Below are positions 1 through 64,000 of a stretch of 64,000 nucleotides of DNA, piece after piece. Made by a program: the position numbers and the translations under genes. The stretch comes from Narcine bancroftii (Eukaryota): NCBI RefSeq assembly GCF_036971445.1, contig NC_091480.1, forward strand, positions 84,320,001-84,384,000, read 5' to 3'. Under the pieces are notes generated by a model, which did not search any database, was not told the origin of the DNA, and worked only from the letters and a program-made list of their open reading frames with translations. Numbering within the stretch: position 1 is the first letter of the stretch; every line of letters starts with the position of its first letter.

Positions 1-170
1 GTGCAATGACAGCATCACGCGTGAGTATTTTACAGTATACTCTCTCGCATTAATGGTTTTTTCCAGTGGAATAAAGGTATTCAAAATTTAATTATAAAAA
101 ATGGTAGGTGCAATATTCTTTTTTGTCGGAATGCAACCTCAGCATAAGTTGAGGAGCACCTGCACTCGTG

Positions 171-280
171 CCTTGGAAAAGAGCTCACGCCTGAAATATG
201 GACGCTGCAAGACTGTTTGAGTTCCTCCAGCATCTCTGTATGTTTTACTGTAATCACTGCATCTGCAGACTTTTGTGTTC
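171..280 (+). mobile_element. Short Penelope-derived terminal repeat fragment
   Basis: gagctcacgcctgaaa...tgagttcctccagcat...ttttactgtaatcactgcatctgcagacttttgtgtt; the same motif string occurs at the 3' end of the Penelope element at 26630-29270 and many times elsewhere in the window. Confidence 0.55.
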
Positions 281-582
281 AGCCCTGAAATTGACAGCAG
301 AAGAGCAGGGATGCAATAGAGATGTCCTTGGAGTGGTGATACCTGCTCCCCAGGTATTTGCAGCTGTTTTTTTTTTAGCACTCGTAGTATAATTAAACTT
401 GGTGTGGCTTCCTCAAGGAATTACTTCAGGTTGCCTTTCAAGTTTGTCTTGTTTTCCTTTGCTTACAGAGTCAGTTAGGCTTTGTTTGAGCTGGTTCTAC
501 AGGTAAGTCATCTCTGTATCCATGGTCTGAGATAAGCTATTTTCTGATGTGTGTTCTGTAATTTGTGGTGTAATATTTAAGT

Positions 583-1020
583 AAAACACGAAAGTCTGCA
601 GATGTGACTGAAGTAAAAACAATGCTGGAGAAACTCAGCAGGTAAAACCACATACTTTATACAGCAAAGCTAAAGCTGCCAAACCAGCGTTTTGGGCTTG
701 AGTCCCTCATCAAGGTATGAATAAGTTAGCAGGCACATTAACAAAATGGTGACGGGGGGGGGGGGGGGGTGAACAGGCAGGGGGAGGAGCAAGGTTCCAT
801 AGGCAGGAGGTAACAAGTGGATGAGGGAGGGCACAGCAGCAAGTAGGGGGAGGAGGGATGGCTCTGTGAATTCTATACCCCACTCCCATGCTCGCATCTG
901 ACCCTTGGACCGAGTTCTATCCCACCAAGACCACCTGTAAATTGGAGGAACAAGACTTTATTTTCTGTCTGGGAAGTTTCCAACCAAATAGCATTAACAT
1001 CACCCTCTCTGGTTTCTCCC
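583..1020 (-). mobile_element. 5'-truncated Penelope-like element 3' end (GIY-YIG C-terminal remnant in inverted orientation plus terminal repeat)
   Basis: 583-720 is the reverse complement of the terminal repeat; ~940-1010 on + translates KLEEQDFIFCLGSFQPNSINI, matching NLEEQHLIFRLGTLQPDGVNI of the long Penelope copy. Confidence 0.6.
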
Positions 1021-1109
1021 TCTCTTCCCTTTCCCTTTGTCTTCTATCCTCCAGCTCTCCATTCACAGAGCCTTTCCCCTCCCCTCCCTTTGTAATATTT
1101 AAGGTTAAT

Positions 1110-1345
1110 TTAATTTTTAATTTAGACATACAGCATAGTACAGGCCATTTCGGCCCATGAGTCCGTGGCGCCCAATTTATACCCAATAAACTCAGTAGTT
1201 TTGAATGGTGGAATGAAACTTCAGCCCCCGGGGAAAACCCACAGACACAGGGAGAACGTACAAATTCCTTACAGATATTTGAACCCAGGTCCCAATCGCT
1301 GGCGCTGTAAAGATGTTGTGCTAACTGCTGCGCCAAGCATGCCGC
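1110..1345 (-). mobile_element. HE1/V-SINE-like SINE
   Basis: Reverse complement contains ttacagcgccagcga...gggttcaaat...aaggaatttgtacgttctccctgtgtctgtgggttttccccggg (V-SINE-type core); further copies in the window. Confidence 0.7.
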
Positions 1346-4300
1346 CCTGTAATGGTTGCTATGGAGTGTTGCTGGCACTGCTCCTTGTAGCTTGTATTGA
1401 TCTTTGCTGCTACTCTGGGTCTTGACGATCATAGGCTTATAGTTTGGATACGTCACTGAGGGAATGTTTTTTTTTTTGCTGATATAAACAATAGACCTCA
1501 ATCTGCCTGTTCAGCTTATTGTTAAAAGATTCCTGGTGTTCAAACCTCTATTTTCCACCAGTCAGCACTGGGAAAAGTGCACTAACCAGTCAATCATCTT
1601 ATTTGATGCTTGAAAGGACTTGACATCATTGGTTCACCACAATTCATCAGCGATTAATGATTTTTCTCATACAATGAAGGGCTCAGGCCCGAAACGTCCA
1701 TAATATATCTTTACCTCCTTTGGACCCTGAGGACTGGCAGTAAACACTGGAGGAACTCACTGTGATTTTACAACGATTAATGATTGCTTGGGGTGTGATT
1801 TTGGCGATTATGCAATGCAAATTTTCTTTTCCAAAGATTAATGTATCTCTCATTTTATGGTACTGTACCTCTTTTGGAAACTTGCTTTAGCTGCAGTACA
1901 CCTCAAGGTGGTAAAATTGGAAATCTATAACATTTTTATTCACCAAAGGATAAGTGGCAATTCTATAAAAAATTGTAGCCTTATCTCAATTCAGTTTAAC
2001 TGCAGTCGATGAGCAAATTTTACAAAGAGCCTTTTGGTAACATTTTCATTCACAAAAAAATGATGTTGTATTCCTTGGAAATATGAATTGTTGTGAAATC
2101 ATCGCTTCCCCAAATGTTGATTTAACAAAGCGAGAGAAAAACTAATTGACTCCTGAATAGACTTGGTTTCTTTGCTCAAATCTTAAAATAGCTATCATCA
2201 TCTAGGTTGTGAAAGTTATGGAATGTAATTGTAAACACACATAGATAAATGTATATTTTAACATTTATTATAAAAAATTATGCAATTGTATATGTGGCAT
2301 GAATTCTAATTGTGTCATATTCTAATTATCAAAGTGTAACAAATAAAATTCTGAAGATCCCAATATTTAGCAGTGGGTGTGTCCTGATTTTGATGCTCCC
2401 GTACCTCCTCCCTGGTGGTAGTGGGTCAAAAATTATGCATTATGGATGGAAAGGGTCTCGATAATTCTGTGACCCTTATTTTTTTCAATGCTGTCAGTGA
2501 ATGTCATCAATAGAGGGAAGGGAGACCCAAGTGATCTCGGCCATTTTAATTATCTGCATTGGCATCTGGTCCAATGCTTTGCAGCTACCGTCCCACACCA
2601 TGATTCGGGCAGACAGGACACTCTTCATTGTGTTCCTGTAAAAATATTGCCATAATGGCATTCTGGATTTCCTTTCATTATTTCTTTAGGGGGGGGGGAA
2701 ATTCTTTCACTTTGCCATGATCTCCAGTTGTTTTCACTCTTGTCTTTTTCACTCTCAAACAACTGATCTGTACATCCCCATGGCATGGGGCAGTGATCTG
2801 CCTGTGCACAATGCCATGTGGAAATACACTGATATTTAATTTTTTTTTTTGCTGGACAAAAAAAGTTATTTTTTCCCCCCAAGAAGTCCTCTGGGTTTTT
2901 TAATTGGTTAAAATTAAAAATAAAATCAAGGTGTAAATATGTAATTTACTTGAATATTTCAAATAAAATAAGAACAAGATCATTTGGTCAAATTATTTGC
3001 CTTTGCCACCCTCTTGTGATCTACAATCTCCTTGTGAATCAAACGATTTTAGAAAAGTAAAACAAAGTTATAGTCAGGTTAATTAACAACACATTCGATT
3101 CTCTTTGGAAACTGCTTCAAGGCCTTTCCACTGCCTAAAATTGCAAAATAGTCGTAGAAAATTAAATTATTATATAGTGTGCACATTTGCTATTATTTAT
3201 TAGAGGATGATTTATCATGAGATGACATGCTGCAACTCTTCATTCTCCTTGGTTGTCAGCCTGAAGAGACTTCAAGGACAATAATCTCTTTCACATCTGG
3301 ATGTAATAATTTTGTTTTAAACAAGTTTATTTGACCAGTTTTACACTGCCTTTAGGTCTTATTCTTAGTTCTGTTTTCTGTCTTGTTAATTTCAAGATTC
3401 TGTTAAATGTGTCCTCAAAAATATGCCAAGATTTTATTTTGCATGCCTTGTAAAGGCAGACAAGTTGACAACTGAATCAGATTTTTAGAGAATGTCTATT
3501 GAATTTAGTGTTTTTGCACAAGCCTTTGCTGGATTGAACACAATGTCCCCTGGGATTCATCCGTTCACATATTAGCTGGCTCTTTTTAAAAACAAGTGTT
3601 GTGCAATCACCCGTAAGAATTTCATTCCTGAGCAAGCAAGCGCTGCCATCTGATGACTGGTGCAGGTAATACTATAAATCATCCGCAATACTCAGTCAAC
3701 ATGAACACGGCTATAGGCACCTTCAGGTGGCCAAAATACCCTGATGTAAAGCTGCATATTCTACCCTAATGCAGCTGTCGGGATGCCACCTGAAAGTGGA
3801 GAACCTGGCCTGGAGGAGCACTTACCTCACCCTCCTCCTGGAGCTATAATCTCTGGCTCAGAGAATTCCCCCGTTGCACCTGAAAACGGCAGTGGGACTA
3901 CGGCCACAGTCCACAGGAGCTTGGATGTGGATCTCCTTCAGCTAGCGTGTTCAAGTGACAGAAAGGCGTCTTCTCTGCGGCCACCTGAATGTCCCAACTG
4001 CACTCCCCCAGCCGCGTCTGCTGGCACAATATCTGCCTCTGAGGACCTGAAAGTGACTTAAAAGACTTAGTAAAAATGCGGAGGAAACACCCCCCCCCAA
4101 CAATCAAACCTCTGTGTGTGGGGGTGGGGGGGGTTGGTGATGGAAGCAGCAGGTTTCAGGCCCAGGGCCATTTGTTGGAATTGAGGAAGAGAGCATCAAG
4201 ATTTTCTGGGTAGCAGAGAAGGTGGAGGTGATGGGGGAGAACAGGGAATTTCTCTGGAGGAGTGAAATGAAGCTGCTCCTGTCATATTTATTACCTGGTT

Positions 4301-4869
4301 AATGATACCCATAAAAGAAAAGGGCCAAGAAAAATTACAAGCAAAAATAGCAAATTCTCGTAACTAACAAAGTAAAAGCGCATTATTTAATGTTGCAATT
4401 CATGCTGCCACGTGCTCAAGATGGTGGGGAGTTGTTATCCTTTGAGCTTGTATTGGACATCGCAACAGTGCAGGAAGCCAAATTGGAGTGAGATAGTGAA
4501 TTAAATGGCAGGCAACCAGAACTGCCTTACCCCTGCAGGCTAAGCTTAACATGCAGGCAGCATGTTATTTCTCCAATTTGAATAAGATCGTGTATGAAGA
4601 ATGCCTTGACTGGATTTTTAAAAAATGTACAAGTCAATTGCTGCTTCGCCTGGAAAGAGGCAAGAAACTGCAGACGGGAATCCTGAGCAAGGAATGAGAA
4701 GCTGGAGAGACTTGGCGGGTCAGACAGTATCCAGAATAGTGACCATCAGTTTCTCTCCACCGATGCTGCCTGACTGACTGGCTTTCTCCAATCATTATCA
4801 TCACCCAGAAAACAGAACAGCCCAGTACAGGCCCTTCAGCCCACGATGTTGTGCCGACCTGTCTTGGCT

Positions 4870-5290
4870 TTTGATTTATTGTCAGAGTACATACATGATA
4901 TCACATACAACCACAAGATTACTTTTCCTGCGGGCCAGGTAGAATTACCACGTATTGGTAGTGCAAAAAAACGGACTCAATGTATACATGTAAACAAATA
5001 GAGTAAACAAACTGTGCAATGCAGAGAGAGAGTCCTTAAATGAGTCTCTGATTGAGTCTGATGGTGGGGGTGGGGTGCAGCTGTTCCTGAAACTGGTGGT
5101 GCAAGCCTTGTGGCACCTCGACCTCTCTCCTGATGGCAGCAGTGAGAACAGAGCGTGTGCTGGGTGGTGTGGATCCTTGATGATTGCTGCTGCTCTCCAA
5201 CAGCAGGATTCCCCGTAGATGTTCTCTCTGGTGGGGAGGGTTTTTCCTGTGATGTCCTGGGCTGTGAAAACTACCTTTTGCAGGGCGTAG
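4870..5290 (-). mobile_element. Rex1/Babar-like LINE 3' fragment
   Basis: Translation LQKVVFTAQDITGKTLPTRENIY...IIKDPHHPAHALFSLLPSGERSRCHKACTTSFRNS is typical of the Rex1/Babar ORF C-terminus. Confidence 0.65.
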
Positions 5291-6074
5291 GCATATCTAG
5301 GTTGTGGAAGCCAGGGCACCTTGCCCGCCCAATATCTTTGCTCGCTGTTTGATCTGCTGCACTGAGTTTCTCCAGCATTGCTTTTAATTAAATCATGGTG
5401 TCTGCAGACTTTGGAGGGAGTTTTACTCTGGGAGGGTGTTTTGGTTTTTCTTGCCTGTGTTGATTTGCTCAGCAGCCCGAGCCCACAGCGGTGGCTCAAT
5501 GACGGTCTTTGTTACCCATAATCCCCCATGCAGCTGGAACTGCTCTGCGTTTCCCTGGTACTGGTAGAGCGGTTCCAGCTGTGTGGGGGGATTATGGGTA
5601 ATGAAGATGGCCATTGTTCCCACATTCAGCCACCGTGGCGAGGTGCTGGAGCAGCCCTGAAGCGGCCCATTGAGGTGCAGGAGTGGTGTTCTGGTGAGCT
5701 CCCGCAGTTCTGCACCTCTGGGCCCGCTGCTGTGTGGATCCCGGAGTGATGGGGTGCCCACTCCTCAGCCTCCCAGCTTGCCTCGGACAGGCAGGGAAAG
5801 CGAAGTGGACGTCGTGGCGGCAGAGAGGAATGGTTGCGGGGTGAAGGGTTGAACAAGTTTTAATGGGGGGGGCACAATTTCAGTGCTTACCCTCGGCGTC
5901 ACCTTCCCTAGATGAGCCCCTGTTACAGGGGTGTTGGTGCCCCCCCCCGGTACCACACTTCCCACCGCACCTCTGTAGACATTTGCCAGGGTTTCTGGTG
6001 TCAGACCAAACCTCCCCAAGCTCCTGAGGAAGTCGAGGCGCTGACGCCTCCGATCCAACCCTGCCCTCGGCCCA

Positions 6075-6280
6075 CTGCCCACGGCTGGAAAACTCAAGTC
6101 AGAGCACACTGCGCCGGTGCCTGCCGGAAAGGGAAGTGACGTCTGCCCACGGCTGGAAAACTCAAGTCAGAGCACACTGCGCCGGTGCCTGCCGGAAAGG
6201 GAAGTGACGTCTGCCCACGGCTGGAAAACTCAAGACAGAGCACACTGCGCCGGTGCCTGTCGGAAAGGGAAGTGACGTCA
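6075..6280 (+). repeat. 3 x 68-bp tandem repeat in the RPL27 proximal promoter, each unit with an ETS/CRE composite (GGAAGTGACGT)
   Basis: Units start at 6075, 6143 and 6211; the third has 2 substitutions and ends in a full CRE palindrome TGACGTCA (6273-6280). Confidence 0.9.
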
Positions 6281-6317
6281 CTGGGACCGCGGTCAAAGGT
6301 CAGCGAGGCCGGCGGCG

Positions 6318-6359
6318 CTTCCTCTTCCGTGGGCGGCGGCCATTGAACAGTAACCGTGG
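6318..6359 (+). promoter_or_regulatory. RPL27: RPL27 non-coding exon 1 with TCT / 5'TOP initiator
   Basis: cttcctcttcc at 6318-6328 (TCT motif typical of ribosomal protein genes); candidate donor ccgtgg|gtacgc after 6359. Confidence 0.65.
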
Positions 6360-7113
6360 GTACGCCGCCCTTCGTAATCCATCCCCATCCTTCTCCCTGC
6401 TCCCCCCGCATCGTCCTCTCCGCTCCCGGACCAGAAGCGGGCCGGCCTCCTTCAAGCGCCCGGCTGTTTATTGGAAGCCTTGCCCTCCGGGGAGGGGGTT
6501 GGTGTTCGGACGGGCCTTACCAGTCCCGGAGGCAGCGGTACCTGCGGCCAGGCCCGTGCCGCCCATTCCCCCCCACCCCCCCCGGAGTCGGACGGCCCCT
6601 GGGTGGGGGGCTTCTCGCGGGCAGGAATTTCATGAGCGGGCCTCGGCTTCACCCCGCATCCACATGCGAGCTGAGCCCGGGTCCTGAACCGTGGGGTGTT
6701 GGAGACCAGCGGCCGTATGGGGTCCTGGCCAAGGGGTGGGGTGGGGTGGGGGGGGGGGGGGGGGGGGGGAAGAGGGATCACTTCCTGATGGGACCCCACC
6801 AATAAAAGTAGGGGTGATTGAGCAAAATCTGCTGGAGGATTTCACACCTGTGGCGTTTCAGCTTCTCTCAAAGGATTTTATAGGAGATGAAGTGTGGGGG
6901 TTGACAGCCTTAAACGGCTATTTGTCTAGTTTGGTAATTTAGATGTGTGGGATTGTTATTCTTTGAATCTCATCTGTGTTGGTCTAGGGTTTGTGCATTG
7001 AGTTGTTTGCAGGTTTACAATTCAGCCTTGGCACTGGAAGAGTTTACTGCTCCCTCCCCCCCCCCCCCCCCCAGTAGTTTTATTTATTTATTTTGATGTG
7101 TTAACTTTTTTAA

Positions 7114-7230
<117 letters not shown>

Positions 7231-7731
7231 TAATGTTTATTAAAACTTGGCCATCTTATTATGGTAATTTTGCAGCCAAGTACAAGACTTTTATAACATC
7301 ACTTTAACTCTTAGGACTCCAGCCATTTTTTAAAAGTTTCATCATATATACTCTGGTCTGGGTCCATGAGTAAACCTTTACAATATCAAAGTACAAAGTG
7401 TGGTTGGGTATAAAATCAGTTCTGGAGAACCAGGATATGGGGTTGTTGGTAGTCCCTGAAAACTGACATGGAGTATATGTGCTTGTTGACCGACCTGGAA
7501 AACCAGGATACAGTGTCCAAAGTTTTAAGGCATTGATAATCTATATAAAAGAGGTACTTAACTGAATATTTTGTTAAGTAATGCTGAATTCCCAATAAGG
7601 TGGTTTCATTCTTGTTACTGTTAAACTGGAGAATGTCTTTGCTCTGGCATTAATTCATCTTTTGTGTGGGTGCAGTTTTCAAAAGTATGATGATGGGGAG
7701 AATGGAAAATGGAATTTTGAACATGAGGGAT

Positions 7732-7961
7732 TGTGATAGAATCTGTACTATCACCCATGTGTATATGCACAGATGAACAGATGGTAATGTAGGATGACTG
7801 TGATTGGCTGAGAGTGTAGCCCCACCTACTGGCAGATCTGCTCCTCGCCCGACCAGGTCATTCTGGACTGGTCGACCAACCTGTGATATGGTCCAGTCTT
7901 TTAGTTAATAAAAGCCTTGGTTTGGATCAACAAGTCTTTGGTTCTTTTGACGTGCTCTACA
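7732..7961 (+). mobile_element. Solo LTR (Gypsy-like)
   Basis: TG...CA termini, internal aataaa, 5-bp flanks gggat/ggtat (4/5); related inverted copy at 35400-35591. Confidence 0.6.
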
Positions 7962-8499
7962 GGTATGTGATGATTGGCAGTAGCACAAACAAGGGCAAGA
8001 TGGACCAGAGATGAAGGCAATGGACTATGTCAGAGAGAGAGAGATTGGTATTGGGTTCAATCATTACCCATCAGTGATGCCTTATTGTGCTTTTTGAGAA
8101 CAGCTTAGACTGACTTCACGATGAGTGATTTATATTGATCATTGTCTTCTTCTGCCAGTTATGTTGGAGATTACCAGTAGAAATCTCAGATCCCTCTGTC
8201 CTTTCATACAGCTCCCCACCCCTTCCCTCTCCATTCAGGGAGCTAACCCCTTCCCCATAATTTCTCAGCCTTTTTTTTTCCCTCTTCTACCCTCCCACCC
8301 ACATGCACCTAGACCTTACTTGCTAGTCTCTACTGCCCCTTCCTCCCTCCTCTCCTCCCCCACGTTTTTCATTCAGGTGCCTATTAATTTTTGCTCATTC
8401 TTGACTAAAGGCTCAGGGCTGAAAAGTTAGTTACTCTTTGCTCCTATTGACGCTGCGTGACCTGCTGTGATTCTTCAGCACTTTTGAGTATTCCATTAA

Positions 8500-9220
8500 A
8501 ATGGATGTTGATGCAATCACAAAGAAGGGCTCAGTAGTGGAGAGGGTCAAGAATTTCAAATTCCTGGGTGTCAACATCTCTGATGATCTGTCCTGGAACC
8601 TCTATGTGTGTTTGTTTTTTTTTTTAAATTTTTTTTTTTCACACCATAAATCACATTAGCCATGATATACATTTTTTCTTTTGAACCTCTATGTTGATGC
8701 AGTCACAAAGAAGATTCACCAGTGGCTATACTTGGTGAGGTGTCAGAGGATGTTCAGTATGTCAGTGAAGCCTCTAGTAAATTTTTACAGGTGTACTGTG
8801 GAGAGGATTCTGGCTGGTTGCCTCGTATGGAGGCACCAATTCGCAGGACAGGAAAGAACTCCAGGGGATTGTTAACTCGGCCAGTGACATCACGGGCACC
8901 AGACTTTTATTCCATAGAGGACATCTTCATTGGGCAGTGTCTTTAAAAAAACAGCTTCTATCCTTAAGGAACCCCACCACGCAGGCCGTGCCCTCTTCAC
9001 TTTGCTGCCATAGGGAAAAGGATACAGGAGCCTAAAGATGAACACTCAGCGGCCCAAGGACAGCTTCTTCCCCGCTGCCATCAGATTCCTTACTTTTCGT
9101 GCACTATTATTTTAAAATTTTAAAAATATTTTACGATGGCTCATAGTATGAATGTTCGCACTGTGATTCTGCCACAAAGCACCGAATTTTGTGACTTGTT
9201 CATGACAATTGATTCTGATT
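8500..9220 (+). mobile_element. Rex1/Babar-like LINE 3' fragment with a small nested retro-insertion
   Basis: FKFLGVNIS...LVNFYRCTVERILAGC motifs; 8608-8682 T-rich insert flanked by a 12-bp direct duplication gaacctctatgt (8596-8607, 8683-8694). Confidence 0.65.
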
Positions 9221-9661
9221 GACCTGTTGATCTTTTATGAAGTTAAACATGAAAGCCTGCAGACACTGGTTGAAGTAAATACACAGTGCTGGAGAAACTT
9301 GTCAAGTCAAACAGTGTACTTTACTTAGCAAAGACAAAGGCACATAGCCCAATGTTTTGGGCTTGATCTTGATAGTCAGAAAAATTTGTAAAAACTGAAA
9401 TTGCAGGAAATCTAAAGTAAAAGCGAAATACTGAAAAATTTCAGCAGGTCGGATACATCTGAATGAAGAGAACAAGGTCAACATTTCAAGCTGGAGACCT
9501 TTCAAGCATTTCTGATTTGTAACATCTAGGAAAATCCTGTTTTCAGGGATTTACTGTACTCTGTTATTGGAATCAGTACATCAATCCTGTGAACCCAGAA
9601 ACAACTATTCTTAGTGGTAACTGTTGTCTTTGTGCTGAAGAACCACATGCTTCTCTTGTAG

Positions 9662-9832
<171 letters not shown>

Positions 9833-12251
9833 TGAGTTTTGAAACATATTTCATAACATCGTATGACTTGTTTTTCTGCTGCTCCATCCAGTGTTTGTTT
9901 CAAGTGTCTTTTGGGTTAGAAGATTACTCCTAGGCAGAAAGATTAAATTGAAATGGAAATGGGGGGGGGGGGGGGGGGTCATATTTCAAGGTAGCAGGCT
10001 GGCTTTATCTCTTAGCTGGAGCTTTTTTAGAATTGGATTAGTGTAATTAATGGCAGCTACGTTGAATAGCATGACAACAGCCCATCAGAATTTCTGTACG
10101 TCATTAACTATCATAGGATGGGGGTAAGGTATGAAGTTCTATTTTAATCTGAGACTGTATTCATCTTTTCACTGTCACCTGCAAAATTTGTTGGTTATCT
10201 GTCATTGTGAATTAGAGGTATAGGTGGGGAGAGAAAAGTTCCCTGCCGGAGACAGTGCACGTAGCCAAATGAAGAGGGACACAATGTTCTGATGGTTAAC
10301 ACTGTTTTTATTTTTGTCATCTCATCATTGCGCCTTCTCCCTAACTTGGTGTTCCATACCTGAACTCTCAAAACTATCTAAAATTCAGCAGTAGGTACTA
10401 AACTTGTCCACTTGTGTCATTCTGATCAAAGTGAAAAATGGTGGTGTTGAGAACTCGGACGCACATGATTTCTGGAAATGCCACATTGAATCCACTTGAG
10501 TTTAAATGGAGAAGGATAATTTAGTGGGAAAATGCTAATTCCACAAAGAGCTGCCTGCTTACTTTCATAGAAAGTTAAAATGCCAACTTGTAAATTTAAT
10601 TTCAAGTAAAAACGCAATTCTGGAGAAACTCGGCAGATCAAAAACTAAAGATGCTTAACCAACACTTCAGGCTTTCACCCTTCATCAAGGTATAATTTCA
10701 ACTTTGGTTGTTAAATGTTGGTGTGAACTCTGCAGGCTGTTCATTATGTGATTTGTAGAAGGAAATATGGTGGTGTTTAATATTTTAGGGCACTAAGTAT
10801 TAATTTGGATTCTTTTTCATTGGGAATACTGTAGATGTAAAGTGCTTTTCTTTTCCATTGATTGTAAACATGCTGTGAAGATGATGGAAATTATAAAAGC
10901 AACCATCTTAGAAGTAAAACATAAAAGTCTGCATACACTGTGGTTGAAGTAAAAAAGCAATGCTGGAGAAACTCAGCAGATCATAACCAACATTTTGGGG
11001 TTCTCATACCTTGATGAAGGGCTCACGCCTTTGGTTATGTATCTTTATCTTTGCTGAGTTTCTCCAGCATTGTAAATTTCGACAACCATCATTATGGACT
11101 ATGATTGCAGTAGACAGTCGATATCTATAATTCTGCAAACATTTACCTGAACACTGTGAATGAGTTTTCAATTAAAATGGCCTCAAGTAACTTTTTTTAA
11201 AAGGGTTATTGAAAATTAGGTTAGCTGATATATTTTACCAGGTGCTTTGAAGTTTGGTTCTTGATCTATTAATTGAGTCTTGCATAAACAAACCTCCTAA
11301 GCATGTGTGATTTCAGGAAATATTCTTGGGCAGAACTAACTGTGCCTGTATCCTTTGGATTTCACGATTTGCCTACTACATAGTTTTCATATAGTGAAGC
11401 TTGAAAACCTCCTTGATTTGTATGTTTCCTGGCTTTATTCTGGTTGAATTTGTGATCAGAAATTGGTCTGAAAATGGAACACCTCCCATATTTCAGCCAC
11501 TGAGCTATTAGTTTGAAATCACTGAATAGATCAGGGAGGTCCATATTGAAGTTGCCTCTGCAATTATATCTTTGGGATTGTATGAGGAAAGAAGCAGCTG
11601 GTATTTTTGCACGTTTCATATTTGGGAGTGAGAGGAATGAGGTTTGACTCCTGGATGAACGAAGTGCTAAGGAGCATGCAGACGCTACGAAATAGCAAGT
11701 TTCTGCCTTGTTTTGCCAAATCAGTCTCTGAACCTTTGGAAGTGTTTTGTTTATTCTGAAACCTTGTGATAGTTTCTATGTTTAACTTCAAAATTGGAGG
11801 TTCTCTGGATCCATTTACCTAAATCATTGTGTTTAAAATTATTTGCTAGCTGTAATTGGTACTGCTTATGGTCATGCTTATTGATCACGTTGATCAAGAG
11901 TTGTTGCCTTGATTCATTGGAATTGACCTAATGACAGTTACACCAAACCTCATGTTTTCCTCCTGCAATTTCCTTTTAGTGGGTATTTGCTTCCTCCTTG
12001 AAGTATGATTTCACAGCTGCCTCTCCACCTCTATTCTGCACCAAATTGACTTTTTTTTAAATTAAATTGGTGAACCAATGCTAACAAATAGGAAGAAAAA
12101 TAACTGAACTTGATTTGGCATCCAAATTCATGAACTACCAGCACTCTGCCACAGCTACCTGTCTTGGGTTATGTACACGATGAATGGATCCATTTAAGGT
12201 CCTGCTGAGCTTTGGAATTGTTGGTAATTATAAATTGTTGTTTATCCTCAG

Positions 12252-12362
12252 GTACTCAGTTGACATTCCCCTGGATAAGACCATTGTGAACAAGGATGTT
12301 TTTAGAGATCCTGCTTTGAAACGTAAAGCCAGACGAGAAGCCAAAATAAAGTTCGAAGAAAG
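12252..12362 (+). CDS. RPL27: 60S ribosomal protein L27, coding exon 3 of 4
   Basis: ctcag|[36 protein letters not shown](R)|gtatga, 111 nt. Confidence 0.98.
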
Positions 12363-12714
12363 GTATGAAAACTAGTGTGGGGTCAAGACAAAAGTCCCAA
12401 AATATATGACCTATTTAAAGTTGTGTTCATTTAGCCAACCACCAGTGTCTAATTTGAGGCTGGAAGTGGGTTTTTTTTTAAAAGATTTTAAAAGATTGTT
12501 CAATTCCACAAATATCGCTGTTGAATGAATATTTTAATTGACTTCTTGCAAATAATGATTTGTTAAAAACTGAGTTGTGCATATTTTAACTGTGATCTAC
12601 AAGAGGAATTATAATTAGAATAAAAACTTAGTGATAATTAAGTAACACAGCTTTATTATGGTGCAGGTGCGATTTAAAAATTTTTTTTAGGTGATTCTCC
12701 CCCCCCTACTAGAG

Positions 12715-13410
12715 TATCAGAATTTATCATCATGAACAGGTTATGAAATTCAGTGTTTTGCAGCAGAATTATGAACCATGTCACAACATTACTATTTTAA
12801 AAATGCAAGGTTCAATGATTATTCAAGAATCTGATGGCAGAGGGGATGAAGCTGTCCTTCAGGCTCCTGTACTGTACCTTCTTCTCCCCCCCCCCCCCCC
12901 CCGATGGTAGCAGAGTGAAGAGGGCATGGCCTGGGTGATGGGGGGGGGCAGTCTTTGAGGATAGAGGCTGTTTTTTTTTTTAAGATATCATCTCAAGTAG
13001 ATGTCCTTGATGGGGTGAGGTCTGGTGCCTGTGATGTCGCAGGCTGTTAAACCTCTGCAGTTTATTCTTGTCCTGAGAGTTGGCACCTCCATACCAGGCA
13101 GTGATGCAACCAGCCAGCATACTCTCCGCAGTACACTTGTAGAAGTCTTCAGTGACGTACTGAACTGCCTCAGACACTTCACCAAGTATAGCCGCTGGTG
13201 AATATTCTTTGTGATTGCATTAACATGGAAGTTCCAGAGCAGATCCTTGGAGATGTTGACACCCAGGAATTTGAAGTTTTTGACCCTCTTCTTTCCTGAA
13301 CCCTCGATGAGGACTCGGTCGTGTTCCCCTGACTTCCTTCTGAAGTCCATAATCATCTTGGCTTTGCTGACATTGAGCGCAGGGTTGTTGTCGTTACACC
13401 GTTCAACGAG
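12715..13410 (-). mobile_element. Rex1/Babar-like LINE 3' fragment
   Basis: IMDFRRK...VKNFKFLGVNISKDLLWNFHVNAITKNIHQRLYLVKCLR; FYKCTAESMLAGCITAWYG. Confidence 0.65.
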
Positions 13411-13921
13411 TTAATTCCAATAATTTCTGATTTCACTAATTGATCGATTCACTAATGCCTTGAATATTTAACCGTTTCTTGTCTGTAGATCAGCATGTTG
13501 TAAATTAGATAATTGAAATGTTCTTCCCTAAGATAACAATGACGATCCAATTTAGCTGTCAGATAGATAATGGTGCAAGTGCAGAATGGTGGGTTATTTG
13601 GCATTGACCTATAGTTCTTGAAATACAAGTATTTTAAATCCAAGCTTTCCTGATTCACCTTTTATTTTTATCTTGTGAGATACGTTCTGAATAAGTACTT
13701 GGGGAAAATTAAACATGACGAGATTGATATTGTTTTAAGTTTAATGTAATTTTTCTCTGTGGAGAAAATCTTTGTTTGATCACGTAAGAAGCATCTTCAA
13801 CTTATAATAATACACAATTTTTTTCCAGCGTTCTAAGTATGGATACTTAATTTTGTGAAAACAAAATTGTAGAATTCCAACCTTTGGGGAAATGCTAATT
13901 CACCTCTTTATGCTGCTGCAG

Positions 13922-13970
13922 GTACAAGACAGGAAAAAACAAATGGTTCTTCCAGAAGCTCCGATTCTAA
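13922..13970 (+). CDS. RPL27: 60S ribosomal protein L27, coding exon 4 of 4 (stop)
   Basis: ctgcag|YKTGKNKWFFQKLRF*; exon lengths sum to 81+170+111+49=411 nt = 136 aa + stop. Confidence 0.98.
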
Positions 13971-13982
13971 GTTGTGAATCAC

Positions 13983-13988
13983 AATAAA
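13983..13988 (+). terminator. RPL27: RPL27 polyadenylation signal AATAAA
   Basis: AATAAA 12 nt after the stop codon, followed by T/GT-rich sequence. Confidence 0.8.
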
Positions 13989-14149
13989 TAAATTTTCATT
14001 TAAATTATTTTGAGTCTTCGTGTCATTTATTACTGAGCAATGGAAATTTATTTATCTGGTCAATGTTTTCTGCATCAGTCAAAAGATGTTCTACTTCATA
14101 TATTTGATCGATAAATAAATTTGACCGCATATTTACCCCAATGGACGAT

Positions 14150-14350
14150 TTTAAATTTATAAATTGAGACATTCGGCCCATGCTACCCAATTACACCCAA
14201 TTTACTTATGTCTCGGGTTCATTTTTGAAGGGTGGGAGGAAACTGAGTACCTGGAAGAAACTCATACAGACACAGGGAGAACTTACAAACTCCTTACAGA
14301 CAGCGCTGGATTTGAACCTGGATCTCTGGTGCTGTAACAGCGTTGTAACA
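14150..14350 (-). mobile_element. HE1/V-SINE-like SINE
   Basis: acagacacagggagaacttacaaactccttacagacagcgctggatttgaacc is the reverse complement of the SINE core. Confidence 0.65.
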
Positions 14351-14423
14351 TTTAGTTTGAAGTAAAACACGAAAGTCTGCAGACCCAGTTTGATTTGATT
14401 CGGTGTTTGTGAAAAGTAAAAGT

Positions 14424-14760
14424 TGTAGCGACTACTCTGGTAGAGCTACAAAATGAATACACATACACAAGGTTAGTCGGCAAAAGACTCTTTATTTGAG
14501 TCGGCCCCCTCTTATACCTGTCCCGGTCTGGGCTCCACGGGATGGGGATGATGTCACCATGTGCTTGCCGCTACCTAATCTGTGGGGCTGGTGTGTTTAA
14601 ACCTGGTGGGAGCCCCACGCCCTCTAGAAAGAGGCATAGCAGTCCAGTGTGCTGCTACTCATGGAGCTACGCGGTCCGTTGCCCAGGGGAGTACACAGCG
14701 ACCCGGCCTGCGGGTGCACACTTCCACCGACTGGCGACAGTTCGGAATATGGCTGCTACA
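14424..14760 (-). mobile_element. Solo LTR
   Basis: tgtagc...gctaca inverted termini, perfect 4-bp TSD aagt (14420-14423 / 14761-14764), internal tttatt. Confidence 0.7.
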
Positions 14761-15199
14761 AAGTTAATATTGTCTGTAAACTGACAAATTTAATGGGGCC
14801 AGTTGGGGTGAAAGGAAATGATTCCTCAGAGGAATCAAATGCTAATTTTGTAGTACAATTTGATGGATCTCTATTGACTTGATAATTGGTGACTGGTCAT
14901 TTTTCTACAGCTGAATATCTATTTGCAGCTTCAAGCATCCACATAATTGTATCTCACAAGTCATCGGTATATTTGGGAAGTGGAAGTTATTCCAGGGATG
15001 ATACAACTATAACTCTAAACACAAGATGGTAGATTTAAACATCAATTGAATATTTGCATCCCAAAACCTAATATTCCCTCTCATGGGGCTGGATATTGGG
15101 TGTACAATTAAAATAAAGGCTTGTTTTTAAGAGTTGTAAAGCATTTTATGTGATGCAGTTTTTTCAGTTGTGCCACTGATAGGCACAGTTGAATTTGCA

Positions 15200-15432
15200 T
15201 GCCGCGCATCCTGGCGCCTCACAGTTCGGCGGGCAGCAACCTCCTTTGAAGAAGACCGCAGAGCCCACCTCACTGACAAAAGACGAAGGAGGAAAAACCC
15301 AACCCCAACCCACCAATTTTCCCTTGCAACCGTGTCTGCCTGTCCCGCATCGGTCTTGTCAGCCACAAACGAGCCTGCAGCTGATGTGGACAATACCCCT
15401 CCATTAATCTTAGTCCGCGAAGCCAAGCCAAA
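15200..15432 (+). mobile_element. RTE-clade LINE 3' end
   Basis: RASWRLTVRRAATSFEEDRRAHLTDKRRRRKNPTP plus ...gtccgcgaagccaagccaaaga tail; closely similar to 42190-42449. Confidence 0.8.
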
Positions 15433-17398
15433 GAGTGATAGTATGATAGCTCAAACTATCTGAACGTTGGTTGAACCTCGGGGAATTTACCAGATTTAAT
15501 GAAAAGACCATTCAGCCTTTGTGCCAATGGGTGATTTGTATCCTCTTTCTGTCAACAAATATGATTGGCACCCGAGTCCCTGGTGGGTGCTGGGAAGGAT
15601 CTCCATGCTTTGTCGATAGTTAATATAACACCCTTATTTAAATTTTTGGGTCCCGTTTCTTCCCTTGTCCTTTAGCAGGCAACAGTGGATGTGTGTGAAA
15701 CATCAAAGCTGCTGCTACTAGAATCTTGAGCAAATAAAGATGCTGGTGGAATTCAGTAGGTTATTAGTAGAAATGCAGTCACCAAGTTGTGCTTTTTACA
15801 CAGCCCTTTCATTCTGGGACATTTGCTCTCTTTTAATGGAACACTTGCTGTCTTTAAAAAAAAGCACACGGAATTGGGGGAATTGCAGTCCCAGCTTTTT
15901 TTTCTGGCAGCAGACCTAGTTAGCCCCAAAACGCTGTTTCTGGGACCAACTCGGGTAAGGATGTGTAAGTGGATTTTTTTAGTGTATTTACGGTTGAGTA
16001 AAACCCAGACAAAACTATTTTCCCATGTTCTATTAATAGTGTGCTAATAAAATTAAAGTTTGATAGCAAACCCTGAGTCCGGGCCTGACTCACAAACCTG
16101 ACACTTTCTCGACACAATGACCAGTGTGAAGACTATTGGCTTTAATATTATCACCCTAATTTCAACTTCTCGTACAAGACCGGGGGAATATTTTTTGGGG
16201 AAAAACAATGGGTCTAACATGCTGTCAAATATGTTATACGTGACACTAGATGCGCTGTTGAGTTACATGTCCCACCCCTTGCTCTCCAATGCCAACACTG
16301 ACCTGGAAAAATGCTGGCTTTGTTCCTTTCAGTGTTAACAACCAAAGCCATCTTAATGATGGGTCTTCCTTACAGAAATATAGTAGAATTTCTGTGTTTT
16401 TTTTAAAAATTGTCTCTGGTCCACACCTTTTATTACTACTAAAGGGAAGGGGTGATGTCAAATATATTGTCCTCTGCACAAGTACAACCCGACAAAACAA
16501 TGCTCTCCAGTCCTTGGTCCAAAACGAACAGACATAACCAGAGAACACACATACAGACAAGCAATGCATATGCAGTATTTATATATACAAATAAATATTG
16601 TTTTGAAAATATAAAAGTTTTGGATGGCTAGAGTGAGCAGTTCCTTTAGTCTTCAGCATTCTCACTGCCTGTGGGAAGTTGTTCCTCAATCTGGTGGTGC
16701 TGGCTCCAATACCCCTATATATTCCATTGGGACCAGCTGAAAGATGTGTGCAGGTTGGAAGGGGATTTTACACATCTTTTTCAGACAATGATCCCATTAG
16801 ATTATGTTGATGTGGGGGTGGGGGGGGTAGGAGGAGAGAAGAAGGGAGATTCCAGTGATAATCCTTTCTGTCACTTAATGGTCCTGCAGATTCACCTCCA
16901 GTCCATTTCTCTGCAGCAACCATACTGCACTGATGCAGCCATGCAGGACACACTTGATGTAGCCCAGAGATAATGGAGTATGGGACACAAGATGTGAAGT
17001 GGAGAGAGAGAGAGAGTTTGGAAGGTAAGGGAGAAGCATTAGAGAGTAGAGAAATGTGTGAGGCCTTATGTCACTACAAGTATTTGCTGAATCATTGAAA
17101 ATTATACCCAATAGAATTCATTCACGTCTCCCAAGTTTGTCGATATTACCTGACTTGGTTGTATTTTCTGAGAGGATATCCACAAACCAGCTGACATTAA
17201 ATGTCTCCAGGTGTCCTAATGACGGTCTCGTATCTCTACTGCATGAATCTAGGCTACCTCAGGAAGTGGTTGTCCAAACCAATGATCGAGCTCCCAATGT
17301 CCTGCACCCCCCCGCCCCCCCCCCACCCCGTGTTCATCTTGACACTCTCCCTCGCCCATCTTACGGAATTGACTGCTACTCAAAAAAATTTTTTAAAG

Positions 17399-17885
17399 TG
17401 TATTTGGGTGTCCAATAGGTCAATTTTCCACCACCCCCCCCCCCCCCACAACCTTTTTAGCCTCATTTTAATGGTTTTATGTTCTATCTGGCATATAAGT
17501 CGACCCCAATTTTTTCAGGCTGTCCAGTCCTCCCAGGAACTATTTTTAAAAACATCCCAATCACAAGTAACAAGTAAATTAAGTAAAAAAAAAGAGAACC
17601 CCCCCCCCACCAGGCAGTAGTGACGACGGTCCACGGAGCTGGAGCGGTGACATCGTGCTCCTGGCGGGAGCACTCCAGGCAAGGACGCGCAACTTCAGGT
17701 TCCCAGGTAGGAGCGGTTATGGTGGTGCCCAGCGGTGGGGAAGTGCTTCCAGCATCGACTTGTACGCCAAATCGACGTCAATCTGGTGAATTTAAGGTTT
17801 CAAAAGTGTATTCAGTGTTTAAGTTGACCACATCCTTGAGAATTTTCTTTAGGGTTTCACGACTTTTATACTGAAATATACGGTA
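17399..17885. mobile_element. Tc1/mariner (pogo-like) non-autonomous DNA element, degenerate
   Basis: Right end gacttttatactgaaatatacggta and internal tataagtcgaccc repeats typical of this class; left end poorly defined. Confidence 0.4.
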
Positions 17886-19742
17886 CTTTTTCTGTGATGT
17901 ATTTATCTTCTAGCTATTTGATTACTTTGACATTTAAGACTGCATCATCTTAATCTGTGTTCCAGTTTATAAAGCAAGTTCTGTAATTACAATTGGGTTA
18001 CATTGTTAATATTTTAGGTTTGATTTGGAGAGATTGAATTTGTACATTGCAAATAACAATTTCTGTATGCCAGTATTTCTAAGACCAAATTCAAACATGA
18101 TGCTTCAGTAATTATGTTACAATGTTGCCCATTCAGAGCCAGCTCTTCAGCGCTTGACGTCCTGCTTTGCGGAAACTGCCAAAATGTTTGGCCTGGAAGT
18201 CAGCCTGAAGAAAACTGAGGTCCTCCATCAGCCAGCTCCCCACCATAAATGTTGCCCTTCTATGCCTAATCAAGAGCACGAATTAGACCATTGTAATCTC
18301 GCGCTATCAGTTTGTACTTTCTTCCCGTGTTTGTGTGGGTTTTCTCTGGGGACTCCGGTTTCCCCTCACCCTTCAAAAACATACTGGGGTGGAGGTTAAT
18401 GGTGTGTAATTTTGGCAGCATAGACTCGTGGGGCCAAATTGGCCGCTTACAGGGCTGCATGTCTAAATTTTTAAAATGTATAGCAGGAAACAGGAATCGG
18501 GTGGAAGGGTGAGAGATGATGGGAAGATGGAGCAGAGGGAGGGTGAGGGGTGACATTGGGAGACAGGCAGGTGAGCAATAGGCGAAAGCAGTCGGGGAAA
18601 AAGGTAGATGCTCTCAATTCCTACACTAGTTTGAATGGATGGCATCAGCTTTGGAATCCACAAATCATTTTACAGATGGGTAAACCTGTGCTTTTAAAAA
18701 GTAATTTTCCAGCTTTTTAGAGTAAATTGTTAGCCTGTCCAAATTAATATGTTTAAAATATCATCTATGCCAATTTTATCAAAGCATGGTTGAAAACATC
18801 AGAAAGAGGTCCTTCAGCCCAATTAGTTCATACTAGCTCTCAGTGAACCCATTTGCCTATATTTCCCCGCGAGCATCCCAGTGATGTACCACTGCAGAAA
18901 ATTTACAGTAGCCAGCCAATATGTTCTCCACGGACTGGATGGGCTAAAGGGCCCGGTTCTGTGCTGCAGTAGTTTTTGTTTTGAGGGGAGACTGTGACAC
19001 TCGTGCAGAAGACCAGTCAATTCCTTAAAGATTTTTTTTTAATGGGTTATTTTCTGCTAAATAGGTTTATTTTTAATATATGAAATGACATGAGCATTCC
19101 ACAAATTAAACAAGATGCCTAAACTCTCAGCCAAGGCCGAACCTAATTTCGTAATAAATCCTGATGAGATGGATTTGGGTGTATTTGAAGGATAGAGTGC
19201 CAGGAGAACTGATGGGGAAATTTCACCTGGTCAATTGTTCCATTTGTGTCAAAACTATAGAATGCATGTGAATAAGCCCTAAGCAGGAGGACCTCGGGTG
19301 GCTTTCTAACCGATTCTTTCTCTGTGATTGATGACCAACAGGAAACCATGACTAATTTCCCAGTCCTGGCTCCAGCCAAATCTTGGAAAGCAAGATGCTT
19401 TGCATTAATTCCCATCCTCATGGATAGGACACATTCCCACCACCATCAGATTCCCGAATGATCAATGAACCAAAGGTGCTTTTACTATTTCCATTGATTT
19501 TTTTCCTCTCTCTGTAAGATGAATGCTTGCCCACAAACTTCGTGGCTTATTCATGACCATAAAATTCTTATTCAGTATAATTTTGGGGCAGAGCAAGGTC
19601 CTGACCAAAACCAACCATTGTCTGAAGTTGATCCATCGGATTGGTGACCCTGAAGGGGGGTGGGGGGGTTCCACTGATGCGTTGGACTGGGAGGTGGCTG
19701 TGCGCTCCCGAGACTCATTGCAATCGTCCAAGGTAGATGGTG

Positions 19743-19755
19743 AGTTTCACTTTCT
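19743..19755 (+). promoter_or_regulatory. IFI35: ISRE (AGTTTCACTTTCT), candidate IFI35 promoter element
   Basis: Matches the AGTTTCNNTTTC consensus; followed by a short candidate non-coding exon ending cagc|gtaagt at 19808, CCAAT (19848) and GC box (19936-19945). Confidence 0.7.
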
Positions 19756-20070
19756 GGAGCGCTTGTGAAGTTCAGGTCGATGCGACTGAACCAGAGGTGG
19801 GTTTCAGCGTAAGTCTCCGAGTTTTCGATCTGTGTTTCTCAAAACGTCCAATCATTTGGGACCAAATCCCGATTTACAAGGTCTTTTATTTGTTAGGGAT
19901 GCCTGATCTACATGGGTACGTCGTGCCTGTAAACTGGGGCGGGACGGGACGGGGGGGCTTTAATGTCACAGTCTGGGATCTTGTGCCCTGCACCGACTTG
20001 GCAAATTTTCTCTTGCGGGGACCCAATAATCCCCAGAGCCAATAATTCCGTTCGTGTCCCAAATAAAATA

Positions 20071-20135
20071 AAATCGAAAGTGAAAGTGTTGAGATCCCAT
20101 AAGAAATCGAAGTTTGTAATTTGGTTTTCAGAGAA
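20071..20135 (+). promoter_or_regulatory. IFI35: IRF-E/ISRE (AAATCGAAAGTGAAAGTG) and GAS (TTCAGAGAA) cluster
   Basis: GAAAGTGAAAGT at 20076-20087; TTCN3GAA at 20127-20135; locally CpG-rich region upstream of the first coding exon. Confidence 0.6.
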
Positions 20136-20754
20136 AGTTTTGCTTTGTTCTGTCATTGTTTAAAATCTCCTTAAAACAGAAAAAAGATCCGAGCCACAAC
20201 TTCAGAGAGAGCCGTACCAAGCAGGCAATTCGGCCCGATTCCTCCATGCCGACCTTTGGGTTGATCCTGAGCCATTCAGTTTGGAGACTTCCCAGCGATC
20301 CGGCTACAACCAGCTGGTGCATTCCAAATGCAGGGGGCTCCTGATCCGGGATCAAGCCCTAAACGTTGGCTATGTTTCTTTATCTTTGCTACCGTACATA
20401 AGAACACTTTTTGACCTGCTGAGTTTCTCCAGCATTGTGTTATTTCAACCGTGGTGTCTGCAGACTTTTGTGTTGTACTTCACCACTTTACCTGGGCATT
20501 CCACTGCACACTTTCATATCCATCGCCAGCCATCCCCGGGGATAGGACTGTTCTACCTTCTACCAGTGACGTCATGAGGCATTGAGCGATGGTTCACCTG
20601 CCCTAAATCCTGATCAATGTATTATCATCTTGTATTTAAACGAAATTAATTATAACATAATTAAGCTTTAAGCACAGTGCGAGCCCTTCGCCTGTTTTTG
20701 CTGTGCTGACCTATATAAACCTTTATAACCACGGGAACATGCGCGCAATAAAGA

Positions 20755-21040
20755 GCAATGGCGGACAATTTATAGACAGCGTGGGAAAGTTGGTAGCGCT
20801 ATCGTGTACAATTTATAAAGACCATGGGGAAAATCTGATGGCGGACGTGCCCGTGCAGCAGAGAAATCCCTCTGTGCACGCGGCTGTGCTGACAGCCTTT
20901 TCTACGCCTCCTGAATTCAGGGAGGGCAGGTCCGCCATTGCTTTCTCCCCATGGTCTTTATAAATTCCCATGGTCTTTATAAATTGTGTGCAATAGTGCT
21001 ACAACCTTTCCCTTGCTGCTTATAAATTGTCCATTATTGC
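20755..21040. mobile_element. Fold-back (palindromic) MITE-like element
   Basis: Arms ~20755-20852 and ~20924-21040 are imperfect reverse complements (acaatttataaagaccatggg / cccatggtctttataaattgt; atggcggacgtgccc / gggcaggtccgccat). Confidence 0.6.
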
Positions 21041-21047
21041 TATCATG

Positions 21048-21088
<41 letters not shown>

Positions 21089-21607
21089 GTCCTAGAATAC
21101 AATTCTTACTTTCACACTAGGCTAATTGGCACATCGAGTAGGGGTTGAGATCCCCCGGCGTGAAACGCCATCGTTTCACGCCGGCATTCAGACTATTTTG
21201 CTTTCACACTTGACCATCTGTCCAGCCAATTGGCTGTTAATTCCTGGGACAAGATGCATGTGTGAAAGGGGCTACAGATTAGCAAGAGGAAGAAAGAGAA
21301 TCATGGATGAAGAATAACTTGTAAATAGAGGCCTGCTGACTCACCTATAACTGTTTATATCATGAAAAGAACTGTCAAGACTGATCTGGAAAGGAAACAG
21401 TGAAGATGGATTTAAATTGATGAAAGTAATACTGTGCTTGCAAAGTCCGTGGTCTGCTTTATTCTTGATACCTGTGGTATCAAAACAATCAAAATTTATT
21501 CCCTGGACTACATTCATATCCACAAATGGATCAGCATATTGTTCATTTCCTGGTGAAATTTAACATGAAACTCTTTTTTTATAACAGGTTTATAATCGAG
21601 GGTCATC

Positions 21608-21637
21608 ATGGAGTTCTCAATTACTAAAAATGACTGG
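21608..21637 (+). CDS. IFI35: Interferon-induced 35 kDa protein (IFI35/NMI family), coding exon 1 of 9
   Basis: Acceptor ataacag| before 21588, Kozak-like atcATGg, MEFSITKNDW|gtgagt, phase 0 compatible with the next exon. Confidence 0.7.
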
Positions 21638-22819
21638 GTGAGTTTTTGAAACTATAGAACATGGACCAGGCGAAGGCTATGGAGCATGTCAAACTTGCTT
21701 GATTTAATAATCTCTTATTCTGTGCTTCTAATCTGCTTTCCAACCTGATTTCTATAGATCTTGATTGCATTAAAAAATCTATCGATCTCAGCCTTGGATT
21801 TACTCAACCGCTGAGAAAGAATGGTGGGGAATTCCAAAGGTATATAATTTGCTGTTTCCACACGGTCTAAAGTGTCCAGACACTTAACACTTTACCCCTG
21901 AACTACCCCAGCATAAAGGAATGCCATCAACTCTGTCAAAGAGCCTCTACGAAACATCTTGCATTCTTCTAAACTACAGGAGTTTATAACATTATTACTC
22001 AATCTCCCTTCTTCCCGGAATCAGTCTATTGCATTCACACAATAGGATCGCCATTGCTTAAATGGACTTTATACTGTAATGAAGGAGAGATTGTTTACAG
22101 GAACAAACTGGTAGAGAGTGTAAAAATGCAAAAACTTCACAGGCCATGTTAGCTGCCCACCATTGTAGTCAGGAATGCCTCAGAGCAGGAGCAGACAATT
22201 AATTCACCCTCTTAAGTTTGTCCCATCATTTAATCGGATCATGGCCAATCAATGCCTCAACCTAATGTAACTTCCTTTGCTCCATATTCTTGTAATCCTG
22301 ACATGATCCAAATCTGTCATCGGTCTCGAAAATTTCACTTGATCCAGAATCCACTCATTTTCAAGAGATAAAATTTCCAATAAACTGCATGCAAAACTGT
22401 TCCCTGATTTCACTTTTATTTGAAATTTCTGCCTTTTGCTCAGGAATTTTTTTCACTTTTCTCTCCCCAATCAATTGATAGGTGGACTTCAGAAATGAAC
22501 AGCTGCATTCTTCTTGGAAAAGATCACTTATAGTCTTAAAAAGGGATATAGCACCTTCCTAAAAATCTGACAGCCTTATTCAGAACATATAGGCACTTCA
22601 CAGCTTCCATTGGGTAACGATCGCTACTGACTAGCCAGTAGACTTGTGTAAGGATTAACATTGTGGTACTATCATGTCTCTGTGTTTTACTGTATGCACT
22701 GATGGGATTTTTTTTCTCTGTTCAATTGGACTTGCACAGAGGGGAGGGGTGAGTTTTCTTGATGTGTATTTTGTATGGTTGTTGATTGTTAAAATGATAA
22801 ATAAAATATTACAAAACTA

Positions 22820-23050
22820 ATTTAAAATTTAAATTTAGGCATACAGCACAGTAACTGGCCCTTCCGACCCACAAACCCGTGCCACCTAATTAACCTACAA
22901 CCCCTGCACATTTTGAAGGGTGGGAGGAAACAGGAGCACCCAGCGGAAACTCGCACAGACACAGGGAGAAAGTACAAACTCCTTATAGATAGCGCCGGAT
23001 TCACACTTGGGGCTGTAACAGCGTTGAACTAAACCACTATGCTAGCCGAT
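22820..23050 (-). mobile_element. HE1/V-SINE-like SINE
   Basis: gggaggaaacaggagcacccagcggaaactcgcacagacacagggagaaagtacaaactcc is the reverse SINE core. Confidence 0.7.
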
Positions 23051-23199
23051 TTTATAAATAAAAAAACCTATTTTTATAAAATCGCTGGGTCTAGAAAACT
23101 GTATTTAAACCACATAACTTTGTAACTTTATCCTCAGACCATTTCATTGTAATGTGACTGCTGCAGTTCAAGAATTGGGCTCATTGTTTTATACCCAAA

Positions 23200-23460
23200 G
23201 GTATTTAGAAATTCTCCAAAACAAAAGAATAAAAATGTTAAGATATCCAGCTGTGCTTAAAATAGTTATCCGGGGGGAGCAAAACAGGCTGTTCTCAGAT
23301 CCGGAGAAAGCACAAGAATTTGCAGAACACCTGCAGGACAGAAAGATGAAGAGATGTAACAAGAACGAAGAACGACAACAAACTACATATAAAGATGTAA
23401 AGATAATGTATAAGTAAGAACTAAAGAAGGGAAATAAAAGGGAAGTAAGGCAGAGGGGAA
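23200..23460 (+). mobile_element. L1/Tx1-like ORF1 C-terminal fragment
   Basis: MLRYPAVLKIVIRGEQNRLFSDPEKAQEF resembles the L1 ORF1p C-terminal domain. Confidence 0.55.
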
Positions 23461-23966
23461 AAAAACCCAGGAAAATTGTTTGGTTGATGTTCCTTATTAA
23501 TACTTTGTAGCTTGAAATATGTTTTGCCATCTGCAGTGAAACGACTAGTAAACATATTAATTATATGTAAATGACCTGACCTTTCCTGGCTGGCTCGTGA
23601 CTCCTCCCCTTTCTCCCCCATAAAGTTTGTCATGCCCCAAGCCCCAATTCGAGTTCGGGTCAGTGCGAGCGAACAACACAGGGATGCCGTCCATCTCTTG
23701 CAAATAAAAGCCTTCAGTTTCGATTAATTCAGGCTTTGTGAAATTGATCGTGTGTCACCATCTTATAAATGTTTTTTTTAATTTAGATGAAAACATTTAT
23801 TTAAATTATATAAAATAATTTTTAAAGAAATTTTTTTCAGATGCAACTTGTCAGTAACCTTGAACTTATAAACGTCTGATGCAGAAATTTGAATGATATT
23901 TATAAATATTTCAAACTGTGTTTTGTAATGCTTGGCCCTTTATAATGTGACTTTCCTTTTCTACAG

Positions 23967-24050
23967 GGCTTTCTCAGGGATTCTCAGGTTCAGTCCACTA
24001 ATAGTGCCTCCCAGCAGCAAGTACTGCAATCAGAAATAGAAAAGTGCAAG
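23967..24050 (+). CDS. IFI35: IFI35 coding exon 2 of 9
   Basis: ttttctacag|GFLRDSQVQSTNSASQQQVLQSEIEKCK|gtcaga, phase 0-0. Confidence 0.75.
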
Positions 24051-24881
24051 GTCAGAGTGAAGTGCTATTTTTATAATTGTCATTTATGGTTTTTAGACTG
24101 CAGGCACATAATGACACAATCCAGGAATTTTGTCGCGACATGGGCAGTCTAAAAAGGAATGTGCAGGAATTTTGAGTCAATTCCTGCCCCGCGATTTATC
24201 CTGCGGGACCCCTACAGCTTTTTGGAGGAAGCCTGCAGTGTAAATTGTACTGGAAAAGTTAGTCGTCGGTCATCTACTCTACTGTACGTCCAACCACCGG
24301 GACTGCTGCACTCAGATACTCGCGGTCTAAAAAGGTGCCCAGTGAAAACGATAACATGGGCAGTAATTATGTTAATTTTTTCAGCGATTTTCCTGAAATT
24401 CCAGTCTAAAAACATTGAGTATGACTACCTTGGGGTTTGAGAAAATCTCTATTTGTTCAGTATTTCCGGCAAAGTTACAAATTGACATTTTTAAATGCAT
24501 ATACAGTGAATGCCCAAAAATCCAGATCCCAGAACTCCGAATCACCTGAAAAACTAGACTTCTTGAAAATTCTCAAACTTTTAAATTTAGCGGGCTTTTG
24601 AGTGCATAAACACATAAGTGCCACAGATGCACAGTAGTCACAGAAATGAATGAATTTGGGATTTTTTCTAAACTTAGTTTATAAACATAACATTTTTTTC
24701 ATATAAAATACAATCAAAATGTACCTTTTCTCTTTATTCTCTTTAAATTTTAATTTTAAAAGTACTGCTCGAGAATCTTGAAAATCTAGACTGACCCAAT
24801 CCCCAAGCAGTCTGAATTTTAGCACTTTTATGTACTGACATGGTTTATGCAGCCATCACAATAATTTGCACTTTTTCAATA

Positions 24882-25552
24882 CCGTAAAACCCCTGGTAAC
24901 TAGAATCCAAGCAACTGGCAAAAAAAAATCAAGGAAAATAAATTTTAAAAAGTAGTTAAGAACAAAATAATAGGTAAAAAAATATGCTGTTTAAAATTGT
25001 CAAGGTAAATGTTCTCTGAAGCAACACACAAGCCTTTGGTGAAGATGGGAGCGAATATTCAGTCAGTGGAATGTCTTGGTTGTGCTTTGCTCATAGCAAC
25101 TCTTTGAATAAAGTTGGGTGACAGCAATGGCATCGCCCAGGATAAAGAGCTGGTAGATGCTGTTAGGCATTCGTAAGGGTGTCTCCTTAACCCTGCTTAG
25201 TAAAAGTCACCCTGGTCAGAAGCTTCATCTTGTTTAGTGGTGGGAGGGCCATTATCTGTTATGTAATTGTTCGTCTTTTGAGCGGGAGGGGGAGGAACCT
25301 GCAGACACAGTGATGGTTAAATGTTTTTGAAGAACATGATTGAAAATAAATTATTGAGGTTAAAATATTTATGCAAATGAAGTTTGTTCAGTGTAGGGAT
25401 AGTATGGTATTTTTGTCATTTGTCTTTTGAACTGATTATTCTTAATGAAGGTGTATTAGTTGTACGAGGCATTGTAAAATTGAGTCTGAAGCAACCGGAA
25501 TATACACTTATCTAGTAATCGCTGTAGATGCTGGATATCAGGGGTTTTACTG
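24882..25552. mobile_element. Tc1/mariner-type non-autonomous DNA transposon
   Basis: TIRs ccgtaaaacccctggta / tatcaggggttttactg flanked by TA on both sides. Confidence 0.7.
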
Positions 25553-25630
25553 TATTTGCACATTTCCAATCTACTTCCAGCTGAAAAAAGAGTTCTGCAA
25601 TAAAGCATTGAATTTTTTAATTCCTTCTAG

Positions 25631-25789
25631 GCAAAATATAATTCTATATTAAAGGACAAGGATGACTTGGTAAAAGCAAAACTTGAAGTTGGAAAGGTGA
25701 CAGCAGAATATAATGCCAAGATTCAAATGTATCAACAAAACCTTTGGAATGACATAATGGAAAGTTCCATGCAGGACATAAAGTATCAG
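25631..25789 (+). CDS. IFI35: IFI35 coding exon 3 of 9 (coiled-coil region)
   Basis: ttccttctag|AKYNSILKDKDDLVKAKLEVGKVTAEYNAKIQMYQQNLWNDIMESSMQDIKYQ|gttggc, phase 0-0. Confidence 0.8.
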
Positions 25790-25949
25790 GTTGGCATTTC
25801 CATAATTTGTATTTATTTTTATATAGAGTGAAAGATGCTGAAATGTTGTGACCTTCATTCTGTGCATGGTGCTTGTCAACCTGGTGATTGGAACAGGTTG
25901 GTTTAATGATTAGGACCAGTGGAAAACGTGGCTGAAACAGTAGGAAGAC

Positions 25950-26170
25950 ATAGCGCAACACTGTTACAGCACCAGTGATTGGGACCGGGGTTTGAATCCT
26001 GCGCTGTCTGTACGGAGTTTGTACGTTCTCCCCGTGTCTGTGTAGGTTTTCCCTGGGGGGAGCTCTCTGGTTTCCTCCCTCCCTCGCGTACAGTGGGTGT
26101 AGGTTAATTGGGTGTAAATTGGGTGGCACGGACTCATCGGCCGAAGTGGCCTGTTGCTGTACTGTGTGAT
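25950..26170 (+). mobile_element. HE1/V-SINE-like SINE
   Basis: ctgttacagcaccagtgattgggaccggggtttgaatcctgcgctgtctgtacggagtttgtacgttctccccgtgtctg. Confidence 0.7.
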
Positions 26171-26629
26171 AATTTTATAATTTTATTTTATAGATTCTAT
26201 TGATGTTCTCCTATTTCCTCTTCCCAGATGTATCTTGCGTTATGATCTGCACCACCGCCACTTGTCCCTTTCAATCTCTTCATCTCTTCTGGAATCCATC
26301 CTATTAGAGATGTTTAACACTCTCCGTCCTTCCATACTTACTCTGTAATTTAAAACTGTTGACCTTTCATTTCTCTAACCTGCTAAGTATTTTCAGTAGT
26401 CTTGATTTGAATAGAACAGAATGTATTTTCTTCTTCCTTACAAAACTAGGCTTTTTTGTCTTCATATGTATGAAATAAGATAACAATAATATGTTAATTC
26501 TTCTGCTACCTCTCAGATGAATATGTAGAGCAAAGGTTAATATGGGGGAAAATGGTTTATGATGAAGGATAGATTTAATTTGAGTGTTCCAAACTGTGCA
26601 ACCTGAGGAATGAATGAGTGCTGAGTGAA

Positions 26630-29270
26630 ACAGGGAAGTCTGGAAATGCTGTGATTTTAGTGAACACACACTGAAATACTGGAGGAACTCATCCGGTCTT
26701 TACCACTTTGATAGGAGACAAAAAAAAGTTACAGGCCAGAGCCCTTCTTTAAGAAATAAGCCACTGTAGGAAATCTCAGAATTCAAACAATGGGAGAGGA
26801 ATCTAGACCAACAAAAGTTGTTAATTGGATGTGATAAGGAACAAAGTATGAATTTATTATGTTTGTGCAAAAGGAGATGGAGAGAGAGAAAGGGAAAGGC
26901 TATGGTGGGGAGGGGGGTGGTTAATGAAAGCCAGAGAAGTCGATGTTAACGCCATCTGGTTGGAGGGTGCCCAGTCGGAAGATGAGGTGTTGTTCCTCCA
27001 AGTTACGGGTGTTCTCAGTCTGGCAGGGCTTGAGAGCATGGACAAGACATGTCAGCAAGGGAAAGGGATGGAGAATTGTAATGAGTTGCCACTGGGAGAT
27101 CCAAGCCATTGGGTCCAAATGGTGGCGAGGGAGGAGGTGTGGCGCAAGTGGGGCATCTCCTGTGGTCACAGGGGTAGGTCCCAAGGGGACGATTGGTGGG
27201 GAGGGAGGAGTGGACAAGAGGGAGCAGTCCCTGCGGCAGGGAGTCATGGAGGGAGCAGTCCCTGCGGAAGGTGCAGAAGTGAGGAGAGGGGAATATGTGT
27301 CTCGTGGTGGGTTCATGTAGTAGACGGCAGAAGAGGATGTGGGGGATGTGGAGGCTGGTGGGGTGGTAGGTGAGGACGAATCCAGTCCTTGTTGCACGTG
27401 GGAGTGGAGGGGTCCAGGACAGATGTGTGTGTAATTGAGGATATGTAGGTGAGGGCCGAGTTGATGGTGATAGAGGAAAAGTTGTGCTGTTTGAAGAAGG
27501 AGGACATCTCTGATGATCTGGCATGGAAGTTCTCATTCTGGGTGCAGATGCGATGGAGACAGAAGAATTGAGAGAAGGGAATGGAATCCTTACAGGGGAC
27601 AGGGTGGGAAGAGGTGTTGTTGAGGTCGCTGTAGGACTTGGTGGGTTTGTAGAAGATGTCTGTCAAGAGTTTGTCTCCTGAGAAGGGGACAGAGAGAGAG
27701 ATCGAGGAAAGGGAGAGTGTTGCTCGAGATGGACCAAGTGAATTTGAGGTCAGGGTAGAAGTTGGCAGTTTAGTGGATGAAGTGAACGAGCTCATCATGG
27801 GTACATGAGGCAGCACCAAAATAGTCAAGAGTTGAGGGGCCTTGTCTGTTTAGGCTCGTAGCATGGATTGCTCCATGTAGCCAATAAAAATGCAGGCATA
27901 GCTGGTGCCCATGTGGGTACACATGGCCACCCCTTTAACCCGGAGAAAGTGGGATGAGTCAAAGGAAAAATTATTGTGAGTGAAGACGTTCTGCCAGGTG
28001 GAGGAAGGTGGTGGTAGAGGGGGACTGTTTGGTTCTATTGTTCAGAAAGAAATGAAGGGCTTTGAGGTCTTCATTATTGGAAGTGCATAGTCTTGGATGT
28101 CCATGGTAAACATGAGGCGATCGAGTTCAGGGATCTAGAAATTGTTGATGGAGGGCATGTGGAGTGTCCCGGATGTAGGTGAGGAGGGACTGGATCGGGG
28201 AGACAAAACAGAGTCAGGTTGAGCAGAGACCAATTCGGTGGGACAGGAGCACATAGACGCGATGGGTCTGCTGGAACAATTGGGTTTGTGGATCTCGGGT
28301 AGGTGGTGGTGCGGGGTTAGGAAACAAAGTGGTTGGAGGTTGTGCCAGGGAGGTGACCAGAAATGATGAGTTCAGAGTTGGTGCGTGATAGAGTGGTTTG
28401 ATGAGTTTTGGTGGGGCCCTGTTGGAGGGGTAAGTAAGAGGAGATGTTTGAGAGTTGTCACCTAGCTTCGGCCATATGGCGGTCAGTGCTCCAGTCCACA
28501 GCAGTGCCACCCTTGTCTGAGGATTTGATAGGGAGGTTGGGATTAATGCGGAGAGAGAGGAGGGCCAGGCATTCCAAGAGGGTGAGATTGGAACAAGTGA
28601 GGGGAGTAGTGAAGTCAATATGGTTGATGTCATGGTGGCAGTTGAAAATGCAAAAGTACAGAGCAGGCAGAAGGCGGGTCAAGGAGGAAGGAAGGTTGAA
28701 AGTAGGAGAAGGAATCTGTAGTGGGGGTGGAGAATTGTGGAGCTTGGAGACTGAGCCAACGAAAGAAGAGTTCATCATCATGGTGTGGGTGGAACTTGTT
28801 AAGGAGTGGGCAAAGGGGGAAGAAGTTAAGGCCTCTACTGAGGATTGTGCATTAGGTCTCCAAGAGTGGAAGGTCAGAGGGGATGATGAGGACCAGCCAG
28901 GGGTTAGGGGTGGTTCAATGGAGTGGGAGGGGAGGAAGATGGGGTTGATCAGGAGGTGGAGCGCAGGAAGGGTCCAAGGGAGGGTTGGGACGGATGGGGT
29001 GGAGAGAGGCCCATGCGGCCCGCAGAGCCAGGAGCTTGGTCCTGTAGGTCACAGAGGCCAAGGTAGAAACCGGCGTCTGAAGCTCAGTTCTGTAGATCGC
29101 TGAGTTCAGGGAAAAAGTTCACGTTGGCCAAGACTGAGACCCGCATGTGAAGCCTGGTCCTGTGGCCCAGCGGGTTTGGGGTTAAAATTCATGTCAGATA
29201 TTGATCCTGTAGGTCAACGAAGCCGAGGTGGAGACCCGCATCAGGAGCTCAGTCCTGCACAAAGCTCAGA
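26630..29270 (-). mobile_element. Penelope-like retroelement (RT + GIY-YIG), frameshifted, within an IFI35 intron
   Basis: Minus-strand peptides IKSSDKGGTAVDW, TDIFYKPTKSYSDLNNTSSHPVPCKDSIPFSQF, GTYPCDHRRCPTC, NLEEQHLIFRLGTLQPDGVNIDF, followed by the terminal repeat family dispersed in this window. Confidence 0.85.
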
Positions 29271-30285
29271 CCTCTGATTTTTAAGGCAGACTTGATAGAA
29301 GAAAGTTTCTGTGCTCTAGCTCCCCATCTCCTTCCCTTTTAGTCATTGATCTACTGTCTTACCACCAGGGTACATTTTCCTTTGCCCTCTGCCTCTTCCC
29401 CCGTCACCTCCCAGCTTTTTACAGTTCGAAATGAGAAAAAAAATACTGGGATTATAGGTCATTTAGGTGTAATTGGACAGCACGGACTCGTGGTCTGAAA
29501 GGGCCTGTTACCGTGCTGTATGTCAAAATTAAAAGTTAAATAAATTTAAAAGTCCAAAAATCCGGATGCCAGAAATGTGGATCACCCGAGAATCAGACTT
29601 CTCGAAACTCTCACCTGAAATCCAGATTACCTGAAAATCCAGATTTCGTGGAAACTCTCAGCTTTGGCGTGCATGCATTGTGTGTGTTCGCGCCCGCACT
29701 GTATAAGGGCCACAGAGGCACTGCCCGAGAATTCGGAAAATCCGAAAACCAGACCAACCCATTCCCCATGCGGTCCAGATTTTAGGTCTTTTACTGCCCT
29801 TCTTTCCTCATTTCTTTCCTCTCCCACCTATCTTCACCATTCATGTGCCAGCTCATTCTCCTCACCCTTGCCCTCTGTGGTGGTATGAGGTATACCTCTG
29901 TAATAACTGTATGTACTGGCCTGGACCACCTTTCCCTCTGACTCCTCCCAGGAGATTCCCTAATAAAGATCCCAACCCAAGGCCTTGACCCCAGATCACT
30001 TCCTGCTTGGATCCAGGCCAGATGCTCTCAGAGCCCCAGCTAATGTCTAAGCTAACAAAAGCCTTTTGACTCCAATCTACTGCCTCATGGTGTCACTTGA
30101 TTGCCCATCACCCCCCTCCCCCACTTTTTATTTGGCCATCTGCCCTCTTTCTAGCCAGTCCTGATAAAGTGTTTCAGATTTCATATTCATTGTCAGCGTA
30201 CACACATGACATCACATACAACCCTGAGATTCTTTTCCTGAGGGTCAGGCAGAATTACCACTTTTTGGTAGTTCAAAAAAAGTGT

Positions 30286-31305
30286 TGTGGCAGATTATGT
30301 TGTGTTTGTATCGTGTATATAGATATGTTTTTGGGAGATAAATTGGGGAAGGTTTTTTAGTGTAGGTCACATACAAACACTTCAAAACAGATCTCATTTA
30401 AAATACTGGAGCTCTGCTCAAGCCAGATGGGGCGGCTCCTGGGGGCCTTTGCAAAAGCTTTGGGGAGTGCCCAAGAGACTTCACTAATGGATTGTTGTTT
30501 TTTAGAAAGCAACAGATGAAAGAGATCGGAGGAATAGTTCGGAGCTGCAGGTTGTCTGGGAGTGCAGCTTGCTGTTCTATGAGGGTCATGTGGTTTTTGC
30601 AAGCAGANNNNNNNNNNNNNNNNNNNNNNNNNNNNNNNNNNNNNNNNNNNNNNNNNNNNNNNNNNNNNNNNNNNNNNNNNNNNNNNNNNNNNNNNNNNNN
30701 NNNNNNNNNNNNNNNNNNNNNNNNNNNNNNNNNNNNGTCAGCAGCTGGGACTGGAACAGGACAAGCTGGAAAGCTTGTGGAAAACCCCATTTGGAAGATG
30801 GGTTGTGAGTGCTTAGTTCAGCCTGGTCAAAGCCCTTGTGGTTCATGCAAGAGGAGAGGACTGGCTGCCTAATATTTCACTTGAAATAAGAGAAACAAAA
30901 AGGAACTCTGTGGTGACCTGAAAGATAGAGGTTATCGTCTGGAGAACCCTGATGGGGCAAGTTTTTTCGCCAAGATACTGACATGGCTGATTAAAAAGGA
31001 TCAGTTTTTGTCCAGGAACAACAAATCTCTCTCTGAAAACCGACAAGTACCTTCCTGAGCGGTTAAGAATAACCAGTGAACTTGGAGGAATAAGAAATGA
31101 GATTGGTCTGTGAATCAAAGAACTTTTCTGAACTTACATACACGTGCGCTTAGAATTAGAAGGGGGCTAAGTTTGGTTAGTTAAGTTAAAGTTTGATCCT
31201 GTTTTCATGTTTAAAGATAATTAAAAGCAACTTTTGTTTAAGTAACTATTTGTCTTGGTGAATATCTGTTGCGGCTGGGTTTTGGGGTCCTCTGGGCTTT
31301 TAACA
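30286..31305 (+). mobile_element. Solo LTR (~1 kb, Gypsy-like), contains an assembly gap
   Basis: tgtggcaga...ctgggcttttaaca TG/CA ends; homologous in reverse orientation to 55489-56420 and 37696-37990. Confidence 0.7.
30608..30736. other. Assembly gap (129 N)
   Basis: Run of n characters. Confidence 1.
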
Positions 31306-32714
31306 ATGTAAACAAATAAACAGATAGTGAATGTAAAAAAAAACTGCAACACAGAGAATAAAAAAAATCAATACCGTGCAAAAATAAGAGTCCCTAAATG
31401 AGACCCTGATTGAGTTTGTGGTCGAGGGGTAAGATGGAGGAGGGGGAGCAGCTATTTCTGAACCTGGTGGTGCAAGTCTTGTGGCACCTAGACCTCTTTT
31501 CTGATGGGAGCAGCGAGGACAGAGCCTGTGATGTGCATTGTGTGGTGTGGATCCTTGATGATTGCTGTTGCTCTCCCATAGCAGTGTTCCCCGTAGATGT
31601 TCTCGAAGGTGGGAAGGGTTTTGCCTGCGATGTGGTGGGCTGTGTCCATTACCTTTTGCAGAGCTTTCCACTCAAGGGTGTTGTGGACTTCATTTCAGAT
31701 TGTGATGCAGCGGGTCAGCACAATTTCCACCACACCCCTGTAGAAATTTACCAGAGTTTCTGATGTCATACCAAATCTCCGCAAACTCCTGAGGAAATAG
31801 AGTCAGCCTGAAACATTTTGTGAATGTTAAGTTCCTCCTCTAGATTTGATGTGGCATACTCCCATGGCATGTAACCTTCGTGTACAGTATTTGAATGAAT
31901 GCATGCTAAATATATCTCTGCTAAGAAGCCAATATCCACTTTAACTCCACCCTCTTCAGCATCCTGACCCGAAATATTGCCTGACCATTTCTCCCCGAGA
32001 ATGCTGCCTGACCCGCTGGGTGCATTCAACTTTTGCTTTTATGCCTTTCATTTGCTGTTATGTCAGAAGGGAATAGTTCGGCGTGTTCAAAGAATAACTG
32101 GTCTGGACACGGGCTGAATGTAGAAGTAATCTTTATTGAAACACGTCGCAACAGGGATAACAGGCAAACATTTTCAATCACACAACACCGTGCAGCCAGT
32201 CACATTGGACTGATACCATTAACTGTTTACACTCTTACAAGCAACCCTGTCACATCGGACGTAACACTACTGATACTAGCCACTGTTTATACAGACTTAT
32301 CACAACCAAAGACTACATTACCTGTCATTCCTTGTTTAACATGGGCACAGCACAGGTGCTAGCTACAACAGTATACAATAGCCCTGATCCCTATTTAGTG
32401 CAGAACTTACAACTCCTCCAGCATTGCCTTAGCAAGGTTTATCTCTGGGCTGAAGAGCAAAGGAGAAAGTGATACAGCAGCGGTGGATTTTATAATGCAG
32501 TAAAGCTTGCAGGTCCAGCCCAATTAATCATTAAAAGGGGTCAGTGGTCAGGTGGGCATGAATGGATGGGCAGAGTCCAAGCTTGATTGGCAGGCGATGT
32601 GGGTTCCGACTAAGTTCCAGATGGAGAGGTCACGAGATCTTCCACAACCCACATTCCCACCAGGTTCAAGATGGAGAGGCCACATGACTCTCACCATCCA
32701 CAATACAGTTGCTG

Positions 32715-32857
32715 ATCTTATTTAATGGTGAATTAAATTTTTTTACTTTCTTACATTCTCATGTACTTAATAGGAAATCGAAGTATCACTAAAACTGACT
32801 TGGACTCAAAGGCTTGATCAACCCATCACTCCTCATGCTCAATAACATGCTCAACTG
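32715..32857 (+). repeat. Left arm of a 143-bp inverted repeat
   Basis: Reverse complement of 33995-34137 with 1 mismatch. Confidence 0.95.
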
Positions 32858-33029
32858 AGATTTTGGGATTACTTTCTACTTGTTACTTTTGGCAGAATGA
32901 AAATGCTGAGTCGCTGTCAGATACAGCTGTTGCATCATCTAAGGGAGAAGCTTGTATCCTGAGCTCACTACTCTCCCTTCTGCCTCAAGCACCCTCAAAG
33001 GATTTTTTACTTTTATTGCTCTTCTACAG

Positions 33030-33146
33030 GAGAAATTGAAGGACATAGATAAAGAAATTGAGATTGCTATCAAGGACCAGGATACCATAAAGGAGAATTT
33101 AGCAAACATTGATGAGCGGAAAGCAAAGATGGAATGGCAGCTTAAG
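33030..33146 (+). CDS. IFI35: IFI35 coding exon 4 of 9 (coiled-coil / leucine-zipper-like)
   Basis: cttctacag|EKLKDIDKEIEIAIKDQDTIKENLANIDERKAKMEWQLK|gtaaga. Confidence 0.85.
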
Positions 33147-33702
33147 GTAAGACGGACATAGCATTCTGTTAGATGTCCACCAGAGAAAGCGAACAATTGC
33201 ATCAGGTGCTCGCATAAAATTTAAATATAAAATTAGTAATAGAGCCCTGGTCCATGAGCCCGTGCCACTCAAATACCCCAATTAACCGATAAACTGCATA
33301 TGCTTTTGTAGGGAAAGTGGAGCATCCATGCAAGACATGGGGAAAACATACAAGCTCCTCAGAGACAGCATCGGATAAAATACTTACCTCTTAGCAGTGA
33401 CTTGCATTGAGTGAACCCATGAATGACCACTTGAGTTCACTGTGGGTAGCGGCAAGAGGGAACAGTAGAGGCAACAATAGAAAGGGCAGAGCAAAGGGCA
33501 TGTGGAAATTGTTCAGGCAGAAGGCTTCCATCTTGTAGCGAAGGAGTTCTTCAAGAGGAGCAGCTTGGAGAATCCCAGTCATTAATATTGGATTGTATGT
33601 CTTAGTCATCTTCTAATCTTGTTTAATAAGAATATACTTTTACTCCGAGTACCATGCTCTTGTTTTCCATGTCAATGACATTCACATGCCGGCTTTCTAC
33701 AG

Positions 33703-33850
33703 ATTTCATCGTGCATGCCTGAGAAAAGATGGGTTTTCACTGGCCAAGAAATAAAAGACAATGAGCAGGAAGTAAAATTTGACGTCAAGCCAAAAATTCA
33801 GTATCCCATCAAAGGCGGATGCGCATTAATCACGTTTGATGATGTCAAAG
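33703..33850 (+). CDS. IFI35: IFI35 coding exon 5 of 9
   Basis: ttctacag|ISSCMPEKRWVFTG...KPKIQYPIKGGCALITFDDVK(G)|gtaaca; matches the IFI35/NMI 'PLVFRG...SALITFDD' segment. Confidence 0.92.
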
Positions 33851-33994
33851 GTAACACACTTTTTTTCCCTCAGCAGGAAGATTGGGCATAAGGGACCAAT
33901 TATGCATAATTAATGACCAGCAGTGTCATTTTAATTTGGATTCTGGTGAGCAAGATTAAACGGTTATTCACTGGAGTGTTCTCCAAACTGACTC

Positions 33995-34137
33995 CAGTTG
34001 AGCATGTTATTGAGCATGAGGAGTGATGGGTTGATCAAGCCTTTGAGTCCAAGTCAGTTTGAGTGATACTTCGATTTCCTATTAAGTACATGAGAATGTA
34101 AGAAAGTAAAAAAATTTAATTCACCATTAAATAAGAT
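33995..34137 (-). repeat. Right arm of a 143-bp inverted repeat
   Basis: Reverse complement of 32715-32857 with 1 mismatch. Confidence 0.95.
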
Positions 34138-34184
34138 TGGGACTGTTCACGTGCTCCATTTTCCCACTTATCTCTATATCCAAA

Positions 34185-35020
34185 TATCAGATTTATTGTC
34201 AGAATACATCACATACTACCGTGAGATTCCTTTTTCCTGCAGGCGTGGTAAAATTACACTAATTGGTAGTGCAAAAAAAGCTGTACACAGTGTATTCATG
34301 TAAACAAATAAAGAGCTGTAAACAGATAACAAATGTAAACAAACTGACCTGAATTACAGAGACAATAAAAAAGAAAATCAATTAAGTGTCTTTAAATGAG
34401 TCTCTGATTGAGTTTGTCATTGAGGAGTTTGATAGTGGAAGGGTAGCAGCTGTCCCTGAACCTGGTAGCGTGAGTCTTGTGGCACCTCGACCTCTTGTAG
34501 GCAGTAGTGAGAACAGAGCAGGTGCTGGGTCTTTGATGATTATTGCTACGTTCCGACAACAAAGTTCCCTGTAGATGTGATCAGTAGTGGGGAGAGTTTT
34601 GCCTGTGAGGCGCTGGGCTGTGTACACTACATTTTGGAGGCCTTTACACTCAAGGGAGTTTGGTGTCCCTGTACCAGACGGTGAAACAGCTGGTCAGCAC
34701 ACTTTCCACACCTCTGTAAAAATTTGCCAGGCTTTCTGGTGTCATACCAAACCCCCATAAGCTCCTGAGGAAGTAAAGGCGCTGACCTGCTTTCTTCACG
34801 ATGCCATTGGTGTGTTGGGCCCAGGAAAGATCCTCTGAGATAGTGAACTTAAACTTGCTCACCCTCTCCACCAATGATCATTAGATTGTCCACCTCTGGC
34901 TTTCCTTTCCTGAAGACAACAATCAGCTCCTTAGTTTTGGTGGCATTGAGTGCAAGATTGTTGTTGGTGCACCATTCAGCCAAGTCATCAATCTCTAACA
35001 GTATGCTGACTCATTTGTAG
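34185..35020 (-). mobile_element. Rex1/Babar-like LINE 3' fragment
   Basis: KKAGQRLYFLRSLWGFGMTPESLANFYRGVESVLTSCFTVWY; TGKTLPTTDHIYRELCCR. Confidence 0.7.
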
Positions 35021-35399
35021 ATGGTGTTGAAAACTATTATGCGTGCGCAACTAAAATCCAAGCATCCTCAGCCCGAGCTTGTTGAGATTTCCAAAGATTT
35101 GTCATCTTCAGAGTTTAAAAACATCACCTCCTTTCAGTCCTAAATAACCGATTTCTTTACCCTGAGACCATGGTCCCTGGTTCTTGATCTTCCTTCCTGA
35201 GGATACGGATTCTCAGCATCTGTTAAGCCTTGGCAAAACCTTGAATGTACCAATGAAATAACTTCCAATTCTGTCAAATTTCAAAGAGTATAAATGCCCT
35301 GTGTGAACCTTTACCATATCACCAAAGTCCTAACTTCAACTTTGAACTGGTTTCCAAAAAAACGAACTCCTGGCTAACAGAGTTTTACTGCATTCAGGA

Positions 35400-35591
35400 T
35401 GTAGCACGTCAAACCAAGGCTTTTATTAGCAAAAGACTGGAGCGTATTACATCGAGGTCGACCAGTCCAGACTGACCTGGGTCTGGTTAGGACCTGCCAG
35501 TGGGTGTGGCTATGGTTCTCAGCCAATCACTACGACTCTATGTAAATATATACAAATGTATACATTGGTGATAGTATTCTGTATGATCACA
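35400..35591 (-). mobile_element. Solo LTR, same family as 7732-7961
   Basis: TG...CA ends, flanks cagga/gagga, reverse-complement similarity to 7732-7961. Confidence 0.6.
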
Positions 35592-35689
35592 GAGGATTAG
35601 AAATTCATTTGTACTAATCAGGGCCTGCTTATTGAATGCTGCTTCTGAAGTTTGTTTCAATTGAAGTGGAGTTGCTTTCTCAGAGACAT

Positions 35690-36045
35690 TATAGGCCAAG
35701 GAGAGACCCGATAGAAGTTTATAAAATGATGAAAGGCATTCAAAAGAGAGAGAGAATCTTTTTCCCACATACTAGAGGGCATGAATTTGAGGCGAGGGCA
35801 GAGGAGTTTAAAGTGATGTGCTGGGCAAGTTTTTTTTTTACACAGAGAATGGTGGGTGCCTGGAACAGGCTGCCATGGGCAGTGGTGAAAGCAGATGCAA
35901 TAGTAGTTTAAGAATCTTCTATATAAACACAACTATAAAGGGGATGGAAGGATTTATATCAAGTACGAGCAGCAGAGTTTTAGTTGAACCTGGGTAGCAT
36001 GTTCAGCACAGTCAAGTGGGCTGAAGGGCCTGTTCTATGTTCAAT
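35690..36045 (+). mobile_element. CR1-clade LINE 3' end
   Basis: RDPIEVYKMMKGI...TRGHEF...FFTQRMVGAWNRLP; tail gggctgaagggcctgttct. Confidence 0.75.
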
Positions 36046-36471
36046 GTTACTGTAATGTGAAGTTGTCTGTAGTACACAGACATTCACTATATGTTTAGCA
36101 CAAGTGACCTGATGCGTTGTCAATAGCTCAAAAGACTAGAAGTTACCTGATTGGTGTTTATTACCATAAACAGAAAGCACATCTCATATTGTTGACCCGA
36201 GACCAGAGCTTGTTCTGGGTGGGGATGTGGGGGGGGAAGGGAGGGGTTATGGCATTGCTGCCTTTATTAGGGGAATCAAGGGGAAGAGCCACAAGTACAA
36301 TCAGGAAGGGGCAGGCCAGCCAAACACATACAAACATATTAACAGTGGTTCCACCACATGACCGAGAAGAAGTTTCCACCCATTCTGTTTTGTCCGGAAC
36401 TACCTGTAATGACAATGGAACCGTTAAAATGGCTTGCCTTTCCATTTTCTGTTTTTGAATCATTATTACAG

Positions 36472-36578
36472 TTGCTGGGAAGATATTGGAGATGGAGAAT
36501 CACAAGATTGAAATTGGAGAGTGTTCAATAAATATAAAAGCTCGCCCCATGCAGCTGCCAACAGTAGAAGAAATTGAA
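36472..36578 (+). CDS. IFI35: IFI35 coding exon 6 of 9 (NID1)
   Basis: ttacag|(V)AGKILEMENHKIEIGECSINIKARPMQLPTVEEIE|gtaagt, phase 1-0. Confidence 0.93.
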
Positions 36579-37175
36579 GTAAGTGTGGTTGCTGCCGGCT
36601 GATCGTCCACCCAGTGGAGGGACAGCCGATTCCCACCAAAGCATGAGAGAGACTGCAGGGGCTTGCGTTAGAAGGAAAAGCTGGATAGACGGGAACTTTC
36701 TCCCTGGGTCGTAGGAGGCTAAGGGGGACCTTAAAGGGTTCTGTAAAATCATGAAGGGCGCAGATAAGGTCAGAAGTCTTTTTTGCAAAGTAGTTACAGC
36801 AGGGGTGTAACTTTTTCTTGGTTGTGGGCCAAACACAGGAAAAAATGTAAGGAGTCATGGCCCAAACAACATTAAGCCCGGCAGTTTTCAACTGCACAGA
36901 GCCACGGCAGTCAAACTGGGTAGATGGACCCCTTAGAGGGGGCCAAAATGGGCAACAGGCCACAGTTGGCCTGGGGGCCATATTTTGGTCACCCCTGACC
37001 GAGTTGATATCACTCGGCCACAAGCTACACTGTGGTATCTCCAGGGTCCAGCCACTGTGGAATGGACGTTAAATTGAGAGCTCTCCTGAGCTTAGCTTGG
37101 ATGGTTATGATTCAGGTCTGCACGAAACCTACCATCTGTCTCCGTGACACTGAAATGGATGAACTCTTCCTGCAG

Positions 37176-37362
37176 ATTCAAACCCAGGTCTCCAAACATT
37201 GTGTGCTGATTTCAGAAATCCCGAAGTTTCTTCCAACCATGCAGCTTCTGGACAAGTTAGAACTCCACTTCAGCAAACCCAGGAACAACGGAGGGGAAGT
37301 GGACAAAATTGAGATGTTGGAAGATTCTGGAAATGTGGTGATTACCTTTGTTGAGGAAGGAA
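37176..37362 (+). CDS. IFI35: IFI35 coding exon 7 of 9 (NID1/NID2)
   Basis: ctgcag|IQTQVSKHCVLISEIP...LLDKLELHFSKPRNNGGEVD...SGNVVITFVEEG|gtaaga; NID signature LLDKLE.FSK.RN.GGEVD. Confidence 0.95.
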
Positions 37363-37695
37363 GTAAGATATCAAATGTCGTCTGAAAATTAATGCAGATA
37401 TCCCTCCTGTTATTAATCATTTCCTTCTAACTGTCCACAAATTTGGTGCTTGAGCGCTGCTGAATTTCATTAACCTTCAATGTGTGCAGCATTTCACTTA
37501 TTCAAAGTTCCTTCAACTTTGTTTAGATTCACGTTTGCCCACTAGCTCTGTAAGAGACTGTGATTTAATACATTAGTCCAATGAGGATCTGCTAAGAGTT
37601 TATTTAAGTTCAGTTTAGTTTACACAATGTATTCCTCTATACCTCTTTTCTAAACCCATTTGGACGGTCTTACTATGTTAAACCTCTAATACAAA

Positions 37696-37990
37696 TGTTA
37701 CGAGCCCAAAGCACCCCAAAACCCAGCAGCAATAGACATTCACCAAGACAAGTAGTTTTTAAAAACAAAAGTTGTTTTTAATCAACTTTAAACATGAAAA
37801 TAGAATCAAACTTTAACTTATCTCTATACTTAACTAAACCAAATTAACCCCTTTCTAATTCTAAGTGCATGTGAATGATGTGTGTGTAAATTTAAGAAAA
37901 GTTATTTGGTTCACAGATCTGTTTTAAAATGTGTGTATGTATATAACCTACTCTAATTTTACCAAATTCCTCCCAATATTTATCTATTAC
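37696..37990 (-). mobile_element. Internally deleted LTR, family of 55489-56420
   Basis: tgttacgagcccaaagcaccccaaaacccagcagcaatag... matches the start of 55489-56420. Confidence 0.6.
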
Positions 37991-38029
37991 GCAAATGCAA
38001 GTTAATGTCGAGTATTAGAGTTTCATTGA

Positions 38030-38210
38030 TTCGCAACCTTTTTTTTCCTTCTACTCACCTATCATCTTAGGTAATCCCTTCCTAACCACATCACCCATAG
38101 CATAGGATGCCATTAGTGCTGTGTGGTTCGGAAGGGATTACTTAACCATATAACCATTTACGGAGCGGAAAGTGGTATGTGAGTGGAAAGAAAAAGGTTG
38201 CGAACCACTG
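38030..38210. mobile_element. hAT-like palindromic MITE
   Basis: ttcgcaacctttttt...taatccct...agggattacttaa...gaaaaaggttgcgaaccactg; same family at 59666-59791 and 63322-63455. Confidence 0.6.
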
Positions 38211-38971
38211 GTAGCCAGTTAAGACAAAGCACATTTAAATAAACAGGCCACATGTTCTCTGAAGATCAAACAAATGCTGGAAATCTGAGGTACATCAGAA
38301 ATCTTTGTGGCCAGTTCTGATTCTGACCTTCACTGTATCTACTAAAATGAGAAGCTTGTCATTGAAAGAATTAATTCTTCCTGTCGATTCAGAAGAATTA
38401 ATTCTTCCTGTCGACTCAGACTCAAATTTGCACACAAAAGAATGCTGGTCAGACAACGTTCGTTGGCCGCGGGTAACTGAAAACTGCGGAAAGTGAAACC
38501 GCAGATAAGCGGGGACCACTGTACTCACTATGCGAAAAAGGTGCCCTTTTTGTGCCCCTACCCTGGGCAATAGACTATGGCTATTTACTTTATCTGCACC
38601 TGTCATAATTGTATCAATCTCTGTAAGGTCCCTTCTCAGCGTGCATCCTTTTTCATTTATAATTACATCTACCATAGCCGGGTAATCAGAACTGGACACA
38701 ATCTTTCAGACAGCTGGAAACATTGGGTCAAACACTGGGTACCCCAGATGCAGGAAGAGAAAGGTGGGTGGTTATTTCCCTCCGAGCATCCTCTTTCACT
38801 GCCACCTGCAGTTTGACCTCAGGCCACCATCCACTCACTGGTTGTCTGAATGAGGAGCAAAGTGGAAAGGAATACCTGAAGGATTTTGGAGATGTTAAAA
38901 AAGGAATTACTATTACTTGAGGCAATGCATTACCTGGACACTCAACTGTTTAATCATTTCATTCTTTCTAG

Positions 38972-39084
38972 TTTCTGAGAAATTGACAAACAAAGGGTTT
39001 CATCAGGTTTCATTTCGAGGAATTGACAAAACTGCAACTTTGAAAGTATCACCATTTATTAATGGTGAAATTGAGCGCATAAAG
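38972..39084 (+). CDS. IFI35: IFI35 coding exon 8 of 9 (NID2)
   Basis: ttctag|(I)SEKLTNKGFHQVSFRGIDKTATLKVSPFINGEIERIK|gtatgg. Confidence 0.93.
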
Positions 39085-39858
39085 GTATGGAATCTTACTC
39101 TGTCATTTGCCTTTTGCTCATTTTATAAAAAAGTCTTTAAACTTCGAACAGACAGCAATTAGAAATATAATATATTTCTGATAGGTATTTAAAAGTGGAG
39201 TTTTATGGCCGTCTGCAAACAATAGGGGTTTCATGCAACTCCCCAACTCTGCAATTGTTACAGCTGATTAGATTTGATAAAGTTGGATCTCTGCCAAAGG
39301 TTCTAGGTTCAATCCCCATTTCAAGAGGTTGAGTTCAGAAATCTATGCTAATTTGAGGGAGGGGTTGCTTTGTTAGTGATCCTACTTCCTATTGTTCAAT
39401 ATCTTGTCTGCCACTCTCATTTTCCATTTAATGAGCCATCCTGAGTCATGTGTGTGTGTGTGCGTGCATGCATGCATATGGTCACATGCATCCATTTCTA
39501 TGCATGTGTGTATGGGGCACTGAATGTGAACATGCATGTGTGTGTTTGTGCGCTTGGTGGTCTTTTCCTCCTTCCTTTTTTTGACCTGTTCATCAATTGA
39601 GTATTAGCACAGAGCTGTGAAAGGGATCCAGCAAATTAGTTAGAAAGAGACCAACACATTTGGTACAAATAGGTTATTTGGATGTGGACCCAAATTAGCA
39701 ACATGGCAGTAAAGACATGCAATTCGAGTTACTTTCACTCCTGCGGATACATTCCGCAACAAATGCTTCCTGTCTTACTGAATACTTCTGCCTTGTCTTC
39801 AATTCCTGTTGTACTTTGGATTATTTTCACATTGCTTTGTTTTATGTTTTACTTTCAG

Positions 39859-40068
39859 GTAGGCGAGATTATTTCTAAAAAAAGTGTGCTGCTTACTGGA
39901 ATCCCAGACATACTGGATGAAGAGAACTTTAAAGACTATTTGCAGATTCATTTCCAGAAAGCCAGCAATGGAGGTGGGGAGGTGGATGCGATTATCTACA
40001 TCCCTGAGGGGAAAAGTGCAATAACTTGCTTTGAGGAAGACAATGAGGAGATATCTGAAGATCCATGA
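39859..40068 (+). CDS. IFI35: IFI35 coding exon 9 of 9 (stop)
   Basis: ttcag|VGEIISKKSVLLTGIPDILDEENFKDYLQIHFQKASNGGGEVDAIIYIPEGKSAITCFEED...*; total CDS 1155 nt = 384 aa; IFI35 rather than NMI is favoured by adjacency to RPL27, as in human. Confidence 0.95.
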   Translation, partial: VGEIISKKSVLLTGIPDILDEENFKDYLQIHFQKASNGGGEVDAIIYIPEGKSAITCFEEDNEEISEDP

Positions 40069-40362
40069 TTTTAATATTGGAGCATTGAATGTTAGCTAAG
40101 GATGACCAACTTCTCTTCCTGTGATTTTTAGGCACCCTGAATGCGTATCTGTTTCCCAACTGGAGTTCTCAGCAAAAGTGTGTGCAGCGAACCAGCAATA
40201 GAATAGATATACCCAACTCCTCCCTATACTCACCAAGCATGTTAGGTGTGTGCACATACATGTTTAACTGCACCTGTTTAACATGCTCGTTCAAAATATT
40301 TTGAAATTAAATTCCTGTGCATGGCCACTGGTGGTTTGATGTTGATTGGGGGAAGGCAATAG

Positions 40363-40368
40363 AATAAA
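40363..40368 (+). terminator. IFI35: Candidate IFI35 polyadenylation signal
   Basis: First AATAAA, ~295 nt after the stop codon. Confidence 0.5.
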
Positions 40369-40976
40369 TATAGAGTTCTCTCCTTCATCTGATGGATATA
40401 AAACTTGACAGGTCTTTCCTGTTCCTTGAAGTTGAGAGGGAAACCATTTTCTCTAGAACCAATGATCCTGGCACTGTTATGAGCCACCATGCCTTTTGCC
40501 TTTGGTGCATTAGAGCTAGGGTTAATGGTCAGATACATGATAGTGTGGAGGAACAAAGGGACCTTGGGTCCAAATCCATACATCTGCGAAGGATGCCACC
40601 CAGGTTGATAGGATAGTTAAGAAGGCCTATTGAATGCTTGGCTTCATTAGTCGGGGGGATTGAGTTCAAGAGTCAAAAGATCAAGTAGCAACTCTACAAA
40701 TTACTGGCGAGACCACACTTGGGGGAGTATTCTGGTCACCTCATTATAGGAAGGATGTGGAAGCTATGGAGAGGGTGCAGAGGAGATTTACCAGGATGTT
40801 GTTTGGATTGAAAAATAGGTCTTAATGAGGAAAGGTTAGTAGAAGTGGGACATCTCTCTTTGGAGGGAAGAATGATGAGAGGAGACTTGATCATGGTCTA
40901 CTAGATTCTGATAAGGTGAAAAGCCTGCACCTTTTTCCCAGGGCAGGAATAGCAATGTGTACAACGTGAAGGGAGG

Positions 40977-42800
40977 TGTCAAATATAATTGAGGTAAACA
41001 ATTGTAATTAATCATCGCATAACGTGCATTGATCAATCTAGTTATACTATCATAACAGATATCTAACCAATCATCTTCAGAAAAAGTAAAACCAATATCC
41101 GCTTCCCATTTAATTTTAAATCTATCCCAACCCTTTTTATCCATACCATCCTGCAATATTTGATACAAAAATGAAATACATCCCTTCTCTGGTACCTTCA
41201 TAAGAGAAGTCTCAAATTTAGTAATTTTAGGTAAAATCATCTCTCTACCAAACATACATTTTACCAAAGATCGAATTTGATAATAGAAATAAAGAATTCT
41301 TATCAATACCAAAATCTTCCCTCATCTGATTAAAAGATAAAAACTTACCCTCTTTAAAACAATCTCCCAAATTTTTCACACCTTTAAATCTCCAATGCAA
41401 TAAACTTTGATTATGTATTGAAAAAGAAATAAGTTGATTATTATACAACGGAGTCAAAGCCAATAATTTACCCCTAGAACCTATTATTTTATTTTTCTTT
41501 ATCCATAACTTCATTAAATGTTTGAGTATAGGCACATTATATTGATGTATTTAATGTTTTAATGAATCAGATTTGTGTTTTGGATGTGGTGATATGGTTG
41601 GAACTTTTTTTCATGCTGTTTGGTCATGTATACATATACAATCTTTTTGGAAGAAAATTCAATTGTTTTTAGAATATCTGTATAAGATTAAAATAGTTTT
41701 AGATCAACAGTATTTTTATTGGGTAGTTTGCAACCTCTGAAAGGCTTGGGATTAGATAAGTTTCAGCTTGCTTTTGTATATTTAGCTTTATCCGTAGCGA
41801 AAAAATGTATTGCTAGTACGTGGAAAGATACAAATGTTCGGCTCCGAATCATGGGTCCTCTACCGGCACCACCTACGGCTCCTAGAACGCTTCCACCAGC
41901 GTTGTCTCCGCTCCATCCTCAACATCCATTGGAGCGCTCACACCCCTAACGTCGAGGTACTCGAGATGGCAGAGGTCGACAGCATCGAGTCCACGCTGCT
42001 GAAGATCCAGCTGCGCTGGATGGGTCACGTCTCCAGAATGGAGGACCATCGCCTTCCCAAGATCGTATTATATGGCGAGCTCTCCACTGGCCACCGTGAC
42101 AGAGGTGCACCAAAGAAAAGGTACAAGGACTGCCTAAAGAAATCTCTTGGTGCCTGCCACATTGACCACCGCCAGTGGGCTGATAACGCCTCAAACCGTG
42201 CATCTTGGCGCCTCACAGTTTGGCGGGCAGCAGCCTCCTTTGAAGAAGACCGCAGAGCCCACCTCACTGACAAAAGGCAAAGGAGGAAAAACCCAACACC
42301 CAACCCCAACCAACCAATTTTCCCTTGCAACCGCTGCAATCGTGTCTGCCTGTCCCGCATCGGACTGGTCAGCCACAAACGAGCCTGCAGCTGACGTGGA
42401 CTTTTTACCCCCTCCATAAATCTTCGTCCGCGAAGCCAAGCCAAAGAAAACAAATGATTGATATTAATAGATGACATAATGAGATGAAATTTGTTTAATA
42501 ATGGAAAAAATTACGTATGTTTCACATGATAATAATAATTTTTTAATTAATAAGTGGCTGTTATACTCAGAATATTTACATTTCAATTTATATTGATTAG
42601 ATTTTAATATTTATATTTAACTTTTTTTAATATTCTTTTCTTTTTTTATGGCTCTCCTTAGGAGAGTTGGCTGAAGGGGAGGGGGGGGTCTTTTTTTTCT
42701 TTTTTTTATATATATATATATAAAAAAAGTTCATGTTTAATTGCTGTATATGTCATATTATTTGTTTTTTGAATGAATAAATAAAGTTTTTAAAAAAATA
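40977..42800 (+). mobile_element. L1/Tx1-like ORF2 3' fragment with inverted 5' part (twin-priming structure)
   Basis: 40977-~41545 on - encodes KWEADIG...YAMINYNCLPQLYLTP; ~41550 onward on + continues ESDLCFGCG..GTFFHAVWSC (zinc-knuckle) to an A-rich tail. Confidence 0.75.
41837..42449 (+). mobile_element. RTE-clade (BovB-like) LINE 3' end, young, open frame
   Basis: Uninterrupted GSESWVLYRHHLRLLERFHQRCLRSIL...QLRWMGHVSRM...PCNRCNRVCLSRIGLVSHKRAC*; TSD acaaatg (41830-41836 / 42450-42456). Confidence 0.88.
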
Positions 42801-43359
42801 GTGAAGGGAGGAAAGTTTAGGGGAAACATCAAGGGTAGGTTTTTTTTTACACATAGAGTTGTGGGTGCCTGGAATGCCTTGTCATGGATAGTGGTGGAGG
42901 CTGAAACAAGGGCATTTAAGAGACTCTTAAGGCAGGCACATGGAAGAAAGAAAAATGGAGCATTATAAGGTAGGAAGGGATAAGTATTTTTTTGGTAGGA
43001 ATATACAGGACAGTACAACATCGAGGGCTGATGGGCCTGTACTGTTCTGTAATGTTAAAGGTACTATTAGATGATGTATCTCTAGCTGCACTGTTTTGTA
43101 ATGCTAGGCATCTCTTCATCCTAATGAACAAAATGAGACAGCAGAGGATCTGAATCAGAATATATTGCCAATTGTGAAGCCCAAATAAGAACCCCTCAAT
43201 AATTGCTTTGAAACCTTCCTTGTTAGCTATTGTTATAAAGGTAGACCATAGGACTAGTGGTTATGCTTTAATTACAGGAATGGACTTTTGGGTGCACCTA
43301 ATTCTGGCGAATGCAGTATAATTCTTAATTGTAATCTCCCTCAGGTCTGTAATTAAGAT

Positions 43360-44915
43360 CATTAGTCATATGAGCAGAAATGGGCTATTCAGCCCATCAA
43401 TTCTGCCCATTTTCCCACTTGGCCACACTGCCCAGCCTTTCCTCATAACCTTTGATGGCCTGGCTAATCAAGAACTTATCAATCTCTGTGTTAAATACAC
43501 TCAATGACCTGGCCTCCACAATAGCGTGTGGCAACAAGAACCACAGATTCACCTTCTCTGGCTGAAAAACACCTCTGCATCTTTGTTCTAAGTGGATGTC
43601 CTTCAATACTGAAGTTGTGACCTCTTGTCCTAGACTCTCCCACCATGGGAAATCATCTTTCTACATCCACGCCTTTCAATATTCGAAATGCTTCAACGCC
43701 ATCCCCCTCAATCTCTGAAATTCCAACAGGTACAGGCCAAGAACTGTCAAATGTTCTTCATACGAGAACCCTTTCGTTCGTGGACCTTTGGCAATTTATG
43801 CAATTTGCACTACCTCATCAGAGACCGAGTTGGGAAGGTGGACTGGTTCAAAGAGGGATGCAGGACATCGTTAAACTTGGATCTGTTCTCCAAGTATCCT
43901 TGTTTACCCTGAATGTATAAGAGGGTCAAGAAAATTGCAATTAAAAATAGTGGGTTACATTAAAAAAAAAGACATGGGTGTAAGGTGGGGAAAGATTAAA
44001 TGGTTGTAGTGGAGGTTTACATAAGAACTAAAAATAGGAGCAGAAGTGACTCATTCAGTCTGTCAAGACTGCACCCCCATTCAATGTGATCGTGGCTGAT
44101 CTGATAATAGGCTCATTTCTACTTACTTACCTTTTCTCCATATCCCTTAATTCCCCTATTAAGCAAAACATTTACCCAACTTGTCTTAAACATGTTTACT
44201 GAGGTTGCCTCCACTGCTTCAATGGGCAGAGAATTCAACAGGCCTCTGGGAAAAGCAGCTCTTCCTCATCTCTGACCTGAATCTTGAGGCTATACCCCCT
44301 AGTTCTCATGTCATCTACCAGTAGAAAAAGCTTCTATCTTATCTATTCCTTTCATAATTTTATATGTTTCTATAAGATGCCCTCTCCTTCTGATTTCCAA
44401 TGAGTACAGAGACAGCGACTCAATCTCTCCTCATAGGTTAACCTCCTCATCTCTGGAATCAACCTGATGAAACTCCTCTGCACTGCCTCCAATGCCAGTA
44501 CACCCCTTCAAGTAAAGAGACCACAACTGCAGCCAGTTCTCCAGATACAGCCTCACCAATACCATGTACAGTTCCAGCATAACTGCCCTGCTCCTAACCT
44601 CAGTCCCTCTTGCAGTGGCCAACATGCCATTTGCCTTCGGATAGCCTGCTGCACGTGCAAACTAGCCTTTTGCGATTCAGGCGCCAGCACTCCCAAGTCC
44701 TTTTGCACAACAGCCTGCTGCAATCACTTGCCATTTAATTAATAATCTGATCTTCCATTTTTCCTTCAGAAGTGCATAGCCTCAGAGAAACCAACACCGT
44801 ATTCCATTTGCCAGACACTTGCCCACTTACTTAACCTATCTCTCTCACACTGCAAGCTTTCTGTCTCCTCTACACAATTTGATTTTTCCACTCAATTTAA
44901 TGTCATAAGCAAATG
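43360..44915 (-). mobile_element. CR1-clade LINE fragments (antisense)
   Basis: LELYMVLVRLYLENWLQLWSLYL..., KVNLWFLLPHAIVEARSLSVFNTEIDKFL peptides. Confidence 0.7.
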
Positions 44916-45284
44916 TAGATACTACACACATACATAGATTATTACAAGATCATGGACTGAAGGACTTGTGCTGTAACGTTCTGTAATGTTTAGATACTAC
45001 ACACATACATAGATTTTCACAAGATCATGGACTGAAGGACTTGTGCTGTAACGTTCTGTAATGTTTAGATACTACGCACATACATAGATTTTCACAAGAT
45101 CATGGACTGAAGGACTTGTGCTGTAACGTTCTGTAATGTTTAGATACTACACACATACATAGATTTTCACAAGATCATGGACTGAAGGACTTGTGCTGTA
45201 ACGTTCTGTAATGTTTAGATACTACACACATACATAGATTTTCACAAGATCATGGACTGAAGGACTTGTGCTGTAACGTTCTGT
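44916..45284 (+). repeat. 75-bp minisatellite, ~4.9 copies
   Basis: tagatactac starts at 44916, 44991, 45066, 45141 and 45216. Confidence 0.95.
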
Positions 45285-47334
45285 TTTCACTGCATTCTGC
45301 AAAATGTAACATTCTATTTTAAAGTTTTAAATGTCATTAGTTTGCTTCCACTTTTGATGAATTTAAGCTACGTTCATATGCATTTGTGAATGCTTTACAG
45401 GGTCTTGTAGTTGGGACAGATGTGGGTAGTCTGGAAGGACCAGGATTTGTGGTCAATGAGGTGGGGTGATCACCTGAAAGATTTGGTGCCTGTGATTAAA
45501 AAGCCAATGGCCAGGGAAACGGCTGCGACCATGGGAGTATAAGGACTTTGGAGACTTCATGAGAGATCTTGTTAACGGGGTCAGTGCCAGAACGAGTGTG
45601 AGAGGAGGACATTAAGGTAACCAGGTGGGCATAGTCTTGACAGTCATAAAATTGGGGAGTGTATGTAAACCTCCTCTGTCCCTCTGATGTAGCAACTGAA
45701 AACCAAAAGCGCTGCTTTTATTGTGTTCTTATTGTATGTCAAGCTGGGCGCTAATGAAGCTTGACGCCAGCTAGTGACGCAGGCAGGGGTGGGTCTGACA
45801 GCAAGCGATGGCCACGAGCGTATGAAGGAGCAGCATCTCGGCACCGACCGTGTCTTGGGAGAGTCAGAGAGGCCTTAGGGAGATTGTGGAATTGTAGATT
45901 GCCTTGGCAAGGCATTGGCCTTGGTGTGGATTAAGAGTGGATCAGTCAAGTTTCAGTTCATGCCTGGGGGGGGGGTAATTCCCAAAGCATCAAAGTATTG
46001 GAGTTACCTCACAGACATCCAGCATTGCATGAATATCAATGTTATTTCTGGCACTACTGCTGAGTAGTCGGGAATGCAAGGGTAATCAGGGCCAAAATGT
46101 GCCCAGTTAAATTTCTGGAGTGTTGCCAAATTGACATTGAATTGGTAGATGTTACATCTCTTTAATAAATGTCAATTTCCTAACGTTAAAAAATTCTGCT
46201 GATTAATTATTGAATTTGTGGGCACCATTAGAAATCCAAAATATCCTTAGACATTCAATTCCAGTATCTCCTTCTGTTTCTCGATCTCCGATTTTGGTCG
46301 CATATCTCCCACAAAGTGCCTTGGAACATTTGGTTAAAGGACTCGTACAAATAAAGGTTCTTGTTTGTTTTGAACAGAGGTTGTGTTGTAGAATCCTTGC
46401 ATTTGTATATTGAATGTAGAGAATTAGTTGCCTATGTCTTAAAAATACTTCAGAAAATACTTTCCATAGTAATAGACAAACAAACTTGGGTAACAAATTA
46501 AAATATTATAATCAATATATTCAGTAAAAGCAATCATAGATTGAACAACCTCATGGACCGTTGAGAACATGACGCAGGACACCACCCACTTTGAGTGCAG
46601 AGGAACTTTGTTGGAGATGTCAAAATCTTCTTACAGGCAGTGAGAACGCTGAACGACCAAAGGAACTGCTCCCACTAACCGTCCAAGACACTGATATTTA
46701 TTTATTTATATGAATACTTGTCCTGCATATGTATTGTTTGTCTGCATGTGTGTTATGTCTGGGAGACCCGCACTGAATTGATGATATTTGTGCAATCAGA
46801 TGACAATAAACTTGACTTGAAAACACAGGGGCCACAGTCTCTGTGGGTTGGGCATGAGCAATGAGAAGCCAGAGGGACTCAGCAGTGTCCGTGAAGAGAA
46901 ATGGTCAATCAATATTTTGGTTCGGGGCCCTTTATCAAATTTCACGGAGTCCTTCCAGCTTTGCGTTACTTTCTCATTAATGCCAGCAACTGCTGCTCTT
47001 GTGGGAAGGTCATGCCTGGTTTGGGAAATCCCACAGAATGTGCTGGACCTTGAGTTATGCTAGTCAACAGCGCCAAGTCATGGATGCTTCATCCTTCTGT
47101 AAACCAGCAGCTTTTGGGCAGTCCACACTAAGCAGATAAGAGTTGAGTTCATTTGTGGTCTCATTGCCGAGTCTGTTGGGGCGAACCGGAATAGATACCA
47201 AAGCATCTTTCCCCCTTCCTGCTGTCTGTAAAGGGACTCTATCAAGAGGTGGGTGTTTGCAATTGCAGCTTCCTATGCAGCTTGTTGCCTTGCACCAATG
47301 TTCCTTTAATTCATTCAATTTTACCTTCCTTTCA

Positions 47335-47780
47335 CCCAATCACAGGAAGGAGGTACTGGCTTTGGAGGACGTGCAGAGGAGGTTCATCAGGATGATTCCA
47401 GGGATGAAGGGGTTGGCTAATGAGAGATTGATTTGCCTGGAACCAAATTCGATAGATTTTAGAAGAATGAGAGGAGATCTTCTAGAAACAAATAAAATTA
47501 TGAAAGGCATAGATAAGATTAAAATGAATAAGTTGTTCCCATTGGTGGGGGAGACTAGAACTAGGGGACATGGCCTCAAGATTTAGGGTAGTAGATTTAG
47601 GACTGGGATAAGGAGGAACTGCTTTTTCCAGAGGGTGGTAAATCTATGGAATTCTTGCCCATTGAAGCAGGGAGGCGACCTCAGTAAATACATTTAAGAC
47701 AAGGTTGGATAGATTTCTACGTAGTAGGGAAATTAAGGGATATGGGGAAAGGTGGAGATGAGTCTATCATCAGATCAGCT
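47335..47780 (+). mobile_element. CR1-clade LINE 3' fragment
   Basis: ALEDVQRRFIRMIPGMKGL...RRMRGDLLETNKIMKGIDK...TRTRGHGLKI. Confidence 0.8.
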
Positions 47781-48692
47781 CCAGGACATATCCTCAAAGA
47801 TGTTGACACCCAAGAATTTAAAAAAAATATTTTATTTACAATTTTCCAAACTTAAATTCAGATATCAATGTTATCAGTGTCAATTTTAACAGTATCAGTA
47901 TTGACTACAATTTACAATTATCAATTTTATCGAAAGTTTTCTGCAGAGTTCAAGCTCTTTTCATCCCCCTCCCTCCCCACCCTCAACATTTAACACTTAA
48001 CTAACCACAATTACACACAACATTCAAGACACTCACAATAAAGGTATGAAACATATATCAGGATTTTATGGTTTGTCACGACAAGACAGTCAGTGCTCAG
48101 GTTGTTTTCTTCTCTTGACTTTTCCTGGTTGGGATGGGATGGACCACTGATTAAGGGTCAGACGGGGAAGGTAGGGTGGTGAGGCACGATGGTCCACACT
48201 ATAACTGTGCTCCTATGGAATTTAGGTATGGTTGCCAAATTTTCAAAAAGATGTTATACTTTTTTCTTAAGTTTTGCATTTCTATGTTCCGGCAAGTAAT
48301 GCTCAGGCAGGAATTGGATTTCCAGGGAACCACTATGCACTTCCTGGCCGCTGCCCCAATGTGATCATTATGAATTGGATTTGAAATTTGGACGTTCATT
48401 GTAAGTATTATGTCCATTATGCTTCCTAACAGGAACAACTCTGGGTTCTGCACGAATTGTTTACCTATAATCTTTTTCTAGGACTTGGCCTAGTTCAACC
48501 CAGAAGGGTAGAATTTGATCTTTATGACCCTCTCCTCTATTGCACCCTTGATGAGGACTGCATTGTGTCAAATAAGAGGGTGAGATTAGACTTAACTGGA
48601 ACTGTGTAGGATTCTAAAGATGAATAGTTCAGAGTGGGATTGGGTGAAGTGGCTGTCTTGAAGAAGAGCTCAGGCCTGAAACATCAGTAATA

Positions 48693-49046
48693 CGGATGCT
48701 CCTCGACTTACGATGGCTCAACTCACGATTTTTCGAAGTTACGATAGCGATACACATTCTAATGAAAATACCTGTTCGTAATCACTTAGTTCTGCAGTTT
48801 CACAATTTGCCGCATAGTGGTGATGGTTACTGGTTATTGTTTTTTTCAGTGTGGAATAAAATTATTCAACATTTGACTATAAAATAGGCTTTATTTTAGA
48901 TAAAGTTACCCAGTTATAGGCTCTTTTCATCCCCCTCTACGCACATTTAAGGTTGGCTAGGCTATGATGTACAGTATTCTTTGTCGACTTTTCCACTTAT
49001 GATGGTTTATCGGAATGTAACCCCGTCGTAAGTCGAAGAGCCCCTG
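48693..49046. mobile_element. Tigger4/Zombi-like MITE (TcMar-Tigger) inserted at a TA inside a Penelope terminal repeat
   Basis: TIRs cggatgctcctcgacttacgatgg / ccgtcgtaagtcgaagagcccctg; TA at 48691-48692 and 49047-49048; the flanks rejoin as gaaacatcagtaaTAtatctttat. Confidence 0.8.
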
Positions 49047-50262
49047 TATATCTTTATCTTTACTGAGTGAAACATGAAAGTCTGCAGATTGTATTACAGA
49101 AATGCTGGAGGAACAGCCAGTCTCACAGTGTACATAGGAGAGAGATACATTATCAATATTTCGGGCCTGAGCCTTTCTTCAAGGAATAAGCAAAGAACAG
49201 GAAGGTGCAAGAATAAAGAGACTGAAGACTGGCCAGGGGAGGAGTCCAGCCAACAAAAGATGTGAATTGGATACGATCAGAGGAAAGGTGAGAATTGGTT
49301 TTGGGTCTGTGAAAAGATGGAAAAGGAGAGAGAGCTGGGGGAAAGGCGACAGAGGGAAAGGGGAGGGGGACTTTTAACAGAAACCGGAAGAGTTCAAACC
49401 GATGAGGTGTTCCTCCTCCAATGCTCTAGCAGAGCATGAGATCATGGGCAGAGATTGGGGGGGGGGGGGTCACAGAGAGGTGAGTCTGGACATGAATGTT
49501 ACAATAAAGGTAACTTTATTGGAGACAAACAGGGGAAGACTTCAAGTGATATTTAATTACTCTACTACTACTGGACTCCAATACCAGTGGCCACCTATCT
49601 TCTACATGTTCCTGCACGTGTACATACTTCACAGACAGGGACTTTCAAACACACTCTTGATTCCCTGTACCAATGGGCATGTGGCTCTCTGCAAGCACTT
49701 TCTATAAGTGCAGCACACACCTTATCCTTGACTCCTCCAGTCACGTCCACAGCAGCAACCTGGTGAGCAATGTCAGGGACTTGGACCAAGACGCAAAAAG
49801 AAAGAAATGTGGTGTGCATTGATGTTTTATACTGTTCAGAGCTGGGCATCAGGCTAATGATGAAAGCGAGTCATTTAAATGAGCCAATGGTAAGGTGTGC
49901 ACTAATGGGTGGCCGGAATCCAACATTGATTGGCAGGTGATGCAACTTCTGAATAAGTTTCAGATAGGGAGCTCACATGTCAATCCACAATGTTCCTGAC
50001 ATGGAGGCCAAGTGTTCCTCCACAAGTGAAATGTTGCTTCACTTCTAAGGACTGTTTTTATATATATCTTGTAAATATATCCTTACCTCCTGTGAGACCA
50101 GCCGAGTTCCTCCAGTATTTAATGTGTCTTTTTACTACAATCACAGCGTCCGCGGGGTGAAATGTGCCTGATATTTCACCTGTCTACTTCATCTGGTGCC
50201 AGATTTCAGATTTGCCTCTCTTACTCTCATAAACTGTCACGGAGCTCCTGCCTATATTTTCT

Positions 50263-51305
50263 CTTACCTTGTTGAAAGGTTGCCTTACCTTGATGAAGGT
50301 TTGTCATACCTTGATGAGGGTTTTCCCTACCTTGATGAGGGTTTCCCCTACCTTGATGAAGGTTTGCCCTACCTTGATGGTTTGCCGTACCTTGATGAGG
50401 GTTTGCCCTACCTTGATGAGGGTTTTCCCTACCTTGATGAGGGTTTCCCCTACCTTGATGAGGGTTTGCCCTACCTTGATGAGGGTTTTCCCTACCTTGA
50501 TGAGGGTTTGCCCTACCTTGATGAGGGTTTGCCCTACCTTGATGAGGGTTTGCCCTACCTTGATGAGGGTTTGCCCTACCTTGATGAGGGTTTGCCGCAC
50601 CTTGATGAGGGTTTGCCCTACCTTGATGAGGGTTTGCCCTATCTTGATGAGGGTTTGCCCTACCTTGATGAGGGTTTGCCCTACCTTGATGAGGGTTTGC
50701 CCTACCTTGATGAAGGTTTGCCCTACCTTGATGGTTTGCCGTACCTTGATGAGGGTTTGCCCTACCTTGATGAGGGTTTTCCCTACCTTGATGAGGGTTT
50801 CCCCTACCTTGATGAGGGTTTGCCCTACCTTGATGAGGGTTTTCCCTACCTTGATGAGGGTTTGCCCTACCTTGATGAGGGTTTGCCCTACCTTGATGAG
50901 GGTTTGCCCTACCTTGATGAGGGTTTGCCCTACCTTGATGAGGGTTTGCCGCACCTTGATGAGGGTTTGCCCTACCTTGATGAGGGTTTGCCCTATCTTG
51001 ATGAGGGTTTGCCCTACCTTGATGAGGGTTTGCCCTACCTTGATGAGGATTTGCCCTACCTTGATGAAGGTTTGCCGTACCTTGATGAGGGTTTGCCCTA
51101 CCTTGATGAGGGTTTGCCCTATCTTGATGAGGGTTTGCCGTACCTTGATGAGGGTTTGCCCTACCTTGATGAGGGTTTGCCCTACCTTGATGAAGGTTTG
51201 CCCTACCTTGATGAGGGTTTGCCGTACCTTGATGAGGGTTTGCCGTACCTTGATGAGGGTTTGCCCTACCTTGATGAGGGTTTGCCCTACCTTGATGAAG
51301 GTTTG
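50263..51305 (+). repeat. 21-bp minisatellite (cctaccttgatgagggtttgc)n, ~50 units, with a 354-bp higher-order duplication
   Basis: Diagnostic variants recur 354 bp apart (gatgg 50376/50730; gccgcac 50594/50948) = 16x21 + 1x18. Confidence 0.95.
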
Positions 51306-51539
51306 TTCTGGTGAGTTTCTCTGGCATTGTTTTACTCTTCGACTCCTCCTGCCACAGGTTTAAGCGAGTTTATGTCCCATCTCACAAGGCACAATTACCC
51401 TTGGGGGTCTCATTGCCTGGCTGCAATCGTCCCCTAACCCTGAAGACCCTTTCTATATCTATCTCTCTATATATATGGGAATGTTTCTCTTTGGTGCTTT
51501 ACCGGGCTTTAAAATGCAAGAAGATTCCCAAGCCAACAC

Positions 51540-52680
51540 TTGGAAGAGTTCGGCAACTCTGGCCGCGGGAGAGGGGAGAGCTCCTGGCCCTGCAAACCTG
51601 ACCGGTGCTCCTTGCCCCAGCATTGGTAAACGACGAAGCCCACGTTTAGGCGGAGAATCGAAACGGTGTTTGTCCGAACTTGGGGAGGCACTTCATGTCG
51701 ATGGGACCCAAAGCTGAAGCCAAATCCGCTTTCACTTTCGCATCTGCTCATCTCGCAGCGGGGGGTTTTTTTTGGTGGTGGTTGTTTTCAACGCGGATCG
51801 GCGGGGTAGACGGAGGTAGGACTCGGTCCCTTCTCTGTGCTGGCGGAGTTCGATAGAAACCATTCAGCGAGCTCCCCGGGGCTTCTCTCCACGGGAAGGG
51901 GGTGTGGGTGGGTAGGGGGGGGGGGGGTGTGGGTGGGTGGGGGGGGGTGTGTGTGGGTGGGTAGGGGGGGCAACATCTGCAGGAATCTTTTGGGGGGGGG
52001 GTGCAAAACCGAAAGCTCCGACCGCAGCAAGTGGATCCTTCTGCGGAGGGGGGGGGGGGGGGGTGGAAGGCACAGAGGAGCCGTCACCCTGAACCCAATG
52101 CAGCACAGACGTGGTGGGGGGGGGGGTTTGCTCTGGACGCGGGTGGCCTGGTTAATTTCCATGTTGCAGAGGCCCATGTTAATTTCAAATGGCATCAAAG
52201 AAGCATCGCCTGGCTCGTAGCAAAATGCAGACAGCCCTCAGCGAGCCGCCCCCTTATCCCCCCGAGTCGGAGGGCTTTGGTGGTGGGTGGTGGGGGGTTC
52301 AAGCCATGTCGTTTGACGCTGGCATTTAGATCGAGGAAGTGCTCGTCTCAGCGGGAAGCCCTGATACCCCGGGCTGGGTGGAACAGTCCCTGCCGCCTCA
52401 GTCTCGGGCTCCGTTCTCCCCATCCAAAGCGGCTTCTCTTCTAAGTGGTCCCTTGGGTCGGTGGGGAGGGGGAGGGGGAGGGGGGTGACTCGACCCCCCC
52501 CCCCCACCCCGCAGCTATTGTGTGTGTGGTTCCGCATTGGGGGGGTTTTGAGTCTCCCCCCCCCCCCCCCCCCCCCCCCCGGCCACCACGCCCAGACTCG
52601 ACGATCTTGCTGCCCGGTTCCTTCTCCGCTTGGACGGGGCTTCCTGCAAGTCAGAGCGGGCGTGACGCTTTTTGATGGAT
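51540..52680. promoter_or_regulatory. CpG island, probable promoter and first exon of the RBM43/DTX3L-like gene
   Basis: GC/CpG-rich; ISRE-like TTTCACTTTC at 51730-51739, GAATCGAAAC near 51655, AAAACCGAAAG near 52005; candidate donor cggag|gtagga after 51815. Confidence 0.65.
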
Positions 52681-54369
52681 GCTTTCAGAGCTCAGAAATG
52701 CAGCCCCCCCCACCCCCTTCGGCCCTTCTAGTCGGCCTAGTCCCACTGACCTGCCCCACCAGACCTCTCCCATCCAAATCCTTGAAGGTTAAAATTGAGC
52801 CCGCTTCCAGACTCCCACCCCTCTCTGGGATCCCCCAAACCTTTCCCCTTGCACTCTTAACATCTGTTGCCATCCTAGGGACTGTGTTTCAGGAAGGTGC
52901 AATTCACCCAGAACTGGGAGGAAGACTGTTATTGATCCTTCCAGAGGAATGAGAGAATTCTGCGCAGTCTCACGCCAGTACTGTGGCTGGAGGGTGCGTG
53001 GAAGCAAACAGTAGAGCGAGGCGCTCTCCTGCATCATGGACATTATCCTTGCACCAGACCTGGAGTCTTGACTTCCATGTGTAGTCAAAAGCAGTCAGTG
53101 AGGGGATGGTGAATTTCTTCATTGATGTTTGCCTTCATAGGGTGGTGGTTCCTGAGAAATGAGAAGGGCTCTGCACTTTCCAAGGACTCTCCATGGATAC
53201 ATTGATGGGGGAAAGAGATTTGGAGAGGACTCTTTGTGGGTTTCTAGTCTAGGGGCCCATTCAGTCAATGCGACTTGGAGCTCATCCTTAATTAGCACCC
53301 ACATCGGGTGGTGAGGCATCATAGCCATTTATGAGGTTAGGCTTCACCTTGTAGGATGTAATGGCCTGCAAGTCCCACCCTAGCTGGCGAGTCCCCCTTG
53401 ACTTCCTGTATATCACCAGTCTTGGACATTATTGACCTCACACTCAGCAGGTTGCAAATCCATGACTTTTTGTTGGGGTACTCGTGTTATGTAGTGATGT
53501 AGAATTATAGAGTTGCAGGACAGAAAAAAGTTCAGAAGCCCAGTCACCCGTGTTCTTCCCAGTCCCTCCCATTAATCCATTAAATGGGTGATCGATAGGC
53601 TAATGGGCTTGATTCTGGCCTGTATCTTTCGATAACTCTAGGAGTGAACACTTCGACTGAGAGTTTCCCACTGATTCAGAAGTGATGTGATCCCAGCTTT
53701 ATACTTTGAATTTTGTCAACCTGATTCAAATCCTCAAACCCCTGTGGTGGGTTTTGAATTCAAAAGGTCACCTGCTTATTAGAGATTTGCAATTGATGAG
53801 ATCTTGTTGTGTTCAAATTGAGCGCAGCAGTACTTCCTGCATTAACACTGGCTGCATGTTCAGTGAAGACATTAACAAACACAGAAAGCTCTGGGACATC
53901 TGATGCTGTGACAGCCACTGTGTAGGTCCAGTAATCCATCTGATTCGTTCATGGCCTGTGAAAAATTCGAAATATTTATCCAGTCCAACCAAGTGTGACA
54001 CTGATATCCTCTTGCAGGGCAGTCAAAAAATTCTCTTTTTTTCATTCATATTTTCTAATTGAGGGGATCAGCTCTTAAATCAGTGGTGTATCTTAGAGCA
54101 TGCCAATCTATCCCCCTCCCCCACTTATGTGAATGGACAGTGGGGTGATGGGGATGGAGAATCAATGCCTGATCCCTGATTTTAACTCTCCAGAAGATAC
54201 TTGATGCCCAAGTGTAGAAGGTTTAACAATAGCCAATTCTCCCCAGTGATATCTGAGGCCTTTCCTCACTTCCAGCAATAACTTCAGACCCACCTCCAAG
54301 TTTAGTTTTGGCTGCATGAAACTCAGAACCCCAGATGAAAGAAGACAGAAAGAGACAATTTGTTTTTTC

Positions 54370-54770
54370 AGATTCTGATTTCAGATTTATCGTCAGAGTA
54401 CATACATGACATCACCTACAACCCTGAGTATCTTTTTCCTGAGGGGAAGGCAGAATTACCACTTATTGGTAGTGCAAAACAAAAGTACACGTGTAAACAA
54501 ACTGACCGTGCAATACAGAGAGAATAAAAACAAAGTGCACAAGTAGGAGTCCCTAAATGAGTCTCTGATTGAGTTTGTCGTTGAGGAGTCTGACGCTGGA
54601 GGGGGAGCAGCTGTTCCTGAACCTGGTGGTGCGAGTCTTGTGGCACCTGCACCTCTGTCCTGATGGCAGCAGCGAGAACAGAATGTGTGCTGGATGGCGT
54701 GATCCTCTCTGACAGCAACGTTCCCTGAGGATGTTTGGATAATGGGGAGGTTTTGCCTGTGATGTGTTTG
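54370..54770 (-). mobile_element. Rex1/Babar-like LINE 3' end
   Basis: HPAHILFSLLPSGQRCRCHKTRTTRFRNSCSPSSVRLLN. Confidence 0.7.
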
Positions 54771-54909
54771 GTGGCACCTTTTATATCTGGTGAAAGTTGC
54801 TGTATGAGTTGCAGTCACTGAAGCACTTTTGTAGTCACTGCCGCAATTAAGGGACTGCAGAATTCATTGGAAACTTTTTGTGCTTAAACTTTCTCTGCTT
54901 CAGATTAAA

Positions 54910-55084
54910 ATGAAGAAAACCATACTGGTGTCTAATCTCCCCACGGGTGTTCCAAAGAGGAGTCTTGAAGATAAACTCACAATCCACTTCTTGCGGGCTA
55001 AGAATGGAGGAGGTGAAGTCATCGACGTGGTGTTCCCGAATCAGTTGCTCTCATCTGCTTATATAATTTTTGATGAGGAAGAAG
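54910..55084 (+). CDS. RBM43/DTX3L-like protein, first recognisable coding exon (NID/PARP14-type RRM-like domain)
   Basis: cttcag|attaaaATG; MKKTILVSNLPTGVPKRSLEDKLTIHFLRAKNGGGEVIDVVFPNQLLSSAYIIFDEEE(G)|gtagga; an additional upstream coding exon cannot be excluded. Confidence 0.85.
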
Positions 55085-55488
55085 GTAGGATGCAAAGAGG
55101 AACGAACATTAGCCAACCTCTGATAAAGCGAACGGTGGTTCCTAAAGCTTGAATCAAAACGAAATATGGAGAGTAATTTGGTTGTCAATGGCAGGGTCTA
55201 GTGGAGGTTCTTGAATCAAATTGCAAATGTTATGGGCACTTTGATACAGCCAACACTTTTTATTGGCCTCTTTTAAACTGCAGCACCTGGGTATCTCTCC
55301 TGGGACCCAGGTGCGATTACTGGGGCAAAGGTGCTGGAAGCACCTTTTATATTGCAGGGGGATGTACCCAGCAGTTTAAGGGGGATCCCGCCCCTGTAAT
55401 GACGCGGGTCGTACTCACCGGAAGTACTGCCGAATGTTTGGATGCTGCCTGCCCGGTGATGCAAAATGGAAAACCTTTCTCTTTATAG

Positions 55489-56420
55489 TGTTATGAGCCC
55501 AGAGGACCCCAAAACCCAGCAGCAATATTCATCCAGCAAATGGTTACTTAAATAAAAGTTGCTTTTAATTATCTTTAAATATGAAAATATAATCAAACTT
55601 TAACTTATCTCTATTGACTTACTAAACCTAACTTAACCCCCTTCTAATTCTAAGCACACATGTGTGTGTAAGTTCAGAAAAGTTCTTTGGTTCAGAGTCC
55701 AATCTCACTTCTCACTCCTCCAAGTTCACTGGTTGCAGGCAACTCTTATACTGTGCACAGAATTTAACATGTATAAAGTTCACCAGGCTTTGGTGCTTGA
55801 AAGGTAAATGGTTACCGCTCAGGAAGGTTCTTGTCAGTTTTCAGAGAGAGATTTGTTGTTCCTTTTTAATCAGCCAGTTCAGAGTCTTGTTGACAAAACC
55901 TGCCCCTTCAGGGTCCTCCAGATGATAACCTTTTTCTTTCAGGTCACCACAGAGTTCCTTCTTGTTTCCCTTATTCCACATGAAACACAAGGGTTTTGAC
56001 TAGACCGTCTTACAACTGTGCTTTCCCTAAGTTTGCCAGTTTGTCCTGTTCTAGACCCAGCTGCTGTCTGCTGACTGTAACACTGTACAAGTGATCTGTG
56101 TGTGTGTGTGTGTCTCGCTGTCCCCGAGAGAAAACCTGTTTGGCTCTCTCTGCTTGCAAAGCCACATGACCCTCTCAGAACACCAAGTTCTCTTCCAGAC
56201 AGCAGCAGTTCCTGCATGCTCTTTCATCTGTTGCCTTTTGCAAACAACAATCCATTAGTGAAGTCTCGAGCATTCTTCAAAAGCTCTTGCAAAAGCTCTG
56301 GAGCCGATACGTCTACCATGGTGCAATGCTCCAGTATTTTAAATAAGATCTGTTTTAAAGTGTTTGTATGTGACCTTTCCCAATTTATCTCCCAAAAACC
56401 TACCTATATACTCTGTCACA
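55489..56420 (-). mobile_element. Solo LTR (~930 bp, Gypsy-like)
   Basis: tgttatgag...ctctgtcaca TG/CA ends; reverse homologue of 30286-31305. Confidence 0.72.
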
Positions 56421-57172
56421 TATATCTTTATCTCCTGTGGACTCTGCGAGACCTGCTGAGTTTCTCTAGCATTTCTGTGTTTTTAACTACAATCACGTCC
56501 TGCTCTCGACTCCTGCATTTGGAATTCTCTTCATTGCTCGGAGAAAAACACCCTCGTTTTTGCTCAGATGCAACAGACTGACGGACTAAGAGTCGGTAAA
56601 AGGAAACTTGGTGTTTACGGCACCATGAGTGGGAATGAGAACGTGCCAAACAACTCAGCAATCAATCTATATCAGTTTATCCCCAGAACAGATTCCCTTT
56701 GAAAACTGGAGCAAACGGAAATTAAAGCAACTTTGTACTGCAAAAGTAGTGTGGTTTCCAGAGGAGGATGTTTAAGTGGAGGATAGTTATTATGTACATG
56801 AATTAATCTCAGTCACTAAGAGCAGGATGAAATCCTGCTTGATTAACAACAAAATAACCCAATCCTGTCCTCTGCAACTTGTTTTCCAAAAGTGGTCTGA
56901 CTCATCCTCTAAATGCAATTATTTGATCCCCTTTTAAAACTGCTGCTCAATCCAGTTCAACCCTATTGTTTGCATGTTTTAAGATGGCAATCCATAATTA
57001 GCTCTCAAGGCAACAGGTTTTCTTTTAGGCTGCATTTAGTGGCATAGCTGTAACCTCAGCTATCACCAGGTTTCTCTGGTATTGTTCAGAAATGGTGCAG
57101 GAGCTGCCAACACAAGGACAATGCAGGAGAAGTGGATTTAACAATAGTTTTCTGAAGGGAATAAAATAGGGA

Positions 57173-57350
57173 GGCACGGTTAGTTAGTGCAATGCTGATA
57201 TAGCGCCAGTGACTGGGGTTTGAATCTGGTGCATTCTCCTTGTGTCTGCATGGGTTTCCTCCTATCCTTCAAAATGTACCAGGCTTGTAGATCAATTGGC
57301 TCATGAGGCAAAGGGGCTGGTACCGTGCTGCATGTTTAAATTTAAAAAAA
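57173..57350 (+). mobile_element. HE1/V-SINE-like SINE (internally deleted)
   Basis: ggcacggttagttagtgcaatgctgatatagcgccagtgactggggtttgaatc...tgtgtctgcatgggtttcctcc. Confidence 0.6.
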
Positions 57351-57509
57351 TTAAAAATTAATTGCACGAAAGGGGTTAGAATTGAACTGGTTCACTGGCA
57401 CTGTGGAACTGCAATGCTTTTGAGGCCGTTTTTTAATAGCTGTCTGGCAATGTTAGCAAGTCTCTATATTTAAGATTTTAATTGTAATTTTTTTGTATTC
57501 CTTACTCAG

Positions 57510-57613
57510 TGGCTCAACGAGTTCTCCAAGTTGAGAATCATATTCTTGAAATAAATGGGAAACAGTACAAATTAAAAGTGAAATCTGTCAACACTGAGAT
57601 CAAAGTTGATGAG
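57510..57613 (+). CDS. RBM43/DTX3L-like protein, second coding exon
   Basis: ttactcag|(V)AQRVLQVENHILEINGKQYKLKVKSVNTEIKVDE|gtaatg; phase 1-0 links the flanking exons in frame. Confidence 0.85.
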
Positions 57614-58339
57614 GTAATGAAGAATTATTCATATATTTTCATACGGATTTTCTTTTTATGTTTCACATGTGAGGTGCCAAATTAAGGCTCAGATTTTATA
57701 CGTATGATACAAAAGAAAGTTCTGAATATACAGGACTTTCAGTAGAAATGTTATAAATACTTTCAAAAAAATACCAATAGCTTATTATTTATTCTACTTG
57801 AGGATAAATATTGAAAATCTTCATGAAAACCAAGAATGTTATGTAGTGTAAGGTTTCCTGGTTTCTTTTGTGAGGTGTTGTTTCCAGGTTGCTGGGGAAT
57901 CTTTTCAAATTTAAGAGCGAATTATGTATGCTGACTGTTGATAATTTGTTAAAATGACTATTTACTGTTCAATTAATTGAATCATAAAGGATTACAACTT
58001 AAAGTTGTTAAAATTATGTCATTTTTAATTGCCCCTTTCTATAAAAACAACTAGGCTATGTAAATTTCTAAGATTGTAATTAGAACTTTGTTCCTAATTC
58101 CTTGGGTGGAGTGTGAAACGCTTGAATGGATAGTTTCCATTTTAAATATTGATTCTGCAATTTATAATGCAATTGTCATAATAAGGATAGAATGTATGCT
58201 ATTAAAATAAAATGGACTCAAATCAGTACTGCAAGGTCTAATTAACTGTTCAAATGATGCAAAGTTGACTTGGATATATAAATCCCAAAGTCTCCTCATA
58301 CCCAGTCCAACCCATTCTCTAAAACCTGCATCCAGCTTA

Positions 58340-59650
58340 GTTGGCTGAAAAAGATGGAAATACTAAGGAAACAATCTTCTAAATTGTGCCCATACCCATA
58401 ATCTATGTCTCATAATCAGATTATCTGTTAATCTTGAAAATGAGAAAGCTAAGGAAGAGTCTAATCTGCTAACTTTTTTTGAAAAATTCAATTCCATTTC
58501 CACCCAAGCAGGGTGATCATCTAAGGTATCAAAATGTAATAACAATAATACATTTTATATATTAACTGTCTAATAATAATATCTAAAGTTTGGGAGAGAC
58601 AAGCCCCCAAGCTTTTTATTTCTTTGAAGATAAGTTTTGTTTTACGAGGCTGTTTGTCCTGCCACATATAAGAAGAAATAATCAAATCTAATGAGTCAAA
58701 TTAGGTTTTAGGAACAAAAATTGGTAAGGATTGGAACATGTACAAAAATTTAGGTAAAATGTTCATTCTAATTGCTTTGTCCAATCATTCACATAGACAA
58801 AGATGTCCATTCTGTTGATTGTTTAGTCTGTTTAATTAGGCCAAGGAAGTTTTGTTTTAATAAATTCTTGCAACTCTTTTAAATTGTAATTCCCAAATAT
58901 TTAAACTGATCTTTAACTATTTTGAAAGGGAAATTGGCGTAAACTGTCAAAGATCCATTAATGGATAGTAATTCACTCTTATAAAAATTTATTCTAGGCC
59001 CAGAAAATTTACTAAATTGAGCATACAGTGATAATATGGTTAGTAATGAAGTCTCGGGGTTAGAAATATATAATAAAAGATCATCTGCAAATAAGGAAAC
59101 TTTATGTTCAAATTTCTTTCTGAAAATACCATTGAATTCTCTAGTATCCCACAAAGCTGCGCTGAAGGTTCCAATCTAAGATCAAAAAGCAAAGGGCAAC
59201 CATGTCGAGTTCCCCTATAAAGGCTAAAAATATTTGATTGTTGCATATTTGAGTGCATTGAAGCCATGGAGCATAAATATATTATAATATATTAATCCAC
59301 TTAATAAAAACTGGATCAAAATTAAATTTCTTTAAAACTGCAAACATATATTCCCATTCAACCCGATCAAAGACTTCTTTGGCATCTAGCGATAACACAC
59401 ATTTATTCGTTAGAGGGAAGATGTACTATATTCAATAGTCAATGTATATGATAATATGAGTGTTTTTAATAAAACCTGTCTGATCAGTATTGATAATTAA
59501 TGGTAAAATATTCTCTATTCTATAGGCTAAAATTTTAGATAAGATCTTCATATCTACATTAAGTAAAGAAATGGGTCTATAAGAGGTACATTCAGTTCAT
59601 TCTTTCCCCTTCAAAATAAGAGATATGTTCACTTCATTAAAAGAGGAGGA
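58340..59650 (-). mobile_element. L1/Tx1-like ORF2 reverse-transcriptase fragment
   Basis: GTRHGCPLLF, HKVSLFADDLLLYISNP, FKYLGI RT motifs, frameshifted. Confidence 0.85.
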
Positions 59651-59665
59651 AGTCCCCCCTCCCTA

Positions 59666-59791
59666 TAGTGGTTCTCAACCTTTTTCTTTCCACTCACATA
59701 CCACGTTAAGTAATCCTTTACTATGGCATAAGTTAGTAAGGGATTACTTAAGGTGGTATGAGAGAGGGGAATAAAAGTTTGAGAACCAATG
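59666..59791. mobile_element. hAT-like palindromic MITE
   Basis: agtggttctcaacc...taagtaatcc...ggattactta...gagaaccaatg. Confidence 0.65.
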
Positions 59792-59844
59792 GTCTAATTT
59801 AAAGAAAACTGAAATATCTTGGGTCTCTGTGTAGGTTTACTATT

Positions 59845-59998
59845 TACACCCAACACCCAACCAACCAATTTTCCCTTGCAACCGCTGCAACCGTGCCTGC
59901 CTGTCCCGCATCGGACTTGTCAGCCACAAACGAGCCTGCAGCTGACGTGGACATTACCCCTCCATAAATCTTCGTCCGCGAAGCCAAGCCAAAGAAGA
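59845..59998 (+). mobile_element. RTE LINE extreme 3' end, ~50 bp upstream of the large exon acceptor
   Basis: Near-identical to 42290-42449. Confidence 0.8.
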
Positions 59999-60047
59999 AA
60001 GAAGGAGAATGGATACTAATTACTGTTAATCTTTATTTTGACAACAG

Positions 60048-63000
60048 GTCATCCCCCACATTTCTGTGACAATAGATTATGGAAAACTCTTTGGTGGGAA
60101 ACTGTTAATGCAACATTTTCAGAAGACGCATAAAGGTGTTCAATTTACCTTTGATCAGAAAGCAGAGCGGTGCATCGTGGATGGAAGATTCTCTGACATA
60201 AAGGAAATTACTGGAGAAATTCATCACACACTCAGTTTAAAAGCTGACCAAAGCACCACCAACTCTGATGAAACTAAGGACCAACTGTGCGATGGTCAAG
60301 AAAGGACAGCATTCAAAACTTCAAACAGCATTAGGCAAGATTCTTGGAAATCAAATGCAGATTGTCACGCTAAGGCGGATGATTTAGAATTGCAAAAATC
60401 TGTTCGTGGGACTGACAAGAGAGGCACAGATTTGCAGCAAACCAAACTGTATACAAGCCCTATTGAGAATTGCACTTTATTGATGGATTATGATATTTAT
60501 CTGTATATTCAGACATTTTGTAAAGATAGGTATCAAAGCATCCTGCATAAGAACCTTGTGGAGGTATTGGATATAACGGAAGACAGTATCACCATGTTAT
60601 ATTTGCAAGCAGCCTCTGGCTGTTTGGACAAAGGAACATCGCTGCAGCAAGCACATCATGAACTTTCTCAACTCTACCAGAGCTTTCAGTCCATACTTCG
60701 CAAAGAGCAGGTCATGAAGCAAAGCATAACTTCTGACGAAAAATTGCTGCAAGAGATCTGTGTAAGCCTCCAGGCACAATTTTCCCAAATAATTTTCAAT
60801 GAAGATGTTGACTGTTTTTATCTAATAGGCACATCACATGATTGCTCCTTAGCCAAGAAGCATCTGCAGGATTTGAAGGAAGAACTGTGCGTTAGGTCTC
60901 AGGGAGAAATGCATGTTACTCCAGGTAGCTTTCCTGAAGATTACTCGGCTAGTAGCAGCAGTATACCTCATTCTCTGCGAGAATTGAAGGACCGCAGTTC
61001 ATTTAAACGGGGAGAATCTCCAAAGACAGATGTCAGAAAGGATCACAAATTGGCTCCAACCTTCAATGGTAAACGGGAAGTTGACAATGCATTTATGATG
61101 GGAAGCAGAGTAGCTAAGGATAATTTAGATCTTAAGCCTGACCAGACAGCTAATCAACTGATGACAGGCTCTAGTAAGGCAAAAGGTTTACTGATGGACA
61201 CCAAGAGTTGGGAAATGCAGCAAGTTCCCCACCACAGTACCACTACCACTCAAATATGTACTAATGCTGACAAGGCAGCCACCACTGGAACAGGCCAGTT
61301 GGTTACACCCACAGATTTTTCTCTGTTAACCAATCAGGCCAAGCTCCTGAAAAGCCCTGACAAAACAGCCAGTGACATTTTGTTCAAGGGCGATGAAGAT
61401 TCTTCTAGTCTTTGTCCAAATAATGACCAACATAACAAAGCACTTGGCCCTGTAAAGCCATGCCACTTTGAAACATCAGCAGGCACTCTCTTTCACCTGG
61501 GAGATACAGTGGTGGACACCACGCAGACGAACCAGTCCAGAAGGTCGAGCAAAGCATCATTGCGAAAAACCAACAGTTTCTCTGGACGCTTGAAATCAAA
61601 GCGGTCCTTAGAAGCTGCCAATAATTTCCAAGAAAAGCCCTCTGAAGTAGATCTGACAGAAAGAGTTCCTGTCACAGAAGAGCTTCTAATAGATTCAGTT
61701 GTATGGTCCTATGTTAAAGACATCCATGATCTCTCCATTAGACAGATCAGAATCAGAACTGAGGTTACTTTTAATGAACAATTGCTGGGAGATACTATAG
61801 CATTGAAATTAACAGCAAGGAATTGGGACAATGTCATAGCTGCAAAGGAAGACATTTTGTCCCTTTACACATTGGTCATGAAGCATTTGACTCAACAGTT
61901 CCTTTCTTATGAGGATCTTGGCATAGTAGCTAGCCCAGAGAAAAATATGGAGCAATTCAGATGTTCACTCAAGAATAAATTCCCCAAAGTAAAATTTTTT
62001 GCTTCCAAGGCTGGTTTCTACATTATTGGCACATATGAATATTGCTTGAAAGTAATAGAAACGTTTAAACCCGAGTTAAAATACACATTTTTGGAAGACA
62101 TGTCCCGTATGGGCCCGGCGTCCATCTCAGCGTCCAATCAGCATCCATTACTTGATACAGAAAAGCTGAAGGACACAGAGGGAGAGAAATGCACCAGATC
62201 TGCAGATTTGACATCATTGGGTAGGGCTCCGTTGGCCAGGAAGCCTGAAGACAGCAAAACGCTAGATTCCCATATGGATTGTGTCATTCTGAAAACACCT
62301 GCAAAAAGAGAAGAACCGCCTTTGTTTCAGTTGGAGAAAGAATTTACTGAGAGCATGGGTCACTGGAAGGCGTCAGAGAGTTCTAAACTTTGTAATTCTC
62401 TGCCAGATGGTGAGGAGCAGTCTTGGAACCAGCAGATACAGTATCCAAATGAGAGGGATAGCCCTGTATTAAATTTGCGGCAGGAACACAGTCCATTTAT
62501 GGATCAGAAGAGATCTCCAAAAACTCTTGAGGAAGTGAGTGGGCTTGAGTTGCTTCAAGATCAAGGTGATTATAAATGTCAGAGGGCAATCAAGCAGATT
62601 GGAGATGTAGAAGGAGTTAAGACAAGGAAGACATTGCCTGATAGATTCAATCTGACCTCAAACAGACTAACAAAGGAAAGCCATTGGTGCAATAAAGAGA
62701 GCCCCTCCCTTCGCAATCGGGTGGAAGGCGGCACGCAGTCATTGCCAATATTTCCTTCCACTGACATGTCAGCCTTGTCATCGCATCAAAGAAAAAATGG
62801 TCAATATATCACCGAGTCAACCCCAGCTTCAAAAGGCCAAATGCAAGCAAAATATATCCAGCAGCCAACTGAGAGAAATGAGATTGAGGCACAAGAAAGC
62901 AAATCCGCGAGGAACTCTCTGCAGAGTCACTACAGAAGTCCGGCGATAGGAATGGATGCAAAGGAATTAAGTGAATGCTGCAATTGCGGGAAAGGTGGCA

Positions 63001-63218
63001 AGTTGTCAAAGGAGGACTGTGGCCAAGCTTTGTGCAAGGAATGTCGTGCAGTTAATCAGGAAGTCTGTCTGGCCTGTGGTCCAGAAACTACCCTGACTAA
63101 AAATAAAAGCCCGTGTGCACCAACGATGAGTTGTGCAGTTCTGAATATTGGGTTAAGTGGCTTTCTGAAAGACATGACTTTGCAGATAACCTACGACATT
63201 CCTGATGGCTCCCAAAAG
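60048..63218 (+). CDS. RBM43/DTX3L-like putative E3 ubiquitin ligase, 3171-nt exon (KH-like modules, RING-like finger, start of Deltex C-terminal domain); gene continues beyond the window
   Basis: acaacag|VIPHISVTIDY... open for 1057 codons to ...LQITYDIPDGSQK|gtaaga; LLMDYDIYLY...LRKE...FYLIGTS resembles RBM43; CxxC-x10-CxQxxCxxC-x7-CxxC; LSGF...TLQITYDIPDG resembles the Deltex DTC start. Confidence 0.88.
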
Positions 63219-63321
63219 GTAAGAACCCTGGCGTGGTTAAGAAGGATTAGGCTACTTGTTAAATAAAGGGCAACTTGTTGGTCTTATTTAAGTAACTCCT
63301 CCCTCCCAATTTCTCTATGGC

Positions 63322-63455
63322 TGTGGTTCTCAGCCTTTATTTCCCCCCCAGTTACATGCCACCTATTACCATTGTTGCTCTAAGGGATTACTTAAGGTTG
63401 GTTGCATGTGAGTGGGTGGGGGGGGGGGTGGCTGGGGGAAGGTTGAGAACCACTG
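63322..63455. mobile_element. hAT-like palindromic MITE
   Basis: tgtggttctcagcc...aagggattacttaagg...aaggttgagaaccactg. Confidence 0.55.
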
Positions 63456-63819
63456 GTCTAGTGCTTTCATTTCTGTAAACTGCAATAAAATAATAATTCT
63501 GTGAAGAGTTGTGCTTGATAAAAAGCCAAGGTTTCAGGCAGAGATCATTCTATCCTGTGATAACCCTACTGGCACTCCACCAATGCTTCTTTCGAGCAGT
63601 CATAAAATAAATGGGGGTTTGTGCAAGGGGAAAATAGGAAATGGAAAATTAGTCTTCTGTGGACGATCTTTTCCTTTCCCTTTGCCTTTCAATCATGGTC
63701 TCTGCCCACACTATTTACAAATGACCTTAATTTTTAGTTCATCCACTCACATGGAATCACTGTAGTGGGGCATTGTGCTGAGAGCCTGTTACTAATTTCA
63801 GTTATTTGTTAGGAATGCA

Positions 63820-64000
63820 ATCAGTTAGCGCAACACGATTACAGTTCCAGCAAATCTGGCACCGTCTGGAAGGAGTTTGTGAATTCTCCCCGTGTCTGTG
63901 TGGGTTTCTTCCCATCCTTCAAGACGTACAGGGGGGTTGAGGAGAATTGGGTGTATTTGGATAGCCGGAGGTTCTGTTACCGTGCTGTATGCATGTCTAA
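63820..64000 (+). mobile_element. HE1/V-SINE-like SINE
   Basis: gttagcgcaacacgattacag...ggagtttgtgaattctccccgtgtctgtgtgggttt. Confidence 0.6.

What the first reader, a model, noticed from the sequence alone, without database searches (positions are those of the whole stretch)
32715..34137. Near-perfect 143-bp inverted repeat brackets IFI35 coding exons 4 and 5
Seen: 32715-32857 and 33995-34137 are reverse complements at 142/143 positions and are 1137 bp apart. They enclose exactly two coding exons (117+148 = 265 nt), and the arms resemble no repeat family I recognise in this window. Knowledge: intronic reverse-complementary arms promote back-splicing or exon loop-out and form ADAR substrates. 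Inference: the pre-mRNA can form a long perfect duplex. Skipping both exons joins a phase-0 donor to a phase-1 acceptor and reaches TAA at 36529-36531 after 19 codons, an NMD target; back-splicing would give a 265-nt circRNA. In an interferon-induced gene this could be an editing-sensitive splicing switch. The arms could also mediate inversion of the two exons. High identity implies a recent origin or ongoing gene conversion.
Basis: partly seen in the sequence, partly recalled or inferred. Interest (0 to 1): 0.7.

Follow-up and report, generated by a model that had tools for sequence, protein, structure and literature searches.

The report
Inverted repair copy around IFI35 exons
In an electric ray, two almost identical 143-base stretches face each other across two exons of an interferon-induced gene; this is likely one of the local copy-and-paste repair scars that recur across this genome, and although the unspliced RNA is predicted to fold back on itself, the main assembled transcript keeps both exons, so it is probably ordinary.

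Summary
Observation confirmed. The arms 32715-32857 and 33995-34137 match at 142/143 and bracket IFI35 coding exons 4-5. The arm has two matches in the 3.33-Gb genome. Contigs of a DNA run carry all four junctions, which argues against a transposon or an assembler error.

The layout recurs. In 1.6 Mb sampled elsewhere, 4 other sharp-ended inverted pairs (67-104 bp, at least 95% alike, 0.7-4.2 kb apart) are also two-copy genome-wide. Best reading: a locally templated inverted insertion, the class called 'Inverted Dup' in humans (PMC4617611).

The arms are predicted to pair (-245 kcal/mol), and such pairs can cause skipping (mouse Tbxt-insRCS, PMC10901737). But in 4 of 4 probable RNA runs (one study) one unbroken contig splices exons 3-4-5-6 normally. 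Rare skipping, circles, editing, inversion and conservation could not be tested.

One mismatch does not prove a recent origin: about 5 million generations at a shark mutation rate, with a wide range. The scan found this kind of thing before on other DNA, including DDX5 exon 8 in this genome. Verdict: new member of a known kind, low interest.

The parts
32715..32857 (+). Left arm of the inverted pair, in intron 3, ending 172 nt before the exon 4 acceptor; 33% GC; two-copy in the genome
33995..34137 (-). Right arm, in intron 5, starting 144 nt after the exon 5 donor; tentatively the inserted copy (weak, inferred)
33030..33146 (+). IFI35 coding exon 4 (117 nt, phase 0 to 0), in native orientation inside the loop
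33703..33850 (+). IFI35 coding exon 5 (148 nt, phase 0 to 1), reaching into the start of the first NID domain
33984..33993 (+). 10-nt stretch ending 1 nt before the right arm that matches an internal part of the arm; possible second templated piece at the junction (post hoc, p 0.019 uncorrected)
32060..32707 (+). High-copy interspersed repeat (LINE-like 3' part; label recalled, not from a call) that ends at its usual end 7 nt before the left arm, so the arm does not cut it; the start coordinate is approximate
33214..33376 (.). High-copy short repeat (SINE-like; label recalled) in intron 4, inside the loop; served as positive control for the copy-number search
36529..36531 (+). TAA reached in exon 6 if exons 4-5 were skipped (hypothetical product; not seen in RNA contigs)
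21608..40068 (+). IFI35 gene, nine coding exons, 384 aa

Best explanation
The two arms are a real, two-copy inverted duplication of intron DNA, likely left by one germline template-switch repair event, and likely without a selected role, since the main assembled transcript keeps both exons. Step 1 (inferred): at a break or stalled fork in one intron, the polymerase copied 143 nt of the other intron from the opposite strand 1.1 kb away and returned to its own template. Step 2 (shown): the DNA between the arms is in native orientation, since both exons read in sense and are spliced in. Step 3 (predicted): the pre-mRNA can pair arm to arm and loop out exons 4-5 without covering their splice sites. 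Step 4 (shown for contigs only): normal splicing dominates. Step 5 (inferred, untested): any skipped RNA would be a minor by-product removed by nonsense-mediated decay, and any 265-nt circle would be a minor by-product too.
For: Two-copy arm with sharp ends; both inner flanks single-copy. All four junctions present in DNA contigs. The same layout recurs: among 162 inverted pairs of 50 bp or more in 1.6 Mb, 12 have arms with no other hit in the sample, 4 of the 12 are at least 95% alike, and 4 of 4 checked are two-copy genome-wide. Direct-orientation pairs occur at a like rate (6 of 18 at least 95% alike; one block skipped; not checked genome-wide), which points to a copying process with no preference for hairpins. 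One background case inside an old repeat can be polarised: the left arm is collinear with both flanks, the right arm is extra, and the spacer is not flipped. Human 'Inverted Dup' variants are under 1 kb and inserted within 5 kb of the source (PMC4617611, passages). The mouse Tbxt-insRCS2 allele arose as a 220-bp inverted copy from the next intron at a CRISPR target site (PMC10901737, passages). 4 of 4 probable RNA runs splice exons 3-4-5-6 in one contig.
Against: No orthologous intron was available, so the ancestral state, the source arm and junction microhomology are not shown. At 143 bp and 99.3% the pair is longer than all 4 two-copy background pairs (67-104 bp). The junction-scar test was post hoc; only 1 of 15 pairs reached p under 0.05, so it shows no class-wide scar. 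The RNA evidence comes from contigs of one study with library type not on record, and they drop rare variants. Engineered perfect pairs of 220-297 bp do cause skipping in mouse (PMC10901737), so a real effect here is not excluded.
Confidence: 0.74

Rival explanations
1. Selected splicing switch: the duplex drives skipping (to decay) or back-splicing of exons 4-5, and ADAR editing during the interferon response melts it and so tunes IFI35 output.
For: The geometry is suitable: arms 172 and 144 nt from the splice sites, duplex -244.6 kcal/mol, paired in both the minimum-energy and centroid folds. Skipping shifts the frame. Precedents exist for skipping (PMC10901737, passages) and for ADAR suppressing circles (PMC5168830, review passages).
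Against: 4 of 4 runs give an unbroken contig with both exons. The layout is common background. An older 77%-alike inverted repeat pair around exons 4-7 has a similar computed energy (-240.8, over a longer 222-nt alignment). No evidence of conservation was obtainable.
Confidence: 0.07
2. Inversion scar or flip-flop cassette: the arms arose as breakpoint duplications of an inversion that later reverted, or now let exons 4-5 flip by recombination, giving a null allele.
For: A single template switch can create an inverted repeat with an inverted spacer (PMC5453318, passages). The arms are 99.3% alike.
Against: The spacer is in native orientation, so this origin needs two events with a null intermediate. 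The polarised background case shows plain insertion with an unflipped spacer. 143 bp is short for efficient ectopic recombination (general knowledge, recalled).
Confidence: 0.08
3. Old duplication kept alike by repeated gene conversion or template switching between the arms.
For: Template switching can convert near-perfect inverted repeats into perfect ones (PMC5453318, passages). Older 81-91% pairs exist in the background.
Against: Identity stops sharply at both ends with no decayed extension. A slow mutation rate explains one mismatch without conversion.
Confidence: 0.05
4. Terminal inverted repeats of a DNA transposon, or two opposite insertions of a rare mobile element.
For: Long near-perfect inverted ends. 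The inner ends begin with CAGT, a motif recalled from Tc1/mariner ends.
Against: Only two matches genome-wide. No TA or longer direct repeat flanks the arms, only a 2-nt TG at the outer ends. The enclosed exons belong to the resident gene, and exon 4-5 sequence did not appear among the 40 scored candidates elsewhere. The search warns that no match does not prove rarity.
Confidence: 0.04
5. Assembly artefact.
For: Near-identical inverted copies can come from library fold-backs or misassembly (general knowledge). The DNA runs X1-X4 share one sample code that may be the assembled sample.
Against: Four junction contigs at even depth 4.1-4.6, with roughly double depth (8.1-10.5) over the collapsed arm; the outer right junction is also in another sample's contig. 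The arms differ at one site.
Confidence: 0.02

Closest known systems
Human germline 'Inverted Dup' structural variants (1000 Genomes SV map, PMC4617611; passages read)
   Same: Duplicated stretch under 1 kb, inverted, inserted within 5 kb of its source, not tied to retrotransposition.
   Different: There the ancestral allele is known; here no empty allele was seen, so insertion is inferred.
MMBIR-type templated insertions (PMC8421209; passages and part 1 of section 10 read) and four-point template switching (PMC5453318; passages)
   Same: Insertion close to and inverted relative to its template; germline; can include several templated pieces.
   Different: Junction microhomology, their hallmark, cannot be scored without the ancestral allele. 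The examples in the four-point passages read are shorter-range than this 143-nt, 1.1-kb case.
Human TBXT AluSx1-AluY pair and mouse Tbxt-insRCS / insRCS2 alleles (PMC10901737; passages)
   Same: Inverted intronic pair flanking coding exon(s). insRCS2 is a 220-bp non-repeat copy from the adjacent intron, the same anatomy.
   Different: There skipping and a phenotype were measured. Here the pair is shorter (143 bp), encloses two exons, skipping would shift the frame, and only the normal transcript was assembled.
Reverse-complementary matches that promote circular RNA and are edited by ADAR (review PMC5168830; passages)
   Same: Pairing arms close to the splice sites of a two-exon block.
   Different: No back-splice junction or editing has been shown here.

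Membership tests
Locally templated inverted duplication | Copy under 1 kb, inverted, within 5 kb of its template | tested here: met
   143 bp, 1137 nt apart
Locally templated inverted duplication | Not a dispersed repeat: only two copies | tested here: met
   2 matches from 2 candidates; controls gave 443 and 1116 candidates
Locally templated inverted duplication | Spacer in native orientation, sharp junctions | tested here: met
   exons in sense and spliced in; sharp ends
Locally templated inverted duplication | Ancestral allele lacks one arm | not testable with these tools
   no related genome is held; the laid run of organism B gave no usable piece over the arms
MMBIR / polymerase-theta templated insertion | Microhomology or extra templated pieces at the junctions | tested here: inconclusive
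   10-nt match at the inner right junction, p 0.019 post hoc; 1 of 15 pairs under 0.05
DNA transposon terminal inverted repeats | Dispersed copies and target-site duplication | tested here: not met
   two-copy; no TA or longer duplication at the ends
Exon-flanking pair that causes skipping (TBXT type) | Arms can pair around the exons | tested here: met
   predicted only:
Exon-flanking pair that causes skipping (TBXT type) | Skipped transcript exists and depends on both arms | tested here: inconclusive
   only the normal form in 4 of 4 contig sets; rare forms are dropped; dependence on the arms untestable
circRNA-promoting reverse-complementary match | Back-splice junction in RNA | tested here: inconclusive
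   none among 15 of 37 joints shown; library type not on record
ADAR-edited intronic duplex | A-to-G clusters in the arms in RNA versus matched DNA | not testable with these tools
   only contigs are held, with almost no RNA-run cover of the arms

The most novel reading that the evidence does not exclude
A natural counterpart of the engineered Tbxt-insRCS allele: one repair accident built a 143-bp intronic duplex that, in interferon-stimulated ray cells, diverts IFI35 pre-mRNA into decay or a 265-nt circle under ADAR control. With thousands of such pairs inferred in this genome, templated repair would be a transposon-independent source of new splicing switches in rays.
Probability: 0.06. Interest if true: 0.6.

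Novelty: new member of a known kind. Interest (0 to 1): 0.16.

Why it matters
As it stands it matters little: it fits a known class of local inverted duplication, and the gene's main transcript appears normal. Two things keep some value. First, the locus is a compact natural test of whether a short, near-perfect, non-repeat pair is enough to cause skipping or circle formation; the TBXT paper calls for a global search for such configurations (PMC10901737, Discussion passage). Second, the background count (4 in 1.6 Mb; 0.7-6.4 per Mb; roughly 2,000-21,000 genome-wide by extrapolation) suggests a frequent mutational process in this ray. A search for 'inverted duplication', 'elasmobranch' and 'templated' showed no paper on this among the 10 of 109 listed; two searches on IFI35 showed no title on a circle or skip of these exons (listings only).

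Tried and rejected
1. Rfam scan of 32000-35000: 0 matches at E up to 1.
2. Run search: no RNA holder listed on record; four runs are guessed to be RNA.
3. Editing test: the arms have almost no cover in X5-X8 and no other letters were listed at 98% likeness, which says nothing about editing.
4. Relative: run X9 (organism B, share 0.09) gave no listed piece over the arms, so no conservation test was possible.
6. Polarising by an interrupted repeat: the upstream repeat ends at its usual end before the left arm (29 copies compared) and both inner flanks are single-copy, so neither arm interrupts a known sequence. A 6-nt match that might be that repeat's target-site duplication is chance-level.
7. 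Junction-scar enrichment across the class: not seen, 1 of 15 pairs.
8. Polarising background cases: of 5 repeat-associated cases only one was clearly informative; one was two copies of a young repeat and the rest were unclear.
9. Coding circle: the 265-nt circle has stops on rolling translation, so no endless frame.
10. Cryptic exon: the left arm holds a pyrimidine tract plus AG near 32773, but no contig shown uses it; absence of cover is no evidence.
12. A paper search on the genus name (5 of 7 listed) showed nothing on this locus. Supplements were not read for any paper.

Full report
Observation. The two arms lie at 32715-32857 and 33995-34137, match at 142 of 143 positions as reverse complements, are 1137 nt apart and end sharply. 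The mismatch is 32791 A opposite 34061 G. Exon 5 matches a 384-aa protein at 100% that NCBI names interferon-induced 35 kDa protein of Narcine bancroftii; three ray relatives are 78-86% alike over this exon. The protein has two NID domains and maps to nine coding exons; those inside the arms are the fourth (33030-33146) and fifth (33703-33850). Joining exon 3 to exon 6 gives 19 codons and TAA at 36529-36531. That stop is 47 nt before the next junction but far before two later ones, so decay is expected by the usual rule (established knowledge).

Is it real? In DNA run X1, contigs with no other letters cover 32288-32744, 32828-33281, 33258-34024 and 34108-34252. Each stops 30 letters inside an arm, as a 31-letter-word graph must at a two-copy repeat. 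Their depths are 4.1-4.6, and bins over the collapsed arm read 8.1-10.5. X1 may be the assembled sample, so this argues against an assembler error but is not a second animal. A contig of X6, with other sample and study codes, crosses the right arm's outer junction (34066-34249, depth 3.5).

What is the arm? It has 2 matches from 2 candidates in the 3.33-Gb genome. The same search found 443 candidates with the spacer, whose scored hits elsewhere all fell on a short repeat in intron 4, and 1116 for the repeat upstream, so it does detect repeats here. No Rfam family matches. Both inner flanks are single-copy. The upstream repeat ends where most of the 29 other copies compared also end, 7 nt before the left arm. 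There is no target-site duplication beyond 2 nt. The arm is ordinary AT-rich intron DNA present twice.

How unusual is that here? I took 1.6 Mb in 30 blocks on 14 contigs: two 100-kb blocks beside the window and 28 blocks of 50 kb at round-number positions. Self-comparison found 162 inverted pairs of at least 50 bp with spacers of 0.1-10 kb. Twelve have arms with no other hit in the sample, and 4 of those are at least 95% alike: 67, 71, 89 and 104 bp, with spacers 4217, 672, 902 and 713. All 4 are two-copy genome-wide. That is 2.5 per Mb (95% range 0.7-6.4), or about 2,000-21,000 per genome if the sample is fair. Direct-orientation pairs are about as common: 18 of 438 have no other hit and 6 are at least 95% alike, two of which may be one event; one block was skipped and none was checked genome-wide. 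Longer inverted pairs of 250-459 bp lie within or beside older repeats. Against this reading, the IFI35 pair is longer than all four two-copy background pairs, and I did not test whether any background pair brackets an exon.

Mechanism. In one background case inside an old repeat, other copies of the element run through the left arm and both its flanks, resume after the right arm in the same direction, and lack about 500-600 nt. The right arm is therefore an inserted inverted copy and the spacer is unflipped (1 of 5 cases was informative). IFI35 has the same anatomy, since its spacer exons read in sense. This matches the human 'Inverted Dup' class, stretches under 1 kb inserted within 5 kb of the source (PMC4617611, passages), and germline templated insertions ascribed to microhomology-driven template switching (PMC8421209, passages and part of section 10; PMC5453318, passages). 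The last two leads to PMC4617611 and PMC10901737 came from earlier notes of this scan; I read the passages myself. A 10-nt piece at 33984-33993 repeats an internal part of the arm and hints that the right arm is the copy (p 0.019), but I saw it before designing the test and only 1 of 15 pairs passed 0.05. Which arm is the source, and which enzyme did the copying, are not shown.

Age. One mismatch in 143 gives 0.7% (95% range 0.02-3.9%). At 7e-10 per base per generation, measured in the epaulette shark (PMC10587355, passages), that is about 5 million generations (0.13-28 million). The rate is from another species. The pair is young compared with the 65-90% alike repeats around it, but neither a very recent origin nor gene conversion is required.

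Effect on RNA. The arms pair fully, apart from the mismatch, in both the minimum-energy and centroid folds of 32700-34150; the duplex alone is -244.6 kcal/mol, and it stops 172 and 144 nt from the splice sites. Engineered perfect pairs of 297 and 220 bp cause exon skipping in mouse Tbxt, and the 220-bp allele arose unplanned as an inverted copy from the next intron at a CRISPR target site (PMC10901737, passages). Such matches also promote circles and are edited by ADAR (PMC5168830, review passages). The data do not show it. In each of 4 probable RNA runs, one contig of 1725-1811 letters (depth 75-231) passes through exons 3, 4, 5 and 6 by GT..AG joints. No skip or back-splice joint is among the 15 of 37 joints shown, and a retained branch would be expected to break the contig (the last point is inference). 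The limits are real: one study, RNA status guessed, library and tissue not on record, rare variants dropped, and no stimulated samples known. Editing and inversion could not be examined.

Verdict. The best explanation is a templated-repair scar of a known kind that happens to enclose two exons (0.74). A selected, editing-sensitive switch remains possible but unsupported (0.07). Earlier notes of this scan describe like cases in this genome (DDX5 exon 8, SUGP1/SUGP2) and in other animals; they agree but are unchecked and are not counted as evidence. Interest 0.16.

Noticed in passing
window 54844-63263 (+): A second gene downstream of IFI35 has an exon with an NID-family match (54892-55035, E 2.7e-10) and an open frame of 1074 aa (60042-63263) with a KH_DTX3L match below the curated cut-off; possibly a PARP14/DTX3L- or RBM43-like interferon-related neighbour (names inferred).
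   Followed up: partly
G000 sample: L094:1004-1092 with L094:1995-2083; L121:472-575 with L121:1289-1392; L086:7569-7635; L163:2241-2310: Two-copy local inverted duplications at about 2.5 per Mb, with direct-orientation ones at a like rate; a genome-wide census may show an unusually active templated-insertion process in this ray.
   Followed up: partly
L108-L110 (G000:C11:200000001-200021000): A cluster of nested inverted and direct duplications of 0.1-2 kb at 94-99.6% identity, which looks like a complex local rearrangement.
   Followed up: no
window 50249-51305: Tandem array of 21-bp units, open for 350-380 codons in frames on both strands; probably a minisatellite.
   Followed up: no
window 6075-6279: Three tandem 68-bp copies at 97-100% identity, each ending in a motif that resembles an ETS/CRE promoter element (motif recalled), beside GC-rich sequence.
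   Followed up: no
window 44916-45284: Tandem array of about five 75-bp units at 95-98% identity.
   Followed up: no
window 31107-31305 with 37696-37917; 22823-23006 with 25990-26185: Older inverted repeat pairs (77% and 70% alike) bracket IFI35 exons 4-7 and exons 2-3 and could compete for pairing.
   Followed up: partly
window 32737-32780: The left arm contains a pyrimidine tract followed by AG, resembling a splice acceptor; no RNA contig shown uses it.
   Followed up: partly
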